Assembly (NCBI GenBank): GCA_902761625.1
Contig: CACWLH010000002.1
Location: 8,126-72,125, forward strand
DNA from: an uncultured Erysipelotrichaceae bacterium
GTDB lineage: Bacteria; Bacillota_I; Bacilli_A; Erysipelotrichales; Erysipelotrichaceae
Direction: 5' to 3'
Length of the DNA: 64,000 nucleotides
Part shown: piece by piece, positions 1-64,000 of the stretch
Position numbering within the stretch: the first letter of the stretch is position 1
How the letters are laid out: each line of letters begins with the position of its first letter
Program-made: the position numbers and the translations under genes
Notes under the pieces: model-generated
Told to the model about the DNA's origin: nothing
What the model saw: only the letters and a program-made list of their open reading frames with translations
Database searches by the model: none

Positions 1-464
1 AAAATTCAAATCTGAAAGAAGGCACACGCATTCTTCTGAACAAGTCGTATTTCATTCCGAAAACCCATCTGAGCAATTATCTGGATCATCTTTCTGCTTC
101 CGATCAGATGCGGATCAATGCGATTCTCAACATGTGCGCAAAATCGTCGAAAACCCATCCGCGCTTTAACAGCAGCCTTAAAATCCAGGCGAATTCGGTG
201 ATCTTCAAAGGCGAAGAACATTACTATATCTGCAGTCTTGAAGAAAACCATGCGCTTGTCTTTCCGATGAATATGAACCGCAAAGGTGTGCCGGTGAATT
301 TCAACGGCATGCTGAGATATGTGGATGTCGTTCATGGCAGGATGATTGATATCGATGATACCTGTTCATGTGCAGGTGCTCTGACCAAAAGCGCCAGAAA
401 TGATATCCTGCGTGCCTGCCGCCTGTCCATGACGAAAGAAACCGGTGTATACGCGGCTGTCTGA
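1..464 (+). CDS. 3' end of a hypothetical protein that starts upstream of the window
   Basis: The reading frame is open from nt 3 (NSNLKEGTRILLNKSYFIPKTHL...) to the stop at 462-464. An intrinsic terminator follows. No family recognised. Confidence 0.5.
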   Translation, partial: NSNLKEGTRILLNKSYFIPKTHLSNYLDHLSASDQMRINAILNMCAKSSKTHPRFNSSLKIQANSVIFKGEEHYYICSLEENHALVFPMNMNRKGVPVNFNGMLRYVDVVHGRMIDIDDTCSCAGALTKSARNDILRACRLSMTKETGVYAAV

Positions 465-484
465 GTCAATATCATCACTGATCC

Positions 485-510
485 AAACCGGCGTCTGCCG
501 GTTTTTTCTT
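485..510 (+). terminator. Rho-independent terminator
   Basis: AAACCGGC-GTCT-GCCGGTTT hairpin followed by a T-run. It lies between convergent genes. Confidence 0.6.
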
Positions 511-543
511 TTGTTTACCAAAGCACTGACAAAAAACCAGAGA

Positions 544-2583
544 TCAATAAATGAATTCTCTGGTCATCAGATGTTTGGTTTTCTGGTCTGTTGTTGTTTC
601 CGTGATCAGTCTGTTGAAGCTGTCATAATATCTGGTCCGTTCCCAGAGCACGTGATGATTTCCATCTTCACATACAGCCTGGATTTCCAGTCCGTTCTCA
701 TTATACGTATATGAGGTCTTGGTGTAGCCGGTGTCCTCCTGATCATGAAAGTCATTATAGGTGATCAATGAATCCAGAGATCCGTTTTCATTGAAGATTT
801 CGATCCGGTAGGAAAAATCATCATTGCCCAGGATGGTTTCAATCCTGTGTTCTGAAATCTGTGAGCCTTTCCAGTCATATTTATGTTTCTCACGCAGCAC
901 ATCATTGATGTAGACGCCGGCAATCCGGTGTCTGCGGTTGTATGTATAACGATAATCCGAGAATTGCGAAGGCAGTCCGTTCTGGTAGCGGACCAGGCTC
1001 AGAAGTGCCCCGCTGCTGTCACGCTTTTCGGTTTCAGTCAGAATGCCGCGGCGGAATGTGTCTTTGGCGCTGCCTTCATCGGAATAGGTATAAATGTATT
1101 CAAGACGGTCATCCGCATCCGGATATTGTTCCTTGATCATGCGTCCGTTTGCATCATATTGGTATTTGACTGTACCGGAAGAAACACCGTTTTCCATCAT
1201 GATGACTTTGCGCACCAGTGTGGATTCAGGCATATCCTCTCCCTTTGTCCGATGAAGCGCCTTTTTCAGTCGTTCAATCTCATCGGTGAGTTCTCTGATC
1301 TGATTGCCGGATTCGGTTTTATAATCTTCGAACGCTTTGTTCAGCATTTCCTCCTGCTCAATCTGGCGGTCGTAGTCTTCCTTCCATTTCTGGATCTCCA
1401 GCTTGTATTCCTTGATATCCTTGCGCTGTTTTTTCAGCTTTTCATTCAATTCATTGCGGATGATCATATGCTGGCGTTTTTCTTCGGCCAGCTGTTCCTT
1501 CTGTTCCTCCATGAAACGGCTGATATTGACGGAACCCGTGCCTTCTTCCGAGCCATAGGATTCTTCAAATTGCTGAAGATCTTCGATCAGTTCTTCGCCG
1601 TTGTCATAACGGTGGCTGGGTTCTTTGTTGGAAGCCTTGCGGATGATGCGCTTGAGGCCTTCAGGCAGAAAGTCAAACTGGCCGTTGGCAACATATTTCA
1701 TCAGGCAGCCCAGATTAAACATGTCCACACGCGCATAATCAATCTCATCCTTGTCAAAGTCTCCGGTCATTTCCGGGGCGATCGCGAATTCATTGACGAT
1801 GATGGTGCGGGTGCTGTCCGTGATACTGCTTTCGGGAATGCCGCTTTCAATATCAATCAGCACGAATTCATAAACATCCGGACATTTGAAATTCAATGTG
1901 ATGCCGATGTTGGGAGGCTTGATGTCTCGATGGATAAAACCGGTTCCGTCGTCCGAATATTCCGATACCTGCAGGGCTGCGCCGATTTCCTTTCCCAGCT
2001 TGACGATCATGCGGATGATTGAAGGAAGATCTTCAGGAAGGCTGACATTCTTCAATGTTCCGGCAACCTCATCCATAACCACAAGTGAGGCACAGGGGAT
2101 CACAGAGTCAATGGAAAAGGAAAGGTCAGGATAATAATGCAGGAAATGATGTTCGTAAAACCGGTTCTGATGACACTGGGCCACCACTTCAAGCACCCGT
2201 CTGCTTCCTCTTAAGGAAGGCATGAATGAAGGTGCTTCCAGAAGGGTTTTCACGGTATCGGTCATATGAATATTATCGGGATTTTTATTTTTATTGAGCG
2301 ATGCCAGATAAGCGGAGATCGGGTTGACCGACTTCACGACAAGGGAAAGATCCATCAGCTCTTCGTCCTTCTCGCTTGTCTGATCATTGTCAACGGTGTA
2401 ATGAAGCCTGTATACAATTCCGCTTCCTCCGTCGCCCAGTCTTTTTCCGCAGCGAAACCGGCCGTGATAGCAATCCAGTCCGGCAATGTGTTCATTGAGC
2501 AGATTCTCAACCAGTGCCGGTGTGATTCTCGGCAGACTGTTCAGTCTGAGCTCTTCGGTTTTCGGTATCTTGTTTGCGGCCAT
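544..2583 (-). CDS. Cytoplasmic Hanks-type Ser/Thr protein kinase with a central coiled coil and C-terminal YD/MORN-like beta-hairpin repeats
   Basis: Kinase motifs are present: Gly-loop GDGGSGIVY, catalytic loop IHRDIKPPNI, LIDIESG in the DFG position and IAPE. A ~100-aa K/E-rich heptad region follows. The C-terminus has repeats such as YQYDANGRMI, YIYTYSDEG, YRYTYN and YTYNENG. No signal peptide or TM segment. Confidence 0.85.
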   Translation of the reverse strand: MAANKIPKTEELRLNSLPRITPALVENLLNEHIAGLDCYHGRFRCGKRLGDGGSGIVYRLHYTVDNDQTSEKDEELMDLSLVVKSVNPISAYLASLNKNKNPDNIHMTDTVKTLLEAPSFMPSLRGSRRVLEVVAQCHQNRFYEHHFLHYYPDLSFSIDSVIPCASLVVMDEVAGTLKNVSLPEDLPSIIRMIVKLGKEIGAALQVSEYSDDGTGFIHRDIKPPNIGITLNFKCPDVYEFVLIDIESGIPESSITDSTRTIIVNEFAIAPEMTGDFDKDEIDYARVDMFNLGCLMKYVANGQFDFLPEGLKRIIRKASNKEPSHRYDNGEELIEDLQQFEESYGSEEGTGSVNISRFMEEQKEQLAEEKRQHMIIRNELNEKLKKQRKDIKEYKLEIQKWKEDYDRQIEQEEMLNKAFEDYKTESGNQIRELTDEIERLKKALHRTKGEDMPESTLVRKVIMMENGVSSGTVKYQYDANGRMIKEQYPDADDRLEYIYTYSDEGSAKDTFRRGILTETEKRDSSGALLSLVRYQNGLPSQFSDYRYTYNRRHRIAGVYINDVLREKHKYDWKGSQISEHRIETILGNDDFSYRIEIFNENGSLDSLITYNDFHDQEDTGYTKTSYTYNENGLEIQAVCEDGNHHVLWERTRYYDSFNRLITETTTDQKTKHLMTREFIY

Positions 2584-2593
2584 ATTGATTTAC

Positions 2594-3373
2594 TTAACTG
2601 AGTTCTCTGATCCGGATCACACATGCGCTGATATTGTCACGGCTTGTTTTCAAAGCGGCATTGACAAGTGTCTGCGCATCGTATTGATTAGTTTCCAGTA
2701 TATTCAGTATATCATCTGTACGCAAAAATCCGTTCACATCTGTAAAGGCATGGATCAATCCGTCCGTGGCAAGCACATAAAGATCATCTTTCTCGGGTCT
2801 GAAGCGGTAGATATCTGCCATCTGATGGCCGGAATGGGATGTGTTGCCGGCATATTCACTCAGCCGTGACGTATTGGAAAGAGGCGTGATGATATGCGCT
2901 TTTCCATGATGAAAGCGTAATACCGCCGCATCGCCCATATTCAATATCCTGACTTCATCCGGATAGATTCCGATAACACTGAGAGCAGCTGCGAGCTGTC
3001 TGTTCCACTGGTTGGATATATGGATCATCGTTTCATTGATTTCATCCGCAATGGCATCCATGGACTGGTCCAGGGAATACTCATCAAACAGATCGTCCAG
3101 TATTCTTCTGACAATGGATACAGCCGCATCATCCTGCGGTCTTTCAGTGTGTTCGGCGCCGGATACCCCGTCGGCGATCACGCTCATGAATTCATTGATT
3201 CCTTCGTATTCTTTCTGATGCGATATATGGTTCTGTCCTTCTGAACAGATGGTTTCGCATCCATCTGAAAATCCATAGGCATCCAGATTGCTGGCCCGTC
3301 CGGATATATCACTTGCGGCTGAGATGAACAGATGCATCTCGAGCGCGTCTGAATCCTGTATCTGTGTGTTCAT
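2594..3373 (-). CDS. PP2C-family Ser/Thr protein phosphatase
   Basis: PP2C motifs VIADGVSGAEH, LNMGDAAV, VLATDGLIHAF and DNISACVI. GGAG RBS 8 nt upstream of the ATG. It ends 10 nt before the kinase gene on the same strand. Confidence 0.85.
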   Translation of the reverse strand: MNTQIQDSDALEMHLFISAASDISGRASNLDAYGFSDGCETICSEGQNHISHQKEYEGINEFMSVIADGVSGAEHTERPQDDAAVSIVRRILDDLFDEYSLDQSMDAIADEINETMIHISNQWNRQLAAALSVIGIYPDEVRILNMGDAAVLRFHHGKAHIITPLSNTSRLSEYAGNTSHSGHQMADIYRFRPEKDDLYVLATDGLIHAFTDVNGFLRTDDILNILETNQYDAQTLVNAALKTSRDNISACVIRIRELS

Positions 3374-3376
3374 AGT

Positions 3377-5485
3377 ATGTTCTCCGTGATCAAAAACATT
3401 GTTTCTGATCCGTTTTCAATTTATCTGCTTCACAATAACCCCTTTTTTTTGGAGATGTCGGATCTGTCTGCTATCATGAAAATGGCAGGTAAGTATATGA
3501 ATAATATAGCAGGAAAACAGAAATATATATCGCTTGTCACCGGCTGGAGTGACAGGGCGGAAAAAATCAGAGACGAAAAATACATTGACTGGCATGATTC
3601 CGTGGAGAAAAGGCTGAACAGTCCGTATTTCAATACGCGCCTGGCAGGTCTTCTGGGAATCAAAGATCCGGAAAACCTTTCAAAATACGGCAGTAAGAAT
3701 CAGCTGATCGCCGCGGTGACGGGTTTCAATGAGGCGGAAATTGAAAAACTGAGATGGCTGCCCAGTGACCGGCGTGATCTCATGTTTGCCTTTGCCTTTG
3801 TGCTTGGCTATGAATACCAGCTGCTCACCACAAAAGACGGCAAACTGATTGTCGACTGCAGCCCGGAACTCAATCAATACTTTGATGATGCCGATATGCC
3901 ATTGCCTGATTATCGCAATCTGGATGATTATATTGCCATCTGCGCAGCCATGTATTACAGCGAATGCAACCGGAAAAAAGTCTATGGAAAAAACCGCATG
4001 ATCACGCTGTATGATCTGCAGGACAATCTGAGAAATCAAATGAGCAGCTATATCCTTGATCTGGATGAATTTGTCAGCTGGCCGGATTTCTTTGAATATT
4101 ACACATCATTGTTCAAACTGACCAATGCGAAAATCAAGAAGATCACGGGATTTGAAAAGTACAATACGCTGGAATGGAAAAAGAGAGTCCCCGAAGAGCC
4201 GGAAGTGCTTTTCATGATCTGCATTCTGTTCCATTTCACCCTGATCCAGAGCGTTCTTGTCTTTGACCGTTTCTACAATCAGGAAGACAAAGTGCAGAGG
4301 CCTGACTTCGAAAACAGCGAGGATCTGAGATGGCTCTATCTGGTTGAGAATTTCTGGAAACTGAAAGAGCTTCATTTTGAGGACCAGATCCAGGCGGTCA
4401 GGGATTATTATGATCAGAACAATCTGAGAAGATCCACGGATCTTTCCATTCTCCAATATCATGAAATATTCCAGTCGCTCACATTTGCAATGGATCAGAA
4501 ACAGGAATCCGCAAACAGCGGGCCGGGACAGACATTGATTGTGTCCGATTCCGCACAGCTTGGCGAGATCGCCGCCATTTCTCCATACGACCGTGTATTC
4601 ATCCATGCCGTGGACGGAACCGATCCGGTGATCAAAGCCGCAACCGATTTCTCTCTGGGCTATCAGATGGACGTTCTGCACGCGGCTGACCCGGCGAAAA
4701 TCTTATGGTACAGAAAGAAGACAACCACAAAGAAAAAGAAGGATGTGTCTGATGATCTGATCAGACAGATCTATTACAAAAAGAAACCGGATATGATGGA
4801 TCTGAACATGGAGAAGGGCTCAAAGCTGCTTCTCGAATGGATCGCTGACAACTCCGTCAACGCATATCTGATGAGAATTTATGATCTGGATAAACAGGAT
4901 AAATCCCTTGTCTGGAATAAGAAGCTTTCCGATCTTCAGCTCAAACACGGCAGCTATCCGAAACGGAAGGAGCTGATCGTTGCCGGCGTATTGATGAGCA
5001 TGCCGGAAAAGGGAATCAATGCCTTGCTGAAATGCTACGGATACAAGGCTTTGAGCAAACACGACTATACCGAATATGTGCTGATTCTGATATTGAATGA
5101 TATGGCGAAATTCTTCCCGTCTGAATTCTGTTTCAATGAGAAATACACTGCCAACCGCGCCGATATTGACCATGGCATCCAGAATATCGGAGCCAGACGC
5201 CAGGCGGACCGCAGTGACAGGGAAGGCTGTCTCTCCCTGCTGAGAAAATGGTATCCGAGATGGTTCTATGAATATGATCAGTCAATTTCGCAGACCGTGG
5301 TCAATGAACGGATTTATATTGATAATCAAAACTGGTATACGGTGGAGCCGCAGGAATATTTCGATGCCTGGTCGGTCAGGAAGCATGTTCTCTGGTGCCT
5401 TCACGCGGCCGGTTTCCCGAAGAATAACTGGCTGGTGAGCGGCCTGGCCAATCCGATGAAAGAGGATGAATATCCGCTTGGATGA
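3377..5485 (+). CDS. Large hypothetical protein (702 aa as drawn), possibly with several degenerate XRE-like HTH units; start codon uncertain
   Basis: Long uninterrupted ORF with host-like codon usage. Recurrent segments LVTGWSDRAEKI, AAVTGFNEAEIEKLRW and KKITGFEKYNTLEWKK resemble HTH helices. The ATG at 3377 sits inside the RBS-to-start spacer of the divergent PP2C gene. In-frame alternative starts are at 3455 and 3476. Confidence 0.65.
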   Translation: MFSVIKNIVSDPFSIYLLHNNPFFLEMSDLSAIMKMAGKYMNNIAGKQKYISLVTGWSDRAEKIRDEKYIDWHDSVEKRLNSPYFNTRLAGLLGIKDPENLSKYGSKNQLIAAVTGFNEAEIEKLRWLPSDRRDLMFAFAFVLGYEYQLLTTKDGKLIVDCSPELNQYFDDADMPLPDYRNLDDYIAICAAMYYSECNRKKVYGKNRMITLYDLQDNLRNQMSSYILDLDEFVSWPDFFEYYTSLFKLTNAKIKKITGFEKYNTLEWKKRVPEEPEVLFMICILFHFTLIQSVLVFDRFYNQEDKVQRPDFENSEDLRWLYLVENFWKLKELHFEDQIQAVRDYYDQNNLRRSTDLSILQYHEIFQSLTFAMDQKQESANSGPGQTLIVSDSAQLGEIAAISPYDRVFIHAVDGTDPVIKAATDFSLGYQMDVLHAADPAKILWYRKKTTTKKKKDVSDDLIRQIYYKKKPDMMDLNMEKGSKLLLEWIADNSVNAYLMRIYDLDKQDKSLVWNKKLSDLQLKHGSYPKRKELIVAGVLMSMPEKGINALLKCYGYKALSKHDYTEYVLILILNDMAKFFPSEFCFNEKYTANRADIDHGIQNIGARRQADRSDREGCLSLLRKWYPRWFYEYDQSISQTVVNERIYIDNQNWYTVEPQEYFDAWSVRKHVLWCLHAAGFPKNNWLVSGLANPMKEDEYPLG

Positions 5486-5501
5486 CAGCATAACAAAAAG
5501 A

Positions 5502-5543
5502 GTCTTTGTGAATGAAGAAGTCTTCTGACACAAAGGCTTTTTT
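5502..5543 (+). terminator. Probable intrinsic terminator
   Basis: GTCTTTGTG ... CACAAAGGC stem (one G-U pair) followed by TTTTTT. Confidence 0.5.
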
Positions 5544-5631
5544 CTGTCTGCGTCTTCCTTCATGCAATAAAAGACGAAAAAAAAGAGTGGTATGACACTG
5601 CTTTACGCTGTATACGGGAGGAAAGCGCTTC

Positions 5632-6612
5632 ATGTTGAAATACAGATATTACCGCTCTTTGCTCAATCATAAGGAACAGACCGTCTATGAACAGCTGGTA
5701 AGCGCCATGGAGAAATGTGAAGAGGAAGTATTCACGGAAATGCTTTCGCAGGAAGAGCTGCACCGGATCTTTTTCGCCGTGAATCTGGACCAGCCGCAGC
5801 TGTTTCATGTGGATTTCAGAAGTATTGCCATCTGCCAAAGAGGAAACAGATATCTTCTGAAACCTGTCTATCATCTCAAGGGAAAACAATATACGGACGC
5901 AAAAAAGAATGTGGATCTGGCTGCCGCTGCGATTCTGGATGAAATGAAACAGAAGAAGCCGGAAGATCCGTTTCTTTTCCTTCATGACTGGCTGATTGTC
6001 AATTGCACATATGGAGAAACAGAAGAAAGAAGCAGGGAAGCCCATTGTGTCTATGGCGCTCTGGTTGATCATCATTGCGTCTGTGAAGGCTTTGCCAAGG
6101 CATACAGATATCTCTGCACGCTGGCTGATCTGCAATGCACAGTGATCACCGGCAATGCCACAGTGCCTTTTCAGCCTTCCGGTCCCCATGCATGGAATAT
6201 GATCCGTGATCACGGGCATCTGTATCATGTGGATGTGACCTTTGATCATCTGATTGCGCAGAAGTATTGTTCACGTTCCTATTACAGGGTTTCCGGACAG
6301 ATCATCCGCAAAGATCATTCGTTTGACACGCTCTTTCCGATTCCGCAGGCAAAACATAACGGATCTTCTCTCAAAACGGTCGCAGGAACCCGCCAGCTGA
6401 TCGCATTTATGAAAGACGAATGTTACCGGGGCAGCCATATGAGTCAGGTCAGGCTGACAAAAGGATTTGAAATGGATGACATCATTCAGAAAATCGAATC
6501 CGGCCTTTGCGAGGAGGATTATGCATGGTTTTCAAGGCTTCAAAGCTGCCATTATGCCCCGGGCACACGGGTGATCAGCTTTGTCTGGAATCAGCCTGTG
6601 TATGGCACATGA
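5632..6612 (+). CDS. Transglutaminase-like (papain-fold) cysteine protease superfamily protein
   Basis: A Cys-His-Asp core in canonical spacing: HHCVCEGFAKAY ... GPHAWNMI ... YHVDVTFD. GGGAGGA RBS upstream. Confidence 0.85.
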   Translation: MLKYRYYRSLLNHKEQTVYEQLVSAMEKCEEEVFTEMLSQEELHRIFFAVNLDQPQLFHVDFRSIAICQRGNRYLLKPVYHLKGKQYTDAKKNVDLAAAAILDEMKQKKPEDPFLFLHDWLIVNCTYGETEERSREAHCVYGALVDHHCVCEGFAKAYRYLCTLADLQCTVITGNATVPFQPSGPHAWNMIRDHGHLYHVDVTFDHLIAQKYCSRSYYRVSGQIIRKDHSFDTLFPIPQAKHNGSSLKTVAGTRQLIAFMKDECYRGSHMSQVRLTKGFEMDDIIQKIESGLCEEDYAWFSRLQSCHYAPGTRVISFVWNQPVYGT

Positions 6613-6687
6613 TCAGATCTGTTTTCAAAACATGAAAAAAAAGCAGTCTGGGTGAACAGATATGCTTGAAGTGTAAGGAGGAAAAAC

Positions 6688-7455
6688 ATGTCAGTTTTCA
6701 AAACAGGCGTCAATAACGCAAAACTCAATATCATTTTCATTCTCGATTCCAGCGGCTCCATGAGAGGGGCACGCATCGGTCAGCTCAATCTCGGTGTGCG
6801 GGACTGTCTGAACATGATCAGCCATATGGACGGTCTTGAGGAAGTCAACGTCGAGATCCGCATTCTCCAGTTTGACGAAGATGTCAGATGGGTGCTTGGC
6901 AATGAAGAATCCGGTGTTACTCCGGAAGAAGCGCTGAACACATTCCGTGACATCGATGCCGTCAATGCCATCACCTGCACACACATGGCGGTAAACAAGA
7001 CCATGGAATGCCTGAAGTCGATTTACGCCAGCGGCGGCAACAATTACATGCCGATTCTCATCCTGGTCACCGACGGACGTTCCACTTATCCCGAGGAAAC
7101 CGTAAAGTCCTGTATGGATCTCAGCAAAGTTCTCCACGGTCATACCCACCGTGATGAAGAACGCACCATCCGCATCTCCATCGGCGTCGAAGAGGCCAAC
7201 CGCGATGAACTGCTCGCCTTTGCCTCAAAGAGAACCATCGTTCATTCCGACGGACTGCAGGAAGCGGATGTGCCCAATATCTTCGAGGTCGACTCAGTCG
7301 AAAATCTCAGAGATGTCCTGAAGAACATCACCATGGCATCCATCTCCAATTCGATTTCCGCAAGTTCCTCTGAAACCGGACAGGTCATCGAATATGAGGA
7401 TGACATTTCCGATTCGGATGACGATGAGGATGACGGCATCTGGGAGGATCTCTGA
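6688..7455 (+). CDS. von Willebrand factor A (TerY-like) protein with an intact MIDAS and an acidic C-terminal tail
   Basis: MIDAS motif IIFILDSSGSMRG, then ITCTH and ILILVTDGRS. The C-terminus is EYEDDISDSDDDEDDGIWEDL. AAGGAGG RBS upstream. Confidence 0.9.
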   Translation: MSVFKTGVNNAKLNIIFILDSSGSMRGARIGQLNLGVRDCLNMISHMDGLEEVNVEIRILQFDEDVRWVLGNEESGVTPEEALNTFRDIDAVNAITCTHMAVNKTMECLKSIYASGGNNYMPILILVTDGRSTYPEETVKSCMDLSKVLHGHTHRDEERTIRISIGVEEANRDELLAFASKRTIVHSDGLQEADVPNIFEVDSVENLRDVLKNITMASISNSISASSSETGQVIEYEDDISDSDDDEDDGIWEDL

Positions 7456-7481
7456 ACCATTGAAAAAAACGGAGGAATGCA

Positions 7482-9188
7482 ATGAACAGGAACATGGAAG
7501 ATAACAGAAACGAAATCATACTGCCGTCCATCATGATCAATGAAGAGGAAAATACCGGTCAGTATGAACAGTACAGCCGTGAAACCTGCGCATGCGATTC
7601 CTCCGTTTATCTGTTCACTGCCCGCCGCAAGGGCAGAGGCCATATTGCAAAGGGAATGCCCTGTCAGGATTATGCCCTGAACCGGGAAATGAAATACGGT
7701 CTGATCATGACGGCGGCGGATGGACTTGGCAGCTGTGAATACAGTGATGAAGGTTCCCGGATTGCCTGCGAAAGTGCGGTCCATATCATCTCGGAAATCG
7801 GCACAAAGGCAAAGTCGGAAACCATCTTCATCAAAAAGCTGAACCAGCTGTTCACAAGAAAGCGGATCGTCATGGAATGGATGGACAGAGTCAGCGCTGT
7901 TGCTCAGGGAAAAAGCGGCGCTATGCCGGATGATCTTTATGAGGCAGCCCGTCCGTATAATTCCACTTTGATGTGCGCGGTGATCACGAAGCATTTCATC
8001 TATGTCATGAATATCGGCGACGGTCAGATTCTTCTGTTCAATTCCGATTATGCATACAGACTCCGTCCGTATATGAAAAAGAACAGCTCCATGACGGATT
8101 CCCTTCATGATGTGCGCAGCTGGATGGAAGGCTTTCAGACCGCCCTGTTTCCGAGAAGGTATTTCAACGGGATTCTTCTTTCAAGTGACGGCATCTATGA
8201 TTTTCTGAATGAGGGACAGAGTTTCCACCGTTATGCATGCCAGATGGCAGAGCGGTTTGTCTCCGCCGGCAGCCCGGCGTTTCCGTTTGATTATGTGACG
8301 GAAGACGGTAAGGTCCATCATATTTATGAAGGCGGCAGTTTTGATGACTGCACCGTCAATCTGGCCGTGATGATGAAGCCGCTCGCAGCTGATCCGGTTC
8401 ATGAATATGTACAGAATGCTTTTGAGAAAAACGCCATCAGCCGCATGAGCAGAAATGTGCGCAGATATCATGTGGCAAAAGACGGCAGAGAATCCATTCT
8501 GGTCACTTCATCCGCAATGTATGACTTCGATGTACAAAGCGCCAGTTTGATCAGGCCGTATCATGAAGAGACGGTTCATGATTGTCATTATTCGCTGTAT
8601 GAAACCATCCCGTTTACTTCCCTGGAAGAAATGTATGTTTCAGGCGCGTTCCATAATGGCAGAACGAATGATCTGAAACATCTCATGCGGATCGGCAGCT
8701 GCTATGCAAAACTGAAACGGCTCGCCGATGAACTGGCTGCGCAGAAATGGAAACTTTCAGACGCGTCCGGATTTCTTTGCGGTTTTGATGAAAGCGGCAG
8801 CCTTTATTTATGTGCGCAGGCGGTTTCACGGATGGAACAGGAAAAACCGGGTGAGCGCTATGCATGGGTCAATCTTTATTTCCGCAACATCTTCGGGTTC
8901 CTCGTTTTTGAAAACAGAAAAATTCCGGTCTTCCGCAAAGGCATCAATGAAACGGAACAGAAGGTGGAGCGGATTGACGGGCTGGATCATACACATTTCG
9001 GCACTATTCATTCCGCCGGCACTCATTGTGAGCTGGTCAATGAAAGCGGAAAAGAGTGGATCTGTGAAAATGGAGAATGCATCAGCCAGGGAGAATCGAT
9101 TGTTCTGGACAAGGCGGTCTCATTCAGCTTTGCGCCGAGAAATGATATCCGTCTGGCCTATCACTTTGTGAGAAAGGAGAGCTTATGA
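7482..9188 (+). CDS. PP2C_2-type phosphatase domain protein with a ~270-aa C-terminal extension
   Basis: KGMPCQDYAL, TAADGLGSCEYSDEGSRIA, NIGDGQILL and LLSSDGIYDF match the PP2C_2 pattern. The extension is unassigned. Its last ~60 aa look like a beta-rich module, possibly FHA-like. Confidence 0.8.
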   Translation: MNRNMEDNRNEIILPSIMINEEENTGQYEQYSRETCACDSSVYLFTARRKGRGHIAKGMPCQDYALNREMKYGLIMTAADGLGSCEYSDEGSRIACESAVHIISEIGTKAKSETIFIKKLNQLFTRKRIVMEWMDRVSAVAQGKSGAMPDDLYEAARPYNSTLMCAVITKHFIYVMNIGDGQILLFNSDYAYRLRPYMKKNSSMTDSLHDVRSWMEGFQTALFPRRYFNGILLSSDGIYDFLNEGQSFHRYACQMAERFVSAGSPAFPFDYVTEDGKVHHIYEGGSFDDCTVNLAVMMKPLAADPVHEYVQNAFEKNAISRMSRNVRRYHVAKDGRESILVTSSAMYDFDVQSASLIRPYHEETVHDCHYSLYETIPFTSLEEMYVSGAFHNGRTNDLKHLMRIGSCYAKLKRLADELAAQKWKLSDASGFLCGFDESGSLYLCAQAVSRMEQEKPGERYAWVNLYFRNIFGFLVFENRKIPVFRKGINETEQKVERIDGLDHTHFGTIHSAGTHCELVNESGKEWICENGECISQGESIVLDKAVSFSFAPRNDIRLAYHFVRKESL

Positions 9189-10645
9189 TCAAAGGCGATT
9201 ACCGGGAAGTGATCAAAACACTGCCCGGCGGGAAAAAGAAAACATACAAAGTCATAAGCTCCAAGGCCGGCAATGAATATGCGCTGCTGGGCAGACTGGG
9301 GCAGGGCGGGGTTGCCCGGGTTTTCCGTGCGAAGCGCTTAAGCGACGGGGCAATGTTTGCCTTCAAGCTGTTTGATTATTCTGATTCATCCGAAACCCGC
9401 TGGGAACACCGCAATATCCGCTCGAATATTGAAAGTCTGATCGCAAGAGGGACATCGGATGATCCTCAGCTGTTTGAAATTCTGGCAAGACCTTATGAAA
9501 TCATTGATCTCAAGGCATCGGGCGGCTTCGGCTATATCATGGAACTGGTCAGTCTTGACAACATGATGAAATTCTCAAAGATGATGAAATCGGCCCAGCC
9601 GGACAGGATGATCAGCCTGAAGATCTGCCGCAATATGGCATCCTTCTATGCGAGGCTGCACAGAAAATACGGCTTATGTTACAAGGATCTGAACAAAGGC
9701 AATCTGTTTGTGAATCCCGATACCGGCGAGATCCGGATCATCGATCTGGACAATATCAGCGTTCCCGAAACCAGAACGGTTATCGGCACATATGGATTCA
9801 TCGCTCCGGAGGTTTATGAAAGCGGCAGGCCGGATTATTATTCCGATTATTTTTCAGAAGCGTCTCTTTATTTCTTTCTGCTTACGATGGGGGCATTGCC
9901 TCTGATCGGCAGAAAAGTGCTGGATTATTCCCGCACGGGAGCGAATCTGAATGATTATGAAGTGCAGAAGAAGGTCTTCAATGAAGAGGCAATGTTCATC
10001 TTTGATCCGGACCACAATGAAAACTCCATCCGCGGACTGGAAGAATACAATGATCAGACCATGTTATGGGATGATCTTCCGGAAGAATTGAAACAGGCGT
10101 TTATCCGCACATTCACGAAAGGTCTTCATGATCCGTACCAGCGTGTTTCGGATAAAAACTGGGAGAAGATCTTTGAAGATGCGATTGCCACGCAGCTGGT
10201 GCAATGCCGCTGCGGAAAGCATAATTTCGGCGTGCATGCAGGAAGAAAAAAATGTATTTACTGTCACCGGCCGATCCGCAAACTCCATGGCGCAAAAGTC
10301 CCAGCAAAAAAGAAAAGTGAAAAACCATGCGTGAAATTTGAGGTGATCCGCAGCGTTGAACCGATGCGCATGCAGCTGATTGCGGATAATCAGAATCCGC
10401 AGATCAAAGATGTCCATCCCATGTTGCATGGGGATTTGTTAACTGTTAAAGTCAATAGGAAGAGGCATCTTTACGGGGCGCTCAACACGTCCCCGATCAC
10501 CTGGACGGTCTATGATAAAGAACACAATAAATCCCGTGTGGAGCCGGGCTGTATGGCGGTGCTTGAAGAGGGAACCATTATTGTGGTGATGTACAGAAAA
10601 CTTCAGCTTATGGTGAATGAAGTCATAACAGGAGGCGCAATATAA
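9185..10645 (+). CDS. Divergent Ser/Thr protein kinase with a zinc ribbon and a C-terminal beta-rich (FHA-like?) domain
   Basis: GQGGVARVF Gly-loop, AFKL lysine, YKDLNKGNLFV catalytic loop, IIDLDN and GFIAPE. Zinc ribbon CRCGKHN...CIYCHRP. The ATGA start overlaps the stop of the preceding gene. Confidence 0.85.
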   Translation: MIKGDYREVIKTLPGGKKKTYKVISSKAGNEYALLGRLGQGGVARVFRAKRLSDGAMFAFKLFDYSDSSETRWEHRNIRSNIESLIARGTSDDPQLFEILARPYEIIDLKASGGFGYIMELVSLDNMMKFSKMMKSAQPDRMISLKICRNMASFYARLHRKYGLCYKDLNKGNLFVNPDTGEIRIIDLDNISVPETRTVIGTYGFIAPEVYESGRPDYYSDYFSEASLYFFLLTMGALPLIGRKVLDYSRTGANLNDYEVQKKVFNEEAMFIFDPDHNENSIRGLEEYNDQTMLWDDLPEELKQAFIRTFTKGLHDPYQRVSDKNWEKIFEDAIATQLVQCRCGKHNFGVHAGRKKCIYCHRPIRKLHGAKVPAKKKSEKPCVKFEVIRSVEPMRMQLIADNQNPQIKDVHPMLHGDLLTVKVNRKRHLYGALNTSPITWTVYDKEHNKSRVEPGCMAVLEEGTIIVVMYRKLQLMVNEVITGGAI

Positions 10646-10646
10646 T

Positions 10647-11846
10647 ATGCAAACAGAAACAGCCAAAATGAACTCACTGGATTTATATCAGCGCATTCTG
10701 GCCGTGAAATCACAGGATTCATCCTTTGACGGCAGAAAGGCCGTGACTGCACTGATCACAAAGATGGCGCTTGAGCTGATTGAGGAGAAAACATCTCCAT
10801 TGCTCAATGCGTGCGTTTATGTGCTCGGACGGCGTGAACATCTTTATATCGGTCATGTCTACCGGTTTCAGCGGTTTGATCTGGATCTGAGAAATCCCGT
10901 GGACGGTGTGTCGGCGGCGGATGCGGCGGTATTGATCCGCTGTCTGGCCCAACTGGTTTCAAACGGACAGATCCGCAACAATGTCATCTATGATGTATGG
11001 TATGAATCATTCGGCACCTCCGGAACCACGCTAGGCGCCAATGCGGAGCGGGCTTATTATCTGGTCCGCATGATTGAAAGCTATCTGCCTGATTATGAAG
11101 CGCGTATCAATCATTCTCAGAAAGACGCTGCCGCGCAGACAGAAGAGCCGAAAACGGATGAACAGAACATCACACAGCCGGATGAGAAACAGGTGAGTGA
11201 AGAACAGGCACAGCAGATCATCAAAGAAGCGCAGGAAAAGGCCAGGGCAATCATTGCCAAAGCGGAACAGGAAGCCACTGAAATCCTGAAAAATGCGCAG
11301 AATGTGTCTGATCAGAAAATCAGGAAAGCGGCAGAGCAGGCAAAGCAGATGAATGTTTCCCGGAATCTGGAAACATTTGAAACACAGCAGAATGAGATCC
11401 ATACCGCTCTTTCGGAAATCCGCCGGCGGCTCAATGAAACCGGCGCATATCTGAATCAGATTGATCAGAAAATCAATGATGAAACGGTTATGAAGATCTT
11501 TGATCAATACGATGAACTCTATAACCTCATCGCGGATGTGGCGGACAGTACGGCAGCCAATATGGATGGGGACAGTCCTGATCTCAGGCGGGTTTATCAG
11601 AATCATCAGGCATATCTGGATCTGATTGAGGAAAATCTCTCAGACTTCGGAATTGAATATCTTGCCACATCGCAGGGCGAGCCGTTTGACGGCAGAAAGC
11701 ACGAGGTGAGCGGTTCGAAAAACTTTGATCCGCGCAGCGCAAAAGTGAAGAAGAGTCTGCGACATGGCTTTGTTTACGGAAAGTCCGTATTGAAGAAAGA
11801 ACTGGTTGAACTTCAGGAGGAACAATCAAATGTATATCGGCGTTGA
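10647..11846 (+). CDS. GrpE-like nucleotide-exchange factor with a novel N-terminal domain and a long coiled coil
   Basis: The C-terminus LSDFGIEYLATSQGEPFDGRKHEV...LRHGFVYGKSVLKKELVEL follows the GrpE pattern (FGvE..G.pFDp..HeA...GY..g..lR.a.V.V). It is preceded by the helix EQAQQIIKEAQEKARAIIAKAEQEATEIL. The gene starts 1 nt after the kinase stop. Confidence 0.7.
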   Translation: MQTETAKMNSLDLYQRILAVKSQDSSFDGRKAVTALITKMALELIEEKTSPLLNACVYVLGRREHLYIGHVYRFQRFDLDLRNPVDGVSAADAAVLIRCLAQLVSNGQIRNNVIYDVWYESFGTSGTTLGANAERAYYLVRMIESYLPDYEARINHSQKDAAAQTEEPKTDEQNITQPDEKQVSEEQAQQIIKEAQEKARAIIAKAEQEATEILKNAQNVSDQKIRKAAEQAKQMNVSRNLETFETQQNEIHTALSEIRRRLNETGAYLNQIDQKINDETVMKIFDQYDELYNLIADVADSTAANMDGDSPDLRRVYQNHQAYLDLIEENLSDFGIEYLATSQGEPFDGRKHEVSGSKNFDPRSAKVKKSLRHGFVYGKSVLKKELVELQEEQSNVYRR

Positions 11847-13299
11847 CTTCGGAACAGCCTATTCCCAGGCTGCGGTGATGGAATTCTCCCAGCCGCTCAT
11901 TCTTCAGGAAAAAGGCGTCTACGGCACCCCGAGTGTCTTCTATTATGATCAGGACACCGGCATCGCCATCGGTCAGGAGGCAATTGATATCGCCCAGGGC
12001 AGTCTTTCCGTCAATATGAAGACCGATGTCAAAATGGCATTGCAGGAAAACAAACCCTTTACCGCAGACGGAAAGGAATTCAGCTGTTCAGAGATTGTTT
12101 CCGAAATTTTCAAAGCGGTTCTGCTTGAGGCAAAGGAAATCGCCGCCAACAGCGGAATGGATGATGAAATCAAAGGAATGGTGATTACCGTTCCCGCCAA
12201 ATTCGGCTATCTGGAACGGGATATCATTTTCAAAAGCGCCGCTTCCGCTTTGGGCGATGAGAAAATTCCGATCACCGGTGTTCTGAAAGAACCGGTGGCG
12301 GCAGCCCTGCATTATTTCCGCACCAATGTTGAGGATGGAAAGCATATTCTTGTCTTTGATCTTGGCGGAGGCACATGCGATATCGCTCTGGTCAGAGCCA
12401 ATTCCGGCTCCAGGGAATTCTATGATGTCATCGATTCCGAGATGGAGAGGATCGGTGGACGAAACTGGGATGAGAAGATCGCGGAATATCTGAAAAATGA
12501 ATATGAAAAAATGACCGGCATTGCCATCGGTTCAAATCCGGCCTACGAAAGAAAAATCCTTGATGCGGCCATCCGCGCCAAGCACCGCCTTTCCAGAAAT
12601 GACAAGGCGCTCTGCTCGGTGGAAATCAACGGGAATGTCAATAAGATTCATCTGAGCCTTCAGCAGTTCAATGATCTGACTGCACCGCTTCTGGACCAGG
12701 CGGTCTCCGCATTGAAGCGGGTGTACAACCGTCATGTCTCAGACTGTGAAATCGATGAGATCATCTGTGTCGGCGGCAGTTCAAACATGACCCAGATCAA
12801 GGAAAGAATCGCAGCTGAATTCCCCCTGTGCAATGTGCGGGTGTACTATCCGGAATATGCGGTGGTCTATGGAGCGGCCCTTTATGCGGATATGAGAAAG
12901 GGCAAGGTTGTCGATGTCATTGACAGGGCGAATTTCTCCTATGGCATCCAGGTGGTGAAACACAAGGGAACAGAAAACGAAAAATACAAGATTCAGAATA
13001 TGGTCATCAAGGATTCCGCTTTGCCGGCCTCTTCGGTGCGCAACTACCGTCCCACCGAGGACAACATGGCATTTATCGCCTTCCGCACCTATGAAACCGA
13101 TACGGTATATGAGCGGTGCGACATGGATGAATTCCCGATGACCAAGATCGGTGAACTCAAACTCAAGCTTCCTCCGAATACACCGAAAACAACCGATATC
13201 CGCACCCAGCTCACCCTCAATGAGAACGGCGTTCTCGAAGTCAAGGCATGGGATCCGGAAGGCAATGTGATTCAGACTGAATTCAATGTGATTCAATGA
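11830..13299 (+). CDS. Hsp70/DnaK-family ATPase, short lidless form (489 aa)
   Basis: Hsp70 motifs IGVDFGT, VFDLGGGTCDIAL and ICVGGSSNMTQIKERI. A beta-sandwich substrate domain is present but no helical lid and no EEVD tail. GGAGGA RBS 8 nt upstream of the ATG at 11830. The gene overlaps the end of the GrpE-like gene. Confidence 0.9.
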   Translation: MYIGVDFGTAYSQAAVMEFSQPLILQEKGVYGTPSVFYYDQDTGIAIGQEAIDIAQGSLSVNMKTDVKMALQENKPFTADGKEFSCSEIVSEIFKAVLLEAKEIAANSGMDDEIKGMVITVPAKFGYLERDIIFKSAASALGDEKIPITGVLKEPVAAALHYFRTNVEDGKHILVFDLGGGTCDIALVRANSGSREFYDVIDSEMERIGGRNWDEKIAEYLKNEYEKMTGIAIGSNPAYERKILDAAIRAKHRLSRNDKALCSVEINGNVNKIHLSLQQFNDLTAPLLDQAVSALKRVYNRHVSDCEIDEIICVGGSSNMTQIKERIAAEFPLCNVRVYYPEYAVVYGAALYADMRKGKVVDVIDRANFSYGIQVVKHKGTENEKYKIQNMVIKDSALPASSVRNYRPTEDNMAFIAFRTYETDTVYERCDMDEFPMTKIGELKLKLPPNTPKTTDIRTQLTLNENGVLEVKAWDPEGNVIQTEFNVIQ

Positions 13300-13976
13300 T
13301 GAATGGGTCCGGAAGAATCATTGCCATTGCGGATATTCACGGCTGCAGCAGGGAATTCAAAGCGCTGTTGCAGCAGATCAGTCCGGATCCGGCAAATGAC
13401 ACATTGATCATTCTCGGCGATGTCATTGACAGAGGATATGATTCCGAAGGCGTCATCCGTGAGCTGATTGAACTTAAAGATGTCTTCAGACAGAAAATGA
13501 TCTGGCTGGCGGGCAATCATGAGGATGATCTTGTGCAAAGAAATGCGCAGAAACATTTCTTCATTCATCCGCCGCGCGATGCGCTCAGCACGTATATCCG
13601 GCTGTTCAGTGAACTTCCGTTAATTTATGAAACAGAAGAATGTGTCTTTGTGCATGCGGGATTCAATGGTGATCCGGACGACAGGCAGATCATTCTTCGT
13701 GACAGGAGTGTATTGAACGGGGAAAGGATTTATCAGGGAAAGCTGTATATCAGCGGGCATTCCCCGTTTCATAAACATTCGTTCACACCATTGGCTCAGC
13801 CGTTATATATTGATGAAACAGGTCAGTGTCATATTGTATATGACGGCATGAAACTGCCGGAAAAAGGCGCCATATTCATTGACACAGGCTGTGTATACAA
13901 AAACAGACTGACCGCATTCATCATTGCGCAGGACCATACCATTCAGATCAGCTTTGTAAAGTTCATCGGAATATAA
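13296..13976 (+). CDS. PPP-family (calcineurin-like) metallophosphatase, PrpA/lambda-phosphatase-like
   Basis: Motifs IADIHGC, ILGDVIDRG, GNHE, VHAG and SGHS. The ATGA start overlaps the Hsp70 stop. Confidence 0.9.
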   Translation: MMNGSGRIIAIADIHGCSREFKALLQQISPDPANDTLIILGDVIDRGYDSEGVIRELIELKDVFRQKMIWLAGNHEDDLVQRNAQKHFFIHPPRDALSTYIRLFSELPLIYETEECVFVHAGFNGDPDDRQIILRDRSVLNGERIYQGKLYISGHSPFHKHSFTPLAQPLYIDETGQCHIVYDGMKLPEKGAIFIDTGCVYKNRLTAFIIAQDHTIQISFVKFIGI

Positions 13977-14221
13977 CCGCCGGTATCAGAAGATGCCGGC
14001 TTTTCACATGTTCATGTGCAAAGAACGGAAGATGATCCGGGCTCATCGCTCACGCATGTTTATTGACACAATCGGAAACATACTGAACTTTAGGATATGA
14101 TTGCGGCAGATTCATGGCAAACCTGAGAACTGTCGCCGTATTTGCCATGAAATATAAATGAAATTAACAACCGGACAATAGAAAATGGAAACCGATTGTG
14201 CTATTGTAGTTTCGTAAGCAG

Positions 14222-14554
14222 ATGTTTTTGCGTGCAAGTGAAACTATGGATGATCGTGAACTGAAAAAACTCAGCAGACAGGATCTGCTTGAAATGCTGG
14301 TGGAACTGTCCAGAGAAAACGAAAAACTGAAACAGCAGCTCGATGCGGCAAACAAAGAGCTTGAGTCAAAGCGGATCAGACTCTCGGAAGCAGGAAACAT
14401 CGCAGAGGCGGCCATGAGAGTCAATCAGGTGTTTGAAACCGCCCAGGCCGCCGCAAGTCAGTATCTGGCAAATATCAGACTGATGGAAATACAGAAACAG
14501 AAAGAACTGGAAAGGCTGAAGGCACACAATAGCGGCAAGGATGAGAAACAATAA
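14222..14554 (+). CDS. Small coiled-coil protein of unknown function (alternative start at 14246)
   Basis: ORF with heptad-rich sequence (LSRQDLLEMLVELSRENEKLKQQLDAANKELE...). I remember similar small proteins from Clostridia, but no family name is assigned. Confidence 0.5.
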   Translation: MFLRASETMDDRELKKLSRQDLLEMLVELSRENEKLKQQLDAANKELESKRIRLSEAGNIAEAAMRVNQVFETAQAAASQYLANIRLMEIQKQKELERLKAHNSGKDEKQ

Positions 14555-14654
14555 GCGCCGCTATCGTCCTGAGGACATTCCGACATCCGCTCAGTTTGAA
14601 AAAGAGGCTATGAAAGCTTCTCATCTGATGAAAGTGACAGCGGCGGTATGCTGA
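14541..14654 (+). pseudogene. Possible N-terminal remnant of a signal-peptidase-I-like gene (37 codons)
   Basis: MRNNKRRYRPEDIPTSAQFEKEAMK... resembles the cytoplasmic N-termini of clostridial type I signal peptidases. It stops before any TM or catalytic region. It overlaps the upstream gene by 14 nt. Confidence 0.25.
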
Positions 14655-14702
14655 TATTGGCAGCCCTGCTCATGAAGAAACTGAATCATTGAACAATAAA
14701 AT

Positions 14703-14738
14703 GAAAAAGAGTCTGATCACAAAGATCAGGCTCTTTTG
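14703..14738. terminator. Bidirectional intrinsic terminator
   Basis: AGAGTCTGATC-ACAAA-GATCAGGCTCT hairpin flanked by an A-run and a T-run, between convergent genes. Confidence 0.65.
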
Positions 14739-14747
14739 GTGATGCGG

Positions 14748-15470
14748 TCAGAACAGAAGATCATCGTCATCGTCATCGAAATCATCCGGATCATCTTCAC
14801 TGACGCTCAATACCTCTTTCAGCATATTGTCAAAGACCCGGCTGAACATTGACTTGATCCGGTCTCTCAACGGGATCATGAACAATGAGAGCAGAACGAA
14901 GACAGCGGAGAACATGAATTTGCCGGAAACGATCCATGTGATCACAAAGACTGCGAATGCTGTCAGTGCCCATAACAGACGGACACCGTTGGCATTGCAA
15001 TAAGACGCAAGCAGGCAGAGGAACAGGAAAGCAGCCATGACGAATCCGCCCGCCAGGATCAGGTAGCCGAACTTCCAGAAAGTGGAGTCAATGGTGAGCC
15101 AGCCCGCTGTGACGAGAGTGATCGCGAAGGCAAGCATCTGGGAAAAGAATGCCTGGTGAGTCTGATCAAGGCAGTACTTTTTCAGCTTCTTCTTTGCGTA
15201 AAGCGTCTGGCTTGCTTCGTCAACCGTAAGCTCCGCAATGGAGCAGATCAGAAAACAGATCAGCCCGTAGAAAATGGCAAACGGCAATAACCGGATGATC
15301 CGTTCCATCAGGGAGTAATTCCGGTAATAAGGTGCGAAATCATCCAGTACCGCCGGCAGACAGTCATAGATCAATGTCTCAAACAATGATGTGAATGAAT
15401 ACTGAACACACCATACGCCGGCAAGAATCAGAACGAATACGAAGATATCTTCTAAAATGGAATGACTCAT
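14748..15470 (-). CDS. Multi-pass membrane protein with a poly-acidic C-terminal tail
   Basis: About six hydrophobic segments. The C-terminus is SEDDPDDFDDDDDDLLF. I chose the start at 15470 (MSHSILEDIF) because of a GGGGG RBS; the longer ORF-track start at 15596 has none. Confidence 0.75.
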   Translation of the reverse strand: MSHSILEDIFVFVLILAGVWCVQYSFTSLFETLIYDCLPAVLDDFAPYYRNYSLMERIIRLLPFAIFYGLICFLICSIAELTVDEASQTLYAKKKLKKYCLDQTHQAFFSQMLAFAITLVTAGWLTIDSTFWKFGYLILAGGFVMAAFLFLCLLASYCNANGVRLLWALTAFAVFVITWIVSGKFMFSAVFVLLSLFMIPLRDRIKSMFSRVFDNMLKEVLSVSEDDPDDFDDDDDDLLF

Positions 15471-15655
15471 ATAATCCCCCTTTCTTTCATGGACTGCAGA
15501 CTTTTGAGCAACCATGATTGATGTTCCCTTACAGGAAAAGTATCTCATCTGTACATGGCCATCTTTTTTTTCGGGTTTTGGTCTGTCATAAGGCAATCAT
15601 GAGGAAAAAAAAGGATCATTTGATATGTGACAGAATGAAATCATGAAGGAGTGAA

Positions 15656-16036
15656 ATGATTATGGCAAAAGAAATCGGCAAAGAGGAACTTCTGGAAATG
15701 ATGGTGACACATCTGGATTGTGTCTGTGAACTGTTTCAGGCAAATGACTGTGCAATCAAGAAACTTCACAGCTTTCTTATGAACAGCGATATTCCGTATC
15801 TTGTGCTTCCGGACAGCCATCATGATTTCATGATCATCTATCTCAATCTGCATGGCAATGAAGGTGAGGCAGGATACAGAATCACCCATGATCCAGCCGG
15901 CCGCGACTGGCTGCAAATCAGTACGGATGACGGCGTGATGGGGGAATGCATGAGTGCATCTGAAGTATTCGGCATCCTTAAAGAAGCTTATGAAAGGGAT
16001 ACATATGTCAATGAAAACGGATTCTTCGACGCATGA
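15656..16036 (+). CDS. Hypothetical small cytoplasmic protein
   Basis: 126-aa ORF with a GGAG RBS, in an operon-like overlap with the next gene. No family recognised. Confidence 0.55.
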   Translation: MIMAKEIGKEELLEMMVTHLDCVCELFQANDCAIKKLHSFLMNSDIPYLVLPDSHHDFMIIYLNLHGNEGEAGYRITHDPAGRDWLQISTDDGVMGECMSASEVFGILKEAYERDTYVNENGFFDA

Positions 16037-16574
16037 GGTCAGCGTGCTGCCCGTCGTTGTTGTGATCGATACATCTGAAAAAGCCGAAGCGATGGCGGGT
16101 GTGATGGATCCGTCTCTTCTGAGCAGCCTCTGCACAGCCTCTCATCTGTATGCGGATCATCCTTATCCGATGCTTTCAATCATCACTTCCGGCGCTGAGC
16201 CGAAGATGATCAAATGCTGGTATATGCCTTTTCAGCCCAAACGGACGGATCTGGTATTCAAAGGAGAGAATCATATGCATCGCTCACTCTATATGGCGAT
16301 CGAGGAAATCCGCTGGCTGTGCAGACATCTGGAACATTATGAGATTGCATATGAGAAACCGCGCATCTATATGCTTAACGCAAGTGAGGCGGATGATAAT
16401 GAAAACGGAGTCATAAAGGCATTGCATTTACGCATGGAGCGCGGCAGATGCGATTTCATTGAGGCTGTTTACGGTATAGGCATTTCAGCGGATGGCATGT
16501 CTTTTGACACGCTTGCGCAGGGACTGGCGTGGATTGAAAAAGATCTGAAACTGATGAAACGAAATACATTCTGA
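16005..16574 (+). CDS. Degenerate vWA/TerY-like protein with a lost MIDAS
   Basis: The motif order follows a vWA fold, but the metal ligands are replaced. LPVVVVIDTSEKAEAM stands where DxSxS is expected, LSIITSGAEP where the vWA pattern has lsvitFgs, and KPRIYMLNASEADDN where TDG is expected. Confidence 0.5.
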   Translation: MSMKTDSSTHEVSVLPVVVVIDTSEKAEAMAGVMDPSLLSSLCTASHLYADHPYPMLSIITSGAEPKMIKCWYMPFQPKRTDLVFKGENHMHRSLYMAIEEIRWLCRHLEHYEIAYEKPRIYMLNASEADDNENGVIKALHLRMERGRCDFIEAVYGIGISADGMSFDTLAQGLAWIEKDLKLMKRNTF

Positions 16575-16653
16575 ATGGAATCATTTACATATTTTTGCAT
16601 CATGATTCAATGGTATACTTTCACTAAAGTGGATAATACGGAGGGAAACGATA

Positions 16654-18096
16654 ATGAAAAAGTATTTCCAGAGTGCAGGGGCTGTTTTGCTCGCTGCCGC
16701 AATGCTCACAGGCTGTTCCTCAACACAGCCGTCCGAAACACCTGCTGAAGAAGCTTCACAGGAAACAGCACCCGAAGGCACTTATGAAGTGAAGATGGGC
16801 GCAACTGTCACCGATGCCGGTCAGTATGTTGACAGAATGACAATTGACTTCGGCAGCGATGTCAGAGTGTCCGACGTGGATTATGAAACATTTGAAGTTC
16901 ATATGACATCCACCGTCGACTATGGCGCTGAAAAGGGCAACCCCTATGCATACTATGATGCAAGTGCTCCGCTCAAGGTTGTCGGTGTTGAAACCAACGA
17001 CGGCGTTGTCACGGTTTATTTCGATCAGTCACAGGCTCCGACGCTGACATGGCTTGGCGAAGGCAGAAACTATCCGGCTGTTCTGGAATTCACCATTGCC
17101 CAGACAAAGGAACTCACTCTCACAACCAAGGATGGAAGAGAACTTCCGTTCACCGGTGAATACACATGTTCCGCAAAATCTTATAAGGATCTCGAGTGCC
17201 CGGAAGTGGCTGCTTACACAGATGTCCAGGATGAGATCAACTATCAGTTCCATAAAGGCTCCAATGACAAGCTGATCGTCTTCTTCCATGGCAATGGCGA
17301 AGGCGACTTCCCGGTCAAGGACACCAACAACAATATCACTCAGATTCTTGCCAACAGAGGCGGCGCCGCATGGGTCACAGAGGCACAGGAAGTCTTCGGT
17401 GATGCAAGTGTCATGTGCTTCCAGGCTCCGAATATGTGGTATTTCGCAGTCAAGGACAACCTTCTGGAACCCTGCTACAACGAAATCCAGAAAGTGATCG
17501 AAGAAAACAAGATCAATCCTGAGGAAGTTTACCTTTCCGGCGCTTCTGCGGGCGGATTCATGTCCACACGCATGATCATCGCTTATCCGGATCTGTTCAA
17601 GGCTGCCATGATCAACTGCCCGGCGCTTGACGCTGCCAATGCGAGAAGCGAATCCGACGATGCCATCCCGACTGATGAGGAACTGGCACAGCTGCTCAAC
17701 TCTGACACAAAGATCTGGCTGGTTCAGGGTGAGACAGACAGCTCCGTTGATCCGGAACAGTGCTCAAAGAGAATCTGGAATATCATCACCAAGGATGCTG
17801 AGATCAAGGAAACACACGTTGACGGCGATCTGGGTATCGGTTCCGCTTTCACAACTTATGAAACAGCTGATGACAAGTACAAGCTCTCCCTGTATGAGAC
17901 ATTCGATCTGGCCGAAGTCACCGGCATTTCCGGCGAGACAAGACAGGGCGGCAAGCTGAAGTTTGCGGAAGACTATGATCAGGACGGTATTTACACAGAA
18001 GTCAAATACAGTGACCACTGGTCATGGATCTACACCCTCAGAAACAATCCTGAGGCAGCTGACGGAACCCATATCTGGGAATGGGCTGTCAAATAA
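16654..18096 (+). CDS. Secreted lipoprotein, alpha/beta-hydrolase (esterase/peptidase S9-like)
   Basis: Lipobox AAAMLTGCSS. Nucleophile elbow YLSGASAGGFMS. GGAGGG RBS. Confidence 0.8.
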   Translation: MKKYFQSAGAVLLAAAMLTGCSSTQPSETPAEEASQETAPEGTYEVKMGATVTDAGQYVDRMTIDFGSDVRVSDVDYETFEVHMTSTVDYGAEKGNPYAYYDASAPLKVVGVETNDGVVTVYFDQSQAPTLTWLGEGRNYPAVLEFTIAQTKELTLTTKDGRELPFTGEYTCSAKSYKDLECPEVAAYTDVQDEINYQFHKGSNDKLIVFFHGNGEGDFPVKDTNNNITQILANRGGAAWVTEAQEVFGDASVMCFQAPNMWYFAVKDNLLEPCYNEIQKVIEENKINPEEVYLSGASAGGFMSTRMIIAYPDLFKAAMINCPALDAANARSESDDAIPTDEELAQLLNSDTKIWLVQGETDSSVDPEQCSKRIWNIITKDAEIKETHVDGDLGIGSAFTTYETADDKYKLSLYETFDLAEVTGISGETRQGGKLKFAEDYDQDGIYTEVKYSDHWSWIYTLRNNPEAADGTHIWEWAVK

Positions 18097-18122
18097 GCAT
18101 TTTCTGACAATTGAATACGAAG

Positions 18123-18150
18123 GCACGCGGCAGACAGCTGCGTGCTTTTT
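18123..18150 (+). terminator. Rho-independent terminator
   Basis: 9-bp GC-rich stem (GCACGCGGC/GCTGCGTGC) followed by TTTTT. Confidence 0.7.
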
Positions 18151-18300
18151 GTCTGTGCATGCATTGAAAATACTTTCATTCGCTTTCACCTTTCTCACAC
18201 AGAAAAACAGCTGAACAGGATGTATGATGGAACTCCAACCCGAAAAAAAAGATTGGTTCAGTCCCGTGTAAATTTATAAAAAAGAAAATGGAGGTAAAAC

Positions 18301-19698
18301 ATGTTTTTATCGCAGCTCAATGATGAAAAACAGTCCTGTGTGATTCATGATTTCGAAGCGCTGCCTGATCGCAATCTTGACGAGAAGGTTGTTTACGGTG
18401 AACTGGTCACGGACAATATCATTCTTCTGTTCAACAAGGAAACCGATGCTTTCTGGGAAATCAGTGTTCCGGCATGGAAGAAGGGCCTGTATCATCAGGC
18501 GGAAAGAATTGATGATATCTGCACATTCTGGAATCTGATCCGCGGCGTCTACAGAAGTGAGCAGAAAGGTCTTGTATACAGAAGAATGGGTGCGCGCGCC
18601 TATGTTTATCATATGGATGTCTTCAACAAATGTCATCCGTATACCGCCAATGAGATCATCCTCTGGGACAGTGAACAGATGGATCATCTTCTGATGAAAT
18701 ATGACCGGGATGTGGTCAATACAGCCTTTGCCATCCATTATCTCCAGTATCCCCAGATTGAAAAACTCTATAAGGCCGGTTTTGAACATATCATTCTCAA
18801 CTGGGTGCTCAATGACCGCTATACTGCCAAAGATGCCGCTTTGTTCGAAAAATGCTTCAAAGACGCAAAGACCATCAATCAGATCACCTCTTTGACCAAA
18901 GGGCAGTGGTCGCAGCTGATCTCATTCAGACTGAATCTGAAAGAATGGTCATGGTTAAAGGGCGTTCTTTCAACTTATAAAATTGATGATGTCAATGTGG
19001 CACCGCTTGTCAGGATGATGATCCGCGGAGAGGAAAGCTTCTGCAAAAGCTTCATGAAAATCGTCAAATGCACAAGCAACGGAAAGCCTGCCTATGATGC
19101 GGATCAATTGATCCGTGATCTGATCAATGATCACGGAAATACGGAGATGCCTTCGCACAGGGCATGCATTTATCTGGCTGACTATATCCGCCTGTGCGAA
19201 AGGAACCGGATGGAGCCTGTCTACCGCAGTGAGCATCTCATTGAGGAACATGACATGATGGTCATCGTTGCCCAGGAGAAGAGACAGCAGAAAAATGATG
19301 AGGAGACGCAGAAGATCTATGACCGCCGCTATCAGGAATTAAGCAAATATCTTTATGAAAGCAGTGAGCTGGCTGTCATCCTGCCGATGCGTTTCAGCGA
19401 TCTCATCTATGAAGGCAGAAACAATCACAATTGCGTGGGCAGCCTTTATGTTTCAAGATATCAGGACGGAACATCGAATATCTTCTTCATCCGTGAGAAG
19501 AAACATCCCCTGCAGTCCTATATCACGGTGGAGCTGAATGCTTCATGTGAAAAGACAATCCAGGCATTTTATTCCTATAACCGCAGAATCACCGACAAAC
19601 GGGATCTGCAGTTCATTGACGACTGGCTTGCATACAATAAGCGGATTAACAGATACGGCTTACAAAACGCACAGAAACCTTCTTCAGAAGGCTTATAA
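18301..19698 (+). CDS. PcfJ-like domain protein
   Basis: The C-terminal LIYEGRNNHNCVGSLYVSRYQDGTSNIFFIREKKHPLQSYITVEL...IQAFYSYNRR matches my memory of the PcfJ-like domain. GGAGG RBS. Confidence 0.6.
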   Translation: MFLSQLNDEKQSCVIHDFEALPDRNLDEKVVYGELVTDNIILLFNKETDAFWEISVPAWKKGLYHQAERIDDICTFWNLIRGVYRSEQKGLVYRRMGARAYVYHMDVFNKCHPYTANEIILWDSEQMDHLLMKYDRDVVNTAFAIHYLQYPQIEKLYKAGFEHIILNWVLNDRYTAKDAALFEKCFKDAKTINQITSLTKGQWSQLISFRLNLKEWSWLKGVLSTYKIDDVNVAPLVRMMIRGEESFCKSFMKIVKCTSNGKPAYDADQLIRDLINDHGNTEMPSHRACIYLADYIRLCERNRMEPVYRSEHLIEEHDMMVIVAQEKRQQKNDEETQKIYDRRYQELSKYLYESSELAVILPMRFSDLIYEGRNNHNCVGSLYVSRYQDGTSNIFFIREKKHPLQSYITVELNASCEKTIQAFYSYNRRITDKRDLQFIDDWLAYNKRINRYGLQNAQKPSSEGL

Positions 19699-19732
19699 TG
19701 GAGACAGGTGAAAACATAAGGAGAAAACAATC

Positions 19733-20083
19733 ATGATCAGAAAAGCAGACGAAGTCACGGTTGAATATCGTGAACATATGAGAGGCGGACCCGGTACCGC
19801 GCAGGTAAGGAACTTCATCGCAGGTCCCGAAGAGATGTGCAACAAAGGCAGGCTCTTCGCAAAGATCACACTTGTGCCGGGTGCGGGAATCGGCAGCCAT
19901 GAACATGAAAATGATTCCGAGCTGTTCTATATCCTTTCCGGAACAGCTGAATATGAGGACAACGGCAATATTGTCACCCTGCATGCGGGTGATGTGGCAA
20001 TCTGTCCGCCCCATGAGACCCATGCGATCACCAACAATTCCGATGAGAATGTTGAAGTGATAGCAGTGATTGTCTACGCATAA
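19733..20083 (+). CDS. Cupin-domain protein
   Basis: Cupin motifs GIGSHEHENDSELFYILSG and GDVAICPPHETHAITN. Confidence 0.85.
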   Translation: MIRKADEVTVEYREHMRGGPGTAQVRNFIAGPEEMCNKGRLFAKITLVPGAGIGSHEHENDSELFYILSGTAEYEDNGNIVTLHAGDVAICPPHETHAITNNSDENVEVIAVIVYA

Positions 20084-20096
20084 GAGGGCTTCACGT

Positions 20097-21179
20097 ATGA
20101 AATATTATATGCCGGTCAGAGTGTATGATGAGCCGGAGTGTGTGCTGAATCACAAAGAGGAAATCGTCTCATACGGCCATAAGGCGCTCATCGTCACCGG
20201 AAGAAGATCAGCTCAAAAATGCGGTGCGCTCGGCGATGTTGTTTCCGCATTGAAACAATGCGGCAGAGAATATGCCGTTTACAACAAAATTGAAGAGAAT
20301 CCGTCCATGGAAACAATCATGGATGCCTCATCCTTTGGAAGAAGTGAACAGGTCGATTTTGTGATCGGCATCGGCGGCGGCTCACCATTGGATGCGGCCA
20401 AGGCCATTGCCTTCATGATCAGGCGCAATTCGGACAATCCCGATGATCTTTATGATGCCTCACTTGCGGCCGATGCACTGGATGTGATCGCGGTTCCCAC
20501 CACATGCGGAACCGGTTCGGAAGTCACCGGCGTATCAGTATTGACCGTCCATGCGAAGAATACGAAGATCTCCATTCCCCATAAGATCTTCCCGAAACTC
20601 GCATTGATTGACGGGAAATATCTGAGCAGCGCGCCGCATTCCATGATTGTCAATACGTCCATCGATGCCTTTGCCCACATGAGTGAAAGCTATCTGAGCA
20701 AAAAGGCGGATGTATACAGTCAAAGCGCAGCCCTGACCGGATTGAAACTCTGGTCAGAAGTGAAGGATGTATTGACGCAGGAAAGAGAAGCGGACGGGCA
20801 GGATTATGCAAAACTCATGCGTGCATCCACATTCGGCGGCATTGCGATTGCCCAGACCGGCACATCGATTCCGCATGCCTTAAGCTATATCCTGACATAT
20901 GATCAGAAGATTCCCCATGGCAAGGCAGTCGGGTATTTCCTGGGAAGATTCATTGGCTTTGCGGATGAAGCGGATCAGAAGGCGATCCTCGATGCGGCAG
21001 GCTTTGAATCCGCAGACGAATTGAATACGTTCTTAAGCAGAGTATTCGGGGAATATGAAGTGAAGCGGGAAACACTTCAAAGAGCTTATGATACCGTATC
21101 CGCCAATGCCGTCCGCATGCAGGGCAGCCGGGTGGAAATGGATCCTGAAAAACTGAGAGTCATCGTAAATCTTCATTAA
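20097..21179 (+). CDS. Iron-containing (group III) alcohol dehydrogenase
   Basis: VIGIGGGSPLDAAKAIA and a His-rich metal-site region (DAFAHMSES, IPHALSY). The start is set at MKYYMPVRVY. Confidence 0.85.
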   Translation: MKYYMPVRVYDEPECVLNHKEEIVSYGHKALIVTGRRSAQKCGALGDVVSALKQCGREYAVYNKIEENPSMETIMDASSFGRSEQVDFVIGIGGGSPLDAAKAIAFMIRRNSDNPDDLYDASLAADALDVIAVPTTCGTGSEVTGVSVLTVHAKNTKISIPHKIFPKLALIDGKYLSSAPHSMIVNTSIDAFAHMSESYLSKKADVYSQSAALTGLKLWSEVKDVLTQEREADGQDYAKLMRASTFGGIAIAQTGTSIPHALSYILTYDQKIPHGKAVGYFLGRFIGFADEADQKAILDAAGFESADELNTFLSRVFGEYEVKRETLQRAYDTVSANAVRMQGSRVEMDPEKLRVIVNLH

Positions 21180-21192
21180 AAAACAGAAAAAT

Positions 21193-21232
21193 GCGGGCAT
21201 TCATCTGAATAGATGGGTGCCTGCGTGTTTTT
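21193..21232 (+). terminator. Intrinsic terminator
   Basis: A ~13-bp imperfect stem (GCGGGCATTCATCT / AGATGGGTGCCTGC) followed by GTGTTTTT. Confidence 0.55.
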
Positions 21233-21282
21233 GGCGCAAAGTGTGTTGTTTTCAAAGAAAGAAGGTGATTATAATAAAGAAT

Positions 21283-24200
21283 ATGACAAAAATCGGTGAA
21301 TGGAAAAATTATTTCAGATCCAGCGCACTGCGCGAAGGATACAACCTCTATATCAACAACAGAGTGAGCAATTTCCGTGAAACAGGCAGTGACCGTTTCA
21401 TTGCGGAAGTCAATGACCGCGGTCTGCGCAGACGGGTGGTCATGACCAAAATCGGCGATCGTTTGCTGGGTGAGTGCGCCTGTTATGAGGGCGGCAGAGG
21501 ATATTTCTGCAAGCATATGGCGGCGGCGCTTTATTACAATGAACGTCATGGATCGGATGATATCGTTCTCTTTGATCCCAAAACCCACGAGGATTATTAT
21601 TTTAACCTCGCCAAGATCTGCGAACCGATCCGCATGAGCGCGGCTGCGATCCGCAGGGCAAAGAAGCTTGTGGAGAATGAAATGGTCATTCTTGACAAGG
21701 TATCCGTCAATTACCGCAGTTATTACCGCGGCGATCAGCTGCAGGGCTATGCCAGAGGACATGTGATCGGCAATGACGGTCACAGTTATCAGGTGGATGT
21801 GCAGTTTACAAAAGACGGCATTGAAATTTCCAACTGTGCTGTCTGCCATAACTTTTACTACGGCACCTATTACACCGGAAGGGATCTGTGCGAACATCAG
21901 ATCGCGCTTTTGATCAAGCTGGATGAATATATTCAGAAATACAATCCGGGCGATGAAACATCTCTTTCCGGCGCAACCCTTCTGTCCGCTTTTGCGGGTA
22001 TGCAGGCAATCAGAAAGATCGATGAAAATTCAAACCGCACAAAGATCATCCATCTGGATCCGAGACTGGAAGTCAAAGGCACCGCATTGAATCTTTCCTT
22101 CCGCATCGGCACTTCCAAGATGTACATCGTGAAGAATATGAGTGAGCTTCAGGAGACCAAGGAAAGCTTCGGTGTGATGAAGCTCGGCAAAGGCAATGAA
22201 CTGCATTTTGCCAATGAGGATTTCGATGAGGAAAGTGAGAAATATTATCAGTTCATCACTGCTCAGCTGAAAGAAAACAAACTCTTCCAGGAACGCGTGT
22301 ATCGTCAGTATGGCGATGTGACGCCGAAGAATCTGCTCTCCTTTATTGAACTCAGAGGCCAGGCGCTCGATGATTTCTATGATATGGCATATGGAAGAAC
22401 GATCGCTTTTACCAACAAAAACACAGATATCGTTCCTTCATCCGTGGAAATCGGCACAATTCCGTATCATTTCACCATCAATGTCATGCGGATCATGCAG
22501 GACGGAAAGTTCGTCGGTGTCGAGATCAGCGGACAATTGCCTGATCTCTTCAGCGGCAACCGGTCGATTTATTTCATCCGTGACAGAATCCTTTCCAGAA
22601 TGAGCGATGAGGACAGAGTATTCGTTGAGCCGTTTTTGCAGTCCAGTGACAATGGACAGATCAGGATGACGATCGGCACTTCCCATATCTCTGAATTCTA
22701 TTACCGTGTGCTTCCGGCGCTCAGAGAGAATCCGATCATTACCGTGGAAGAGGATGAGAGTGTCATTGAATATCTGCCTCCCGAGGCGAAGTTTGATCTG
22801 TATCTCGATATCGAGGACAATCTGGTCACCTGTACCGGAAAGATCACCTACGACGAGCATAACGTTCTTCTCAAACAGCTGACTTCCGATGATCTTCCGC
22901 TTGAAAAGTGGAGAGATCTCAGCCAGGAGGTCAAGGCGGCTGAAAAGGTCACGGACCTGTTTCCGGAATATGATGCGAACCGTGAATATTTCTATGATGA
23001 GATGGATGATGACAAGATCTATGAACTGCTTGATTCCGGCGTCAGAGGACTCATGGAAATCGGCGATGTTCACGGCTCCGATGCATTCAACCGTCTGAAA
23101 ATCAGAAGAACACCGGTGATCAATGTCGGTGTGTCGCTTTCCAATAATCTTCTCGATCTTTCCGTCACCACTCAGCAGATGTCGCCGGAGGAATTGCTTG
23201 AGGTATTGGAAAGCTACAGAAGAAAGAAGAAATTCCACCGTCTGAGAAACGGCGAGTTTATTTCCTTTGATCAGAATGAATCGCTGGAAATGATCAGCGC
23301 GTTAATGGAATCAATGAATGTGAGCCTGGATGAATTCGTCAAAGGCAAGCTTCATCTGCCCATGTACAGAGCGCTTTATGTCAACAAGATGCTCGAGGAA
23401 CATGATTCCGTGGCAGCCGAAAGAGACCGCCACTTCCGCAATCTGATCCGCAATTTCAATGCGGTCAGAGATTCTGAATATGATGTGCCGGAAGAAATGA
23501 AGCCGGTATTGAGAAATTATCAGGAATATGGCTACAAGTGGCTCAGAACCCTCGCCGATCTTGGCTTTGGCGGAATCCTGGCCGATGATATGGGCCTTGG
23601 CAAAACGATCCAGATGATCGCCTATCTCAAGGGTGCCAAAGATGCCGGTGAAACCAAGCCTTCCCTGATTGTCTGCCCGGCATCGGTTGTCTATAACTGG
23701 GCGGAGGAATTCCACCGCTTCGCGCCGGATCTCAAAGTCATTCCGCTGACCGGAGGCGCCAATGCGAGAGGAATCCTGCTGAATGAGGAATGCGATGTGT
23801 TCATCACCAGCTACGATCTGCTCAAGCGCGATATCGGCAAATACAAAAACCATTCCTTTGCCTGCGAAGTGCTGGATGAGGGACAGTACATCAAGAATCC
23901 CAAGGCGGCTGTTTCAAAGAGTGTCAAGATCGTCAATGCGGATCATCGTTTCGTATTGACCGGCACACCGATTGAAAACAGACTGAGTGAACTCTGGTCC
24001 ATCTTTGATTTCCTGATGCCCGGTTTCCTTTACACATATGACCGTTTCAAGCAGGATTTCGAAACCCCGATTTCCAAAAACAAGGATGAGCTGGTGACTT
24101 CCAGACTGAGAAAGATGGTATCCCCGTTCATTCTCAGACGTATCAAGAAAGATGTGCTGAAAGATCTTCCCGAAAAGATGGAGGAGGTCCGCTATGCCCG

Positions 24201-24882
24201 CTTTGACGATACGCAGCAGAAGATCTACGACGGTCAGGTTGTCCGCATGAAGAAGCTGATCGCCGACAGCGGCGATGACGGTCAGGCAAAGATCAGGATT
24301 CTCGCGGAACTGACACGGATCAGACAGATCTGCTGTGATCCCAGTCTGATTCTGGAAAACTATGAAGGCGAATCGGCGAAGAAGGATGCGTGCATGACAT
24401 TGATTGAGAGCGCCATTGACGGCGGTCACAAGATGCTTGTGTTCTCCCAGTTCACCTCGATGCTCGAAATCCTGAAAAAGGAACTCGATGAGCGCAAGAT
24501 TCAATATTATGTCATCACCGGTGCAACCTCCAAGGAGGAAAGAATGCGCCTGGTTCATAAATTCAACGACAATGATGTGCCGGTCTTCCTGATCTCGCTC
24601 AAGGCAGGCGGAACCGGACTCAACCTCACCGGCGCGGATGTGGTCATCCATTATGATCCATGGTGGAATCTGGCTGCCCAGAACCAGGCAACCGACCGTG
24701 CCCACCGCATCGGCCAGAAGAGCACTGTCACGGTTTACCGGATCATTGCCAAAGATACCATCGAAGAGAAGATCCTCGAGCTCCAGGAGGCGAAGAAGGA
24801 TCTCTCCGATGCGATTCTTTCCGGAGAATCGACGTCACTCGCACAGCTTTCCAGCGATGAGCTGATGGAGCTGCTGTCCTGA
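21283..24882 (+). CDS. SWIM zinc-finger / SNF2-family helicase (YwqA/RapA-like)
   Basis: SWIM motif CACYEGGRGYFCKHMAAAL. SNF2 motifs ILADDMGLGKT, VLDEGQYIKN, LTGTPIEN and QATDRAHRIGQ. Confidence 0.9.
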   Translation: MTKIGEWKNYFRSSALREGYNLYINNRVSNFRETGSDRFIAEVNDRGLRRRVVMTKIGDRLLGECACYEGGRGYFCKHMAAALYYNERHGSDDIVLFDPKTHEDYYFNLAKICEPIRMSAAAIRRAKKLVENEMVILDKVSVNYRSYYRGDQLQGYARGHVIGNDGHSYQVDVQFTKDGIEISNCAVCHNFYYGTYYTGRDLCEHQIALLIKLDEYIQKYNPGDETSLSGATLLSAFAGMQAIRKIDENSNRTKIIHLDPRLEVKGTALNLSFRIGTSKMYIVKNMSELQETKESFGVMKLGKGNELHFANEDFDEESEKYYQFITAQLKENKLFQERVYRQYGDVTPKNLLSFIELRGQALDDFYDMAYGRTIAFTNKNTDIVPSSVEIGTIPYHFTINVMRIMQDGKFVGVEISGQLPDLFSGNRSIYFIRDRILSRMSDEDRVFVEPFLQSSDNGQIRMTIGTSHISEFYYRVLPALRENPIITVEEDESVIEYLPPEAKFDLYLDIEDNLVTCTGKITYDEHNVLLKQLTSDDLPLEKWRDLSQEVKAAEKVTDLFPEYDANREYFYDEMDDDKIYELLDSGVRGLMEIGDVHGSDAFNRLKIRRTPVINVGVSLSNNLLDLSVTTQQMSPEELLEVLESYRRKKKFHRLRNGEFISFDQNESLEMISALMESMNVSLDEFVKGKLHLPMYRALYVNKMLEEHDSVAAERDRHFRNLIRNFNAVRDSEYDVPEEMKPVLRNYQEYGYKWLRTLADLGFGGILADDMGLGKTIQMIAYLKGAKDAGETKPSLIVCPASVVYNWAEEFHRFAPDLKVIPLTGGANARGILLNEECDVFITSYDLLKRDIGKYKNHSFACEVLDEGQYIKNPKAAVSKSVKIVNADHRFVLTGTPIENRLSELWSIFDFLMPGFLYTYDRFKQDFETPISKNKDELVTSRLRKMVSPFILRRIKKDVLKDLPEKMEEVRYARFDDTQQKIYDGQVVRMKKLIADSGDDGQAKIRILAELTRIRQICCDPSLILENYEGESAKKDACMTLIESAIDGGHKMLVFSQFTSMLEILKKELDERKIQYYVITGATSKEERMRLVHKFNDNDVPVFLISLKAGGTGLNLTGADVVIHYDPWWNLAAQNQATDRAHRIGQKSTVTVYRIIAKDTIEEKILELQEAKKDLSDAILSGESTSLAQLSSDELMELLS

Positions 24883-24904
24883 TCGTTTTACAATCATACT
24901 GCAT

Positions 24905-24937
24905 CAGACCGCATGTGCATTTCATGCGGTCTGTTCT
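24905..24937 (+). terminator. Hairpin terminator with a weak U-tract
   Basis: Perfect 11-bp stem CAGACCGCATG/CATGCGGTCTG followed by TTCTCC. Confidence 0.45.
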
Positions 24938-24951
24938 CCAAAGGAGTCACT

Positions 24952-27438
24952 ATGGAAGAAAAGCCGAAACATATTAAAGTCAAAGGAGCGCGTGTCCATA
25001 ATCTGAAAAACATCGATGTGGATGTGCCGCTGAATGAAATCGTCGGGGTGGCCGGAGTTTCCGGCTCCGGCAAATCATCATTGGCACTGGGCGTGCTTTA
25101 TGCGGAAGGCTCCAGAAGATATCTGGAATCTCTTTCCACCTATACCAGAAGAAGAATGACCCAGGCGGCCAGAGCTGATGTGGATGAGGTGCTTTATGTG
25201 CCTGCCTCTTTGGCATTGCATCAAAGACCGGGTGTGCCGGGGATCCGCTCCACATTCGGAACCGGTACGGAATTGCTGAACAGTCTTCGGCTGATGTTTT
25301 CACGTCTTTCCGAACACAGATGTCCCAACGGCCACTATGTGAAGCCGTCAATCGCAGTGGCGGCCATGCAGGAAATTGTATGTCCTGTATGCGGAGAGCA
25401 TTTCTATGGTCCCGGCGCGGAAGAGCTGGCATTCAATTCCCAGGGTGCCTGTCCGTGCTGTCAGGGGACAGGAACAATCCGTACGGTTGACCGCAGCACT
25501 TTGGTTCCGGATGAAACTCTGAGCCTGGACGAAGGTGCGGTGGCTCCCTGGAATTCCCTGATGTGGTCGCTGATGACAGACGTGGCCAGAGAGATGGGCG
25601 TGCGCACGGATGTGCCGTTCAAGGATCTCAGCGACAGAGAAAAAGAAATCGTCTATGACGGACCGATGGAGAAAAGACATATCTTCTACCGTCCCAAAAA
25701 TAAAGACAGCGTCACCGCTGCGGAAATGGATTTTACTTATTACAGTGCCAGCGCCACCGTTCTCAATGCCCTGAGCAAAGTCAAGGACGAGAAGGGAATG
25801 AAGCGGGTGGAGAAGTTCCTGAAAGAAGAGGAATGTCCAGAGTGTCATGGCACAAGACTGTCCGATGCGGCAAGAGCACCGAGAATCATGGGCCTTTCCC
25901 TGGACCAGGTCTGTCAGATGACATTGAAACAATCCCTGGAATGGGTGAAGAAAGTGCCTGAGTGGGTTCCGGAAGAAATGAAAGCCATGGCAGATAATAT
26001 CTGCGAAGCATATCTGGAAACCGCCGCAAGATTGATGGATCTCGGCCTTGGGTATCTGAGCCTTGACCGCGCCTCCTCAACCCTTTCCACGGGTGAAAGA
26101 CAGAGAATGCAGCTGGCAAGGGCAGTGCGCAACCGCACGACGGGAGTGCTCTATGTGCTTGATGAGCCATCCATCGGACTTCATCCCGCCAATATCAACG
26201 GTCTGAACGGGGTCATGCATGATCTGATCAGAGACGGCAATTCTGTATTGCTGGTGGATCATGACGCACAGATTCTCAAAGAAAGTGACTGGCTCATTGA
26301 AATGGGCAAAGGAGCCGGCGCGGACGGCGGCAATGTGATTGCCTCAGGCACCGTCGAAGAGATTGCGCAGAATCCGGAATCATTGATCGGACCGTATCTT
26401 TCCGATGAACATCCTGTTTCAGAAGATCATCAGGAAAACAATTCCGCTCAGACCGAATGGATCCGGATGGAAACCGATGGCATTCATACGGTGAAACCGT
26501 TGAGTGTGAAAATACCGAAAAACAGACTGAGTGTGATCACCGGTGTGTCCGGCAGCGGCAAGACCACCCTGATTCTGGAAAGTCTTGTGCCGGCTCTGGA
26601 CAGCCTTTGCAACGGCAAGCCGATGCCTGAACATGTCAAAGCAATCGAAGCGCCGGGGATCCGCCATATCAAATTGATCGATGCCACTCCGATCGGCATC
26701 AATGTGAGAAGCACGGTCGCCACCTATGCGAATGTTCATGATGAACTGCGCAAGATCTGCGCCCGCACCAAAGATGCGAAACAGCTAGGTTATAAAGCAG
26801 GAGATTTCTCGTATAATACCGGCTCGCTCAGATGCGCGGTATGTGACGGCACCGGACAGATTTCCCTCGATGTGCAGTTTCTGCCCGATGTGGATATTCC
26901 CTGTCCCGAATGTCATGGCAGCCGCTATGGCACAGATGCCAAAAAGATCCGGATCGCCAATAAGGCAGGTGAACGAAAGTCCCTTCCGCAATTGATGGAA
27001 ATGGATGTCAATCACGCTCTGGAGTTCTGCGCTGAGATGAAAAATGTCTCACCGAAACTGCAGATATTGAAAGATCTCGGGCTGGGCTATCTGACCCTTG
27101 GGGAGCAGACACCGGGCCTTTCCGGCGGCGAGGCGCAGCGGCTCAAGCTGGCCAGTGAGATGGGCAGGGCACAGGATGATTCCGTCTTCGTGTTTGATGA
27201 GCCGACCATCGGCCTTCATCCAAAGGATGTGGAAACACTGCTGGATGTTTTCCATACATTGATCGCTCATGGCGCAACCGTGATTGTCATTGAACATGAT
27301 CTCGATGTGATCCGCAATGCGGACTATATCATTGACATGGGACCGGGCGGCGGCGAAGAGGGCGGCACAATTGTCGCCTGCGGCACACCGGATGAAATCC
27401 GCAATACTCCTGAAAGCATCACCGGAAAATTCATATAA
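24952..27438 (+). CDS. UvrA paralogue (ABC-ATPase, excinuclease A family) lacking the UvrB-binding insert
   Basis: [37 protein letters not shown], two Walker A sites, LSGGEAQR signatures and Zn-module cysteines. It is 828 aa against ~940 for canonical UvrA. The segment between the first Zn-module cysteines (RCPNGH ... CPVCG) is only ~25 aa. Confidence 0.9.
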
Positions 27439-27444
27439 TCCAGA

Positions 27445-27480
27445 AAAGGCATTCAGTCTTCTTTGGGCGGATGCCTTTTC
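27445..27480 (+). terminator. Probable intrinsic terminator
   Basis: AAAGGCAT ... ATGCCTTT stem with an 18-nt loop and a T-tail. Confidence 0.4.
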
Positions 27481-27538
27481 ATAATGCATGACAGCGTATC
27501 TTGCATGTATAATTGGCTTGTCAGAAATGGAGATTTTT

Positions 27539-28789
27539 ATGAAAAAAAGCGGGATGATGTATGTATTTGTCATGCTGGGCATGTGCGGATTCGTCGGGGC
27601 GTCGGTCGGTGTGTGCATGGGCACATCCGGTCTGTTTTACAGCCATATTGCCAAAGACCTCGGGATTTCCAGCGGCTCGGTTTCACTCATGTATACCATC
27701 ACAGCTCTCTCTTCGGCTTTTTCGGGTCTGTTGATTCCGATTGTGCTGAAAAATGAAAAGATGCTCAAACCGATGGTGATCACGGCATCCGCCATGTGCT
27801 GCGTGGGGACCTTTCTGCTTTCATTGGCAAACAATATTCTGCTCATGTATCTGATCAGTGTGATCAGAGGTGTCGGGTCCGGTCTGCTCAGCTTTGTGCT
27901 TGCCACAACCGTGATCAACAACTGGTTCTATGCGAGAAACGGACTCATGGTATCCATTGCCATGGCGTTCTCGGGTCTGCCGGGTGTGCTTCTTGCCAAT
28001 CTGATCACCAGTGTGATCGTCGCCAACGGATGGCGATTCGGTTTTGTGTTTGTGACTCTGATCATCGCCGTCTTCTGTCTGCCCGGGGTTGTATTGCCGA
28101 TCACCCTAAGGCCGCAAAGCATCGGGATGGAGCCTTACGGCTATGCGGATTATATGAAATACCGTGAGGAAAACAAGGACAAGGTGGTTTTCCAGGCCAG
28201 CTCCCACGGCGTGAATTTCCTGTCTGCAGAAATGATCTGCATCATGACATTCACATTGCTGGTATATATCGTTGCGGCAATGTTCCAGCATATTCCAAGC
28301 TTTGGTTTATCCATCGGCTTCACCGCTTCAATCAGCGCATTGATGAGCTCGTTTGCCAGCGCTTCGAATATTGTGTCCAAGCTTCTTTACGGATCGTTAT
28401 GCGATAAGCTCGGCGCTCATCAGACCAGCATGTGCTGGGCTTTCATCAATGCGGTTTCAGTGGTCATGATGCTCACCATCCGCACCCCGCTGACCATGGT
28501 CATCGGCTCATTCATGTTCGGTTTCTCCTTTGCCAACAGTTCAAGTGCACTGTCCATTCTGGTCAGGGAAACATTCGGCATTGAGAATTATACGAAGGTA
28601 TATCCGTTTGCGTCATTTGTCGGCGCCTCATCCAATGCATTGGGTGTCACATTGCTCGGCATGCTTTATGACTCCACCGGCTCCTATACAGCCGATCTGA
28701 TTCTCTGCATGTCCTGTCAGGTCATTGTGATTCTTGTATTGTTCAATCTGCTCAGAAGAAAAAAGCAGACAGCACAGCTGTCCGCTTAA
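27539..28789 (+). CDS. MFS transporter
   Basis: About 12 hydrophobic segments and a central hydrophilic loop. GGAG RBS before MKKSGMMYVF. Confidence 0.85.
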   Translation: MKKSGMMYVFVMLGMCGFVGASVGVCMGTSGLFYSHIAKDLGISSGSVSLMYTITALSSAFSGLLIPIVLKNEKMLKPMVITASAMCCVGTFLLSLANNILLMYLISVIRGVGSGLLSFVLATTVINNWFYARNGLMVSIAMAFSGLPGVLLANLITSVIVANGWRFGFVFVTLIIAVFCLPGVVLPITLRPQSIGMEPYGYADYMKYREENKDKVVFQASSHGVNFLSAEMICIMTFTLLVYIVAAMFQHIPSFGLSIGFTASISALMSSFASASNIVSKLLYGSLCDKLGAHQTSMCWAFINAVSVVMMLTIRTPLTMVIGSFMFGFSFANSSSALSILVRETFGIENYTKVYPFASFVGASSNALGVTLLGMLYDSTGSYTADLILCMSCQVIVILVLFNLLRRKKQTAQLSA

Positions 28790-28825
28790 CCGGTATGTTT
28801 CAGGCGTATCCCGCGGGATGCGCTT

Positions 28826-29614
28826 TTAATTTTCGGGTGTTACGCAGTGTTCCAGATCAAACAGCTTTGCGTCAGTGAGTTCACTGTCTCCCTCTGCGTT
28901 TTGATAAACACTTACAACGTAAAGAACCGGATCGGAAATGTTGGCGGAAATTGTTCCATAGCAGAGATACTTATAATTCATGCCGGAGACAACCTGGGAG
29001 CCGAGCAATACAATCGGCATATAGGTGACGCCGCTTTCTTTCGCAAGCGCATCGCTCAGGGCCGCTTCGGATTCCGGGGTCATGGCGCCTGGTTTTCCGC
29101 TGCCGGTGACTTCCCAGCTGCCCAGCAGATCTTCATCCTTGCTTTCTTCAATCACAGGCAGATCATTCAGATCCAGCGCTTTGATATTGAGAATTTCTGT
29201 TTCACCCTGGGGATCTTCGTTGATTGTCACAATTGCATAATTTGCGTTGTCAGTGCCGGTGACCATTGACTCAAGACACAGGAATGCATAGTTGGTTCCG
29301 GATACAAGCTGTTTCGCAATGACCTGAATCGGTGTGTAGGAAGCTCCGGTAAGGCCTTCCGTTGCCTTGTCAAAGACATCTCTCTGACCTTCGCCAAGCA
29401 ATTGGGAATAATTGGTATTGACCTGCCAGCCGCCAAGCAGCTCATGATCTTCCGGTTCAGCAGTGTTTTCTTCAGGTGCTGCTGTTTCCGTTTCAGCGGC
29501 AGGTGTTTCCTCCTTGCCGTCTGTCAAAGATGCGCTGTCTTCTTTCTTGGTGCAGCCGATGCTCAGAAGCAGTGCCAGGACTGCGGCAGACGCAGTCAGT
29601 CTGTTTGTTTTCAT
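28826..29614 (-). CDS. Lipoprotein with two tandem cystatin (stefin-like) domains
   Basis: Lipobox LLLSIGCTK. Two ~95-aa repeats each carry the cystatin hairpin motif (KQLVSGTNYAFLC and SQVVSGMNYKYLC; compare stefin QVVAGTNYYIKV). Each repeat also has an N-terminal GG/GS segment. Confidence 0.7.
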   Translation of the reverse strand: MKTNRLTASAAVLALLLSIGCTKKEDSASLTDGKEETPAAETETAAPEENTAEPEDHELLGGWQVNTNYSQLLGEGQRDVFDKATEGLTGASYTPIQVIAKQLVSGTNYAFLCLESMVTGTDNANYAIVTINEDPQGETEILNIKALDLNDLPVIEESKDEDLLGSWEVTGSGKPGAMTPESEAALSDALAKESGVTYMPIVLLGSQVVSGMNYKYLCYGTISANISDPVLYVVSVYQNAEGDSELTDAKLFDLEHCVTPEN

Positions 29615-29764
29615 ATACAGATTCCTTCTTTCCATGTATCATTGTACATCGTAATTCATTCTGGTCGTTACCGTAAAAGGAATCTTAATGAATCCTGTGA
29701 AAAAACTCTGATTGGAAACTTTGCGGCAAGGCTTCATAATGAATGGTGAGGGAATAAACAGCTT

Positions 29765-30436
29765 ATGATCAAAGGTATTCTGTTTGATTTTGACGGAACT
29801 CTGAGCAACCGCAAGCAGGCTGCTTACAATATGTACAGACAGTGCATCAGCCTGATGCGAAGCGATCTGGATCCGCAAAGCATGGAATTTGAAAATCTGG
29901 TGCAGTTCTGCATGGTGGCCGACCAGTATGGAATTGTGCAGAAAGATTATGTCTGGAAAAGACTGAAGGATAAATATATTCCGGATCTCGATATTGAAAA
30001 ATGGAAGGATTACTGGTATGCGAACTTCAATGCCATCCAGATCCCGTCCGAGGGTGCGGAAGAGACACTCATCCGTCTGAAGAAGAAATACAGACTGGGT
30101 ATTCTGTCAAACGGGGCATATGAGTCCCAGCTTGCCAAAGTGAAGAAGCTTGGCTTTGACAGACTTGTGGATGAGGTGATCATCTGCGGACAATACGGTA
30201 TCAGCAAACCCGATGAGCGCATCTTTGCGATTGCCGCCGAAAAGCTCGGATTGAAATGTTCTGAGATTGCCATGGTCGGAGATATGTTCTTCACCGATAT
30301 CTTCGGTGCCCAAAGGGCGGGCATGAAACCGGTATGGTATATCGGCAATGAGAATTTCATATCCGATTATCCCGTGACACGCGTGCGCACGTTCAGGGAA
30401 ATATATGAATTATTCAATGGGGAGGATTTTGAATGA
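29765..30436 (+). CDS. HAD-superfamily hydrolase
   Basis: Motif [10 protein letters not shown], motif II ILSNG, and K plus GDMFFTD in motifs III/IV. Confidence 0.85.
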
Positions 30437-31032
30437 ACAGCAAATTAAAAAAACTGCTGCTGGCATTGCTCAGTGTCAGTGTATTGAGCAGCTGCAGCGG
30501 CTGTAAGAAAGATGATCCGGTACCGGAACCGACTCCGGTTGTTGAACCATCCGCAGAACCGACATCTGAGCCGAGCGCTGAACCGACTGTGGAACCCACA
30601 CCGGAAACAACGCCTGAGCCAACGGCGGAACCGACGCCGGAACCAACACCTGAACCGACACCAGAGCCGACACCGGGAATCACCATTTCCGAGGATGATA
30701 TCTATGACACAAAGGATGAGGTGGCTCTTTATATCTATACATTCCATCATCTGCCTTCATGCTATATGACAAAGAAAGAGGCGCGCAAACGGGGATGGGA
30801 GTCCGGAGCACTGAACCTTGTGATCAAAGGCAAGTGCATCGGCGGCGATTACTTCGGCAATTATGAAGGACTGCTGCCGGATACCGGTGAGGATTATTAC
30901 GAATGCGATATCGATACCATGAATGCAAGATCCCGCGGTGCGAAGAGAATCATCTTCACAGAGGACGGAGATGTATGGTATACCGAAGATCATTATGAAA
31001 GTTTTGAACAGCTTTATGACGGAGATGAATGA
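30433..31032 (+). CDS. Lipoprotein-anchored barnase-family ribonuclease with a Pro/Thr/Glu-rich linker
   Basis: Lipobox VLSSCSG. The C-terminal domain aligns with barnase ([23 protein letters not shown] ... [14 protein letters not shown] ... YYECDI ... RSRGAKRII ... YTEDHYESF). The catalytic Glu, Arg and His equivalents are kept. Confidence 0.9.
30517..30675 (+). repeat. Imperfect 12-nt tandem repeat encoding (E/T)PTP linker units
   Basis: gaaccgacNccg-type units repeated. The translation is [51 protein letters not shown]. Confidence 0.8.
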
Positions 31033-31307
31033 TTATGGCAAAGAGAATCAGAATTGACGCCGCCCGCCTGACCAACCGTGAGGACATGGGTGTTTATATG
31101 AAACAGGCATTTGATCTTCCCGATTATTTCGGAAGAAACCTGGATGCGCTGAAAGACTGTCTGGAAGAGGTCACGGAAGAAACAGACGTCGTCCTGGACA
31201 GGGAATGCATCACGATCATGTGTGAAGAGCCCTATGCCTATAAAGTATTGCTTGTGCTTGGCAGGGCAGCGGAAAACAACCCCAATCTTCACATTCTGTT
31301 CCGTTAA
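31029..31307 (+). CDS. Barstar-family RNase inhibitor
   Basis: [16 protein letters not shown] matches the barstar motif LPEYYGENLDALWDCL. The start overlaps the barnase stop (ATGA). Confidence 0.9.
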
Positions 31308-31314
31308 GAACTTG

Positions 31315-31355
31315 AACCATATCCTGAATCATCGCGGATATGGTTTTTCTTTTTG
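31315..31355 (+). terminator. Rho-independent terminator
   Basis: AACCATATCC / GGATATGGTT 10-bp stem followed by TTTTTCTTTTT. Confidence 0.75.
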
Positions 31356-31620
31356 TCACATCGGATATCAGGATGTGTACAGATCCGCATGAATATTCAG
31401 GAACAACGGATCTGAACGATCAGTCAGTTTTGCCATGAACGCAGAGATCTCACCATATCATTGCGCTTCGTTTTCCGTTTTAATGAAAATGCGCAGAAAA
31501 AGGTGCGGCATACTCAGGAATCACGGACAGGTTCCTGGTACGGTCTCCAGGCGGGCTTTTGTCATTTTCACCGCTTCGCACCTGATTCTGCGTGTTCACT
31601 TCCATGTTTACCTTTCTTTC

Positions 31621-31648
31621 GGATACCCGCAAGGGTATCCACTTTTTT
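31621..31648 (+). terminator. Orphan terminator-like hairpin inside a 460-nt non-coding gap
   Basis: GGATACCC-GCAA-GGGTATCC followed by ACTTTTTTG. No convincing ORF lies upstream of it. Confidence 0.45.
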
Positions 31649-31770
31649 GTATGCATGTTAACGAAAATCGAAAATGTATGATATCCGAGGATTCTTTGAA
31701 AATGCTGAAAAACAACGGATTTGCCATGTTTGTCAGATTTCGATGAATATGAAAAACTCTCCATATAATC

Positions 31771-32370
31771 ATGTCCGGATCTGCGCTATTAATGGAAATG
31801 TACCTTCTGAATATGACAGTCAAACATGCAACAACTCATCAAGATGAATGTAATCCGGGTGCGGCATATTGTTTCTTCTCCTCCAGGACAAAAAGACGAG
31901 CGGGTCGTCTGATTGCCAGAATCATTGTGCTGGCTGTCATATTCAGGGTACTGACTTCGTATGTTTTCGGAGTCTACCTTGTCAAAGGCAATTCCATGTA
32001 TCCTTCCCTGCGCGATGGCGACCTGTGCATCACATACAGACTGGAGCCATATACTCATTCAGAAGTCATCGCATATCAAGCCGGCACCGCGGTCCGCTTC
32101 GCACGGATTGCGGCAGCGGGGAATGATACTGTCGAGATCACACAGGACGGAATACTTCTGATCAACGGATATCAGCCGGCGGAGGAAATCTTCTACCGCA
32201 CGGTTCCCGGAGAGAATCAAGAGAATGTTCAGCTCACAGTGGATGATGGGAAATGGTACCTGCTGAACGATTACCGGGAGGATCTTTCCGATTCAAGGAC
32301 TTATGGCTCCATAAGTGATGATCTCCTTCTGGGGAAGGTGATCTTCATCTTCCGCAGGAGGGGATTCTGA
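31771..32370 (+). CDS. Signal peptidase I homologue, pilus-associated SipA/LepA-like; catalytic Lys apparently replaced; start uncertain
   Basis: GNSMYPSLRDGDL (Ser box) and NDYREDLSDSR (box E) are present. The Lys box reads RFARIAAAGNDTVEI where YVKRIIGLPGDTVEM is expected. It is the first gene of a sortase/pilin cluster. Confidence 0.8.
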   Translation: MSGSALLMEMYLLNMTVKHATTHQDECNPGAAYCFFSSRTKRRAGRLIARIIVLAVIFRVLTSYVFGVYLVKGNSMYPSLRDGDLCITYRLEPYTHSEVIAYQAGTAVRFARIAAAGNDTVEITQDGILLINGYQPAEEIFYRTVPGENQENVQLTVDDGKWYLLNDYREDLSDSRTYGSISDDLLLGKVIFIFRRRGF

Positions 32371-32397
32371 TCAAATGAAAGGAGATTCAAAAACAAC

Positions 32398-33579
32398 ATG
32401 TTCATCAAAGTCAGAAAACTGGCACTTATGGGAGTTGCTCTCATGGCTGTCTCTTCCATGACATTAAGCGCAAGGGCTGCAAACTACACACCAGTCAATG
32501 GCACAGCCACTTCTTTTGACAAGTATCTGATCATTGACAAAGAGGCCAATGTGCCGGCCGCTTCATTCAGTTTCACGATCGCGCCGGGTGAGGCAATGGC
32601 CGCTTCTGAAAACTCCATGGCGGTACTGGCCGGCATCGGCACACCGGTGATTTCCGGTCCGGCTGTATTCACGCCGAATGACACCGCATATGAGGCGTTA
32701 CAGGAAGGTGACAGTCTGCAGCTGGCTGACAATGAGAAATATGCATTCAAGAAACTGGATGTGGATTTCAGCGCCATCTCATTTACGGAGCCGGGTATTT
32801 ACCGCTATGTGATCACGGAAACCGCGCTTCAGGAAGCAGGCGCGTTTGTTCAGGACACACAGCCGAAGATTCTCGATGTCTATGTCAGTGATCATGACGG
32901 CAATCTGGAAGTCTCTTCATATGTGCTGCATACCTCAGCCGATGCGCCGGCAAGAAATGCGACGGGCGGATCCGCGGATGTGAATGAAAACGCAGCGGCA
33001 CTGGAAGACAAGGTGACCGGCTTTATCAATCGCTATCAGACCAAAGATCTGACCATCACAAAACAGGTCAGCGGCAACCAGGCATCCAGAGACAAATACT
33101 TCAAATACACCCTTCGCATCACCAATGCGGGACCTGGAACAAAACTGATTGCGGATGTTACCCAGAATGCGGAAAAGGCACCGCTTGCCAATGCGGCAAC
33201 AGTCTATACCCAGGAAACAATGGGGGAGGCCAACAACATTGCGGAACTGGTCTGCGATGAAAACGGCTCCGCCGAACATGTGTTCTACCTGAAGCACGGC
33301 CAGTCAATCACCCTGAAACAATTGCCGCTTGGGGCAGCGTATACATTGAGTGAGGTCAATGAGGATTATGTTTCAAAAGATCTCAGCCAGGTGGATGCGC
33401 AGACCTATGCGGCAAACACCGGAGCCATCGGTGCAGACAATCTGACAATCGGATTCCAGAATACCCGTGACGGCGTGATTCCCACCGGAATCATCACATC
33501 CATTGCGCCTTATCTCATTCTTGTGCTGCTTGCCGGTACCGGAATGATCATCAGCGGCAGAAAACATATGAGCCGCTGA
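32398..33579 (+). CDS. Major pilin-like surface protein (Spy0128/FctA-like) with a VIPTG sorting signal
   Basis: Signal peptide ending SARAAN. Pilin-type motifs YRYVITE and FINRYQTKDLTITKQV. The C-terminal sorting signal is VIPTG plus a hydrophobic helix plus GRKHMSR. Confidence 0.8.
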   Translation: MFIKVRKLALMGVALMAVSSMTLSARAANYTPVNGTATSFDKYLIIDKEANVPAASFSFTIAPGEAMAASENSMAVLAGIGTPVISGPAVFTPNDTAYEALQEGDSLQLADNEKYAFKKLDVDFSAISFTEPGIYRYVITETALQEAGAFVQDTQPKILDVYVSDHDGNLEVSSYVLHTSADAPARNATGGSADVNENAAALEDKVTGFINRYQTKDLTITKQVSGNQASRDKYFKYTLRITNAGPGTKLIADVTQNAEKAPLANAATVYTQETMGEANNIAELVCDENGSAEHVFYLKHGQSITLKQLPLGAAYTLSEVNEDYVSKDLSQVDAQTYAANTGAIGADNLTIGFQNTRDGVIPTGIITSIAPYLILVLLAGTGMIISGRKHMSR

Positions 33580-33589
33580 TCCGGTTTTT

Positions 33590-34306
33590 ATGAATACGGA
33601 AGACAAGATTGCGGAAATATGTCTGAATGTCATTGAGTTTATCTTTCAAAAGAGCTGTCTGCTGTTCTGTCTTCTGTTATTGATGATGGGTGTCTGGTCT
33701 CTTTATGATACGGCTTTGCTGTATTATGACGCCTCGGATCAATCCCTCCTCCGCTTCCGTCCGCAGTCGGAAAAAGAAATCGAGAACCTCTATGAAAGTC
33801 TCAAAGGCTCTGTTTCCTGGCTGGTTCTGGACGGGGCGGGGGTGGATGACCCCATTATGCAGGGAAAAGACAATCTGGAATATCTGAACAAAAATCCGTT
33901 CGGTGAATTCTCATTGTCCGGCTCACTGTTTCTGGATTTCCGAAACAGCGCGGACTTCTCGGATCCGTATTCACTGATTTATGGACATCACATGGACCAT
34001 CATATGATGTTCGGGGCATTGGATCAGTATATGGACCGGGAATTCTTTGATACACACAGCAGCGGCCGTCTTTATGTGAATGATGAGATTCATGATCTGA
34101 AGATCATCGCCGCTGCAACGTGTTCCGCTTATGATCAGCGGGTGTTTGAACCCTCAGATGCGGATCAGGTAAAAGAATTCATTCAGTCTGAGGCAATGTA
34201 TCTGCGGGAATTCGATCCAGAAACAAACCTGAGAATCATCGCATTCAGCACATGCCGTTTCCCGGATACGGAATCACGGACGGTGGTATTCGCATTGATC
34301 TTATGA
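33590..34306 (+). CDS. Sortase (class B-like, pilus-associated)
   Basis: N-terminal membrane anchor, LIYGHHMDHHMMFGALDQY His motif, IIAFSTCRFP catalytic Cys and a downstream Arg. Confidence 0.85.
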   Translation: MNTEDKIAEICLNVIEFIFQKSCLLFCLLLLMMGVWSLYDTALLYYDASDQSLLRFRPQSEKEIENLYESLKGSVSWLVLDGAGVDDPIMQGKDNLEYLNKNPFGEFSLSGSLFLDFRNSADFSDPYSLIYGHHMDHHMMFGALDQYMDREFFDTHSSGRLYVNDEIHDLKIIAAATCSAYDQRVFEPSDADQVKEFIQSEAMYLREFDPETNLRIIAFSTCRFPDTESRTVVFALIL

Positions 34307-34312
34307 TCACGC

Positions 34313-34837
34313 ATGGAGACAATCATGACCAATATTCTGAAAATCCTTTTTATTTGTGCTTTTTTGATAAAACAGCCGTGTGATCATGCGGATTCCGTCT
34401 GTATTCCTGTCGAAATCAAAGGCGGCGGAACGATCAGGATTGAACCGCTCAATGCGTCTGAGAGCGGTTATGAACAGCAGATCGAAGTGGCCGACGGTGA
34501 ATCCGCAAATGCATGGTTCACGTTCGATCATGAAGGCACATGGACTTATTCTCTTCATGAATCAGAGGCACTGGATCCGCAGGCGCAGAAAGATCCCGCT
34601 GTTTACATATTGAAAATTGTCTGTGCGGAAAACGGAAAAGTCGAACAGGTTCTTCTTTATGAAAAAGGGAAAAACGAAAAAAGCGGAAGCGCATTATGGA
34701 TCAACCGGACGAAAGCACATTCCCCGGATACAAGCGATTCTTTCACTGCGGGAATTTATGCGGTGACATCATTCATATCATTGATAATCGTGGCGGTTTT
34801 GTTCAGATACGGAGAAGGAGATGACGATGAAGCATAG
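34313..34837 (+). CDS. Putative minor/basal pilin with an atypical sorting signal
   Basis: Signal-like N-terminus and a single pilin-like Ig domain (WTYSLHESE...VYILKIVCAENGKVEQVLLYEKGK...ALWINR). The C-terminus is SPDTSD plus a hydrophobic helix, but the tail is acidic (RYGEGDDDEA). Confidence 0.5.
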   Translation: METIMTNILKILFICAFLIKQPCDHADSVCIPVEIKGGGTIRIEPLNASESGYEQQIEVADGESANAWFTFDHEGTWTYSLHESEALDPQAQKDPAVYILKIVCAENGKVEQVLLYEKGKNEKSGSALWINRTKAHSPDTSDSFTAGIYAVTSFISLIIVAVLFRYGEGDDDEA

Positions 34838-37800
34838 ACAGAAAATCATATCCTTGTTATGCGGAATGCTTGCCCTTTTGTATCTGCCTGCGGCCAGGGC
34901 GGATGATACCGGCGGGACCATATTGATTCAGGCAGAGACAATTCCCGAAGCATATGCATCAAAGATCATCAGCTCATTTGATCCCGCAGATGATATCGCA
35001 GTGTGGATGCTGGAAGTTGAGAATGAGACAGATGCACAAGAACTGTATGGGGCATTTGAAACGGACACAGCAGAAGCCAATTCAGTCATTCATAAAGCAG
35101 GGACTTCCGGCGCAGATACACTCATGAATACCGATGCTTTGATGATATTGAACAATCTGCTCAATGGGGAAACCGTGCTCACATCCGCGCTCGCATACAT
35201 CGGCAGCGGCACTGACCGCTCTGATACAAAACAGGTTTCGTTCCTTCCGGGACTCAGTTGTGAAGATGCGGATCTGCAATTGCTGAACAATGAGGAAGTG
35301 CTGAGCATCCGCGCATTTGATGAGAACGGAAACAGTGATGTGTCCATTCTTTATGCATCAATCATGTATGCCGTGAAGGCGGGTGTGCAGTCGGTCATTC
35401 TTCCGGTGCAGCAGGAAGTGATCAATGCGCATCCGCTTCTGGGCCATGCAATGCAATATGCCATGGATCATTCTGTTTCCGTTTATGAAAGTGTGCAGGA
35501 ATATTGTTCTTTGCAAAGAACGGGACGCAGTGAAATCAATTCGTTTGAAGCCCGCCTGCAAAGCGGAGCGGTTTACGATGAGTCCGCCGATGAATTCATC
35601 TGGTTTCCTGAAACAGCTGCACAATCGCAGCGTTTCACATACCGGATCAGCTATTCACTCAACGGTGTATATGACCGTGAGGCAAATACCGTTCACATCC
35701 GGCTGCCCAAACATATTCTCCATACACGCGATGGTGAAACCGGCGATTATTGTGAGCTGTCTGTATTGCATGAAGAGGATGCGGGTGAAAATGATCAGTT
35801 CGCATACCGGGTGCTGGATGACTTTATTGAGATTTTCAATATCAATGAAATATCAGCTGCTTCGGAAGGATTCTTTGAAGTCAGCTATGTCACAACAGAG
35901 CAGACGTTCTCCTACCGCGATGGCGATGATTCAGAAGTCTTTGAAGCGGAACTGATAGTGGACAATGGCAGTGAAACAGAAACAGTCCGGTGTGAAGCGG
36001 ATTGTTTCCGCATCGACACATCTTCAAAAATTCTTTCCGTCACCAAGCGCTGTCCGGAAAAATCATCACAATGGAATGAAATGTGGATGGACGGTGTGCA
36101 GGGAAAGTCTGATGAGGAATATCTGATCTGGGAAATCCGCAGCTATATCCGCGATAATGCGACCCAGCCCTACACGCTTGTATTCAATGATGAGGTTTCT
36201 TCGGATCAGACCGAAACAAGAGTCGTCGGATACAGATATTGCGACACCATGAAGTTTGTCACAGAACCGTCCGTGTCTGATCAGACCATTGATCAATTCA
36301 GAACGGATTATGTATTGACCGCATTCAAAAAGTGTGAAGCGGAAGAAATTGAAATCAACAACCAGATCACGGTGACATTGGTTCCTCAGGATGGCATGGA
36401 TGAGGTCAGCTGCGTATCTTCCCAGGCGGTATATACCGAAGAGAAAAAATCATTTGCCGAACCGGAAGGATCGATCGGTTCAGAGATTTATTCAGGAGAT
36501 ATTTCATGGGGACTGGATCTGTTGCAGGATAATCAGACAGACGCCATCAACGGGCTGGAATATCATCTCATCATGGAGGGCTATCCATATCAATGGACCA
36601 GAGAGGATGAGGATGATCCGCTTGATCCAGACTCCTATGGCAGGAAAAATATCCTCTACAGGCTGACGGATGATGATTTCAGACTGAACGGTGAGGAAAA
36701 CAGGTTAAACCATGAAGACTATACCATCGACGCTGTTCACTGCGCTTTTGAATTTGAGGATGCCCTGTTTGATGAGGATGCACAGACATTCGTTCCTTGC
36801 GAAGTCAGCTTTGAACCGGATGATACAATCACGTTTTACGGATTGTTTGATGATGAATGGATCCAGATTGCACAGAAGTCTCTTGATACAGATTCGATGA
36901 ATCTGAATGAGGCATATGCGTCATATGAGAATGATGAATTCACATTCCGGCAGCCATGTCACGGAATCCGGATTGAAGCGGAAAATTCACATTATCATAC
37001 CCGGTCAATGGCAGATCTTTCTGTCTCATTGAACAATACGCCGCATGTGCGCAGCCTGATTCAGAATCAGGAACAGGCTTCATTGACCAATACAGAAATC
37101 TTTTCGGTAAACAATGAGGATACAGAGATTGCCTCACTGACCCGTCAGGCATCACAGATCATCCGCAGAGAATACAGAGACAGTGAATTGAAAAAGCGGG
37201 TCATCGCCTCATTCAATGACGTCGCTTCAAAACAATACACAATCACATGGAAAGTCGCATTGAGTGAATGGATCAGCGGAAGACAAGGACTGCACAGACC
37301 ATATATCCAGAGCAGCGGTACATTCTACGATCTTCTGCCTGAAGGAAGCGATCTTGATCCTTCTTCCGTCAGTGTGTGCAATGAGACCGGTGAATTGTCG
37401 CCGGATGAATATGAAGTCACAGTCACTGACAATTTCCGCAACAGCGGAAGGTCTTTGTTAACCGTGAAAATCCATGTGCCCGGTGAGCAGTACAGCCTTG
37501 TTTATGACACCCATCATTCCTGGGAGAGCATCCGTGATTTCGGAACCGGATTATTGAATCCGGCTGCTTATGAAACAGGCAATGCGGATATCGCGTACGG
37601 AAATATGGATGACGGCACGGGATTGAGTGAGATCAACCGGCCGTATCTTTCCAACCTGGATCAATCATGTGATTCACAAAGATTCATCTATACGGAACAG
37701 CCGCATGAAATCACCGCCATCACTTCAGCAGCGGCTGGTCTGAAAAAGAAAGTTAAGGGAAACAGCTCTTCTTATTCTTATGAAGATACCGTTTCGCCGG

Positions 37801-40800
37801 ACGGCCGTTATTCTTATCGGCTGCGCTATGAGACATCCGAAGACTCACGTGCGGATCATATGATCTTCTTTGATTCGCTTGAGAATTGTCATACCGACGG
37901 CCTTGATAGCGCATGGCATGGAACGCTTGAATCCATCGATGTCAGCCAGCTGATCTCAAAAGGAATTGATCCGAAGATCTATGTCAGCACAATATCTGAT
38001 CTGGATATTGAAGCGCATCATGATCTCAGTGATCAAAGCATCTGGAATGATGATCTGAGCGATCTTTCCGGTGTGAAGGCAGTTGCGATTGACATGGGAA
38101 AAGATCAAACAGGCAATGACTATGTTCTTGGATCATCTGAATCCGTCAGTGCGGTTGTCTGGTTCAGGGCACCGCACAATATCAATGCAGATCCGCCTGC
38201 AAACAAGGCTTACAACAATGTCTGGCTGTCATGCGATCTTCATGGCAGTTTCAACGAGGAGGAGGGATATCTCATCCGGCAGGATTACACAGCTGTCTCA
38301 TATCAGATCAGATCTGATCTTCTGGTGTGCAAGAAAGATCAGGATAATCCGGAAATCACCATACCCGGCATTGACTTTGAATTAAGCGGAACATCGGTAT
38401 ATGGAGAACCCATATGCATCACAAAGAAAACCGGAAAAAACGGGACCGTCATATTCAGGGATATTCCCGCAGGAACATATCAATTGAAAGAGACAGGATG
38501 GAATCCGGACTGGATCAAAGATGAAACCATCCATGAAGTGAATATTGCCATGGACGGCAGTGTCAGTGTTGATGGAAGTCTGATTTCAGATCAGTTCATC
38601 GTGAGCAATCAGAAACGCATTCATAAGGATTTCAGCTTTGAAAAAAGAGATCTTCTTCACCATGAGAAACCTGTGAGCAATGCGCAATATCGTTTGTCCG
38701 GAACCTCTTCCTACGGCAATGAAATCGTTCTTTATTCAGCATCGGATGATCAGGGAAATATCCTGTTCAAAGATATTGAACCGGGTACCTATGCCGTTCA
38801 TGAGACAGATGCGCCGCAGGGATATCTCAAAGACATCACGGAGTACACGCTGATTCTGGATGACAGCGGAAACTTTCATCTTGCCGAAGCATTCATGGAT
38901 GAATCCGGAAAATACATTCTTTATGATGAGCCTCTGCATGAGCTGAAACTGATCAAAAAGAATTCATATGATAATTCAATGATTCCCGGCGCAAAGTTCC
39001 TTCTCAAAGGAATTGCGGATGACGGCACGGAGACTGCGGTGACTGCCTCCTCCAATCAAAGAGGGATTGTTCAATTCACCTCTCTGCATGCGGGGACTTA
39101 TTCACTTCAGGAAACAGAAGCACCGGAAGGCATGATCAAAGATCCGGCGGTTCATGCGGTCCGGATCAACCATGACGGCAGCGTGGAATGCGAAGAGCTG
39201 GAAGTGAATGATCAGGGGATCATGGTCATATACAATCAGCCTGAAATGAATCAGACAATCCGCATCATCAAGAAATGGATGGATGACGGCAATACAGAAA
39301 GACCTGTTCCGATCATCCATCTGACCAATACAAAACCTCAGCCGCTACCGAAGATCACAACCATCGATATTGAGCGCTGGCTGGATGAAGATACCGATCT
39401 TGCCCGGATCGCGGACGGGGCATGGTTTGAAGAAAACACAGAACTGGCAAAAGATGAGGTTCTTTCCATAGAAGATGTCATCCGCATTGATGATGAACAG
39501 ACAGAATACTCCATGTACATATGGCCAAATGAAGACGGATATGAGTGGTGGTCTGATGCGGATGTGATCGAACTGCCTGAAAACTGTTCCGGTATGTTCG
39601 CATCTTGTTCAGATCTTGAAACGCTCGATCTGTCCAGATTCGCTTCGGATAATGTGACGGATATGTATAGCATGTTCAGCAACTGTTTGTCATTAACTGA
39701 GCTTGATCTTACTCATTTGAATATGACAAATGTTTTAGATACTGGAAACATGTTTAATTTTTGTCAGTCGCTAACATATTTAAATCTCTCAGGTGTAGAT
39801 GTGTCGAATGTTACTTCTATGAATTCGATGTTCATATTCTGTTCTTCATTGACCGAACTTGATCTCAGCAGTTTTAAAACTTCACAGGTTGAATACATGG
39901 ATTCAATGTTCTCATCCTGCTCAAAACTTTCATCCATCTATGTTTCAGATCTATGGTCAACGGAATCGGTATACAGCGGAAGAGATATGTTTAAAGGCTG
40001 TCGTAGACTTCCAGGATATAACAAGTCAAATGTGGATTCATCGTATGCCCATTATGGAGAGGGCGGATATCTGACTTATCGCGCATATGAAACAGCTGTG
40101 ACAGATCATTCTGATTTTAGGGATGGATTATTCATGCCGGTTCATGCGGATGAGGCACAGGAGTATTGTTCAGACTCATCAAGCTTTATTACCTCATCCA
40201 TGAGTGAAGAAGAGAAGCAGATGATCATGAACAATCCGGAAGGCTATTGGCAGATCCTGGACGCAAACACCTGGGTGTATACCTTTCCGGTTGTCAATGA
40301 TCAGGATGAATTCTGGTTTTATGAAGAAGATATGGAAGGCTGGCTTACCAATGCGGATCTTTATCATCCGGGTTCAATAAACCGGAAATCCGGCACAGTC
40401 ATCAATTTCAAAGGAATCAATCCGGAGATAGGGGAAATGATAATCACTAAAGAAGTAATCAATGACAATTCTGACAATACGAAATTCAATTTCAATATCA
40501 CACTGAGAAATGAAAAAGGTGAACCTCTTCACGGACGCAATGTCTTCGGAGATACCGCCTTTGAAAATGGAAAAGCTACCGTGAGCATCACTTCCGGTGG
40601 AACTTACCGGATTACCGGCATACCGATCGGCTGGCTTTATCTGGTGGAAGAAGAGGAGAATGATGATTACACCGTCAGTGCGGAAGGGGCAAGCGGTGTG
40701 ATCATGGATGATCAGACGACGGTTCATTTCATCAATACCAGAAAAGAGACATATGATCAGACTGTCAATCTCAGACTGACCAAGAAACTGAGCGGCAGAT

Positions 40801-42044
40801 ATGAGGATATGGAAGAAGAGGAATTCATTTTCCATTTCTTCCTTGGCGGTTTGAAACCATGTGCGCAATATGAGCTGTCCAACGGGCAGATCTATTTCGC
40901 CGATGAGGCGGGTGGTGCGGATTTCTCTTGTCATCTGAAAGAGAATGAAAACATAACACTTCTGAATCTGCCCAAAGGTGCCACTTACCAGGTGTGCGAG
41001 GAAGGCGGCGATTATCTTTCCTCATATGAAATCAGCACAGAAGGGGAAGATGAACTGATTTCAAGGCAGCGGTCCAATGAGACACGTGATCATTTCCTTT
41101 CCACTGCTCTGGAAACAGCCGGTGATTCCGATGTGGAGATCACTTTTACCAATCAATTCGAATATGTGCAGAATATTACCGTTCAGAAGATATGCGAATA
41201 TGAAAGCGATTCGGAATTCGAGTTCACAGCGCATTTCTCAGGTCTCGAAGACCGGGATGTGATCGATACCGGTTTCGGAAGTCTGAAACCGGATGCGGAC
41301 GGCAATATCATCAAGACATTCTTCCTGAAGAACGGTGAGTCCGTGGACTTCAGGAATATACCGGTCGGAGTCACCTATGTATTCACGGAAGAAGCCTGTC
41401 CATGGAGTTCGGAATACCGGATCGAGGACCGCTATGGAAGAGGAAAGGTGGTCAAACAGTTCGGAACCAATACGGTTTCACGCATGCCGTTAAGCACTAA
41501 GGAAGAAACCGTGAATCAGTTTGAGGATGTGCTGATTACTTTCACCAATACGCCTGAGCCGGTGTCACTCAGCATCACAAAGAAAGTCAAAGGAAACATG
41601 GGATCAAAGAACGGAAGCTTTACCTTTATGATGACGCTCAGCGATCAGGGCAGCTTTATCAATGAAGCCGGATATCAGATCACCGAGAACGGCACATTGA
41701 AAAAAGCGGACACATTGCGGATGAATGAGGAAGGCAGAGCCGTCTTTGAACTGAAAGATATGGAAACCATCACGTTCAATGATCTGAAACCCGGAACCCA
41801 GTACACCATTGAGGAAAAGGTGAATACTTCAGACGGCTACCGCTGTGAAGTGGTTCATGACAATGAGCACAGAGAAGGATATTTCATTGCCGGCAGACTG
41901 TCTGTCAATGATACGGAAAACAGCTTCACATTCATCAATGAGCGCAGCACCGTGATTCCGACCGGAAGGTCAAATCTGTTCCGCAGCACTGCCTTTTTCC
42001 TGATGGCAATACTGGTGATGATCGTTCACAGAGTCACTTCCTGA
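34821..42044 (+). CDS. 2407-aa sortase-anchored adhesin (candidate pilus tip protein) with Cna-B/SpaA-type, DUF285/BspA-type LRR and pilin-like Ig domains
   Basis: Signal peptide MKHRQKIISLLCGMLALLYLPAARA. The C-terminal sorting signal is VIPTG plus a hydrophobic helix plus HRVTS. The internal domain repeats are listed as separate features. Confidence 0.85.
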   Translation: MTMKHRQKIISLLCGMLALLYLPAARADDTGGTILIQAETIPEAYASKIISSFDPADDIAVWMLEVENETDAQELYGAFETDTAEANSVIHKAGTSGADTLMNTDALMILNNLLNGETVLTSALAYIGSGTDRSDTKQVSFLPGLSCEDADLQLLNNEEVLSIRAFDENGNSDVSILYASIMYAVKAGVQSVILPVQQEVINAHPLLGHAMQYAMDHSVSVYESVQEYCSLQRTGRSEINSFEARLQSGAVYDESADEFIWFPETAAQSQRFTYRISYSLNGVYDREANTVHIRLPKHILHTRDGETGDYCELSVLHEEDAGENDQFAYRVLDDFIEIFNINEISAASEGFFEVSYVTTEQTFSYRDGDDSEVFEAELIVDNGSETETVRCEADCFRIDTSSKILSVTKRCPEKSSQWNEMWMDGVQGKSDEEYLIWEIRSYIRDNATQPYTLVFNDEVSSDQTETRVVGYRYCDTMKFVTEPSVSDQTIDQFRTDYVLTAFKKCEAEEIEINNQITVTLVPQDGMDEVSCVSSQAVYTEEKKSFAEPEGSIGSEIYSGDISWGLDLLQDNQTDAINGLEYHLIMEGYPYQWTREDEDDPLDPDSYGRKNILYRLTDDDFRLNGEENRLNHEDYTIDAVHCAFEFEDALFDEDAQTFVPCEVSFEPDDTITFYGLFDDEWIQIAQKSLDTDSMNLNEAYASYENDEFTFRQPCHGIRIEAENSHYHTRSMADLSVSLNNTPHVRSLIQNQEQASLTNTEIFSVNNEDTEIASLTRQASQIIRREYRDSELKKRVIASFNDVASKQYTITWKVALSEWISGRQGLHRPYIQSSGTFYDLLPEGSDLDPSSVSVCNETGELSPDEYEVTVTDNFRNSGRSLLTVKIHVPGEQYSLVYDTHHSWESIRDFGTGLLNPAAYETGNADIAYGNMDDGTGLSEINRPYLSNLDQSCDSQRFIYTEQPHEITAITSAAAGLKKKVKGNSSSYSYEDTVSPDGRYSYRLRYETSEDSRADHMIFFDSLENCHTDGLDSAWHGTLESIDVSQLISKGIDPKIYVSTISDLDIEAHHDLSDQSIWNDDLSDLSGVKAVAIDMGKDQTGNDYVLGSSESVSAVVWFRAPHNINADPPANKAYNNVWLSCDLHGSFNEEEGYLIRQDYTAVSYQIRSDLLVCKKDQDNPEITIPGIDFELSGTSVYGEPICITKKTGKNGTVIFRDIPAGTYQLKETGWNPDWIKDETIHEVNIAMDGSVSVDGSLISDQFIVSNQKRIHKDFSFEKRDLLHHEKPVSNAQYRLSGTSSYGNEIVLYSASDDQGNILFKDIEPGTYAVHETDAPQGYLKDITEYTLILDDSGNFHLAEAFMDESGKYILYDEPLHELKLIKKNSYDNSMIPGAKFLLKGIADDGTETAVTASSNQRGIVQFTSLHAGTYSLQETEAPEGMIKDPAVHAVRINHDGSVECEELEVNDQGIMVIYNQPEMNQTIRIIKKWMDDGNTERPVPIIHLTNTKPQPLPKITTIDIERWLDEDTDLARIADGAWFEENTELAKDEVLSIEDVIRIDDEQTEYSMYIWPNEDGYEWWSDADVIELPENCSGMFASCSDLETLDLSRFASDNVTDMYSMFSNCLSLTELDLTHLNMTNVLDTGNMFNFCQSLTYLNLSGVDVSNVTSMNSMFIFCSSLTELDLSSFKTSQVEYMDSMFSSCSKLSSIYVSDLWSTESVYSGRDMFKGCRRLPGYNKSNVDSSYAHYGEGGYLTYRAYETAVTDHSDFRDGLFMPVHADEAQEYCSDSSSFITSSMSEEEKQMIMNNPEGYWQILDANTWVYTFPVVNDQDEFWFYEEDMEGWLTNADLYHPGSINRKSGTVINFKGINPEIGEMIITKEVINDNSDNTKFNFNITLRNEKGEPLHGRNVFGDTAFENGKATVSITSGGTYRITGIPIGWLYLVEEEENDDYTVSAEGASGVIMDDQTTVHFINTRKETYDQTVNLRLTKKLSGRYEDMEEEEFIFHFFLGGLKPCAQYELSNGQIYFADEAGGADFSCHLKENENITLLNLPKGATYQVCEEGGDYLSSYEISTEGEDELISRQRSNETRDHFLSTALETAGDSDVEITFTNQFEYVQNITVQKICEYESDSEFEFTAHFSGLEDRDVIDTGFGSLKPDADGNIIKTFFLKNGESVDFRNIPVGVTYVFTEEACPWSSEYRIEDRYGRGKVVKQFGTNTVSRMPLSTKEETVNQFEDVLITFTNTPEPVSLSITKKVKGNMGSKNGSFTFMMTLSDQGSFINEAGYQITENGTLKKADTLRMNEEGRAVFELKDMETITFNDLKPGTQYTIEEKVNTSDGYRCEVVHDNEHREGYFIAGRLSVNDTENSFTFINERSTVIPTGRSNLFRSTAFFLMAILVMIVHRVTS
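38320..39205 (+). repeat. Three tandem Cna-B/SpaA-type (prealbumin-like) domain repeats within the adhesin
   Basis: Recurring pattern: G..F.L.G.......T...G...F.DI..GTY.L.ET.AP.G(Y/W/M)IKD. Confidence 0.75.
39570..40015 (+). repeat. DUF285/BspA-like leucine-rich repeat module (~26-residue repeats) within the adhesin
   Basis: Repeats MFASCSDLETLDLSRFASDNVTDMYSMFSNCLSLTELDLTHLNMTNVLDTGNMFNFCQSLTYLNLSGVDVSNVTSMNSMFIFCSSLTELDLSSFKTSQVEYMDSMFSSCSKL. Confidence 0.8.
40431..41945 (+). repeat. Four tandem pilin-like Ig domains at the adhesin C-terminus
   Basis: Each unit starts (I/L)TK(E/K)V or QKI and ends (F/I)TN(Q/T/E) or FINTR, with a central GxxYxxxEE motif. Confidence 0.65.
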
Positions 42045-42200
42045 AAAATGTGAAATGTGCCGTAATTTACAAATAAATGTGAAAAACAGCAGAAAAATGC
42101 TTTAATTTTATTTAACAGATAGTGCCATGTGTTAAAGATTTCACAGATTTGAAAAAGTGATTAATACACTTTCATATCTTACTTGATATGACAGAATTAA

Positions 42201-42215
42201 CCTGTTAACAACAGG
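42201..42215. promoter_or_regulatory. Candidate TetR operator palindrome
   Basis: CCTGTT-AAC-AACAGG inverted repeat 22 nt upstream of the TetR start codon, just before the GGAG RBS. Confidence 0.3.
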
Positions 42216-42236
42216 GACAGCCAGGAGAAATGCAAA

Positions 42237-42800
42237 ATGACAATTACTCGCAAAGATGCAAGGCAGCTATTAACAGAGTCCGTCAAAGAGCTTGCCTCCA
42301 GAAATCCGATCAACAAGATCTCTGTCACAGAGATCGCCCGCAACTGTTCGCTGAGCACTTCAGCCTTCTATTATTATTTCAGTGACAAGTATGAACTGAT
42401 CTCCTATGTGATCAACAGGGAAATCGATGAACAGGTTTCATCGATGAGAATGCCGATCCAGGAGTTTCTTGCAAACCTGATTGATCTGATGGAAGGTGAA
42501 CAGCAATTCTATTCCAACATTCTGGAAAACACACTGATGGATTATCCCAATCATGCGTTCTTTCATGAAATGCTGGACACCCGTATCAAAAAGATGATCA
42601 TCACCAACTGCATGAGCATCATTCCGAAAGAGGATCTGGATATGATTCTTCAGGTTTATCTGGCCGGAATCACCGCGCTCATGTGCTCTCATGTGATATC
42701 GCACAGGATGAGCAGGAGTGATCTTCTCGATGCATTTGTGGCGGCGATCCCTGATCGTCTGAAACCTTACATCAACACGGAAAGAAAAATGTATTCATGA
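42237..42800 (+). CDS. TetR/AcrR-family transcriptional regulator
   Basis: N-terminal HTH ISVTEIARNCSLSTSAFYYYFSDKYELI. Confidence 0.85.
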   Translation: MTITRKDARQLLTESVKELASRNPINKISVTEIARNCSLSTSAFYYYFSDKYELISYVINREIDEQVSSMRMPIQEFLANLIDLMEGEQQFYSNILENTLMDYPNHAFFHEMLDTRIKKMIITNCMSIIPKEDLDMILQVYLAGITALMCSHVISHRMSRSDLLDAFVAAIPDRLKPYINTERKMYS

Positions 42801-42856
42801 AAAAAGGCTCCTTTGAACCATGTGCGGATGCGCCGGTTCAGAAGAGCCTTTCATTG
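42801..42856. terminator. Bidirectional terminator
   Basis: AAAGGCTC...GAACC...GGTTC...GAGCCTTT nested hairpin flanked by an A-run and a T-run, between convergent genes. Confidence 0.6.
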
Positions 42857-42860
42857 TTTT

Positions 42861-43625
42861 TTACTGTTTCGGAGTGATGGCGACAGCTCTGACGGGCATG
42901 CCGGTAGCACCTGAGATCCGCGGCCAGCCGACAAACAGCAATGCGCCGGCGGGAGCCACTTTGTCAAGGTTCTGCAATACTTCAACCTGAAGCTTGCCGG
43001 AATCAAGCACATATCTTTCGCAGGCAAGATCACCGGCTTTGGCTGCTTCGGCGGACGCATCTGTATCCAGGGTCTCATGACCGTTGGCAGCCGCATTTCT
43101 TTCTTCGTAAATGAACTTCAGCGCTTCCATACTCCAGCCGGGGAAGTTTTCGCTCTCATCATCGGCAATGCCGGAAAGTGCGTTCATGTCAGGCCAGTTC
43201 TTATACCAGTCGGTGCGCAGCGCCACGAATGCGCCATCCGGAATTCTTCCGTATTTTTCCTCATAGGCAAGGATGTCTTCCTTCTTGACCGCATAATGAA
43301 CATCCTCTTTGACCTTGTCGGTGATATCGACAACGCATAACGGATAGAACATCGATTCGGCGGAATAGGATTCAGAGAGTTTTCCTTCCTTGATGAAGTG
43401 GCCGGGGAAGTCGATGTGAGTGCCGAACTGTCCCGGGAATTTGAATGTCTGGATCAGGCATTCGAGCATCGGATTGCCCCAGTCAAACACAGTGTTTGAA
43501 AGCTCAACCGAACCTTCGGGGATGCCCGCCCAGTAGGGGCTGTCATTGTCAAGCTCATGGGAGAGTTCGACAAAATCGTAGTTTTCCTTCAGATTGTTCA
43601 GAAAATCCCAAAGCGGATAAGTCAT
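42861..43625 (-). CDS. Cyclase-family protein (kynurenine formamidase-like metal hydrolase)
   Basis: GQFGTHIDFPGHF motif. The start is set at MTYPLWDF, preceded by a GGGAGGA RBS. Confidence 0.85.
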   Translation of the reverse strand: MTYPLWDFLNNLKENYDFVELSHELDNDSPYWAGIPEGSVELSNTVFDWGNPMLECLIQTFKFPGQFGTHIDFPGHFIKEGKLSESYSAESMFYPLCVVDITDKVKEDVHYAVKKEDILAYEEKYGRIPDGAFVALRTDWYKNWPDMNALSGIADDESENFPGWSMEALKFIYEERNAAANGHETLDTDASAEAAKAGDLACERYVLDSGKLQVEVLQNLDKVAPAGALLFVGWPRISGATGMPVRAVAITPKQ

Positions 43626-43799
43626 GATTATGATTCCTCCCGATAATATATCTGATTCAATTTTACACATATGAACGCTGTGCGTGCATAGATTTTCTCG
43701 ATAATTGGTTATGCGCAATGTCTGTTTGTCATTTCCCGATCATATAAAGGCGATGATCATCCGTATGTTCGCTTTTCCTGTGCATGCATATCCGTTATA

Positions 43800-45203
<1,404 letters not shown>

Positions 45204-45215
45204 GAGATTTCACGG

Positions 45216-45249
45216 GATGTGTGCGGAAGATCCGCGCACATCTTTTTTT
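45216..45249 (+). terminator. Rho-independent terminator (native to the GH1 gene)
   Basis: GATGTGTGCGG-AAGAT-CCGCGCACATC followed by TTTTTTT. Confidence 0.75.
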
Positions 45250-45369
45250 CATGGGGCAAAATATCCCGGGAGGGCCTCAAAAAAGCGTATCGAATGACTT
45301 TATATAATAAGGTTGGAAACTCACCTTTCGGCCCATTTCAGACATCCGGAAAATCATGAAAAATAATGC

Positions 45370-45398
45370 TTGTAATGTACTTGCAGGGAGGGTATAAT
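45370..45398 (+). promoter_or_regulatory. Sigma-A-type promoter of the S10 operon
   Basis: TTGTAA, a 17-nt spacer, then TATAAT. It lies ~128 nt upstream of the rpsJ ATG. Confidence 0.55.
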
Positions 45399-45525
45399 AA
45401 TCGAGCACTCGCGTAGACGTGGGAGATTGCTGGCACACCGACATCCGTTGTCACGAAAGTGTGATAACCGGGGAACTCACACCGAGCGATCCCGTAGAGG
45501 GAGTGAATACAAGGAGGAAAAATTC

Positions 45526-45837
45526 ATGGCAAAGAACTCTGTAAGAATTCGTCTGAAGGCTTACGAGAACAGGAGCCTGGACGCTGCAAGCGAGAAGATC
45601 GTCAAGACAGCTGAAAACCATGGCGCGAAGAAAATCGTTGGACCTGTTCCGCTGCCGACTGAGCGTGAGGTCATCACTGTCCTGCGCGCCGTCCACAAGT
45701 ACAAGGACTCTCGTGAACAGTTCGAGATCCGCACACACAAGAGACTGATTGAAATCATCGGTCCGAGTGCTGAAACAATCGATGCACTGAGCAGACTTGA
45801 TCTGCCGTCCGGCGTCGACATTGAGATCAAGCTTTAA
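45526..45837 (+). CDS. rpsJ: 30S ribosomal protein S10
   Basis: [19 protein letters not shown]... AGGAGG RBS 8 nt upstream. The ORF-track extension back to 45427 is rejected. Confidence 0.97.
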
Positions 45838-45859
45838 GAAAGGAACCGGGTGAATACAG

Positions 45860-46597
45860 ATGAAAGGTATTTTAGGACGTAAGCTCGGTATGACTCAGGT
45901 ATTCACAATTGACGGTGAGCTCATTCCCGTAACAGTTGTTGAAGTAAAGCCGAATGTTGTGCTGCAGAAGAAAACAAACGAAACTGACGGCTACGAAGCT
46001 GTTCAGCTCGGCTACGAGGACGTTAAGGAACAGCGTGCCACAAAGCCGGCAATCGGACATGCAAAGAAAGCCGGAACAGCTCCGAAGCACTACATCAGAG
46101 AATTCCGTGCTGATGAAATGCTCGGACTGGAAGTTGGCGCTGAAGTCAAGGCTGATCTGTTCAAGGCCGGCGACGTTGTCGATGTACAGGGCACTTCAAA
46201 GGGTCATGGCTACACAGGCACAATCAAGCGTTACAACGCACACCGCGGACCGGAAAGCCATGGTGGATCCAAGAACGTAAGACACATTGGTTCACTTGCT
46301 ACAACCGGCCGTAACAACGGACGTATTGAAAAGAACACACCGATGCCGGGTCATCACGGTGTCTACACAACAACCAATCAGAACCTCACAGTCATCAAGG
46401 TTGATGCTGAAGAAGGCTACATCCTGATCAAGGGCAACGTCCCGGGACCTAAGAAGGGTCTGGTTGCAATCAAGACAACTGTCAAGCCGGTCAAGGAAGT
46501 CAAGGTTCCTGAACTGATCTCCTACAAGGGTACTTCAGTTGAGGAAGAGCTCGAAAAGGTTGAAGAAACAATCAACGCAGAGCTCGCAGGAAAGTGA
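45860..46597 (+). CDS. rplC: 50S ribosomal protein L3 (with a ~35-aa C-terminal extension)
   Basis: [15 protein letters not shown]...; conserved operon position. Confidence 0.97.
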
Positions 46598-46606
46598 GGT
46601 TAAGGA

Positions 46607-47236
46607 ATGCCGCAGATTGATGTATATAACCAGGAAGCTAATGTTGTGAAGACAATTGAGCTGTCCGACGCTGTCTTCGGAATCGAACCGAACCAGCAGG
46701 CGATCTACGATGCAGTTCTGGTTTACCAGGCTGGTCTGAGACAGGGCACTCACTCCACAAAGACAAGAGCATTCGTTTCCGGTACAGGTAAGAAGCCGTT
46801 CCGCCAGAAGGGAACAGGCCGTGCCCGTCAGGGTTCAACAAGAGCCACACAGTGGAGAGGCGGCGCGATCGCATTCGGCCCGCTGCCCCGCAAGTACAAC
46901 CTGAAGATGAACCGCAAGGTCAGAAGACTGGCTCTGCGTTCCGCTTTAAGTGAAAAGGTCGCTGAAAACAACCTGACAGTTCTCGAGAATCTGTCATTCG
47001 GCGAGATCAAGACAAAGAAGGCAGTCGCACTTCTGAATGCATTCGGCTTCGACAGAAAGACACTGTTCGTCGCTGACGCTTCCGAAGACTTCGACAACGC
47101 GTATGTTTCCATGAGAAACATTCCGAATGCAATGCTGGTTACAGTATCTTCTCTGAATGTTTACGATATCGTCAACGCTGACAAGATCGTCTTCACAGAG
47201 ACAGCAGCTTCCAGAGCAGGGGAGGTATTAGCATAA
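46607..47236 (+). CDS. rplD: 50S ribosomal protein L4
   Basis: Conserved L4 sequence (GTGRARQGS...) and operon position. Confidence 0.97.
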   Translation: MPQIDVYNQEANVVKTIELSDAVFGIEPNQQAIYDAVLVYQAGLRQGTHSTKTRAFVSGTGKKPFRQKGTGRARQGSTRATQWRGGAIAFGPLPRKYNLKMNRKVRRLALRSALSEKVAENNLTVLENLSFGEIKTKKAVALLNAFGFDRKTLFVADASEDFDNAYVSMRNIPNAMLVTVSSLNVYDIVNADKIVFTETAASRAGEVLA

Positions 47237-47520
47237 TGAGCGCACGCGATATTATCATCCGCCCGATCGTTACCGAAAAGACCATGAAGCTCTCCAGTGA
47301 CGAGAACAAAGTCACATTCATGGTAGCCAAGAATGCCAACAAGGTTTCGGTAGCCCAGGCAATCAAGGAAATCTATAACATCAAGGCAGAAAAGGTGAAC
47401 ATCGTCAACGTTCACCCCAAGACAAGAAGAGTCGGCCGCTACGAAGGCAAGACCAACGCTTACAAGAAGGCAATCGTTCAGCTGCCTGAAGGCCAGTCCA
47501 TCGATATCTTCGAAAACTGA
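47236..47520 (+). CDS. rplW: 50S ribosomal protein L23
   Basis: IIRPIVTEKTM...; TAATG overlap with rplD. Confidence 0.97.
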   Translation: MSARDIIIRPIVTEKTMKLSSDENKVTFMVAKNANKVSVAQAIKEIYNIKAEKVNIVNVHPKTRRVGRYEGKTNAYKKAIVQLPEGQSIDIFEN

Positions 47521-47596
47521 GGACTGAGCAATTAAGTATCACCTATCGGAGGAAGACGCTATCTCCGGATAACATGCGAAAGGAAATTAAGACAAA

Positions 47597-48430
47597 ATGG
47601 CAATTGTAAAGTACAAGCCGACCAGCAACGGACGCAGAAATATGTCGACTTTGTCCAATGACAAGATCACAAAGACAAAGCCTGAAAAGAGCCTGCTCGC
47701 ACCGTTGAACAAGAAGGGCGGCAGAAACAACACTGGCAGAATCACAACACGCCACCAGGGCGGCGGCGCCAAGCAGAAGTACAGAGTCATCGACTTCAAG
47801 AGAAACAAGGATGGTGTTCCGGGAAAGGTTGCTGCGATCGAATACGATCCGAACCGTAACGCTAACATCGCTCTGATCAACTACAGAGACGGTGAAAAGA
47901 GATACATCATCTGCCCTGAAGGCCTGAACGTCGGCGACACAGTCATCTCAGGCGTATCCGCAGACATCAAGACCGGCAACGCGATGGAACTCCGCAACAT
48001 GCCGGATGGTACAATCGTACACAACGTTGAGCTCACAGCAGGCAAGGGCGGCCAGATGGCAAGAGCTGCAGGCTGCTCCGCACAGATCCTCGGTTCCGAA
48101 GGCAACTTCGTCACACTGAGACTCAGCTCCGGCGAAGTCAGACGTGTACACGGCAACTGCCGCGCTACAGTCGGCGCAGTCGGCAATGGCGAATACTCCC
48201 TGATCAGCTGGGGTAAAGCAGGACGCACACGTCACAGAGGCATCCGCCCGACAGTCAGAGGTTCAGCGATGAACCCTGTGGACCACGCGCATGGTGGTGG
48301 TGAAGGTCGTGCTCCGATCGGACGTAAGGCTCCGATGACACCTTGGGGCAAGAAAGCTATGGGTGTCAAGACACGTAACGCCAAGGCTAAGAGCAACAAG
48401 TACATCGTAAGAAGACGCAGTGGAAAATAA
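47597..48430 (+). CDS. rplB: 50S ribosomal protein L2
   Basis: [14 protein letters not shown]...GGGEGR... Confidence 0.98.
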
Positions 48431-48453
48431 GAGTTGAAAGGAGAGAATGAATA

Positions 48454-48723
48454 ATGTCAAGAAGCATTAAAAAAGGCCCGTTCTGTGATGATTATCTTCT
48501 CAAGAAGGTTGAAAAGCTGAACGCGGAGAATAAAAAAGAAGTTATTAAGACATGGTCACGCCGTTCAACGATTTTCCCCAGCTTCGTTGAGCACACATTC
48601 GCTGTCTACAACGGCAAGGAACACGTTCCGGTCTATGTGACTGAAGATATGGTTGGCCATAAGCTCGGTGAGTTTGTGCCGACAAGAAAGTTCGGCGGAC
48701 ACGCCGGCGACAAGAAGGCTTAA
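48454..48723 (+). CDS. rpsS: 30S ribosomal protein S19
   Basis: [10 protein letters not shown]... Confidence 0.98.
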
Positions 48724-48737
48724 GGAGGAGAAATAAC

Positions 48738-49073
48738 ATGGACGTAAAAGCAACAGCAAAGACGGTTCGTTATACTCCGCGTAAGGTCCGCCTGGTTCTC
48801 GACCTCGTCAGAGGCAAGAAGGTGGATGAAGCCCTTGCGATTCTGCAGTTCACACCGAACCACGCTGCCAAGGCAGTATACAAGGTTGTAAAGAGTGCCG
48901 CAGCCAATGCGACAAACAACAACCAGCTCGAATATGACAACCTTTACGTCAAGGCCTGCTACGCTGACGAGGGTATCACTCTCAAGCGTTACATGCCGCG
49001 CGCAAAGGGCAGCGCTTCACAGATTCTGAAGAGAACAAGCCACATCACAGTTGTGGTTTCAGATGAGAAATAA
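48738..49073 (+). CDS. rplV: 50S ribosomal protein L22
   Basis: [17 protein letters not shown]... Confidence 0.97.
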
Positions 49074-49091
49074 GGGAGGAAGATCAGACAT

Positions 49092-49895
49092 ATGGGACAG
49101 AAAGTAAGCCCGATCGGCATGCGTGTCGGCGTCATCCGCGACTGGGAATCCAGATGGTACGCAGACAAAGCAGAATTCGGTGATCTTCTGAACGAAGACA
49201 TCAAGATCCGTGAATTCATGGAAAAGAAGCTCAAGGATGCTTATATTTCCAGAATTGAAATCGAGCGCGCCGGCAAGAAGAACGTAAAGATCATTGTCAG
49301 ATGCGCAAGACCGGGCGCAATGCTCGGCAAAGACGGCGACAAGGACAAGATGGAAGTTCTCAACTCCGAGATCTCCAAGCTGACCGGCGGCAAGAAGGTC
49401 AGAATCGATGTCATCGCAGTTGCGAACCCCGACCTCGATGCACGTCTTGTTGCACGTAAGATCTGCGAACAGCTGGAAGCACGTCAGTCCTTCCGTATCG
49501 CGCAGAAGAAGACAATTCAGCAGACCATGCGTTCCGGCGCAAAGGGTATCAAGACTCTTGCAAAGGGCCGTCTGGGCGGAGCTGAAATTGCCCGTTCCGA
49601 AGGTTATTCAAGAGGTGTCGTTCCTCTGCATACACTGAGATCCGATATCGACTATGCATGCGAAGAGGCACACACAACATACGGCAAACTGGGTGTCAAA
49701 GTCTGGATCTGCCGCGGTGAGGTTCTCCCTGGACAGATGGTCAAGGAACCGGAAGCTCCCGCACGTGCACCGCGCGGTGACCGCAGAAACAACAGACGCG
49801 GCGGCAGAAACGACCGCAGACCGGCACGCCGCAATGCGGAAGCTGCAGCACCCGCTGCACCTGCAGCAGCACCTGCTGAAGGAGGTAACGAGTAA
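49092..49895 (+). CDS. rpsC: 30S ribosomal protein S3 (with an Arg- and Ala/Pro-rich C-terminal extension)
   Basis: [24 protein letters not shown]... Confidence 0.97.
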
Positions 49896-49897
49896 TT

Positions 49898-50317
49898 ATG
49901 TTAATGCCTAACAGAGTCAAGTACAGAAGACCTCATCGTCTCAGCTACGAAGGCCGTGCAAAAGCCGGACGTGCAGTCACATTCGGTGAATTCGGTCTCG
50001 TTGCCGACGAGGGTGCTTATGTCAGCAGCAACCAGCTGGAGGCTGCCCGTGTCGCTATGACACGTTATATGAACCGTCAGGGTAAAGTCTGGATCAAGGT
50101 CTTCCCGCAGCTGGCGAAGACAAAGAAACCGCTCGAAGTACGTATGGGTTCCGGTAAAGGTGCTCCTGATCACTGGGTAGCGGTTGTCCAGAAGGGAAGA
50201 GTTCTCTTCGAGATCGCCGGTGTTTCCGAAGAAGTCGCCAGAGAAGCTCTCAGACTCGGAGCCAACAAGCTCTGCGTCAAGACCCGCTTTATCAAGAGAG
50301 GCGAGGAGGCTAAGTAA
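49898..50317 (+). CDS. rplP: 50S ribosomal protein L16
   Basis: [14 protein letters not shown]... Confidence 0.97.
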
Positions 50318-50319
50318 TC

Positions 50320-50520
50320 ATGAATGTGAAGGAAATCAGAGATCTGAGCAACGAAGAGCTCGAGAAAGAAGTAGTTTCCCTCAAGGAAGAACTCTATGGA
50401 CTGCGTTTCGCGCAGGCTACAGGAAACCTTGAGAATCCTGCTCGCATCAAAGACATCAAGAAGACAATCGCACGTATCAAGACAGTCATCACAGAGCGTG
50501 CGAATGCAAAGGCTGAGTAA
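50320..50520 (+). CDS. rpmC: 50S ribosomal protein L29
   Basis: [26 protein letters not shown]... Confidence 0.96.
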
Positions 50521-50537
50521 GAAGGAGGGCATATAAA

Positions 50538-50798
50538 ATGGAAAGAAACGCACGTAAGGTCCTTCGCGGCACAGTCGTATCCGACAAGATGGATAAGACA
50601 ATCGTCGTTGAGATCAATACAAAGAAGAGCCATCCTCTTTACGGAAGGCAGGTCAAATTCACTATGAAATTCAAGGCCCATGACGAGAACAATGAAGCCA
50701 AGATCGGCGACATCGTTGAAGTCATGGAGACAAGACCCCTCAGCAAGGACAAGCATTACCGTCTGGTAAAGATTGTTGAGAAGGCAGTAATTCTTTAA
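50538..50798 (+). CDS. rpsQ: 30S ribosomal protein S17
   Basis: [19 protein letters not shown]... Confidence 0.96.
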
Positions 50799-50816
50799 GC
50801 ACAGGAGGATAAAGCA

Positions 50817-51185
50817 ATGATTCAGAATGAAACAAGATTGAACGTGGCTGACAACACCGGTGCCAAGGAAGTACTTGTCATCAGATGCCTGGGCGGTTCC
50901 AGACGCAGAAGCGCATCCATCGGTGACATCGTTGTCTGCACAGTCAAGAAGGCTAGCCCGAACGGATCTGTTAAGGAAGGCCAGGTCGTCAAGTGTGTCG
51001 TTGCCCGTACAGTTTACGGTGTCAGACGCGCCAACGGCTCATACATCAAGTTTGATGATAACGCAGCGGTCATCATCAAGGATGACCTGACACCGGTCGG
51101 AACACGTATCTTCGGTCCGGTCGCAAGAGAACTCCGTGAGAAGGGATTCATGAAGATTGTCTCCCTGGCTCCGGAAGTCTTATAA
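50817..51185 (+). CDS. rplN: 50S ribosomal protein L14
   Basis: [18 protein letters not shown]... Confidence 0.98.
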
Positions 51186-51199
51186 GGAGGACGACTGAT

Positions 51200-51523
51200 A
51201 TGAAAATCAAGAAAGGTGATACAGTAAAGGTTATCAGCGGACACTATAAGGGAACAGTCAGCGAAGTCAAGGCTGTCAACCCCAAGACAAACAAGGTCAT
51301 CGTTGAGGGCGTCAACATGATCAAGAAGACTCTCAAGCCGTCCCAGAACAATCCGGAAGGCGGCATTGTTGAGCAGGAAGCTCCGATTGATGCGTCCAAT
51401 GTCATGCTCTATGACAAGAAAGCCAAGGCAGCCAGCCGTGTAGGCGTCAAGACAAATGCCAAGGGCGAAAAGGTAAGATATTTCAAGAAGTCCGGTGAGG
51501 AGATCAAGGAGGCTAAGAAATAA
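51200..51523 (+). CDS. rplX: 50S ribosomal protein L24
   Basis: [18 protein letters not shown]... Confidence 0.97.
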
Positions 51524-52062
51524 TGACACGTCTCGAAGAGAAATACATTAATACAGTTAAGCCTTCCCTGATGAAGGAGTTCGCATACACAAGCTCCATG
51601 GAAGCTCCGAAACTGGTCAAGATTGTCATCAACATGGGCGTCGGCGATGCAATCGCAAACCCGAAGGCTCTTGAGGAAGCAGTTGAAGAACTGACACAGA
51701 TTGCTGGTCAGAAGCCGGTCATCACAAAGGCTAAGAAGTCCATCGCGAACTTCAAGCTCCGTGAAGGCATGAACATCGGCTGCAAGGTCACTCTCCGCGG
51801 CGACCGCATGTATGAATTCCTCGACAAGCTGATGAACATCTCCCTGCCCCGCGTCCGTGACTTCAGAGGTGTCAGCGCTACTGCCTTCGACGGCAGAGGC
51901 AACTACACACTGGGTGTCAAGGAACAGCTGATCTTCCCGGAAATCAACTTCGACAAGGTCAACAAGACACGCGGTATGGACATCGTCATCGTTACAACAG
52001 CCAAGACGAACAAAGAGGCATTCGCTCTGCTGCAGCAGCTCGGCATGCCGTTTGCTAAGTAA
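51523..52062 (+). CDS. rplE: 50S ribosomal protein L5
   Basis: [18 protein letters not shown]...; TAATG overlap with rplX. Confidence 0.97.
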
Positions 52063-52077
52063 GGAGGAGTACTGAAC

Positions 52078-52263
52078 ATGGCAAAAACAAGTTTGAAAGT
52101 TAAGCAGTCTCGTCCTGCGAAGTTCAGCACACGTGAATACACACGCTGTGAGAGATGCGGACGTCCGCATTCCGTTTTAAGAAAGTACAAAGTCTGCCGT
52201 ATCTGCTTCAGAGAACTGGCTTACAAGGGCCAGATCCCTGGTGTCAAGAAGGCCAGCTGGTAA
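52078..52263 (+). CDS. rpsN: 30S ribosomal protein S14 type Z (zinc-binding, 61 aa)
   Basis: [10 protein letters not shown]...[21 protein letters not shown]; CxxC...CxxC is retained. Confidence 0.97.
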
Positions 52264-52277
52264 GGAGGTAGCGAACG

Positions 52278-52676
52278 ATGAATATGACAGATCCTATTGC
52301 TGATATGCTTACCAGAATCAGAAACGGCTATCAGGCAAAGATGACAACAGTCGATGTTGCTCCGTATTCCAAGGTCAAGGCTGAAATCGCCAAGATCCTC
52401 AAGAAGGAAGGCTACATCGAGAATTACGCAACTGAGGGCGACGGCATCGAGAAGAAGCTCATTGTCACACTCAAGTATGTCAACGGCGAAAAGGTTTGCC
52501 GCGGCATCAAGAGAATCTCCAAGCCCGGTCTGCGTATTTATGCAAAGGGTGAAAACCTGCCCAGAGTTCTCAACGGACTCGGAATTGCCATCATCTCCAC
52601 ATCTGAGGGCATGATGACAGACAAAGAAGCTAGAAAGAAGCACGTTGGCGGTGAAGTCATCGCTTACGTCTGGTAA
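52278..52676 (+). CDS. rpsH: 30S ribosomal protein S8
   Basis: [14 protein letters not shown]... Confidence 0.97.
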
Positions 52677-52691
52677 GAAAGGAAATAAACA

Positions 52692-53240
52692 ATGTCACGT
52701 ATCGGTAATAAAGCGATTACCATTCCGGCCGGCGTTGAAGTCACAATCGCTGACGGGAATGAGGTGACTGTAAAGGGTCCTAAGGGAACACTCACAAAGA
52801 AATTCTCCCCGCTCATGGACATTGCAGTCGAAGACGGTGTTCTCACTGTCAAACGCCCGAACGAGGAGAAGCAGACAAAGCAGCTCCACGGCACAACCCG
52901 TGCTCTGCTCAATGCCATGATCGAGGGTGTTGACAAAACATTTACAAAGCAGCTCAAGATTGTCGGTATCGGTTACCGTGCAGCTCTGGCTGGCGACAAG
53001 CTCACACTGAACGTCGGATTCTCCCACCCGGTTGAATTCACAGTTCCCAGCGATGTCAAAGTTGAAGTTCCGGATGCAACAACCATCAATGTTTCCGGTA
53101 TCGACAAGCAGATCGTCGGTCAGTTCGCAGCTGTTGTAAGAGCAACCAAGAAGCCTGAACCTTATGGAGGAAAGGGAATCATGTACAAGGATGAACATGT
53201 CCGCCGTAAGGAAGGTAAGACCGCTGCGTCCAAGAAGTAA
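52692..53240 (+). CDS. rplF: 50S ribosomal protein L6
   Basis: MSRIGNKAITIPAGVEV... Confidence 0.97.
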   Translation: MSRIGNKAITIPAGVEVTIADGNEVTVKGPKGTLTKKFSPLMDIAVEDGVLTVKRPNEEKQTKQLHGTTRALLNAMIEGVDKTFTKQLKIVGIGYRAALAGDKLTLNVGFSHPVEFTVPSDVKVEVPDATTINVSGIDKQIVGQFAAVVRATKKPEPYGGKGIMYKDEHVRRKEGKTAASKK

Positions 53241-53258
53241 TGGGAAGGAGAGAGTGAA

Positions 53259-53615
53259 ATGATTAAGAATACTAAAAAGAATGAAGAACGTATTCGCCGT
53301 CACAAGCGTGTACGTAAAATCGTAAACGGCACTCCCGACTGCCCGAGACTGAATGTGTTCCGTTCCAATGCGAACATCTATGCTCAGGTCATCGATGACA
53401 CAACCGGAACAACACTGTGTGCCGCAAGCTCCCTTGAGCTCAAGCTCGAAAACGGCGGAAACATCGAAGCTGCAAAGCAGGTCGGTGAAGCTGTCGCTAA
53501 GAAGTGTCTTGAAAAGAACATCACATCCGTTCGCTTCGACCGCGGCGGTTATGTATATCACGGAAGAGTCCAGGCGCTTGCTGATGCAGCAAGAGAAGCA
53601 GGACTGAAGTTCTGA
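53259..53615 (+). CDS. rplR: 50S ribosomal protein L18
   Basis: [25 protein letters not shown]... Confidence 0.97.
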
Positions 53616-53630
53616 GGAAGGAGATCACAC

Positions 53631-54149
53631 ATGGCAAATGAACGTAGACCTATGAGAAGGCGCGAACCGAAAGAGTTCGAAGATGTAGTAGTCTCCATCA
53701 ACCGTGTTTCCAAGACCGTCAAGGGCGGCCGCAGAATGCGTTTCGCCGCACTTGTTGTTGTAGGTGACAAGAAGGGCCGTGTCGGCTTCGGCATGGGCAA
53801 GGCTTCCGAAGTTCCCGATGCAATCAAGAAGGCAACAGAGGCTGCCACAAAGAGTGTATTCCACGTAAAGCTGGTTGATGACAACCGCACTGTACCGCAT
53901 TCCGCAATCGGCAAGCATGGCGCAAGCTCAGTATTCCTGGCTCCCGCTGCTCCCGGTACCGGAGTCAAGGCAGGCGGTGCTGTCCGTTCCATTCTGGAAC
54001 TGGCAGGTGTTGCTGATGTCCTGACAAAGATCATCGGCAGCCGCACACCGGTTAACGTAGTATATGCAACACTCGATGCGCTCAAGCAGATGAGCACAGT
54101 TGAGGAAGTTGCCAAGATCCGCGATATGAAAGTCGCTGAAGTAAGATAA
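53631..54149 (+). CDS. rpsE: 30S ribosomal protein S5
   Basis: [27 protein letters not shown]... Confidence 0.97.
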
Positions 54150-54159
54150 GGAGGCTCGC

Positions 54160-54600
54160 ATGAAACTTAATGAAATGAAGCCGACTGAAGGCGCACGTTT
54201 CGTGTCAAAGAGAATCGGACGCGGTCAGGGTTCCGGAAACGGCAAGACAGCAGGTAAAGGCCAGAAGGGTCAGAACTCCAGAAGCGGCGGAGGCGTTGCG
54301 ATCGGATTCGAAGGCGGCCAGACACCGTTCTTCAAGAGAATGCCGAAGCGTGGATTTACAAACTTCACCCGTAAAGAATACGCTATCGTAAACGTTGAGG
54401 ATCTGAACAGATTCGAAGACGGAGCAGAAATCGATTTCGCAGTACTTAAAGATGCAGGCCTCGTCAAGAAACAGCTCGATGGACTTAAGGTTCTCGGCTC
54501 CGGCAAGCTCGAAAAGAAGCTTACTGTGAAGGCTGAGAAGTTCTCACAAACAGCTCTGAAGGCTATTGAAGAGGCAGGCGGAAAAGCAGAGGTGCTCTGA
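54160..54600 (+). CDS. rplO: 50S ribosomal protein L15
   Basis: [12 protein letters not shown]...[15 protein letters not shown]... Confidence 0.97.
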
Positions 54601-54601
54601 A

Positions 54602-55885
54602 ATGCTGCGCACGTTCGCAAGCCTGTTCAGGAATAAGGAGACCCGCAACCGGATCTTCTTCACCCTGGCCATGCTGCTGATCTATCGCGTAGGTTCCGCA
54701 ATCCCCGTGCCGGGTGTCGATGCTGCCGCACTGGGATCACAGATTCAGGACAACACCATCTTCAGCATTATGAATATGCTGGGCGGCGGCGCTCTGGAAA
54801 GAATGTCCGTCTTCGCAATGGGTGTTCATCCTTATATCACAGCAAGCATCATCATTCAGCTGTTAAGCATGGATGTCATTCCGGCACTGACCGAAATGGC
54901 AAAATCAGGCCAGACAGGCAGAATGAAAATGGACCGTATTACAAGATATCTGGGAGTAGTTCTTGCCTTCGTGCAGGCCTACTTCCTGGTATACGGCTTT
55001 GACAAGCGTTATGGAATCCTCGAGAATCCGACGATTGCCGGCTACCTGTATACAGCGACCGTCCTGACAGCAGGAACAATGTTCCTGATCTGGCTCGGCG
55101 ACCGCATCTCGATGAAGGGCATCGGCAACGGTCTTTCGATCCTGATCTTCTCAGGTATCGTTGCCAACATGCCTGCTTCATTTGTGCAGGTTTACAACAT
55201 CCTGGCGGGCGGCGCATCCCAGTCCGAACTGTTCAATGGTATTCTGCAGTTCGTTCTGTACTGTGCCCTCTATCTTGCAATCATTATCTTTGTTATCATT
55301 ATGGAAACAGCGGTACGCAAGATCCCGATTCAGTATACAAACAGCTCCAACCTGCGCGGCGGCAGCGATATCACATTCCTGCCGTTCAAAATCAACAGTG
55401 CATCGGTTATCCCTGTCATCTTCGCTCAGTCGATCATGATGGCACCTCAGATCGTTATCAGTTTCTTCAATACAGACCTGTATAACAAACTGTCGAGCTT
55501 CCTCTCTCTTACAAGTCCGACCGGTCTGATAATCTATGCAGTGCTGACCGTCCTGTTCACATTCTTCTATACGGATCTGCAGGTTGATCCGGATAAGATT
55601 GCAGAGAATCTGGGCAAATCCGGTGCTTATATTCCGGGTATCCGTCCGGGTTCCGAAACAAGGACTTATTTGCGGAAAGTACTCAATCGTATCACCGTAC
55701 TCGGCGCAGCTGCGCTGACACTGGTGGCGATCATTCCGTACCTGCTGCCTATGTTCACATCACTGCCGCAGTCAACAGCCATCGGCGGCACCGGTATCAT
55801 CATCGTTGTCGGTGTTGCGATGGAAACTTATGCACAGCTTAAGGGACAGCTGACTGCAAAACAGTACAAGGGTTTCATTCACTGA
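54602..55885 (+). CDS. secY: Preprotein translocase subunit SecY
   Basis: MLRTFASLFRNKETRNRIFFTL... with 10 TM segments. The start is 1 nt after the rplO stop. The ORF-track start at 54566 is rejected. Confidence 0.96.
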   Translation: MLRTFASLFRNKETRNRIFFTLAMLLIYRVGSAIPVPGVDAAALGSQIQDNTIFSIMNMLGGGALERMSVFAMGVHPYITASIIIQLLSMDVIPALTEMAKSGQTGRMKMDRITRYLGVVLAFVQAYFLVYGFDKRYGILENPTIAGYLYTATVLTAGTMFLIWLGDRISMKGIGNGLSILIFSGIVANMPASFVQVYNILAGGASQSELFNGILQFVLYCALYLAIIIFVIIMETAVRKIPIQYTNSSNLRGGSDITFLPFKINSASVIPVIFAQSIMMAPQIVISFFNTDLYNKLSSFLSLTSPTGLIIYAVLTVLFTFFYTDLQVDPDKIAENLGKSGAYIPGIRPGSETRTYLRKVLNRITVLGAAALTLVAIIPYLLPMFTSLPQSTAIGGTGIIIVVGVAMETYAQLKGQLTAKQYKGFIH

Positions 55886-55896
55886 CGGAGGTAAAA

Positions 55897-56541
55897 ATGA
55901 ACATCCTGATTATGGGTCCCGCAGGAGCAGGCAAGGGCACAATGAGTGACCTGATCCTTAAGGAGTACGACATCCCTCACATTTCCACAGGCGATATGCT
56001 TCGTGAGAATGTCAGGAACAACACTGAACTCGGCAAGATGGCAAAATCATATATGGAAGCAGGAAAACTGGTTCCGGATGATGTCATCAACGCCATGGTT
56101 GAAGACAGACTTCAGCAGCCGGACTGCCAGAAAGGCTATCTGCTTGACGGCTTCCCCCGCACACTGGTGCAGGCGGAGGAATTCAAGAAGATCGCTGAAA
56201 AGATCGGCAAGCCGGTTGAAAGCGTCATCGCTCTTGAAGTTGACTTCGATCAGCTGGTCGACCGCATTACCGGCAGACGCATCTGCCCCAAGTGCGGAGC
56301 GATCTACCACATCAGAAACCATGCACCGAAGGTCGAAGGCATCTGCGATGAATGCGGTGCTGAACTGACACAGCGCAAGGACGACACAGTCGAACAGCTC
56401 AAAGTCAGAATGGAAGAATATGACAAGAGCACAAAGCCTGTCATCGACTTCTTCGAGCCGCTGGGAGTTGTTTCTCACATCAACGCCGGCCAGGCAAAGG
56501 ATCTGGTCTTCGCTGAAGTGAAGAAAGCGCTGGAAAAGTAA
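55897..56541 (+). CDS. adk: Adenylate kinase (zinc-lid type)
   Basis: MNILIMGPAGAGKGT. The lid is CPKCGAIYH...CDECG. Confidence 0.97.
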   Translation: MNILIMGPAGAGKGTMSDLILKEYDIPHISTGDMLRENVRNNTELGKMAKSYMEAGKLVPDDVINAMVEDRLQQPDCQKGYLLDGFPRTLVQAEEFKKIAEKIGKPVESVIALEVDFDQLVDRITGRRICPKCGAIYHIRNHAPKVEGICDECGAELTQRKDDTVEQLKVRMEEYDKSTKPVIDFFEPLGVVSHINAGQAKDLVFAEVKKALEK

Positions 56542-56559
56542 AAATTTATGTGAATTTCT

Positions 56560-56586
56560 GGGAAAGAGAACTTGATTCTCTTTCCC
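56560..56586 (+). promoter_or_regulatory. Perfect 11-bp hairpin in the adk-infA spacer
   Basis: GGGAAAGAGAA-CTTGA-TTCTCTTTCCC with no U-tract. It could be an RNA processing or stability element, or a weak attenuator. Confidence 0.35.
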
Positions 56587-56609
56587 GGTTCGCATAGAAT
56601 GGAGAACGC

Positions 56610-56828
56610 ATGGGTCGACAGGACGTCATACAGATTGACGGAATTGTGGAAGAAACTCTTCCCAATGCAAATTTCAGGGTGAAACTTCAGAATGGACACG
56701 AGATCCGAGCCCACGTTGCTGGTAAAATCCGAATGAATTACATCCGCATTTTACCGGGAGACCGGGTCACCGTAGAAATTTCCCCCTATGATTTAACACG
56801 TGGGCGTATCACCTACAGATTCAAGTAG
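56610..56828 (+). CDS. infA: Translation initiation factor IF-1
   Basis: [49 protein letters not shown]... Confidence 0.97.
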
Positions 56829-56860
56829 GCAGACACATTATTGTCGGGAGGCAAAGAAAC

Positions 56861-56974
56861 ATGAAAGTAAGACCGTCTGTAAAACCGATTTGTGACAAGT
56901 GCAGAGTCATTAAGCGCAAGGGCGTTGTCATGGTCATCTGCGAGAACCCTAAGCATAAGCAGAGACAGGGTTAA
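56861..56974 (+). CDS. rpmJ: 50S ribosomal protein L36
   Basis: [37 protein letters not shown] (37 aa; too short for the ORF track). GGGAGG RBS. Confidence 0.95.
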
Positions 56975-56994
56975 TTTAGGAGGAAAGTAAGAAT

Positions 56995-57360
56995 ATGCCA
57001 CGTTTTGCCGGTGTTGATATTCCGCGTAACAAACAGATCGGAACATCACTCACATACATCTATGGAATCGGTCCCACAACAGCGAAGAAGATTCTCGCTG
57101 CCTGCGGTATTGATGAAACCATCCGTGCCAAGGATCTGACTGACGAGCAGGAAACTGCAATCCGTAACCAGATCGACGCTATTAAGACTGAGGGTGACCT
57201 CCGCCGTGAAACAGCGCTTGATATCAAGCGTCTGATGGAAATCGGAAGCTATCGCGGTTTACGTCACAGAAGAGGCCTGCCTGTACGCGGTCAGCGTACT
57301 CGCACAAACGCCCGTACGAGAAAAGGTCCGCGCCGTACTGTCGCGAACAAGAAGAAGTAA
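56995..57360 (+). CDS. rpsM: 30S ribosomal protein S13
   Basis: [14 protein letters not shown]... Confidence 0.97.
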
Positions 57361-57373
57361 TTAGGAGGTCATA

Positions 57374-57775
57374 ATGGCAGCTAACAAGCAGAGAAAAGGT
57401 GCCGTTCGTAAGAAGAAGGTCCGTAAGAATATAGCCAGAGGTGTGGCTCATATTCATTCAACATTCAATAACACCATCGTCACAATCGCTGACGAAGCCG
57501 GAAATGCGATTTCCTGGAGCTCCGCTGGTGCTCTCGGATACAGAGGTTCCCGTAAGTCCACACCGTATGTTGCTCAGCTGACAGCTGAGGCAGCTGCGAA
57601 GGCTGCGATCGTTCAGGGCATGAAGACTGTTGAAGTCAATGTCAAGGGTCCTGGCGCAGGCCGTGAAGCAGCAGTCCGTGCTCTTCAGACAGCAGGTCTC
57701 GAGATCACAGCAATCAACGATGTGACTCCGATCCCTCATAACGGATGCCGTCCGCCCAAGAGGCCTCGCGGTTAA
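57374..57775 (+). CDS. rpsK: 30S ribosomal protein S11
   Basis: [18 protein letters not shown]-like sequence...[12 protein letters not shown]-like C-terminus. Confidence 0.97.
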
Positions 57776-57798
57776 TTTTGAAAACAGGAGGATTATTA

Positions 57799-58758
57799 AT
57801 GCAGAAATTTGAACGTGCCGATTTTGAAGTAGCTGAATACGTTGAATCTGAAAACTACGGAAAGTTCATCCTTTCTCCGCTGGAGAGAGGTTTCGGTACA
57901 ACCATCGGTAACGCGCTCCGCAGAGTCCTGTTATCCTCCCTCCCCGGCGCAGCCATTTTCTCCATCAAGGTTGATGGAGTCTATCATGAGTTCACATCCA
58001 TCCCCGGCGTCAGAGAAGACGTTTCCATGATCATTCTTCAGCTCAAGCAGCTGATCATGACCATCGAGGATGATGAAGTTTATAACCTGCAGATCTCCGC
58101 AAAGGGACCCTGCACCGTTACAGCCGGCGACATTATCTGCCCGGCTCAGGTTGAGATTCTGAACAAGGATCTTGAGATCGCTCATCTCGAGAGCGGTGTC
58201 AGCCTGGAAATGGAACTCAAGGCAAAGAATGGCCGCGGTTATGTCTCAAGCGACATTAACAAACAGAGAAACCAGGGAAGTTCCCAGGGCATCGGTACAG
58301 TCTTCACAGACTCCATTTTCACACCGATTGACAAGGTTGCTTACTATGTCGAACCGACCCGTGTCGGCGAAGATGTTAAATATGACAGCCTGACAATGGA
58401 AATCTGGACAGATGGATCCATTACACCGCAGAAAGCACTTTCTATGGGTGCGAAGATCCTGATTGACCACCTTGATATCATCGCCGGAATCAATGACGAT
58501 GTCATGTCCATGGAAGATGTGATCAAGGAAGGCGGCACAGAACCTCAGAACAAGGGACAGCAGATGATGATCGAAGATCTCGATCTCTCCGTACGTTCCT
58601 ACAACTGTCTGAAGCGTGCCGGAATCCAGACTGTGGAAGAACTGACACAGAAAACCGAGGATGAAATGATGAGAGTCCGTAACCTCGGTAAGAAATCTCT
58701 CAAAGAGGTAAAGGACAAGCTCATCGAACTCGGACTGGGTTTCAAGTCCTTTGATTAA
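57799..58758 (+). CDS. rpoA: DNA-directed RNA polymerase subunit alpha
   Basis: MQKFERADFEV...GFGTTIGNALRRVLLSSLPGAA. AGGAGG RBS. The ORF-track start at 57745 is rejected. Confidence 0.97.
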   Translation: MQKFERADFEVAEYVESENYGKFILSPLERGFGTTIGNALRRVLLSSLPGAAIFSIKVDGVYHEFTSIPGVREDVSMIILQLKQLIMTIEDDEVYNLQISAKGPCTVTAGDIICPAQVEILNKDLEIAHLESGVSLEMELKAKNGRGYVSSDINKQRNQGSSQGIGTVFTDSIFTPIDKVAYYVEPTRVGEDVKYDSLTMEIWTDGSITPQKALSMGAKILIDHLDIIAGINDDVMSMEDVIKEGGTEPQNKGQQMMIEDLDLSVRSYNCLKRAGIQTVEELTQKTEDEMMRVRNLGKKSLKEVKDKLIELGLGFKSFD

Positions 58759-58773
58759 CAGGAGGAACGTATT

Positions 58774-59136
58774 ATGTGGAATCGTAAATTTGGAAGAACA
58801 GCTGACCATCGTAAGGCTATGCTCAGAAACCTCGCTACTTCCGTTATCATGTATGGTAGAGTTGAGACAACTGAGGCCAAGGCGAAAGATATGCGTTCGG
58901 TAGTAGACGAACTGATCACTCTCGGCAAGAAGGGTGACCTGGCTGCACGCCGTCAGGCTGCTGCATACATCCGCAATGTTGTCGCTGATGAGGCAACACA
59001 GAAGACAGTACTGCAGAAGCTGTTTGATGAAGTCGCTCCGAAGTATAAGGATCGCAACGGCGGATACACACGTGTCGTAAAGACCGGCACACGCCGCGGC
59101 GACGCTGCTCCGATGGCTTTCATCGAGCTGGTATAA
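58774..59136 (+). CDS. rplQ: 50S ribosomal protein L17
   Basis: [22 protein letters not shown]... Confidence 0.97.
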
Positions 59137-59179
59137 GGATTCAAACTGGGGTTCATCGAAGGATGAATCCTTTTTATTT
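59137..59179 (+). terminator. Rho-independent terminator ending the ribosomal supercluster
   Basis: GGATTCA ... TGAATCC hairpin followed by TTTTTATTT. Confidence 0.7.
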
Positions 59180-59238
59180 CCCGGAAATAATGCATGTTAA
59201 TGATCGGGCAGTTGAGAAACATTTCATGCTGATATAAA

Positions 59239-60429
59239 ATGGACACTATGAAAAAAACAGGATTAACGCTATTAACTGCCGTTTTGCTGGCGGGATGCAC
59301 ATCAGCGCCGGATCAATCCGCTGCTGAAAACACAACCCCGCTGGATGGCGATCCATATACACTCTATACAGATGAGCTGAATCGGGAAAACATCCCGGAT
59401 TCCGCCTCATACAGTGTCAGATGCGAATACCGCTTCCGGTTCTCCGATGACACGCTCAGTCTGTATTCCATGGACGGTGTGCTCGAAAGCGATGAAGCCA
59501 ATGAAACAGCGCACCTGACCCAGCATATCGCAGCCAACGGCCTGAATTCGACCATGGAATCGTATTATTACGATGACACATTGTTCAATGAATATAACGG
59601 CATCACATATTATGAAAACATGACATTCGCCAATGTGAAGGAAATCATGCTGGTGCCGCTGAAGCCGTATGCCTTTCCTGAACAGCTGATCGAAACCGTA
59701 TCAGCCGTCAAGGATGAGGAAGGCAATCACATCTATACGATCGTGCTGAATGAACAAAGCCGTCAGGATTATTTCAAAAACCATTATGACTTCTATGGCA
59801 CTGCCTCATTTGATCAGGCGGAAGTGACTTACGGCTCTGTGCGCGCTGTCTTCTCCGAAGAGGGCAGATGGCTCTCGGAAACCGCTGAATTCACAACAAA
59901 TTTTGTCTATGAGGAACAGCCCATCGAGGCGACATATACATCGGAAGTATCTGTATTCAATCATGATGCGACCAGAATCACACTCAGCGATGAGCTGAAA
60001 AAGAAACATCAGACCTATGTGGCGGCTGCGGATATCGATACCAGCCAGATTGCGGATGATACGCAATATGATGATTCCCCGGAGGAAACCGTCAGCGCCA
60101 CATTCCGCAAGCGTTTGATCAACCGGCTTGGCTATGAGGAGATCGAGGGCGGCGCTGTGCGGATGATATACAACACCAACGAAGGCTACACAGTCGATTT
60201 CACGAACAAAACATTCATTTATTCAAACTACTCGATCAATTATGTTTACAGCTGGCAGGGCGATCTGATCTCCATGGGTGCGTGCACCTATGATTTCGGC
60301 AAGGATCTCGCCAGCAGTGAATGCAAGGATTCCACCATTGAAAAGATGAAAGACGTCAGGAACTACCTGATGATGGAACTATACTACTGCGGCCTGTCAC
60401 TTGAGGATCTGCAGTCGGAAAACAGCTGA
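59239..60429 (+). CDS. Hypothetical lipoprotein
   Basis: Lipobox AVLLAGCTS. No family recognised. Confidence 0.7.
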   Translation: MDTMKKTGLTLLTAVLLAGCTSAPDQSAAENTTPLDGDPYTLYTDELNRENIPDSASYSVRCEYRFRFSDDTLSLYSMDGVLESDEANETAHLTQHIAANGLNSTMESYYYDDTLFNEYNGITYYENMTFANVKEIMLVPLKPYAFPEQLIETVSAVKDEEGNHIYTIVLNEQSRQDYFKNHYDFYGTASFDQAEVTYGSVRAVFSEEGRWLSETAEFTTNFVYEEQPIEATYTSEVSVFNHDATRITLSDELKKKHQTYVAAADIDTSQIADDTQYDDSPEETVSATFRKRLINRLGYEEIEGGAVRMIYNTNEGYTVDFTNKTFIYSNYSINYVYSWQGDLISMGACTYDFGKDLASSECKDSTIEKMKDVRNYLMMELYYCGLSLEDLQSENS

Positions 60430-60438
60430 GGAGGAAAT

Positions 60439-60708
60439 ATGAGAGCGGTTATTTCAGTCGTAGGAAAAGACAGACCCGGCATCCTCGCTTTTGTGGCGAC
60501 GGAGTGCGCAAAAAGACAGATCAATATTGTGGATGTGACCCAGAAGGTTCTTCAGGATCTGTTTACAATGATCATGATTGTGGAAATCCCTGAAGACCTC
60601 GAAAACATGCACAAGATCGCGGATGAATTTGATCAGCTCGGCGATGAGCAGGGCCTCAAGATTCATTTCATGCATGAAGACATCTTCAACGCGATGCATA
60701 CGATTTAA
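60439..60708 (+). CDS. ACT-domain protein (UPF0237 family)
   Basis: [20 protein letters not shown]...; the typical partner of the following UPF0210 gene. Confidence 0.8.
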
Positions 60709-60718
60709 GGAGGTCGCC

Positions 60719-62080
60719 ATGCCCCGTACATCTGAAAATATCCTGGAGACAATCCGGATGATCGATGAGGAGTGCCTTGATATCAGAACCGTCACGATGG
60801 GAATCTCCCTGATGGACTGCGCGGATGCGGATATCGATGCCTCCTGTGAAAAGATCTACCGCAAGATCACGTCAAAGGCAAAGGATCTGGTCAGAGTGAC
60901 CGGTGACATTTCCCGTGAATACGGCATTCCGATTGTCAATTCCAGAATTTCCGTCACTCCGGTCTCCTTGCTGGCAAGTGTGTCCGGCGGAGATTGTGTC
61001 AAATATGCGAAGACCCTGGACAGAGCAGGCAAGGAGCTCGGTGTCAATTTCATCGGCGGCTATTCCGCTCTGGTGCAGAAGGGTATGACCGAGGGAGACA
61101 GATTGCTGATTGAATCCATCCCTGAAGCGCTGGCCTCCACGGACATTGTATGTTCCTCGGTGAACATCGGTTCCACCAAAGCCGGCATCAATATGGATGC
61201 GGTCAAAACCATGGGCAGAATTGTGCGCGAATGTTCCGAGAAAACAAAGGACAACAATTGTTTCGGCGCAGCCAAGCTGGTTGTCTTCTGCAATGCGGTT
61301 GAGGACAATCCGTTCATGGCCGGCGCATTCCATGGCATCAGTGAACCCGACTGCGTGATCAATGTCGGTGTCTCCGGACCCGGTGTTGTGCGCAATGCGG
61401 TCAGAGAGGCAGGCCATGGAGCTTCCATGAATGACATTGCGGAAATCATCAAGAAAACCGCTTTTAAAGTCACAAGAATGGGCCAGCTGGTCGGCCGTGA
61501 GGCTTCCAGACGCCTGAATGTGCCTTTTGGCATCGTCGATCTTTCCCTGGCTCCCACCCCTGCTGTCGGTGATTCCGTTGCCCAGATCCTTGAAGAAATC
61601 GGTCTTGAACAGTGCGGGGGCCCCGGCACAACCGCATGTCTTGCGATGCTCAATGACGCCGTCAAAAAAGGCGGTATCATGGCTTCCAGCTCGGTCGGCG
61701 GATTATCCGGCGCATTCATTCCGGTCAGTGAGGATGCAGGCATGATCGCCGCTGCTGAAGCCGGTACGCTCACCATTGAAAAGCTTGAGGCAATGACGGC
61801 CGTATGTTCGGTCGGACTTGATATGATCATTGTCCCGGGTGATACAAGTGCGGAAACACTCTCCGCCATTATTGCCGATGAGGCAGCCATCGGCATGATC
61901 AATTCCAAGACAACCGCATGCCGTCTGATTCCCGCCATCGGCAAAGAGGCAGGGGATCATCTGGTCTTCGGCGGCCTGCTTGGCGAAGGTCCTGTCATGC
62001 CTGTCAAAACAGTCAGTCCGGCCGTTATGATAAATCGCGGCGGTCGTATACCATCTCCGATTCAAAGTCTGAAAAACTGA
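60719..62080 (+). CDS. UPF0210/DUF711-family protein
   Basis: [27 protein letters not shown]... AGGAGG RBS before the ATG at 60719. The ORF-track start at 60578 is rejected. Confidence 0.8.
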
Positions 62081-62122
62081 GAAATTTGTAGTATTATAGA
62101 AGTATCTATGGGAGATTTTATT

Positions 62123-63565
62123 ATGGAAAGAACACAGACGGAAAAGGAAATCAGAGATCTGGTAGAAAAAGCTGCGTCTGGCGACCGTGAGTCGGTCAGC
62201 ACACTGCTTAAGACATTCACATCTGATATGTACTTTATTACCAGACTTTATGTGGGAAATAAAAATACAGCCAGATCCTCTGAACAGACAGCACTGCGCA
62301 ATGCATTGAGAAATCTCAGAGACTCAGTATCTGCGGACAGTTTCGAAGAATGGCTGGGAGATATTGTCAGAGATACAGCTCTGGAGAATATCCCGCAGGT
62401 CAAAGTCAGTGATAATACGGACCTGAAGTACACCAACAAGGATGAGATTCCCGATACCGGTCTCATTCTTCCGGAAGACAAGGATGAATGCAAAATCCGT
62501 ATTCTTCATGCACTCGACACACTGCCTTCCAGTGAAAGAGTGGCAGCCGCATTGCGTTATTATGATCTCTGCTCACTGGATGAAATCAGCCGCAAGCTGA
62601 ACATCTCCAAGGATGACACAAGAAAGCTTCTCGCTTCGGCTAAGCAAATCCTGGCAGAAGGCGATACCGGTGTGTCCGCGCTGCTTGCGTTGGCTTCCAA
62701 GGTCAATCCGAAACTCTCCTTTGAGGATGAGCCGGTTGTCGAAAGCGATGATGAAATTCTCGAACCTGGTGATTTCTCGCTGACTGATATGATCAGTGCT
62801 GTCAAGGAAGGCAATGATGAATTGAATGACGTTGATCTGAGTTTCAAAGAGCCTGAAAAAGAAGAGGAAGAGGAATTCAGAATCGACTACGATGATGAGG
62901 AAAAGAAAGAGGAAAATCCTTTCGGTGACCTCAGCTTCGAGGATAAAAAACCCAAAGAGCCGGAAAAGGATCGTTTCTTTGATATTCCTGAAGAAGTTGA
63001 TCCGGAGCCGACCAAGGTTGTTGAATCCATGAATCAGGTTCTTCAGACGGCTGACGATGACGATGATGATTATGACAAAAAGCCCCGCAAAAAGAAGAAG
63101 GGCGGCTTCTTCAGATGGTTCCTGCCGCTGCTGTTAATCGCAGCACTGGCCGGAGGTGCGTTCTATCTCTTTGGAATCAAGGGCTATACCATTGATGATA
63201 TCAAGAGTCTGATTCCTGGCATGAACAGCAAGCCTGCTGAAACAGTCACTCCGGAACCGACTCCTGAAGCAACCCCCACACCGACGCCTGAAGCAACTCC
63301 GACGCCGACTCCTGAGGCAACTCCAACACCTGAGCCCACTGAGGAAGCAGTTGCCGGCATCGGCAAGGCATATACAAATGTTTCTGACCTGTCGATCAGA
63401 AACGGTGCAGGCATCAACTACGATTTCATCGAAGTTGCGGCAGCTGAGACAGAATATGATGTATTCGAAACTGCGGAAGCGGACGGATACACATGGTACA
63501 GAATCGGCGAAGACAGATGGATTCCGAGTGAAGGAACCTGGATCACATATACACCGAATGAATGA
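62123..63565 (+). CDS. Membrane-tethered ECF-like sigma factor fusion: sigma70 r2/r4, acidic linker, TM helix, Pro/Thr linker and extracellular SH3b-like domain
   Basis: The r2-like segment is FEEWLGDIVRDTAL. The r4 HTH is LPSSERVAAALRYYDLCSLDEISRKLNISKDDTRKLLASAKQIL. The TM segment is FFRWFLPLLLIAALAGGAFYLFGI. The C-terminal end is YTWYRIGEDRWIPSEG. Confidence 0.7.
   Translation: MERTQTEKEIRDLVEKAASGDRESVSTLLKTFTSDMYFITRLYVGNKNTARSSEQTALRNALRNLRDSVSADSFEEWLGDIVRDTALENIPQVKVSDNTDLKYTNKDEIPDTGLILPEDKDECKIRILHALDTLPSSERVAAALRYYDLCSLDEISRKLNISKDDTRKLLASAKQILAEGDTGVSALLALASKVNPKLSFEDEPVVESDDEILEPGDFSLTDMISAVKEGNDELNDVDLSFKEPEKEEEEEFRIDYDDEEKKEENPFGDLSFEDKKPKEPEKDRFFDIPEEVDPEPTKVVESMNQVLQTADDDDDDYDKKPRKKKKGGFFRWFLPLLLIAALAGGAFYLFGIKGYTIDDIKSLIPGMNSKPAETVTPEPTPEATPTPTPEATPTPTPEATPTPEPTEEAVAGIGKAYTNVSDLSIRNGAGINYDFIEVAAAETEYDVFETAEADGYTWYRIGEDRWIPSEGTWITYTPNE
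63248..63342 (+). repeat. Imperfect tandem repeat encoding TPEPTPEATPTPTPEATPTPTPEATPTPEPTE
   Basis: The 24-nt unit (acNccgacNcctgaagcaacNccN) occurs about three times. Confidence 0.75.
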
Positions 63566-63571
63566 TCAGAG

Positions 63572-63596
63572 AAACGGCTTCGGCCGTTTTTCTTTC
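63572..63596 (+). terminator. Rho-independent terminator
   Basis: AAACGGC-TTCG-GCCGTTT followed by TTTCTTT. Confidence 0.75.
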
Positions 63597-63628
63597 ACAA
63601 AAAAAGACATATCGTGCGGATATGTCTT
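63597..63628 (-). terminator. Rho-independent terminator for the convergent minus-strand gene
   Basis: AAGACATATC-GTGCG-GATATGTCTT; on the minus strand it is followed by TTTTTTT. Confidence 0.65.
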
Positions 63629-64000
63629 TATGGAAGAAGGTATGGTTTCAGATCGGAGGGAAGCGCATCGGTGAATGTGTTGATGATGAAATCCGATGAT
63701 TTCATGGCTCCGGATGTGATCATGTCACAGGTCTTGGTACGGACCCCCATGATATGGAATTCCAGCATGATCTGCAGCCGTTCGGGAATGATCCCGCCGG
63801 GGAATGCCGGGGAAATCTTCTTTTTGAAATATTCAAGAACGTATTGTGCGGAATAGTTGTAGAGGGAGTTGACACCGCTCATATTCTGCAGTACGTTCAG
63901 ATAGAATTCGTATTTATCGCGAATGAGTTCCGCAATCCGGTCGAGGGTCCAGACATAATCGATTTCATCCGGTTCATTGGCGGTTTTTTCGTCAAAATCA
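63628..64000 (-). CDS. 3' part of a hypothetical protein (the gene continues beyond the window)
   Basis: The minus-strand frame is open from nt 63999 (DFDEKTANEPDEIDYVWTLDRIAELIRDKYEFYLNVLQNMSGV...) to the stop at 63628-63630. It may be the C-terminal ligand domain of a TetR-like regulator, but that is unverified. Confidence 0.5.
   Translation of the reverse strand, partial: DFDEKTANEPDEIDYVWTLDRIAELIRDKYEFYLNVLQNMSGVNSLYNYSAQYVLEYFKKKISPAFPGGIIPERLQIMLEFHIMGVRTKTCDMITSGAMKSSDFIINTFTDALPSDLKPYLLP

What the first reader, a model, noticed from the sequence alone, without database searches (positions are those of the whole stretch)
544..13976. Ten-gene island combining two Ser/Thr kinases, three phosphatases, a vWA protein, a transglutaminase-like protease and a dedicated GrpE-Hsp70 pair: candidate undescribed conflict or stress system
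Thirteen kilobases are filled almost entirely with signalling and chaperone genes that normally occur singly. These are a kinase with coiled coil and YD-like repeats (544-2583), PP2C (2594-3373), a 702-aa unknown protein (3377-5485) and a transglutaminase-like Cys-His-Asp protein (5632-6612). They are followed by vWA (6688-7455), PP2C_2 (7482-9188), kinase with Zn ribbon (9185-10645), GrpE-like (10647-11846), lidless Hsp70 (11830-13299) and a PPP phosphatase (13296-13976). The last six genes are translationally coupled: there are ATGA overlaps at 9185 and 13296, a 1-nt gap at 10646 and a 17-nt overlap at 11830. I saw no terminator between 5632 and 13976. The vWA-PP2C-kinase core matches the TerY-P triad, but I do not know of a described system that adds a private Hsp70/GrpE machine, a third phosphatase type, a papain-fold enzyme and a second kinase/PP2C pair. 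None of the proteins has a signal peptide or TM helix, so this would be a cytoplasmic multi-component switch. That logic is typical of phage-defence or abortive-infection modules: a sensor scaffold, reversible phosphorylation and an effector or chaperone.
Basis: partly seen in the sequence, partly recalled or inferred. Interest (0 to 1): 0.88.

Follow-up and report, generated by a model that had tools for sequence, protein, structure and literature searches.

The report
TerY-P phospho-switch with private Hsp70–GrpE
A gut Firmicute carries a conserved operon that joins a known kinase/phosphatase/vWA switch (the TerY-P triad) to its own lid-less Hsp70 chaperone, a GrpE exchange factor and a papain-like enzyme. 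I found no description of this combination, it looks like a conflict or defence module, and the three genes on its left are a separate, lineage-specific add-on.

Summary
All ten ORFs exist at the stated coordinates, and nine of the ten domain calls are confirmed. That includes the doubtful GrpE call: the C-terminal 175 aa hit Pfam GrpE at E 6.5e-8, above the curated cut-off. The 702-aa protein stays unassigned.

The island is not one unit. It has three transcription units: kinase-RHS plus small PP2C on the minus strand, the 702-aa gene alone, and a seven-gene plus-strand operon.

The array vWA – long PP2C – STK-Zn-ribbon – GrpE-like – lidless Hsp70 recurs in about a dozen contig types with about nine unrelated flanks. 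It is complete in every locus with enough upstream sequence. A transglutaminase-like gene usually accompanies it. Other versions add an HNH toxin, extra vWA copies, a pseudokinase or a different metallophosphoesterase.

W5–W7 are homologous to the classical ter-plasmid TerY-P triad. No J-protein, GTPase, MoxR or McrBC gene is present. No PADLOC model fits beyond generic kinase hits, and no paper I could search describes the cassette.

My best reading is a phosphorylation-gated, chaperone-controlled conflict system with swappable effectors. No function has been tested. Novelty: a new variant of a known kind.

The parts
485..504 (.). Terminator-like hairpin (8-bp stem, then a T-run) between the upstream gene and the 3' end of the minus-strand kinase gene. 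It marks the left edge of the island.
544..2583 (-). W1, 679 aa: Ser/Thr kinase with HRDIKPPN and APE motifs, then a coiled coil, then C-terminal RHS/YD repeats. Part of the accessory left arm, not of the conserved core.
   Evidence: Homologues occur only in L016/L018 (45-52% identity) and L017 (26%).
2594..3373 (-). W2, 259 aa: small PP2C phosphatase, co-directional with W1 and 10 nt upstream of it. Accessory left arm.
3377..5485 (+). W3, a 702-aa ORF of unknown fold. The real start is probably M35-M42, about 3479-3500. It is transcribed on its own. One hydrophobic stretch at residues 277-295. There are faint, non-significant Cro/C1-type HTH hints. The family is tiny.
   Evidence: (8 representatives among 1.84 billion proteins).
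5502..5545 (+). Hairpin (8-bp stem, long loop) followed by TTTTTTCT, directly after the W3 stop codon. It separates W3 from the seven-gene operon.
   Evidence: Read from the sequence. The scan did not report it because the loop exceeds 8 nt.
5632..6612 (+). W4, 326 aa: transglutaminase/papain-fold protein with an invariant Cys (CVCEG), His (HAWN) and Asp (HVDVT). First gene of the operon and the candidate effector or processing enzyme.
   Evidence: Orthologues sit next to the cassette in L016, L018, L024, L027, L029, L031 and L011.
6688..7455 (+). W5, 255 aa: TerY-like vWA protein with an intact MIDAS site (DxSxS...T...D). It ends in a conserved acidic tail, W-E-D-L-COOH.
7482..9188 (+). W6, 568 aa: N-terminal PP2C_2 phosphatase with PCQDY, ADG, GDGQ and SSDG motifs, plus a roughly 300-aa extension. 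The extension ends in a beta-rich module that is also found in the kinase.
   Evidence: (hhalign probability 88%, E 3e-6).
9185..10645 (+). W7, 486 aa: Ser/Thr kinase whose Gly-loop, Lys, D..N, DLD and APE motifs are all present (activity not assayed), then a CxC...CxxC Zn ribbon, then a C-terminal beta-rich module.
10647..11846 (+). W8, 399 aa: an N-terminal domain of about 150 aa of unknown function, a long coiled coil, and a C-terminal GrpE domain. Predicted dedicated nucleotide-exchange factor.
   Evidence: JGI names a fragment from the same 90% cluster GrpE.
11830..13299 (+). W9, 489 aa: Hsp70 with the nucleotide-binding domain and the beta substrate-binding domain but no helical lid. The DnaK D8, E171 and D194-T199 equivalents are kept. 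About 27% identical to DnaK/HscA.
13296..13976 (+). W10, 226 aa: PPP-family metallophosphoesterase with DIHG, GDVIDRG and GNHE motifs. It resembles ApaH, PrpE and PrpA. Specific to this subclade.
13979..14004 (+). Weak hairpin (GCCGG...CCGGC) followed by TTTT, 3 nt after the W10 stop codon. Probable end of the operon.
   Evidence: Read from the sequence. Not reported.

Best explanation
**What it is.** Genes 5632-13976 form one operon. It is a TerY-P-type phosphorylation switch welded to a private Hsp70 machine.

**Constant core**
- a TerY-like vWA adaptor with a MIDAS site and an acidic W-E-E-type tail
- a long PP2C phosphatase
- a Ser/Thr kinase with a Zn ribbon
- a GrpE-domain exchange factor carrying an extra N-terminal domain
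- a lidless Hsp70 whose catalytic residues are all kept

**Shown**
- Kinase and phosphatase carry the same C-terminal beta-rich module.
- The effector-like genes beside the core differ between versions.

**Inferred mechanism**
- Because they share that module, both enzymes are aimed at one common partner.
- In the resting state the phosphatases (PP2C, and here also the PPP enzyme W10) hold the switch off, and the Hsp70/GrpE cycle holds or remodels the vWA-kinase complex. This would parallel the way MoxR ATPases partner vWA proteins.
- A trigger tips the balance towards the kinase. The trigger could be a phage or other invader protein, or a flood of unfolded client that titrates the Hsp70.
- The output is the variable neighbour gene: a transglutaminase/papain-fold enzyme here, or an HNH nuclease or trypsin-like protease elsewhere. 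Alternatively the kinase acts directly on host targets.

**The left arm.** Kinase-RHS, small PP2C and the 702-aa protein form a separately transcribed signalling module. It is attached only in this lineage. It may feed into the operon, but nothing shows this.
For: - **Domains and catalytic motifs.**
- **Operon structure.** Genes are closely packed or overlapping, each with a Shine-Dalgarno sequence, and hairpins bracket the operon.
- **Synteny.** The array vWA-PP2C-STK-(pseudokinase)-GrpE-Hsp70 is complete in every locus with enough upstream sequence.
- **Unrelated flanks.** Examples are Amt-PII / DUF4317 in L027, LysR-TauE / proBAC in L029, PBP / FMN reductase in L024, YceD-L32 in L031, IS110 in L005, and a type II restriction-modification system in L008.
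- **TerY-P homology.** W5-W7 match the Klebsiella ter-plasmid triad.
- **Shared module.** STK, pseudokinase and PP2C share a C-terminal module.
- **Constant core, variable effectors.** The TGase-like gene appears in 7 contexts, Tox-HNH-HHH in 5 and trypsin-like genes in 1.
- **Context.** Defence or mobile-element genes lie nearby in some loci. These are EcoRII/Dcm/Vsr, PDC-S02, IS110 and an IMG/VR viral contig.
- **Patchy distribution.** Only 2 of 185,579 GTDB species representatives were found with the GrpE-like patterns.
- **Precedents.** TerY-P-like modules were reported to work as stand-alone anti-phage systems (Gao 2020, as cited in PMC11090510). Hsp70+GrpE and kinase-ZnR/PP2C/vWA were each reported as add-ons of GTPase conflict systems (PMC7159879).
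Against: - No function has been tested, and nothing here shows a response to phage.
- No PADLOC model other than generic kinase models matches.
- Several copies sit between housekeeping genes with no mobile or defence genes within 10 kb (L027, L029). That also fits an ordinary accessory stress or signalling operon.
- GC content does not differ from the surroundings. No flanking repeats or tRNA genes mark an island.
- No J-domain partner is present, so it is unclear how the Hsp70 cycle is driven.
- Structure prediction failed for W8 and for most of W3, so no interaction is supported structurally.
- The genome-wide rarity estimate rests on a narrow pattern search.
- I could not read Anantharaman et al. 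2012. It may already mention this association.
Confidence: 0.55

Rival explanations
1. The operon is an endogenous stress or developmental signalling module, not a conflict system. A specialised Hsp70/GrpE pair folds or holds a particular client, with the vWA protein as adaptor. Ser/Thr phosphorylation controls it in response to proteotoxic, metal or envelope stress. The transglutaminase-like enzyme modifies a cellular target.
For: - Several copies lie between housekeeping genes with no mobile or defence genes nearby (L027, L029, L031).
- The window is chromosomal and its GC content is uniform.
- TerY-P was first linked to chemical-stress (tellurite) resistance (cited in PMC11090510).
- Distant homologues of the left arm sit beside FtsW/RodA and a PBP in L017, as housekeeping PP2C/kinase pairs do in some bacteria (the comparison rests on my own knowledge).
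Against: - The distribution is very patchy.
- A constant core with swapped nuclease or protease neighbours is typical of conflict systems.
- Some copies sit beside restriction-modification genes, an IS element, or on a contig called viral.
- Island proteins are 40-70% identical between relatives, while a flanking peptidase is 86% identical.
Confidence: 0.25
2. One reading: all ten genes, including kinase-RHS, the small PP2C, the 702-aa protein and the PPP phosphatase, are obligatory parts of one ten-component system.
For: All ten genes keep their order and orientation in L016 and L018 at 40-70% protein identity.
Against: - Those loci share the right flank with the window, so they are the same region in relatives and not independent evidence.
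- The arm is absent from all other contexts of the core.
- The arm is transcribed separately, with a hairpin after W3.
- Its distant homologues occur in a different setting, L017. That contig ends right after the W3-like gene, so linkage there cannot be excluded.
Confidence: 0.15
3. The cassette serves a mobile element rather than the host. It could be an addiction or exclusion module, or a counter-defence module of a prophage or ICE. In that case the kinase/phosphatase pair and the Hsp70 would manipulate host proteins during transfer or induction.
For: - One widespread version lies on a 66.9-kb contig held in IMG/VR, and its Hsp70 is labelled Caudoviricetes in nr.
- IS110 and integrase-like (rve) genes lie nearby in clade B.
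- PcfJ and SNF2 genes lie downstream in the window.
Against: - There is no match in 50,697 phage records or 72,556 plasmid records beyond DnaK/HscA-level similarity of about 27%.
- Several copies have purely chromosomal housekeeping flanks.
Confidence: 0.1
4. The genes are unrelated signalling and chaperone genes that lie side by side by chance.
For: None beyond the fact that each domain family is common on its own.
Against: The same order recurs in about a dozen contig types with different flanks, down to 29-45% protein identity, with overlapping or tightly spaced genes.
Confidence: 0.02

Closest known systems
TerY-P triad (Anantharaman, Iyer & Aravind 2012; shown as a stand-alone anti-phage system by Gao et al. 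2020, both as cited in PMC11090510)
   Same: - It has a TerY-like vWA protein, a long PP2C and a Ser/Thr kinase with a C-terminal Zn ribbon, in the same order and with similar sizes as on Klebsiella ter plasmids.
- There is direct sequence homology: kinase 29% identity at E 2e-21, vWA 31%, PP2C 26%.
   Different: - A GrpE-domain protein, a lidless Hsp70 and usually a transglutaminase-like gene sit inside the same operon.
- There are no Ter (TerD/TerB/TerC) genes.
- The PP2C domain is N-terminal here and C-terminal in the ter-plasmid protein.
- The kinase tail is a Zn ribbon plus a beta module, not the OB fold of the tested Gao version.
- The vWA and PP2C proteins match no PADLOC model, and the kinase matches only generic kinase models.
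GAP1-N2 GTPase-centric conflict systems (Kaur, Burroughs, Iyer & Aravind 2020, PMC7159879)
   Same: That paper reports two accessory themes. One is HSP70 + GrpE, sometimes with an Hsp70 that lacks its peptide-binding domain. The other is kinase-Zn ribbon-beta-rich domain + PP2C + stand-alone vWA. Both gene sets are the ones seen here.
   Different: - In that paper the two themes are described as non-overlapping and both depend on GTPase, GAP1 and FNIII-repeat genes.
- Here the two themes are fused in one operon, and Pfam finds no GTPase, GAP1, FNIII or DnaJ-domain gene.
CoCoNuT Type II/III-A McrBC-like systems with a TerY-P triad and the Hsp70-like CnuD domain (PMC11090510)
   Same: [quoted passage not shown]
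   Different: - No McrB GTPase, McrC/DUF2357, CnuH helicase, HEPN or coiled-coil nuclease genes are present here.
- CnuD has degenerate ATPase motifs and is predicted to bind RNA. W9 keeps its catalytic residues and has a dedicated GrpE.
Housekeeping DnaK-DnaJ-GrpE chaperone system
   Same: It has an Hsp70 nucleotide-binding domain with catalytic residues, a beta substrate-binding domain, and a GrpE-domain partner encoded immediately upstream.
   Different: - It is only about 27% identical to DnaK/HscA.
- It has no helical lid and no hydrophobic VLLL linker.
- No J-domain protein is found in any context.
- The GrpE carries a roughly 225-aa N-terminal extension made of an unknown domain plus a coiled coil.
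- The pair is embedded in a kinase/phosphatase operon.
MoxR-vWA chaperone/co-chaperone conflict systems (Kaur et al. 2020)
   Same: The logic is the same: an ATP-driven chaperone is paired with a stand-alone MIDAS vWA protein and variable effectors such as peptidases and nucleases.
   Different: The ATPase is an Hsp70, not an AAA+ MoxR. There is no VMAP or third 'ternary' component. A kinase/phosphatase pair is added.

Membership tests
TerY-P triad | Stand-alone TerY-like vWA protein with a MIDAS motif | tested here: met
   Pfam VWA E 3.4e-10. DxSxS, T and D are conserved. 31% identical to the ter-plasmid vWA, E 7e-11.
TerY-P triad | Adjacent PP2C-family phosphatase | tested here: met
   PP2C_2 E 1e-28. 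Metal-binding motifs are conserved. Homologous to the ter-plasmid PP2C at E 1e-8, but with the opposite domain order.
TerY-P triad | Adjacent Ser/Thr kinase fused to a C-terminal Zn ribbon | tested here: met
   Pkinase E 1.5e-13. CxC...CxxC is conserved. The alignment with the ter-plasmid kinase runs through the Zn ribbon, E 2e-21.
TerY-P triad (experimentally tested Gao 2020 / PADLOC definition) | Match to curated defence-system models, and an OB fold after the kinase | tested here: not met
   The PADLOC scan gives no hit for the vWA or PP2C proteins and only generic kinase models (PD-T4-6, mad6) for W7. The C-terminal module has no OB-fold or other family hit. I did not verify which TerY-P models PADLOC-DB 2.0.0 holds.
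TerY-P triad | Anti-phage or tellurite-resistance phenotype | not testable with these tools
   Needs an experiment.
Hsp70/GrpE chaperone pair | Hsp70 nucleotide-binding domain with catalytic residues, plus a beta substrate-binding domain | tested here: met
   HSP70 E 7.4e-52. The D8, E171 and DLGGGT equivalents are kept, and the alignment runs to the end of SBD-beta.
Hsp70/GrpE chaperone pair | Alpha-helical lid of the substrate-binding domain | tested here: not met
   The protein ends where the DnaK lid begins. This holds for all 7 aligned family members, and 120 homologues are 484-516 aa long.
Hsp70/GrpE chaperone pair | GrpE-domain nucleotide-exchange factor | tested here: met
   The C-terminal 175 aa hit Pfam GrpE at E 6.5e-8, 32.9 bits (cut-off 25.8), covering nearly the whole model. 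6 of 8 members hit. L032's orthologue carries a precomputed PF01025 hit.
Hsp70/GrpE chaperone pair | J-domain co-chaperone | tested here: not met
   No DnaJ family appears in the Pfam scans of the ten proteins or in the precomputed Pfam lists of any neighbourhood.
GAP1-N2 GTPase-centric system (Kaur 2020) | TRAFAC GTPase(s) with N-terminal Zn ribbons, a GAP1 protein and an FNIII-repeat protein | tested here: not met
   No GTPase or FNIII family appears among the ten proteins or in the cassette neighbourhoods. GAP1 has no Pfam model that I know of, so its absence is only inferred.
CoCoNuT Type II/III (McrBC-like) | McrB-like NxD GTPase, McrC N-terminal DUF2357, CnuH helicase and a HEPN protein | tested here: not met
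   None of these families appears in the Pfam or PADLOC scans of the island or of its homologous loci.
MoxR-vWA ternary systems | MoxR AAA+ ATPase next to the vWA protein | tested here: not met
   No AAA+ or MoxR hit.

The most novel reading that the evidence does not exclude
The lidless Hsp70 with its private GrpE is the sensor of a new kind of bacterial immune or stress switch. It would normally clamp the vWA-kinase complex, or the protease or nuclease effector. It would be titrated away when infection floods the cell with foreign or unfolded protein. That would release a kinase-driven, phosphatase-reset response. This would be a chaperone-titration immune sensor. It would be analogous to DnaK control of sigma-32 and to MoxR-vWA systems, but built on Hsp70 and without any J-protein.
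Probability: 0.2. Interest if true: 0.85.

Novelty: new variant of a known kind. Interest (0 to 1): 0.64.

Why it matters
**Why it matters if true**
- It would add an Hsp70/nucleotide-exchange-factor machine to the parts known to run prokaryotic conflict systems.
- It would give a compact six- or seven-gene model for asking how TerY-P phospho-switches, whose mechanism is unknown, are triggered and reset.

**What makes it useful now**
- The cassette is common in human-gut Lachnospiraceae-type contigs, for example Blautia and Eisenbergiella. It may therefore shape phage–host dynamics in the gut.
- It offers three testable handles.
  - An Hsp70 that seems to work without a lid or a J-protein.
  - One targeting module shared by a kinase, a pseudokinase and the opposing phosphatase.
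  - A conserved acidic W-E-E tail on the vWA adaptor.

Tried and rejected
**Analyses that gave nothing**
GrpE homology was settled instead by a domain-only Pfam scan.
2. AlphaFold2 of the 702-aa protein gave pLDDT 44, with only residues about 65-220 confident.
   - Foldseek against the PDB gave nothing below E 1.
   - The scattered Cro/C1 HTH matches are not evidence.
   - Domain-only Pfam scans of W3, the W6 C-terminus, the W8 N-terminus, the W1 N-terminus and the W4 C-terminus found nothing.
3. The C-terminal module of the kinase and PP2C looked FHA-like by eye.
   - Pfam gave no hit.
   - The best PDB sequence hits for the PP2C version are the FhaA FHA domain, but at E 0.4.
   - I treat this as a hint only.
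4. Profile search of the full-length GrpE-like family against PDB sequences was swamped by coiled-coil matches. GrpE itself scored only E 0.2-0.5.
5. Phage and plasmid collections held only DnaK/HscA-level matches to the Hsp70.
6. I looked for island boundaries. There are no tRNA genes, no meaningful flanking repeats, no GC shift and no Rfam family in the window.
7. I could not obtain Anantharaman et al. 2012. I therefore cannot exclude that it mentions a TerY-P/Hsp70 link.

**Readings rejected**
- W10 and the post-Hsp70 gene of clade B are not orthologues, since an HMM of the W10 family finds no clade B protein. The Blautia-type protein does carry metallophosphoesterase motifs, which points to non-orthologous replacement.
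- I rejected membership in the GAP1-N2, CoCoNuT and MoxR-vWA systems because their defining NTPases are absent.

Full report
**1. What is in the sequence**

The ten ORFs are real and lie at the stated coordinates. W1 (544-2583) and W2 (2594-3373) are on the minus strand. W3 to W10 (3377-13976) are on the plus strand.

Domain scans gave these results:

| Gene | Assignment | Evidence |
|---|---|---|
| W1 | RHS repeat; weak kinase match, backed by PADLOC and NCBIfam kinase models and HRDIKPPN / APE motifs | |
| W2 | PP2C | |
| W3 | no family | |
| W4 | Transglut_core | |
| W5 | VWA | |
| W6 | PP2C_2, E 1e-28 | |
| W7 | Pkinase | |
| W8 | no hit at full length; GrpE when scanned as a domain | |
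| W9 | HSP70, E 7e-52 | |
| W10 | Metallophos | |

The doubtful GrpE call was settled by scanning the C-terminal 175 residues alone.
- They hit Pfam GrpE at E 6.5e-8 and 32.9 bits, above the 25.8-bit cut-off.
- The match covers model positions 9-162 of 165.
- Six of eight family members hit, best E 1.1e-10.
- One distant orthologue already carries a precomputed GrpE hit.
- W8 is therefore an unknown N-terminal domain, a long coiled coil and a GrpE domain.

- It keeps the D8, E171 and DLGGGT equivalents.
- It lacks the hydrophobic interdomain linker and the whole helical lid.

Catalytic or binding motifs are intact and conserved in all the other core proteins:
- the TGase Cys-His-Asp triad and the PP2C metal-binding motifs;
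- the kinase motifs and the CxC...CxxC Zn ribbon;
- the vWA MIDAS site.

**2. Transcription units**

There are three units, not one.
- W2-W1 run leftwards and end at a hairpin at 485-504.
- W3 stands alone.
  - Its homologues align only from residue about 42-48, so the real start is probably 3479-3500.
  - That leaves about 100 nt for divergent promoters.
  - A hairpin and T-run follow its stop codon at about 5502-5545.
- W4-W10 form a tight operon.
  - Each start has a Shine-Dalgarno sequence.
  - There are two ATGA overlaps, a 17-nt overlap and a 1-nt gap.
  - A weak hairpin follows the last stop codon.

The rest of the window is chromosomal. The S10/spc/alpha ribosomal-protein operon lies at 45-59 kb. 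GC content is uniform.

**3. Conservation elsewhere**

The GrpE-like protein has only three word-sharing relatives among 5.8 billion clusters. The Hsp70 belongs to a well-populated subfamily of proteins about 490 aa long, all without a lid, at 39-78% identity.

I fetched neighbourhoods and labelled their ORFs by BLAST against the window proteins. Every locus with enough upstream sequence carries the complete array vWA – long PP2C – STK-Zn ribbon – GrpE-like – Hsp70.

Two forms exist.
- **Window-like form.** A transglutaminase-like gene sits directly upstream. It occurs in the window, L016/L018, L024, L027, L029 and L031.
- **Blautia-like form.**
  - It occurs in L005-L007, L008-L010/L019/L028, L011-L013 and L021-L023.
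  - It has one to three vWA copies.
  - It has a pseudokinase paralogue between kinase and GrpE. The paralogue has lost the Gly-loop, Lys and HRD motifs but keeps the Zn ribbon and C-terminal module.
  - It often has a Tox-HNH-HHH gene upstream.
  - In L011 a TGase-like gene and trypsin-like genes lie beside the cassette.

The flanks are unrelated between loci:
- ammonium transporter-PII and DUF4317 (L027);
- LysR/TauE and proBAC (L029);
- a PBP and an FMN reductase (L024);
- YceD-L32 (L031);
- IS110 (L005);
- an EcoRII/Dcm/Vsr restriction-modification system on a contig that IMG/VR lists as viral (L008/L019);
- a PDC-S02 candidate defence gene (L011).

So the six- or seven-gene core is a unit that has been placed in many locations. 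A pattern-limited scan of 185,579 species-representative genomes found it only in a Blautia sp. and in Candidatus Eisenbergiella stercoravium.

**4. The left arm and the PPP phosphatase**

- All ten genes are kept in L016 and L018 at 40-70% identity.
  - Those loci also share the right flank with the window, including an S9 peptidase at 86% identity.
  - They are therefore the same chromosomal region in relatives, not independent evidence.
- W1-W3 are absent from every other cassette context.
- Distant homologues of all three (26-31% identity) lie together in L017 beside FtsW/RodA and a PBP.
  - That contig ends just after the W3-like gene.
- The W3 family is tiny, with eight representatives among 1.84 billion proteins.
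- W10 is confined to the window subclade.
  - In the Blautia form the gene after Hsp70 is a different metallophosphoesterase. It has GDTHG, GDFG, GNHE and GHFH motifs and a weak YfcE/Metallophos_2 match.
  - A third phosphoesterase has therefore been recruited twice from different subfamilies.

**5. Relation to known systems**

- **TerY-P triad.**
  - A tblastn search with W7 hit more than 2,300 plasmids.
  - In the one enterobacterial example I inspected, the annotated order is vWA-TerD-vWA-(TerY-C)-PP2C-kinase. This is the classical TerY-P arrangement.
  - Pairwise comparisons give kinase 29% identity through the Zn ribbon (E 2e-21), vWA 31% (E 7e-11) and PP2C 26% (E 1e-8).
  - The PP2C domain sits at the opposite end of the protein.
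  - W5-W7 therefore pass the architectural and homology tests for a TerY-P triad.
- **Gao / PADLOC version.** No PADLOC model beyond generic kinases matches. The kinase tail is not the OB fold of the tested Gao version.
- **GAP1-N2 systems.** Kaur et al. 2020 describe HSP70+GrpE and kinase-ZnR-beta domain/PP2C/vWA as two non-overlapping accessory themes of GAP1-N2 GTPase systems. Here both are fused in one operon, and no GTPase, FNIII or DnaJ gene is present.
- **CoCoNuT systems.** CoCoNuT type III-A systems combine TerY-P with an Hsp70-like domain. That domain has degenerate ATPase motifs and sits within McrBC-like systems.
- **Literature.** None of my searches found a description of a stand-alone TerY-P + Hsp70/GrpE (+TGase) cassette. 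The original TerY-P paper could not be read.

**6. New details**

- The last roughly 100 residues of the kinase, the pseudokinase and the long PP2C share one beta-rich module with the motif K-N-x-S-x-x-x-W ... P-G-E ... L.
  - hhalign gives probability 88% and E 3e-6.
  - Opposing enzymes thus carry the same probable docking domain.
  - It has no Pfam or PDB assignment. There is only an FHA-like hint at E 0.4.
- All vWA copies in all forms end in an acidic tail with W-E-E or W-E-D-L at the C-terminus.
  - Enterobacterial TerY proteins end differently.
  - A Prevotella plasmid TerY-P vWA ends in DDWG.
- No J-domain protein is present in any context.

**7. Mechanism**

*Shown.* There is a conserved operon encoding a kinase, a phosphatase and an Hsp70 that all keep their catalytic motifs, together with a GrpE-domain protein, a MIDAS vWA protein and variable protease or nuclease neighbours.

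*Inferred.*
- The kinase/phosphatase pair forms a threshold switch on a shared partner, most likely the vWA protein or the Hsp70 complex.
- The Hsp70/GrpE cycle plays the role that MoxR plays for vWA proteins in related systems. It either holds the complex inactive or loads it.
- The output is the neighbouring TGase-fold enzyme or HNH nuclease, or phosphorylation of host proteins by the kinase.
- W10 could be a second protein phosphatase or an Ap4A-type nucleotide hydrolase. Its best NCBIfam hits are ApaH and PrpE, below their cut-offs.

A constant core with swapped effectors, a patchy distribution, and occasional restriction-modification, IS or viral neighbours favour a conflict or defence role. 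I put that at about 0.55. An endogenous stress-signalling role remains a serious rival at about 0.25.

**8. Verdict**

- The real unit is a six- or seven-gene TerY-P + GrpE/Hsp70 (+TGase) operon, not a ten-gene system.
- It is a new variant of a known kind. It is of good but not exceptional interest, because no function is shown and its parts have each been linked to conflict systems before.

Noticed in passing
window 8886-9185 and 10328-10642; L005 8399-8713: The long PP2C, the kinase and, in other loci, a pseudokinase paralogue all end in the same roughly 100-aa beta-rich module (hhalign probability 88%, E 3e-6). It has no Pfam or PDB family. The best, non-significant PDB hits are the FhaA FHA domain.
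   Followed up: partly
window 7387-7455 (C-terminus of the vWA protein): The vWA proteins of every cassette form, and their paralogues, end in an acidic tail closing with W-E-E or W-E-D-L. A Prevotella plasmid TerY-P vWA ends in DDWG. Klebsiella TerY proteins end in LPPPPPEvxVL instead. This may be a docking peptide.
   Followed up: partly
window 3373-3500: As called, the divergent W2 and W3 start codons lie 3 nt apart. W3 homologues align only from residue about 42-48, and a promoter-like site lies at 3450-3477. W3 therefore probably starts at 3479-3500.
   Followed up: partly
window 4205-4261 (W3 residues 277-295): This is a strongly hydrophobic 19-residue stretch (Kyte-Doolittle 2.42) that is conserved in homologues.
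   Followed up: no
L017 1-9439: Distant homologues of W1, W2 and W3 (26-31% identity) lie together beside FtsW/RodA and a PBP transpeptidase. L024 also has a PBP next to its cassette. A possible cell-wall link was not explored.
   Followed up: no
L007 11663-12397; L022 7501-8055; L023 12297-12953; L025 4004-4676: In Blautia-type cassettes the gene after Hsp70 is a metallophosphoesterase with GDTHG, GNHE and GHFH motifs. It is not orthologous to the window's PPP enzyme. A third phosphoesterase has been recruited twice.
   Followed up: partly
L005 983-2967: Blautia-type loci carry a second partial set upstream. It consists of an extra vWA, a truncated kinase C-lobe with a Zn ribbon (260 aa) and a 132-aa ORF, preceded by a Tox-HNH-HHH protein.
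   Followed up: no
window 21217-28789: This stretch holds three genes. The first is a SNF2 helicase with SNF2_assoc and SWIM domains (PADLOC DpdE/ZorD-like, E 5.8e-150). The second is a UvrA-like double ABC ATPase (PADLOC mad3, E 1.7e-72). The third is an MFS transporter. These may be generic family hits rather than a defence system.
   Followed up: no
window 32398-42044: A pilin-like protein (FctA/DUF7601) and a 2,407-aa adhesin carry SpaA, DUF7601, DUF285 and LRR_5 repeats. This is probably a sortase-dependent surface-fibre locus.
   Followed up: no
window 43855-44934 and 45860-58758: An IS1595-family transposase lies just upstream of the S10/spc/alpha ribosomal-protein operon (L3, L2, S3, SecY, RpoA). 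No tRNA gene and no Rfam family at gathering score were found anywhere in the 64 kb.
   Followed up: no
window 16654-19698: An S9-type peptidase or esterase here is 86% identical to its counterpart in L018. A PcfJ-like protein follows the island, which may be a remnant of a conjugative element.
   Followed up: no

Follow-up and report, generated by a model that had tools for sequence, protein, structure and literature searches.

Gene content of the locus

An earlier note on this stretch of Erysipelotrichaceae chromosome (64,000 nucleotides, here called the window) had singled out three adjacent genes as a TerY-P-like triad, and the question that this raises is what such a triad does here, where its borders lie and whether the C-termini of its enzymes read phosphothreonine. 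Judged from sequence and its conservation, the three genes sit within a six-gene cassette that is rare but conserved, together with genes for an Hsp70-like ATPase, a GrpE-like factor and a transglutaminase-like peptidase; the earlier borders were too narrow and the larger cassette was overlooked. What is new is this combination of the triad with Hsp70-like, GrpE-like and transglutaminase-like genes of its own; the TerY-P triad itself is already known. The features of the region are as follows.

544-3373, minus strand: divergent second pair, consisting of a short PP2C gene (2594-3373) and a gene for a kinase-like protein of 679 aa that contains an RHS repeat (544-2583)
3377-5485, plus strand: lineage-specific 702-aa helical protein upstream of the cassette
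5632-6612, plus strand: transglutaminase-like cysteine peptidase, first cassette gene (326 aa; Pfam Transglut_core 3.3e-06)
6688-7455, plus strand: vWA gene (255 aa; Pfam VWA 3.4e-10)
7342-7452, plus strand: C-terminal tail of the vWA protein, acidic and rich in Ser/Asp/Glu, with the ending DDGIWEDL (from sequence conservation)
7482-9188, plus strand: PP2C_2 phosphatase gene, long form (568 aa; Pfam PP2C_2 1e-28, residues 51-259)
8370-8846, plus strand: phosphatase middle domain (residues 297-455; no PDB sequence match)
8889-9185, plus strand: FHA-like beta domain of the phosphatase C-terminus (hhalign to the kinase tail)
9185-10645, plus strand: Ser/Thr kinase gene (486 aa; Pfam Pkinase 1.5e-13, residues 32-241)
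10196-10279, plus strand: Zn ribbon of the kinase, CxC...CxxC (Cys conservation in 29 homologues; aligns with the ribbon of the ter-plasmid kinase)
10322-10627, plus strand: FHA-fold beta sandwich of the kinase C-terminus, 10 strands (AlphaFold and Foldseek)
10647-11846, plus strand: GrpE-like nucleotide exchange factor (399 aa; a coiled coil after a variable N-terminus, then the GrpE core, residues ~240-390)
11806-13299, plus strand: Hsp70-like ATPase (about 490 aa, gene-caller start about 11830; Pfam HSP70 7.4e-52)
13296-13976, plus strand: calcineurin-like metallophosphatase (226 aa; Pfam Metallophos 1e-18; overlaps the Hsp70-like stop codon by 4 nt)

The phosphorylation triad

The three triad ORFs lie exactly where they had been placed and are co-directional, with a 26-nt gap between vWA and PP2C and a 4-nt overlap between PP2C and kinase; the 4-nt overlaps at PP2C/kinase and at Hsp70/metallophosphatase indicate co-translation. 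Gene content, gene order and the Zn-ribbon kinase all agree with the TerY-P triad of Anantharaman, Iyer and Aravind (2012), as its definition is quoted in passages of PMC11090510 and PMC4978471, and the predicted products are accordingly classed, as before, as a TerY-P-type phosphorylation triad. The association is general, since vWA and PP2C genes lie within 9 kb of the kinase gene in 76 of its 80 genomic relatives. PADLOC gave no TerY-P match at the locus, nor for the reference triad of the ter plasmid (Klebsiella/Enterobacteriaceae, L007, NZ_AP019666.1), and its defence models matched neither the vWA nor the PP2C protein of the cassette.

Catalytic residues are kept in all three proteins, as seen in their motifs and homologue alignments. 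The vWA protein has the complete MIDAS (DSSGS ... T ... TDG) read from it earlier, and DxSxS...T...D is kept across the cassette vWA homologues. Its similarity to ter-plasmid TerY is at 0.001 by BLASTP, and jackhmmer recruited the TerY copies of that plasmid. A conserved acidic tail with a Trp at its end is a feature of the triad vWA proteins: 12 of 13 cassette proteins end in D-W-E-E/D, while an exact terminal Trp (...DDVW) is found in 64 of 76 vWA proteins of other triads (background 4.4%).

The phosphatase, in which PCQD, ADGLG, GDGQ and SSDG are all present, consists of a PP2C domain (~40-296), a middle domain (297-455) and an FHA-like domain (~470-568). D63, D80-G81, D180-G181, D236-G237 and D288-D289, whose Asp residues are metal-binding, are invariant among 7 sequences, in which the C-terminal extension is conserved as well; similarity to the ter-plasmid PP2C protein is at 1e-08 (BLASTP). 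A search of 1.84 billion proteins for the C-terminal half of this long form yielded just 13 cluster representatives. For the middle domain, a PDB sequence search gave no match, and its similarity to the kinase domain is not significant.

In the kinase (kinase domain ~26-336, Zn ribbon 338-365, linker, FHA-fold domain 380-481) the catalytic loop YKDLNKGN, IDLDN and APE are followed by a CRC...CIYC ribbon, just as had been described. K61, D168, D187, N190, A207-P208-E209, C341, C357 and C360 are invariant in 29 sequences, and N173 and C343 nearly so. Alignment to the reference kinase, suggested earlier as a check, gave homology that runs through the ribbon (BLASTP against the ter-plasmid TerY-P kinase: 2e-21, 29% identity, residues 145-365). 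The AlphaFold model of the whole protein (pLDDT 88.6) matches CaMKII and PknB in Foldseek, with TM <=0.77 on target.

C-terminal domains of FHA fold

Both enzymes had been suspected of ending in FHA-like domains that read phosphothreonine, and of these two ideas it is the fold that holds. The model of kinase residues 380-486 (pLDDT 92.3, pTM 0.84) is all-beta and confidently folded rather than disordered, and the 50 Foldseek PDB matches listed are all FHA or SMAD-MH2 domains (E 4.6e-3 to 8e-2, probability 0.96-1.0, TM 0.48-0.67). For the phosphatase the assignment is by homology: 13 of its tails aligned to the kinase-tail alignment in hhalign with 95.3% and E 2.3e-08 over 55 columns (84% and E 8e-06 in an earlier run with 7 tails), and an HMM of either tail cross-matches the other protein type. 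It applies, however, only to about the last 100 residues and not to the whole of ~300-568, as residues 297-455 form a separate domain. Other lineages, too, have this FHA-fold domain, on PP2C proteins and in one case on a vWA protein. The sole invariant or near-invariant residues of the domain are N434, W440 and P454, and the canonical phosphothreonine-binding signature is not conserved, with none of the Arg, Ser or His residues at the GR / SxxH positions kept in the 29-sequence kinase alignment.

A six-gene cassette with chaperone genes

A GrpE-like gene follows the kinase gene in 17 loci, of which 14 are non-redundant (L001-L005, L009-L012, L090-L096), and all of these also have the Hsp70-like gene, except L092, where the contig ends inside the GrpE-like gene. 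Even at kinase identities as low as 31-40% the cassette genes stand in the same order, as seen in Roseburia, Solobacterium, Selenomonadales and unclassified contigs from gut and rumen. The flanks differ between loci; among genome loci of kinase relatives the arrangement of triad and chaperone genes is found in 4 of 80. Copy number of vWA varies, and extra kinase-like genes occur at some loci. By its layout, this variant of gut and rumen Firmicutes probably forms one transcription unit, in which the peptidase is usual.

Every relative found of the GrpE-like family sits in such a cassette, including 5 out of 5 metagenome relatives. Pfam GrpE matches 8 of 10 homologues (best 3.6e-10), NCBIfam GrpE matches at 0.005 and the family profile matches GrpE 4ani at 6.8e-06. 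The Hsp70-like protein comprises a nucleotide-binding domain and a beta substrate-binding domain, without a helical lid: its alignment with DnaK 4rtf (1.6e-36) reaches DnaK residue 496. With intact DFGT, EPVAAA and DLGGGT motifs it is nearer to DnaK (1.9e-46) than to YegD (1.7e-12). A Pfam scan of the cassette found no J-domain partner for it. The transglutaminase-like gene, present in most loci with triad and GrpE-like gene, adjoins the triad in L002, L003, L005, L091, L093, L004 and L010, and also occurs at triads without Hsp70 (L013, L015, L029, L041, L084); its Cys (CxG), His (HAWN) and Asp (DxT) are conserved in 12 triad-adjoining homologues.

The genes on either side are of narrower distribution. 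The metallophosphatase (NCBIfam: ApaH 1e-20, PrpE-like 2.1e-10, PphA-like 5.9e-10) is limited to the window lineage and kept in the two closest relatives only. The lineage-specific divergent pair is likewise kept in the two closest relatives (Pfam PP2C_2 8.6e-09; Pkinase 9.4e-05 and RHS_repeat; generic kinase matches in PADLOC). The 702-aa protein, without a match in Pfam, NCBIfam or PADLOC, is kept in relatives at 78% and 66% kinase identity and absent from other cassettes. No recognisable defence island surrounds the cassette.

Proposed mechanism and alternative explanations

Most likely, by analogy with tested TerY-P systems, the cassette would act as a switch in the response to stress or to an invader (phage). 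The vWA protein may be sensor and scaffold, holding a protein ligand through its MIDAS, and the FHA-fold domains may be docking modules that recruit kinase and phosphatase to a common partner, for which the vWA tail or a phosphorylated linker is the best candidate. Kinase and phosphatase together would thereby determine how far the complex, or a target, is phosphorylated, and the Hsp70/GrpE pair would spend ATP to remodel or reset the complex or to act on a phosphorylated client, while the transglutaminase-like peptidase may supply an irreversible output. Taken as a whole, this explanation (a TerY-P-type triad with dedicated chaperone cassette, the mechanism and the switch role) is considered reasonably probable. 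The absent defence island, the lack of PADLOC defence-model matches to the vWA and PP2C proteins, the absent J-domain partner, the reversed phosphatase architecture, the unexplained middle domain and the non-conserved FHA phospho-binding residues were counted against it.

The simplest alternative is that the locus is a plain three-gene anti-phage system of the kind reported by Gao et al. (2020), with the chaperone genes as irrelevant passengers. The earlier statement that TerY-P is among those systems proved right (PMC7699616, PMC11090510); it is also anti-phage in P. aeruginosa (10.1101/2022.08.12.503731), its modules protect against T7-like phages and Autographiviridae (PMC7699616; 10.1101/2022.08.12.503731), and the same three domain types in a single operon are found here. 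Against this, the Gao kinase carries, in the passage of PMC11090510 that describes it, an OB fold in place of the Zn ribbon, whereas the cassette kinase has a ribbon and an FHA-fold domain, so that the cassette is not the Gao variant as described there. Moreover, across 14 non-redundant loci whose flanks are unrelated, the triad is linked to a GrpE-like gene and, wherever the contig extends far enough, to an Hsp70-like gene, and the GrpE-like family was found nowhere else; these genes are therefore not passengers, which makes such a reading improbable. Chance juxtaposition of triad and chaperone genes in one lineage, for which the small clade could be cited, is scarcely credible and effectively refuted by the conservation data, given tightly spaced or overlapping genes and an order kept across several lineages.

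A rather less unlikely alternative, to which perhaps a minor chance should be given, is a housekeeping or stress Ser/Thr module that regulates proteostasis and plays no part in conflicts with phages or mobile elements. The cassette is chromosomal and lies 30 kb from a ribosomal protein operon, that of L005 sits between the housekeeping genes amt/P-II and proS, an analogous cluster beside an Hsp70 family gene belongs to the E. coli K-12 core genome, and the Hsp70-like protein, with a predicted intact ATPase site and a GrpE partner, looks like a real chaperone. However, the very patchy, rare distribution (13 representatives among 1.84e9 proteins), flanks that differ in every genome, the variable vWA copy number and the extra kinase-like genes at some loci are traits of accessory, horizontally moving systems, and restriction and defence operons harbour related triads (PMC11090510). 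As for the feedback loop of the earlier note, in which the C-terminal domains would be true readers of kinase-made phosphothreonine sites, the fold, the Ser/Thr/Lys-rich linkers that precede the domain, an S/T-D-N-G loop resembling the FHA SxNG motif in some relatives and the partnership of FHA domains with bacterial Ser/Thr kinases (e.g. GarA-PknB, 6i2p, among the Foldseek matches listed) all speak for it. The window protein, however, has lost the SxNG-like loop (it reads YDKEHNK), Pfam FHA matches 1 of 25 tails, at 0.011, and the domain resembles GarA, OdhI and FhaA only weakly in sequence (E 0.0025 over 31 columns, with approximate comparison sequences). With the canonical signature not conserved, the loop therefore stays conjecture, and we regard it as unlikely.

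Comparison with known systems

The proposed switch shares with ter-plasmid TerY-P the order vWA, PP2C, kinase, and in both kinases a Zn ribbon and a tail of ~120 residues come after a catalytic loop that is atypical (CYKDLNKGN in the cassette, CHSDLSYKN on the plasmid). The cassette, however, lacks TerD, all other ter genes and the TerY-C metal-binding domain, and has only one vWA copy, whose tail is acidic with Trp instead of PPPPPE..VL; the cassette phosphatase has its PP2C domain at the N-terminus and an extension behind it, whereas the catalytic domain of the ter-plasmid phosphatase is C-terminal, and the Hsp70-like, GrpE-like and transglutaminase-like genes are additions. Gao's TerY-P likewise combines a vWA protein, a PP2C-type phosphatase and a Ser/Thr kinase (PMC7699616; 10.1101/2022.08.12.503731), beyond which the cassette has three further conserved genes; the kinases are set apart by the published description only.

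In E. coli K-12, the vWA/PP2C/kinase cluster yegL-pphC(yegK)-yegJ-yegI, of which the YegI kinase and PphC phosphatase are biochemically active (10.1101/819920, 10.1101/303594), also adjoins an Hsp70 family gene, yegD. Unlike the cassette kinase, YegI is a 648-aa membrane protein without ribbon or FHA tail (10.1101/819920), yegD is convergent and not co-transcribed, and a GrpE-like gene is absent. The FHA domains of GarA/OdhI, FhaA and EmbR, which partner bacterial Ser/Thr kinases, have the beta-sandwich fold of the cassette tails, but the canonical GR / SxxH / NG signature is not conserved in the cassette, where the domains are fused to the kinase/phosphatase pair itself instead of to substrates.

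Besides yegD, a precedent for linking the triad to the Hsp70 family is Type III-A CoCoNuT (Bell et al. 2024, PMC11090510), but the cassette lacks the McrB-like GTPase, DUF2357, HEPN and helicase genes of Types II and III-A. In CoCoNuT the ATPase motifs of the Hsp70-like domains are degenerate and a GrpE partner is missing, whereas the cassette has intact motifs and a GrpE-like gene. GAP1-N2 systems, centred on GAP1-type GTPases, use either an Hsp70 and GrpE theme or a theme of kinase (with Zn ribbon and 'beta-strand-rich domain'), PP2C and vWA, which were called non-overlapping (Kaur et al. 2020, PMC7159879); the cassette joins both themes, without the GTPase.

The triad and its relation to TerY-P systems

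By the definition of Anantharaman et al. (2012), as quoted in PMC11090510 and PMC4978471, a TerY-P triad unites a Ser/Thr kinase whose C-terminus is fused to a Zn ribbon with a PP2C phosphatase and a vWA protein of the TerY-like type. An earlier note had recognised a triad of this content and order in the window, and the three ORFs lie exactly where it had put them, with a gap of 26 nt between the vWA and PP2C genes and an overlap of 4 nt between the PP2C and kinase genes.

Table. Genes of the triad
6688-7455, + strand: vWA gene, 255 aa; Pfam VWA 3.4e-10
7482-9188, + strand: phosphatase gene, 568 aa; Pfam PP2C_2 (PF13672) 1e-28, residues 51-259
9185-10645, + strand: kinase gene, 486 aa; Pfam Pkinase 1.5e-13, residues 32-241

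All motifs that had been quoted for the three proteins were found in the translations. Among 29 kinase homologues, K61, D168, D187, N190 and A207-P208-E209 are invariant and N173 is nearly so; the same comparison bears out the Zn ribbon (C341, C357 and C360 invariant, C343 nearly invariant). In the phosphatase the metal-binding Asp residues D63, D80, D236 and D288/D289 are invariant across seven homologues, and the MIDAS residues are conserved in the vWA proteins of related loci. Because these motifs are both present and conserved in homologues, all three proteins look functional as far as their sequences tell.

A kinase profile scan, with one genome per species, yielded 80 loci, in which genes were then found by six-frame ORF calling and jackhmmer. 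In 76 of the 80 genomic loci, vWA and PP2C genes lie at most 9 kb from the kinase, the order being vWA-PP2C-kinase in 34 and kinase first in 42. When the window kinase was compared with plasmids by tblastn, 2312 records matched, mostly Enterobacteriaceae plasmids; in the single plasmid record inspected (NZ_AP019666.1, our classical ter-plasmid reference) the match is the kinase of an array TerY-TerD-TerY-TerY(TerY-C)-PP2C-kinase. The alignment to a reference TerY-P kinase, which the earlier note had suggested as a check, begins at the catalytic loop and includes the Zn ribbon (29% identity, E 2e-21). The PP2C enzymes match at 1e-08 (BLASTP) and the vWA protein matches the plasmid TerY at 0.001, while jackhmmer also recruits the TerY copies of this plasmid, and the relation of the vWA protein to TerY appears weak but real.

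Taken component by component, a vWA protein with MIDAS, an adjacent PP2C, a Zn-ribbon kinase and conserved linkage were all found, and the locus is therefore, on these domain calls and alignments, a TerY-P triad by the 2012 definition, in agreement with the earlier note. Genes for TerD, TerY-C, McrBC, helicases or nucleases are absent from the cassette and its homologues, in contrast to the ter plasmid and to a Prevotella plasmid (NZ_CP091789.1); a ter-gene or DNA-processing/restriction context is frequent for TerY-P triads, yet not strictly defining. In the Prevotella triad (7600-11425) the TerY-C metal-binding protein is free-standing and encoded upstream of the kinase, and the triad adjoins ADP-ribosylglycohydrolase genes and a 3'-5' exonuclease. 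PADLOC left the vWA and PP2C proteins unmatched even at E <= 10 and assigned only generic models to the kinase, and likewise returned no TerY-P match for the ter-plasmid triad and two other triads; since the reference triad itself goes unmatched, this outcome does not bear on TerY-P membership.

A conserved cassette with Hsp70 and GrpE

The borders that the earlier note had drawn around the triad missed a wider conserved cassette with Hsp70 and GrpE, and this extension is the more interesting result. Neighbourhood comparison showed that kinase homologues at 31-41% identity have the same downstream genes as the window, i.e. a gene for a GrpE-like protein of ~300-430 aa (184 aa in one lineage) with a conserved C-terminus of ~150 residues, followed by one for an Hsp70-like protein (~490 aa). 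Profile comparison identifies the conserved C-terminus as GrpE: Pfam GrpE (PF01025) is matched in 8 of 10 homologues (best 3.6e-10), and the profile aligns with Geobacillus GrpE 4ani over 152 residues (6.8e-6). The window protein itself falls below the Pfam GrpE model and reaches 0.005 with that of NCBIfam. The Hsp70-like protein (PF00012, 7.4e-52) matches DnaK at 1.6e-36, with the beta substrate-binding domain included in the alignment, and keeps the ATPase motifs DFGT, EPVAAA and DLGGGT, while the helical lid is absent. None of the cassette proteins of the window or of three other Hsp70/GrpE cassettes (L002, L004 and L005) matches DnaJ or a J-domain; host DnaJ could be the J-domain partner.

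A metagenome scan with the GrpE-like alignment retrieved five relatives, all of which are located in cassette-type arrays of the form vWA (1-3 copies), PP2C (~600-630 aa), kinase, in some a second kinase-like gene, GrpE-like and Hsp70-like. A transglutaminase-like gene with a conserved Cys/His/Asp triad lies either before or after most of the arrays, and is also found after some triads that have no Hsp70. The cassette is flanked by amt/P-II and proS genes in L005, by genes for DegV and a sigma factor in L002, and by trypsin/Sel1/rhomboid genes in L004; as the flanks differ in every genome, the linkage of triad and chaperone is selected rather than inherited synteny. The Hsp70/GrpE extension occurs in only 4 of the 80 genome loci.

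The second, divergent kinase-like gene (about 430-444 aa) is situated between the kinase and GrpE-like genes of some Hsp70-type cassettes, and the C-terminus of the one in L004 also matches the FHA-like profile of the phosphatase described below.

Table. Second kinase-like genes
L004, 9576-10898
L090, 7701-8981
L094, 7106-8437

Many Lachnospiraceae have kinase-vWA-PP2C triads with a gap of ~1.2 kb between kinase and vWA, at about 10300-11500 in each, which is matched by none of the six query profiles (L016, L027, L031, L032, L036, L049, L050, L053, L058, L062, L064, L067, L073 and L080) and presumably holds a further conserved gene.

C-terminal domains of kinase, phosphatase and vWA protein

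The earlier note had also proposed that the kinase and phosphatase end in FHA-like domains acting as phosphothreonine readers. The AlphaFold model of the whole kinase (pLDDT 88.6) shows the kinase domain and the ribbon, then a linker disordered at 371-378 and, within 382-481, ten beta strands. Foldseek with this full-length model matched only kinases (e.g. CaMKII and PknB), which is why the tail was modelled alone. The model of residues 380-486, built on a 25-sequence alignment, has a pLDDT of 92.3, a pTM of 0.84 and 10 strands, and all 50 of the PDB matches listed by Foldseek are FHA or related SMAD MH2 domains, with a probability of 0.96-1.0, a TM of 0.48-0.67 over the whole domain and modest E values (4.6e-3 to 8e-2). 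The matches listed include SNIP1, CEP170, kanadaptin, Rad53 FHA1, Rv0020c and DgcB, and further PNKP, OdhI, GarA, EmbR and MDC1. Given the high-confidence model and the FHA or SMAD-MH2 matches throughout the listing, the predicted FHA fold of the kinase tail is well supported, and the proposed structural check of this C-terminus came out in favour of the note.

For the phosphatase, only the last ~100 residues of the extension turned out to be FHA-like, and this through homology. Its last ~115 residues align with the kinase tail by hhalign at 84% (E 8e-6, 7 sequences), rising to 95.3% (E 2.3e-8, 55 columns) with 13 sequences from related loci, which makes the phosphatase tail FHA-like by its sequence relation to the kinase tail. 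The kinase-tail HMM moreover matches the C-termini of PP2C proteins in L046, L082, L076, L012 and L009, as well as that of a vWA protein of 630 aa encoded by a Pirellulaceae MAG (L087, 14670-16559; E 4e-09), and the phosphatase-tail HMM matches kinases in L004 and L010. These cross-matches show that each of the three component types carries the same domain in one lineage or another.

The part of the claim that concerns phosphothreonine reading fared differently from the fold. The canonical signature is not conserved: GR and SxxH are not conserved, and the S/T-D-N-G loop resembling the SxNG of FHA is kept in some relatives, the window protein having YDKEHNK at that place. Within the domain, N434, W440 and P454 alone are invariant or nearly so. 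Pfam FHA (PF00498) matched 1 of 25 tails (E 0.011), a PDB profile search found no FHA, and hhalign against approximate FHA sequences gave a weak match (E 0.0025 over 31 columns). Phosphothreonine reading or feedback by the tail domains is thus conjectural, residue conservation giving it no support. For the classical TerY-P kinase tail an FHA fold is suggested by visual pattern similarity only, the hhalign of the kinase-tail profile against the single ter-plasmid kinase tail being not significant.

Between catalytic domain and tail, phosphatase residues 297-455 (window 8370-8846) form a separate region that is conserved in 13 cassette phosphatases, with no relatives by sequence in the PDB or in the kinase. 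A degenerate pseudokinase, suspected here from the residue pattern, found no support (hhalign against the kinase alignment <1%, no PDB match). Among 1.84 billion cluster representatives, 13 match the C-terminal half of the phosphatase at E <= 1e-3, and a further search for homologues with the phosphatase alignment added no new sequences.

The vWA proteins beside the triads have a conserved acidic C-terminal tail with a Trp (window 7342-7452, and the genes of L009-L088), ending in ...DDVW, ...GDVW or ...DDAMW in most phyla. An exact terminal Trp is present in 64 of 76 triad vWA proteins versus 4.4% of the other long ORFs of the same loci. Those of the Hsp70 clade end in ...D-W-E-E/D, and the window protein ends in DDGIWEDL. 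This tail is probably a docking peptide, and no description of it was found in the literature retrieved by full-text searches on these domain terms.

Genomic context

The window is chromosomal. The ribosomal operon from rplC to rpoA, together with secY, occupies 45.8-58.8 kb, and a sortase/pilin locus lies at 31.8-42.0 kb. The 90% cluster to which SecY belongs is made up of Erysipelotrichaceae MAGs, and the contig itself derives from an ENA metagenome. The immediate neighbours of the cassette are as follows.

Table. Neighbours of the cassette
544-3373, - strand: short PP2C (259 aa); 679-aa protein, weak kinase domain plus RHS repeat (670-aa kinase/RHS-like in relatives)
3377-5485, + strand: 702-aa protein without detectable domain
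13296-13976: calcineurin-like metallophosphatase, ApaH/PrpE/PphA-like, with a 4-nt overlap at the stop codon of the Hsp70-like gene

The two closest relatives (78% and 66% kinase identity) keep the 702-aa protein, the divergent PP2C/kinase-RHS pair and the downstream metallophosphatase, and it is only in these two that the 702-aa protein, short PP2C and kinase/RHS protein are found next to the cassette. A P-loop was looked for in the 702-aa protein, as a candidate GAP1-like GTPase, and none was seen. The metallophosphatase would be a third phosphatase of the locus, seen in this lineage only. A promoter and terminator scan returned nothing above chance.

PADLOC gives the neighbours only generic SNF2 and UvrA-like ABC matches, so there is no clear defence island around the cassette. 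The two genes concerned (within 21217-27438) encode an SNF2 helicase of 1221 aa with SNF2_assoc and a SWIM finger (DpdE/ZorD-like, 5.8e-150), followed by a UvrA-like double ABC ATPase of 841 aa (mad3-like, 1.7e-72), which may be a separate DNA-surveillance pair. A PcfJ-like protein (usually on conjugative elements) at 18301-19698 and an IS1595-type transposase at 43855-44934 may be traces of earlier mobile-element activity close to the cassette. Further along are a secreted barnase-type ribonuclease whose N-terminus is an acidic repeat (30433-31032) and the signal peptidase/pilin/sortase locus (31771-42044), whose last gene encodes a 2407-aa SpaA/DUF7601/LRR surface protein.

Possible mechanism and role

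TerY-P triads are widespread, form part of many operons for restriction and defence, and have been shown to stop phages. The cassette is, by sequence, a tightly packed unit of active-looking vWA, PP2C, kinase, Hsp70-like, GrpE-like and peptidase genes. In a possible mechanism the vWA protein would be sensor and scaffold, and the FHA-fold domains would dock kinase and phosphatase on one shared partner, for which the vWA tail or a phosphorylated linker is the most plausible candidate. Acting against each other, the two enzymes would then set a phosphorylation state, with the Hsp70/GrpE pair remodelling or resetting the complex (or handling a phosphorylated client), and the peptidase could give an irreversible output. 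In its most specific form this would be an undescribed chaperone-coupled phospho-switch, in which Hsp70/GrpE is an integral input or output of the triad and the FHA-fold domain is not a phosphothreonine reader, rather a docking module for the acidic, Trp-ending vWA tail (...DDVW, or ...DWEE in the Hsp70 clade), a proposal that we put forward as speculative and rather unlikely to be correct as a whole.

By analogy with the TerY-P modules that have been tested, the role of the cassette is likely a phage or stress response. It may also be one of housekeeping proteostasis, and the like is suggested by the E. coli yegD-yegI-pphC-yegL neighbourhood. The identification of the "beta-strand-rich" kinase tail as an FHA-fold domain common to kinase, phosphatase and occasionally vWA protein would offer a handle on triad signalling, with the conserved terminal-Trp peptide of the vWA partner as an obvious candidate ligand. 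The recruitment of a complete Hsp70/GrpE pair by one clade suggests that the mechanism includes protein remodelling.

Comparison with known systems

The statement in the earlier note that Gao et al. (2020) reported TerY-P as anti-phage is correct, the system being active on T7-like phages (PMC7699616), and a TerY-P variant shields P. aeruginosa from Autographiviridae, with most cells not being killed (10.1101/2022.08.12.503731). In the kinases of the Gao type an OB fold replaces the Zn ribbon, according to PMC11090510, whereas the window kinase has the ribbon and an FHA-fold domain; no OB-fold protein is among the 50 Foldseek matches listed for its tail. The ter-plasmid triad differs in having ter genes and a TerY-C domain, both lacking in the window triad, and several TerY copies instead of one vWA copy. 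In addition, the window phosphatase has its catalytic domain N-terminal and the extension C-terminal, while the plasmid enzyme is reversed, and the ter-plasmid TerY proteins end in PPPPPE..VL, in contrast to the acidic tail with Trp.

Among systems with chaperones, Type III-A CoCoNuT combines the triad with an Hsp70-like unit whose ATPase motifs are degenerate and which lacks a GrpE partner (PMC11090510), whereas the Hsp70-like protein of the cassette keeps its motifs and is accompanied by a GrpE-like protein. In GAP1-N2 GTPase systems, an Hsp70 and GrpE theme and a theme of kinase (with Zn ribbon and "beta-strand-rich domain"), PP2C and vWA are described as non-overlapping alternatives (PMC7159879). 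No GTPase domain, McrB-like or GAP1-type, was found in the cassette or flanks of the window, L002, L004 and L005. Full-text searches on these domain terms retrieved neither a free-standing cassette that joins both themes without a GTPase nor a paper that names the "beta-strand-rich domain" FHA-like. In E. coli K-12, yegD-yegI-pphC-yegL, the triad co-occurs with an Hsp70 family member, as it does in the cassette, and the recruitment of Hsp70/GrpE seen here offers a way into the long-standing puzzle of that neighbourhood.

Follow-up and report, generated by a model that had tools for sequence, protein, structure and literature searches.

A lidless Hsp70 and a GrpE-like protein encoded beside a TerY-P-like vWA/PP2C/kinase triad in gut and rumen bacteria

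Roughly 100 species of bacteria from the gut and rumen have in common a gene set in which a vWA protein, a PP2C phosphatase, and a Ser/Thr kinase are encoded beside a GrpE-like protein and an Hsp70 without a lid, a combination for which we found no description in the literature searched. Our best reading is a J-independent Hsp70-exchange factor module built into a TerY-P-like conflict system, with a mechanism that is inferred. We consider it slightly better than an even bet that the two proteins are a dedicated ATPase module integral to such a system and inherited with it, and not a general folding machine.

By the window we mean the whole 64-kb stretch of DNA that was analyzed. An ORF listing placed every gene at the position given by an earlier, sequence-only reading, and the features are as follows.

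5632 to 6612, + strand: TGase-like (papain-fold) protein, 326 aa, a recurrent accessory (Pfam Transglut_core, E = 3.3e-6)
6688 to 7455, + strand: stand-alone (TerY-like) vWA protein, 255 aa (Pfam VWA, E = 3.4e-10)
7482 to 9188, + strand: PP2C-type phosphatase, 568 aa (Pfam PP2C_2, E = 1e-28)
9185 to 10645, + strand: Ser/Thr kinase, 486 aa, with a C-terminal Zn ribbon and a beta-rich domain (Pfam Pkinase, E = 1.5e-13)
10647 to 13976, + strand: block of three tightly packed genes for the GrpE-like protein, the Hsp70, and the PPP metallophosphatase
10647 to 11135, + strand: N-terminal helical domain of the GrpE-like protein, residues ~1 to 163 (AlphaFold; own HMM)
11205 to 11558, + strand: long single helix of the GrpE-like protein, ~118 residues (AlphaFold model)
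11394 to 11846, + strand: GrpE-homologous core of the GrpE-like protein (Pfam GrpE matches of homologues, PDB 4ani, Foldseek)
11830 to 13299, + strand: lidless Hsp70, 489 aa (Pfam HSP70, 176.8 bits)
13296 to 13976, + strand: PPP-family (ApaH-like) metallophosphatase, 226 aa (Pfam Metallophos, E = 1e-18)

The PP2C and kinase ORFs overlap by 4 nt, the kinase lies 1 nt from the GrpE-like ORF, the GrpE-like and Hsp70 ORFs overlap by 17 nt, and the Hsp70 and phosphatase ORFs overlap by 4 nt, the phosphatase ATG sharing the Hsp70 TGA as ATGA, so that the phosphatase does begin on the Hsp70 stop codon as first noticed. Because the ORFs are codirectional and overlap or abut, this layout suggests a single operon with translational coupling. 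The block had been described as cotranslated; codirectional, with overlapping or abutting ORFs, is the preferable wording.

Linkage of these genes extends well beyond the window. In an unbiased clustering of 71 family loci, the Hsp70 was present in 71, the GrpE-like protein in 67, the kinase in 51, PP2C in 50, and the vWA protein in 44, and no other gene cluster rose above 12. The GrpE-like gene precedes the Hsp70 gene in 67 of the 71. Among the 36 genome loci whose upstream flank reaches 7 kb or more, to which the count of triads was limited, the vWA/PP2C/kinase (Zn-ribbon) triad adjoins the pair in 30 and is missing in 6; at five triad-less loci, Pfam found FtsK/HerA ATPases, an HD-CYTH giant protein, a lone kinase, or ordinary genes beside the pair. 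The order is vWA-PP2C-STK-GrpE-Hsp70 in Lachnospiraceae and STK-vWA-PP2C-GrpE-Hsp70 in Selenomonadaceae, Enterococcus, and one planctomycete, and the linkage has thus outlasted a change of gene order across distant taxa. Metagenome loci at 39 to 66% Hsp70 identity have the same architecture. The proposal of an Hsp70 dedicated to a kinase/phosphatase/vWA module therefore stands in large part, since its orthologues are overwhelmingly found next to such genes rather than mostly outside these neighborhoods, but the pair is also found away from the triad.

The Hsp70 family, with proteins of ~490 aa, occurs in ~10^2 of 185,579 species genomes (no more than 170 pattern-positive stretches in representative genomes), among them Lachnospiraceae, Selenomonadaceae, Bifidobacterium, Enterococcus, Synergistaceae, and Planctomycetia. 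Gene content varies from locus to locus, with extra vWA copies, TGase, HNH, or phosphatase genes, and, at L033 to L035, a tandem triplication of the Hsp70 after a single GrpE-like gene.

The window Hsp70 matches Pfam HSP70 with 176.8 bits (E = 7e-52). Its start is the ATG at 11830, 8 nt downstream of an AGGAGG Shine-Dalgarno sequence located within the GrpE-like gene, and the TTG at 11806 offered by the ORF lister was rejected; the ATG gives a length of 489 aa. A nucleotide-binding domain (residues ~1 to 358) leads through a short linker into a beta substrate-binding domain that runs to the C terminus. Residues 3 to 475 align to DnaK structures, and because the C terminus corresponds to about DnaK residue 505, where the beta substrate domain stops and the lid would start, the protein is lidless, as had been noticed along with the missing tail. 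In 62 of 66 unique family members, the C terminus falls at DnaK positions 505 to 512.

Across these 66 members, numbered against E. coli DnaK, the catalytic residues D8, K70, E171, D194, T199, and D201 are kept in 100% and D393 in 65, linker positions 390 and 391 are still mainly hydrophobic, and so are most substrate-pocket positions. The window protein has the motifs IGVDFGT, DLGGGTCD, and VGGSSN, which bears out the first description of an Hsp70 with all ATPase motifs and a beta-sandwich substrate domain. Three other positions have changed almost throughout: R167 is replaced in 65 of 66 (G/A/D), N170 in 64 of 66 (K/R), and T173 in 66 of 66 (V/A). We take these to be J-domain contact residues by comparison with E. 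coli DnaK, and their loss points to J-independence while falling short of proof. A J-domain HMM found no match in the whole 64-kb window, in keeping with the sequence-only reading that saw no J-domain protein nearby, and of the 71 family loci it matched at a single one; the same HMM detects J-proteins next to unrelated Hsp70s elsewhere. By sequence, this Hsp70 is not a housekeeping protein: it is 23 to 29% identical to DnaK, and it scores 158.6 bits against the NCBIfam DnaK model (cutoff, 648) and 143.7 bits against HscA (cutoff, 620).

The C-terminal half of the 399-aa upstream protein is a GrpE homologue by profile and by fold. The window protein itself gave no direct match to Pfam GrpE, even at E values up to 10, and its only direct GrpE signal was a subthreshold NCBIfam GrpE match (E = 0.005), so exchange activity is deduced from homology and fold. 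Pfam GrpE (PF01025) is matched by 28 of 34 homologues (best E = 1e-11), the family profile finds PDB GrpE 4ani (E = 6e-6), and the 11 top Foldseek hits of the AlphaFold model (pLDDT, 89) are all GrpE structures (GrpEL1, 1dkg, 4ani, and 3a6m; probability 1.0). This core, for which an HMM matches 11394 to 11825, consists of the stalk end, a second helix, and the C-terminal beta domain (FGIE..GEPFDGRKHE..GFVYG) from which a GrpE-type C terminus was first recognized. The long helix noticed ahead of it is modeled as a single stalk of ~118 residues (model residues 180 to 297; ORF numbering, +7), presumed by analogy to form a dimeric coiled coil and preceded by a disordered linker of ~23 residues (low-confidence model segment 162 to 177).

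The N-terminal ~155 aa form a separate helical domain, modeled with a pLDDT of 91.7 and a pTM of 0.87, and an HMM built from it matches 10656 to 11135. Searches gave no Pfam match, no PDB-sequence match, and no PDB-fold or viral-fold match (best E, ~1.8). What had been described as an unassignable globular region of ~150 aa is a new domain without known relative. It was detected in about half of the family GrpE-like proteins, some of which are just 167 to 177 aa long, and it is therefore inessential to the core mechanism.

Within the triad, the vWA protein has a DxSxS MIDAS motif (FILDSSGSM) and an acidic C-terminal tail that ends in DDEDDGIWEDL. Of 47 unique vWA proteins from family loci, 38 have a Trp among their final 8 residues, versus 57 of 529 other ORFs, making this acidic-Trp tail a possible docking motif. 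The PP2C phosphatase carries a C-terminal extension of ~300 aa. In the kinase, a CxC...CxxC ribbon, weakly matching Zn-ribbon proteins in PDB, is followed by a domain with a conserved G..N.S...W...PG pattern in the alignment. The TGase-like protein matches PDB 9crn (TGase-like; E = 1.4e-9), its translation shows the Cys-His-Asp motifs VCEGFA, HAW, and DVT, and homologues occur in 12 of the 71 loci, upstream or downstream of the core.

The metallophosphatase is a different matter. It matches Pfam Metallophos with 68.9 bits and carries DIHG, GDVIDRG, and GNHE, in keeping with its description as a PPP metallophosphatase, but the label lambda/PrpA-like was set aside: its closest relatives are ApaH-like (PDB 2qjc, 1.4e-11; ApaH, 1e-9; NCBIfam ApaH, 1e-20, under cutoff), and lambda phosphatase reaches just 1.3e-4. 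The gene is limited to the window, L001, weakly L068, and a fragment in L003, and among 149 flanking ORFs, 3 match Pfam Metallophos. The phosphatase is an uncommon, lineage-specific addition and not, as had been supposed, a general member of the module.

These data are consistent with a model in which the Hsp70 acts as a catalytically competent, allosteric, ATP-driven peptide clamp. Without a lid, it would be expected to exchange bound peptides quickly, and with its J-docking residues lost, we propose that it cycles independently of a DnaJ-type co-chaperone. The GrpE-like protein would dimerize via the long helix, and its beta domain would bind the nucleotide-binding domain and eject ADP. The N-terminal domain would then sit at the far end of the stalk, roughly 15 to 18 nm away, where we hypothesize that it acts as an adaptor tying the Hsp70 to a partner or client. 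Eukaryotic BAG proteins likewise join an Hsp70 nucleotide-exchange domain, a three-helix bundle, to a separate targeting domain; this likeness of exchange and targeting logic is one of analogy, as the two share neither fold nor ancestry. The vWA protein, with its metal-dependent site and acidic-Trp tail, would be the most likely docking partner or client. It is plausible, as first suggested, that either it or the N-terminal domain delivers the client, and the tail gives that idea a concrete, testable form. The kinase/PP2C pair could set an on/off threshold, and the clamp may sense an invader-derived peptide signal or restrain a component of the system until a signal comes. Such a system would couple protein-level sensing to kinase output, with a TGase-like, HNH, or phosphatase accessory in some lineages.

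Whether the invader belongs in this picture is where the main alternative departs. The same Hsp70-exchange module could serve a nondefense signaling or stress pathway (metal/tellurite-type stress sensing, envelope stress, or a developmental switch), with the kinase and phosphatase controlling a cellular client that the Hsp70 remodels. TerY-P triads were, according to a citation in PMC11090510, first proposed as a metal-sensing phosphorylation switch tied to tellurite resistance. Consistent with such a role, the 149 flanking ORFs are mostly ordinary housekeeping genes (peptide deformylase, alanine racemase), with no universal effector among them; the loci are not consistently in defense islands, and that of Selenomonadaceae lies at a fixed site beside peptide deformylase. 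Viral contigs gave 2 matches in 2.9 million, plasmid and phage records yielded nothing for the GrpE-like protein, and plasmid records nothing for the vWA protein. PADLOC models made generic matches to the kinase, recognized neither the vWA protein nor PP2C, and returned no system-level match, so a defense role is argued by analogy only. That analogy is to a three-gene TerY-P system reported to act against T7-like phages, in the summary of Gao 2020 given in PMC7699616, and to the Zn-ribbon kinase TerY-P that recurs in predicted restriction systems (PMC11090510). Against the nondefense role, the rare, patchy spread over phyla and the variable gene content are typical of horizontally moving conflict systems, and some loci adjoin restriction-modification and toxin genes (EcoRII restriction-modification with Vsr, Tox-HNH-HHH, and trypsin-like peptidases). 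We regard it as unlikely, though a serious contender.

A second alternative, which we hold to be quite improbable, makes the Hsp70 itself the effector or scaffold, through ATP-dependent multimers or RNA/ribosome binding, and the GrpE-like stalk a structural spacer. For the GTPase-centered systems, Kaur et al. 2020 propose that Hsp70 multimers act as effectors (PMC7159879, section 35), and the Hsp70-like NBD/SBD units found with TerY-P in CoCoNuT systems are argued to bind RNA (PMC11090510). An obvious effector is otherwise missing from most loci, and the triplicated Hsp70 behind one GrpE-like gene would fit. However, the Walker-like motifs of CnuD-type proteins are degenerate, and poor ATPase activity is predicted for them (PMC11090510), while all catalytic residues are kept here; retention of a dedicated exchange factor implies active nucleotide cycling, and the largely hydrophobic pocket fits peptide binding. 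That the pair is simply the organism's housekeeping DnaK-GrpE, near signaling genes by chance, is scarcely credible and effectively refuted: no other dnaK or grpE lies within the 64-kb window, but neither do dnaJ and hrcA lie nearby, the GrpE-like protein stays below the Pfam GrpE threshold and has ~250 additional residues, and the Hsp70 is divergent, lacks lid, tail, and J-contact residues, and belongs to a rare family that recurs in the same unusual neighborhood.

The preferred reading, a module within a TerY-P-like conflict system, can be set against four known systems. With DnaK-GrpE-DnaJ (1DKG, 4ANI, and 5NRO), the window proteins share the Hsp70 fold, catalytic residue set, and beta substrate domain, as well as the GrpE fold of long helix and beta domain; they differ in the truncated, J-protein-free Hsp70 and in a much longer GrpE-like stalk with an extra N-terminal domain. 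CoCoNuT type III-A (Bell et al. 2024, PMC11090510) likewise combines TerY-P with an Hsp70-like NBD/SBD protein (CnuCD/CnuD). CnuD, however, is fused or linked to McrC/McrB homologues and HEAT repeats, its ATPase motifs are degenerate, RNA binding is predicted for it, and no exchange factor is reported (PMC11090510), whereas the window has no McrBC, intact ATPase residues, and a GrpE-like partner.

TerY-P triads, as presented by Anantharaman et al. 2012 and Gao et al. 2020 through the accounts in PMC7699616 and PMC11090510, share the adjacent MIDAS-bearing stand-alone vWA protein, PP2C, and kinase, and those of CoCoNuT systems also share the C-terminal Zn ribbon of the kinase. In contrast, the window triad precedes a GrpE-like gene and a lidless Hsp70, its kinase has a beta-rich domain beyond the ribbon, its vWA protein and PP2C escape PADLOC models, and no McrBC, helicase, or HEPN genes are adjacent. 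In GAP1-N2 GTPase-centered conflict systems (Kaur, Burroughs, Iyer, and Aravind 2020, PMC7159879, section 29), a non-housekeeping Hsp70 with its own GrpE and a kinase (Zn ribbon plus beta-rich domain)/PP2C/vWA set are both known accessory themes. There both are joined to GTPase, GAP1, and FNIII components, and a DnaJ-fused protein accompanies the Hsp70 theme; in the window we found no GTPase and no J-domain, and the Hsp70 has no lid. A TerY-P-like switch with its own stripped-down Hsp70 and GrpE-like factor unites in one locus two themes that had been reported as separate and nonoverlapping (PMC7159879).

Seven genes on the + strand run from 5632 to 13976 of the window with hardly any gap between them:

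5632-6612, +, transglutaminase-like (TGase-like) protein
6688-7455, +, stand-alone vWA protein (Pfam VWA)
7482-9188, +, PP2C phosphatase (Pfam PP2C_2)
9185-10645, +, Ser/Thr kinase (Pfam Pkinase)
10647-11846, +, 399-aa GrpE-like protein (no Pfam match)
ATG 11830 to 13299, +, Hsp70 (Pfam HSP70)
13296-13976, +, metallophosphatase (Pfam Metallophos)

All five named Pfam families were matched with good scores. The PP2C and kinase genes overlap by 4 nt, and 1 nt separates the kinase stop codon from the GrpE-like ATG. An AGGAGG lies 8 nt 5' of the Hsp70 ATG, within the 3' end of the GrpE-like gene, where the two genes overlap by 17 nt, and the phosphatase ATG lies over the Hsp70 TGA as ATGA. A simple scan of the block turned up no convincing + strand terminator within it, and the tight junctions make the block look like a single operon with translational coupling. 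The sequence-only reading had described much the same layout, including a phosphatase start on the Hsp70 stop codon; that layout was confirmed, with the Hsp70 start codon corrected to the ATG at 11830 and the phosphatase moved to another subfamily.

The Hsp70 keeps its ATPase and has lost its lid. Pfam PF00012 matched the window protein at 176.8 bits (cut-off 20.6), and its residues 3 to 475 could be aligned with DnaK structures, including the beta domain up to about DnaK 505, where the protein stops; the alpha-helical lid and C-terminal tail are absent. For 66 unique members of the family, the reference was the E. coli DnaK sequence, verified at 18 index residues. Catalytic D8, K70, E171, D194, T199, and D201 were kept in all 66 and the interdomain linker residue D393 in 65, substrate pocket positions were still hydrophobic in the main, and 62 members ended at DnaK 505-512, where the beta substrate domain stops. 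The original description of a lidless Hsp70 with every ATPase motif therefore stands. At three DnaK positions that we take to form the J-domain docking site, R167 had become G/A/D in 65 of the 66, N170 had become K/R in 64, and T173 had become V/A in every one.

No J-protein was found by a J-domain HMM in the 64-kb window, none having been noticed nearby by eye, and among the 71 loci that carry this family of roughly 490-aa lidless Hsp70s (family loci) the model matched in one only (L074, 5 kb downstream). The same HMM detected J-proteins beside unrelated Hsp70s in L079, L081, L082, and L086, which served as positive controls. These four loci, from Acidimicrobiales, Cyanobacteriota, Acutalibacteraceae, and Coriobacteriales, carry atypical Hsp70s that are 24-26% identical and were caught because each contains one of the two search motifs, [YF]DLGGGTCD or CVGGSSNM; a J-domain protein is encoded a few kb away at most, and a GrpE-like gene is lacking. 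They represent one or more other Hsp70 families, perhaps those that Kaur et al. 2020 describe in conflict systems.

Curated models set the window Hsp70 apart from other Hsp70 types. Scores fell far under the cut-offs for DnaK (NF001413, 158.6 versus 648; TIGR02350, 157.7 versus 822), HscA (143.7 versus 620), and the PRK11678 "molecular chaperone" (46.9 versus 331), and family members are 23-29% identical to DnaK. Because of these low identities and scores, the protein is, on sequence grounds, not the housekeeping chaperone, as first proposed. Several Clostridia/Eubacteriales assemblies carry three tandem lidless Hsp70 paralogues after one GrpE-like gene (L033, 8408-13193; L034, 6597-11461; L035, 5214-10105; also L070), and L075 (Spirochaetia) carries two more divergent copies.

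The GrpE-like protein is a harder case. It had no match to Pfam GrpE (PF01025), even at E<=10, and the NCBIfam model NF010751 aligned over most of its length at only E 0.005 and 16.4 bits (cut-off 266). A word-indexed search with the whole protein returned only 3 relatives; an exhaustive HMMER search returned 165 clusters, in which residues ~180-397 are the conserved part. When the C-terminal halves of 34 diverse homologues were taken separately, 28 matched PF01025 independently (best E 1e-11), and a profile of these halves matched the Geobacillus GrpE structure 4ani at E 6e-6, with helical and beta regions both aligned. Judged from these profiles, GrpE homology of the window protein is established transitively, not directly. 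An AlphaFold model (65 sequences in the alignment, pLDDT 89; ORF numbering = model +7) predicted a helical N-terminal domain (N-domain, 1-156), a disordered linker, an unbroken helix of ~118 residues, a second helix, and a small beta domain, so that the long helix, four-helix-bundle helix, and C-terminal beta domain of the GrpE fold are all there. The best 11 Foldseek matches in the PDB were all GrpE or GrpEL1 (GrpEL1, E. coli 1dkg, 4ani, 3a6m), with probability 0.99-1.0 and TM (target) of 0.36-0.57. The GrpE-type C-terminus called from sequence motifs was thus upheld by homologue, profile, and fold. What suggests the putative acceleration of ADP release from the partner Hsp70 is genetic adjacency (67 of the 71 family loci).

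The first reading had also set aside a globular N-terminal domain that it could not assign, and further searching left it without relatives. Modeled alone, the ~155-residue N-domain reached pLDDT 91.7 and pTM 0.87. No relative was found in Pfam or PDB sequences, fold searches of PDB structures and viral models yielded nothing above noise (best E about 1.8), and a word-indexed search with an N-domain alignment gave nothing at E<=0.001. Its invariant positions are a Ser close to the N-terminus, an E-L pair, and the Ser of "SPLL". The domain is detectable in about half of the GrpE-like proteins, and a few relatives consist of nothing but the GrpE core (167-177 aa). It is a new, confidently folded domain of unknown function.

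The main evidence for function is conserved linkage of the Hsp70 and GrpE-like genes (the pair) to the vWA, PP2C, and kinase genes (the triad). A word-indexed search with the Hsp70 found about 300 relatives, of which the best 120 were all 484-516 aa and 39-78% identical. Thirteen metagenome loci drawn from six clusters (39-66% identity) all read vWA (1 to 3), PP2C, kinase, an optional ~440-aa protein, GrpE-like, and Hsp70. Scanning one genome per species (185,579 species) for the motifs [YF]DLGGGTCD and CVGGSSNM yielded 170 motif-positive relatives and 78 loci, mostly from Lachnospiraceae and Selenomonadaceae, with others from Faecousia, Bifidobacterium tissieri, B. vansinderenii, Candidatus Enterococcus moelleringii, Synergistaceae, and Planctomycetia. 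HMMs built from the first loci were then run on all loci. A family-level Hsp70 was present in 57 of the 78 genome loci. Where there was enough sequence, the GrpE-like gene lay directly upstream of the Hsp70 in 45 of 51 genome loci; three of the 6 apparent misses have three tandem Hsp70 paralogues after a single GrpE-like gene, one has its GrpE-like gene 1.8 kb off, one leaves a 1.4-kb gap unassigned, and L038 alone has nothing upstream. Of the 36 genome loci with >=7 kb of upstream flank, 30 had at least one triad gene, and nearly all of those 30 contained all three at E<=1e-5.

Annotation-free BLAST clustering of the 71 family loci gave the same picture: Hsp70 in 71, GrpE-like in 67, kinase in 51, PP2C in 50, vWA in 44, and a TGase-like gene in 12, with remaining ORF clusters at 9 or fewer and each limited to one lineage. 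Gene order is vWA-PP2C-kinase-GrpE-Hsp70 in Lachnospiraceae and kinase-vWA-PP2C-GrpE-Hsp70 in Selenomonadaceae, Enterococcus, and a planctomycete; the linkage outlasts rearrangement. In Selenomonadaceae (L041, L043-L046, L048, L053, L061) the five-gene core of triad and pair occupies a fixed site; directly downstream of the Hsp70 comes a gene for ~160 aa that is probably the peptide deformylase seen 8 times in our Pfam census of flanking genes. The fixed site suggests vertical inheritance within the family after one insertion.

The triad has the hallmarks of TerY-P, with Pfam VWA, PP2C_2, and Pkinase on consecutive genes and a Zn ribbon after the kinase domain. PADLOC matched neither the vWA nor the PP2C protein, and its kinase matches were to the generic families PD-T4-6 and mad6 only. 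Beyond the Zn ribbon, the kinase C-terminus continues into a conserved beta-rich domain (pattern G..N.S...W...PG); a PDB sequence search with this tail matched the Zn ribbon only. The ~440-aa protein encoded between the kinase and GrpE-like genes in many Lachnospiraceae-type loci (L002-L010, L014, L015, L017, L020, and L021; e.g., L005, 7446-8768) is a paralogue of the Zn-ribbon and beta-rich C-terminal region of the kinase. In L031 (8391-9011), which has FtsK/HerA ATPases and no triad, a 206-aa stand-alone version immediately precedes the GrpE-like gene, a position which hints that the Zn-ribbon/beta-rich domain contacts the chaperone pair.

In the vWA protein, the DxSxS metal site is intact. 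Unexpectedly, almost every vWA protein of these loci (L001-L078) finishes in an acidic run with a Trp in or close to the C-terminal position, as does the window protein (7390-7455; ...EYEDDISDSDDDEDDGIWEDL); examples of such tails are ...DDEDDGIWEDL, ...DDEGDWEE, and ...PDEDW. Trp occurs in the last 8 residues of 38 of the 47 unique vWA proteins from family loci, compared with 57 of 529 other ORFs; when an acidic context is also required, the counts are 28 of 47 and 5 of 529. This tail looks like a candidate short docking motif.

The core of the original interpretation was right, and two parts of it were over-extended. The first was the implied exclusivity of the module. The triad is absent in 6 of the 36 well-flanked loci, five of which were inspected by Pfam. 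In L031 the pair comes after HerA-like and FtsK-like ATPases and the 206-aa homologue of the kinase C-terminal domain; in L039 it lies after a 1566-aa HD+CYTH protein and before a TPR+DUF2971 protein. In L036 (Bifidobacterium) a kinase lies downstream of the pair, and in L069 and L071 the pair is found among ordinary metabolic genes. Orthologues of the Hsp70 thus mostly, and not always, adjoin triad genes, and the pair behaves as a two-gene cassette for which the triad is the usual, though not the only, setting.

The second was inclusion of the metallophosphatase, which the sequence-only reading had called lambda/PrpA-like and counted as a module member. The PPP motifs DIHG, GDVIDRG, and GNHE are present in its translation (pattern GDxHG, GDxxDRG, GNHE), and a PF00149 score of 68.9 bits (cut-off 21.5) places it in the PPP family. 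Curated cut-offs were missed for both PrpA/B-type PRK11439 (39.5 versus 326) and ApaH PRK00166 (74.2 versus 176). In the PDB ranking ApaH-like proteins came first, and lambda phosphatase reached E 1.3e-4. By NCBIfam and PDB ranking the enzyme is ApaH-like, and its substrate could be protein or dinucleoside polyphosphate. It is also rare: beyond the window it was seen in L001, with a weak match in L068 and a fragment in L003, and neither the lambda/PrpA-like label nor its place in the module held up.

Several neighbors of the operon deserve description in their own right. Upstream on the - strand lie a PP2C-like protein (2594-3373) and a 679-aa protein that combines a degenerate kinase domain with an RHS repeat (544-2583); divergent from this pair on the + strand is a 702-aa protein (3377-5485) without a Pfam match and for which a PDB sequence search was empty. 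With just 3 bp between the divergent starts, one or both may be annotated wrongly. Genes matching those at 544-5485 in size, orientation, and position occur in L001, a comparison made by size and orientation only, and the arrangement was not seen wider in the family. Downstream, a PcfJ-like protein (18301-19698) belongs to a family associated with conjugative plasmids. An SNF2 helicase (21217-24882, 1221 aa, SNF2_assoc and SWIM), 7 kb from the operon behind unrelated genes, had strong DpdE/ZorD-like matches in PADLOC, and the UvrA-like double ABC ATPase that follows (region to 27438) had a mad3-like match (E 1.7e-72); this region may represent generic helicase/ABC similarities or a separate defense locus. 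Farther on are a sortase-dependent pilus/adhesin locus with a 2407-aa protein (32398-42044), an IS1595-type transposase (43855-44934), and the ribosomal-protein gene L3 at 45860, which suggests that the window is chromosomal. The 64 kb contain no tRNA gene, and no boundary of an island was recognized.

The system is real and conserved, and its biological role is what we infer. The reading we favor, with a modest degree of confidence, is that the pair does the sensing or gating in a conflict system of TerY-P type. The Hsp70 would cycle ATP and need its own exchange factor, having apparently given up the client-trapping lid and J-protein surface. A GrpE-like dimer would place one end of its stalk (roughly 15-18 nm) on the nucleotide-binding domain and the N-domain at the other end, a two-ended geometry that lends itself to tying the Hsp70 to a partner. 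The kinase and PP2C would act as a reversible switch, and the vWA protein would supply a metal-dependent binding site and the tail motif. As a clamp, the Hsp70 might trap an invader-derived peptide signal or restrain a system component, and either could couple to kinase output. These features together (ATP cycling, a private exchange factor, the lost lid and J-surface, the stalk, the switch, and the vWA protein) are why sensing or gating is preferred. Chaperones that sense infection have precedents in DnaJ-dependent sensing by bNACHT25 (PMC12169576) and in the SecB-like chaperone of toxin-antitoxin-chaperone systems (bioRxiv 10.1101/2024.02.24.581848).

Among 149 same-strand flanking ORFs, a Pfam census found mainly housekeeping families, Pep_deformylase in 8, and minor matches to TGase-like, Tox-HNH-HHH, Metallophos, and trypsin-like proteins. 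No shared effector emerged from these ORFs, and the census argues against both a universal extra effector and a consistent defense-island setting. A signaling role outside defense is a credible minority reading. An Hsp70 that itself acts as effector or scaffold seems improbable, and a housekeeping DnaK/GrpE pair, rejected for its low DnaK identity and curated scores far under cut-off, is barely worth entertaining.

TGase-like genes recur beside the core, up- or downstream, in 12 of the 71 loci (L001, L009-L013, L016, L017, L033, L051, L074, L078; 5632-6612 in the window), with Cys-His-Asp motifs intact. The protein matches a solved TGase-like structure and is a possible lineage-specific effector. 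Tox-HNH-HHH nucleases are found in a similar position in L002, L004-L007, and L011. One cluster of Hsp70 relatives was labeled Caudoviricetes; a scan of viral contigs gave only 2 matches, and a phage-borne system was dropped from consideration. With tblastn, the GrpE-like protein was unmatched in plasmid and phage records and the vWA protein in plasmid records.

Within the sensing or gating reading, a more specific and distinctly speculative version can be drawn. The Hsp70 cycle would be driven by the phosphorylation switch and/or the acidic-Trp tail of the vWA protein, not by a J-protein, and the GrpE homologue would be both exchange factor and long-reach adaptor via its previously unseen domain, the whole being a chaperone-based infection sensor within a TerY-P-type immune system. 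If true, this would give bacteria their first dedicated Hsp70 immune sensor; it would also be the first J-independent, lidless Hsp70 and exchange-factor pair from nature whose partner is defined.

TerY-P is a known triad that has been reported as anti-phage, and the portions of the literature searched give no mechanism for it (PMC7699616, PMC11090510). That switch is otherwise opaque, and the variant described here adds to it two proteins with well-understood biochemistry. With Hsp70 and GrpE, among the best understood proteins in biology in this respect, in place, ATPase, nucleotide-exchange, peptide-binding, and phosphorylation assays can probe the switch. For the chaperone field, about 100 species in which Hsp70s have no lid or J-interface and retain catalytic residues and a private GrpE are a natural experiment, which also supplies a candidate vWA docking motif and a new domain to work with.

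TerY-P with GrpE and a lidless Hsp70 is an apparently undescribed combination: no description was found in the literature searched, and Anantharaman 2012 (TerY-P, PMC4104200) may mention the association, Gao 2020 (PMC7985843) lying outside the search. The CoCoNuT Hsp70-like unit has degenerate ATPase motifs and no reported exchange factor (PMC11090510), whereas the window ATPase looks active and is joined by a GrpE with a new domain. The type III-A components that define CoCoNuT (McrB-like GTPase, McrC N-terminal DUF2357, CnuH/CnuE helicase-HEPN) were found neither in nor beside the operon, and membership was rejected. GAP1-N2 membership was likewise rejected, as its defining GTPase with N-terminal Zn ribbons, GAP1, and FNIII-repeat component were not found; ORFs of at least ~200 aa from 544 to 19698 had no GTPase, GAP1-like, or FNIII Pfam match, several of them matching no Pfam family at all, so a very divergent component is possible. 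In section 29 of Kaur et al. 2020 (PMC7159879), Hsp70 with GrpE (DnaJ fusions) and kinase (Zn ribbon, beta-rich) with PP2C and vWA are two of three non-overlapping accessory themes of GTPase-centered systems. The window system differs in joining both without a GTPase, a J-protein, or the lid, so that two themes reported as mutually exclusive here occur as one unit.
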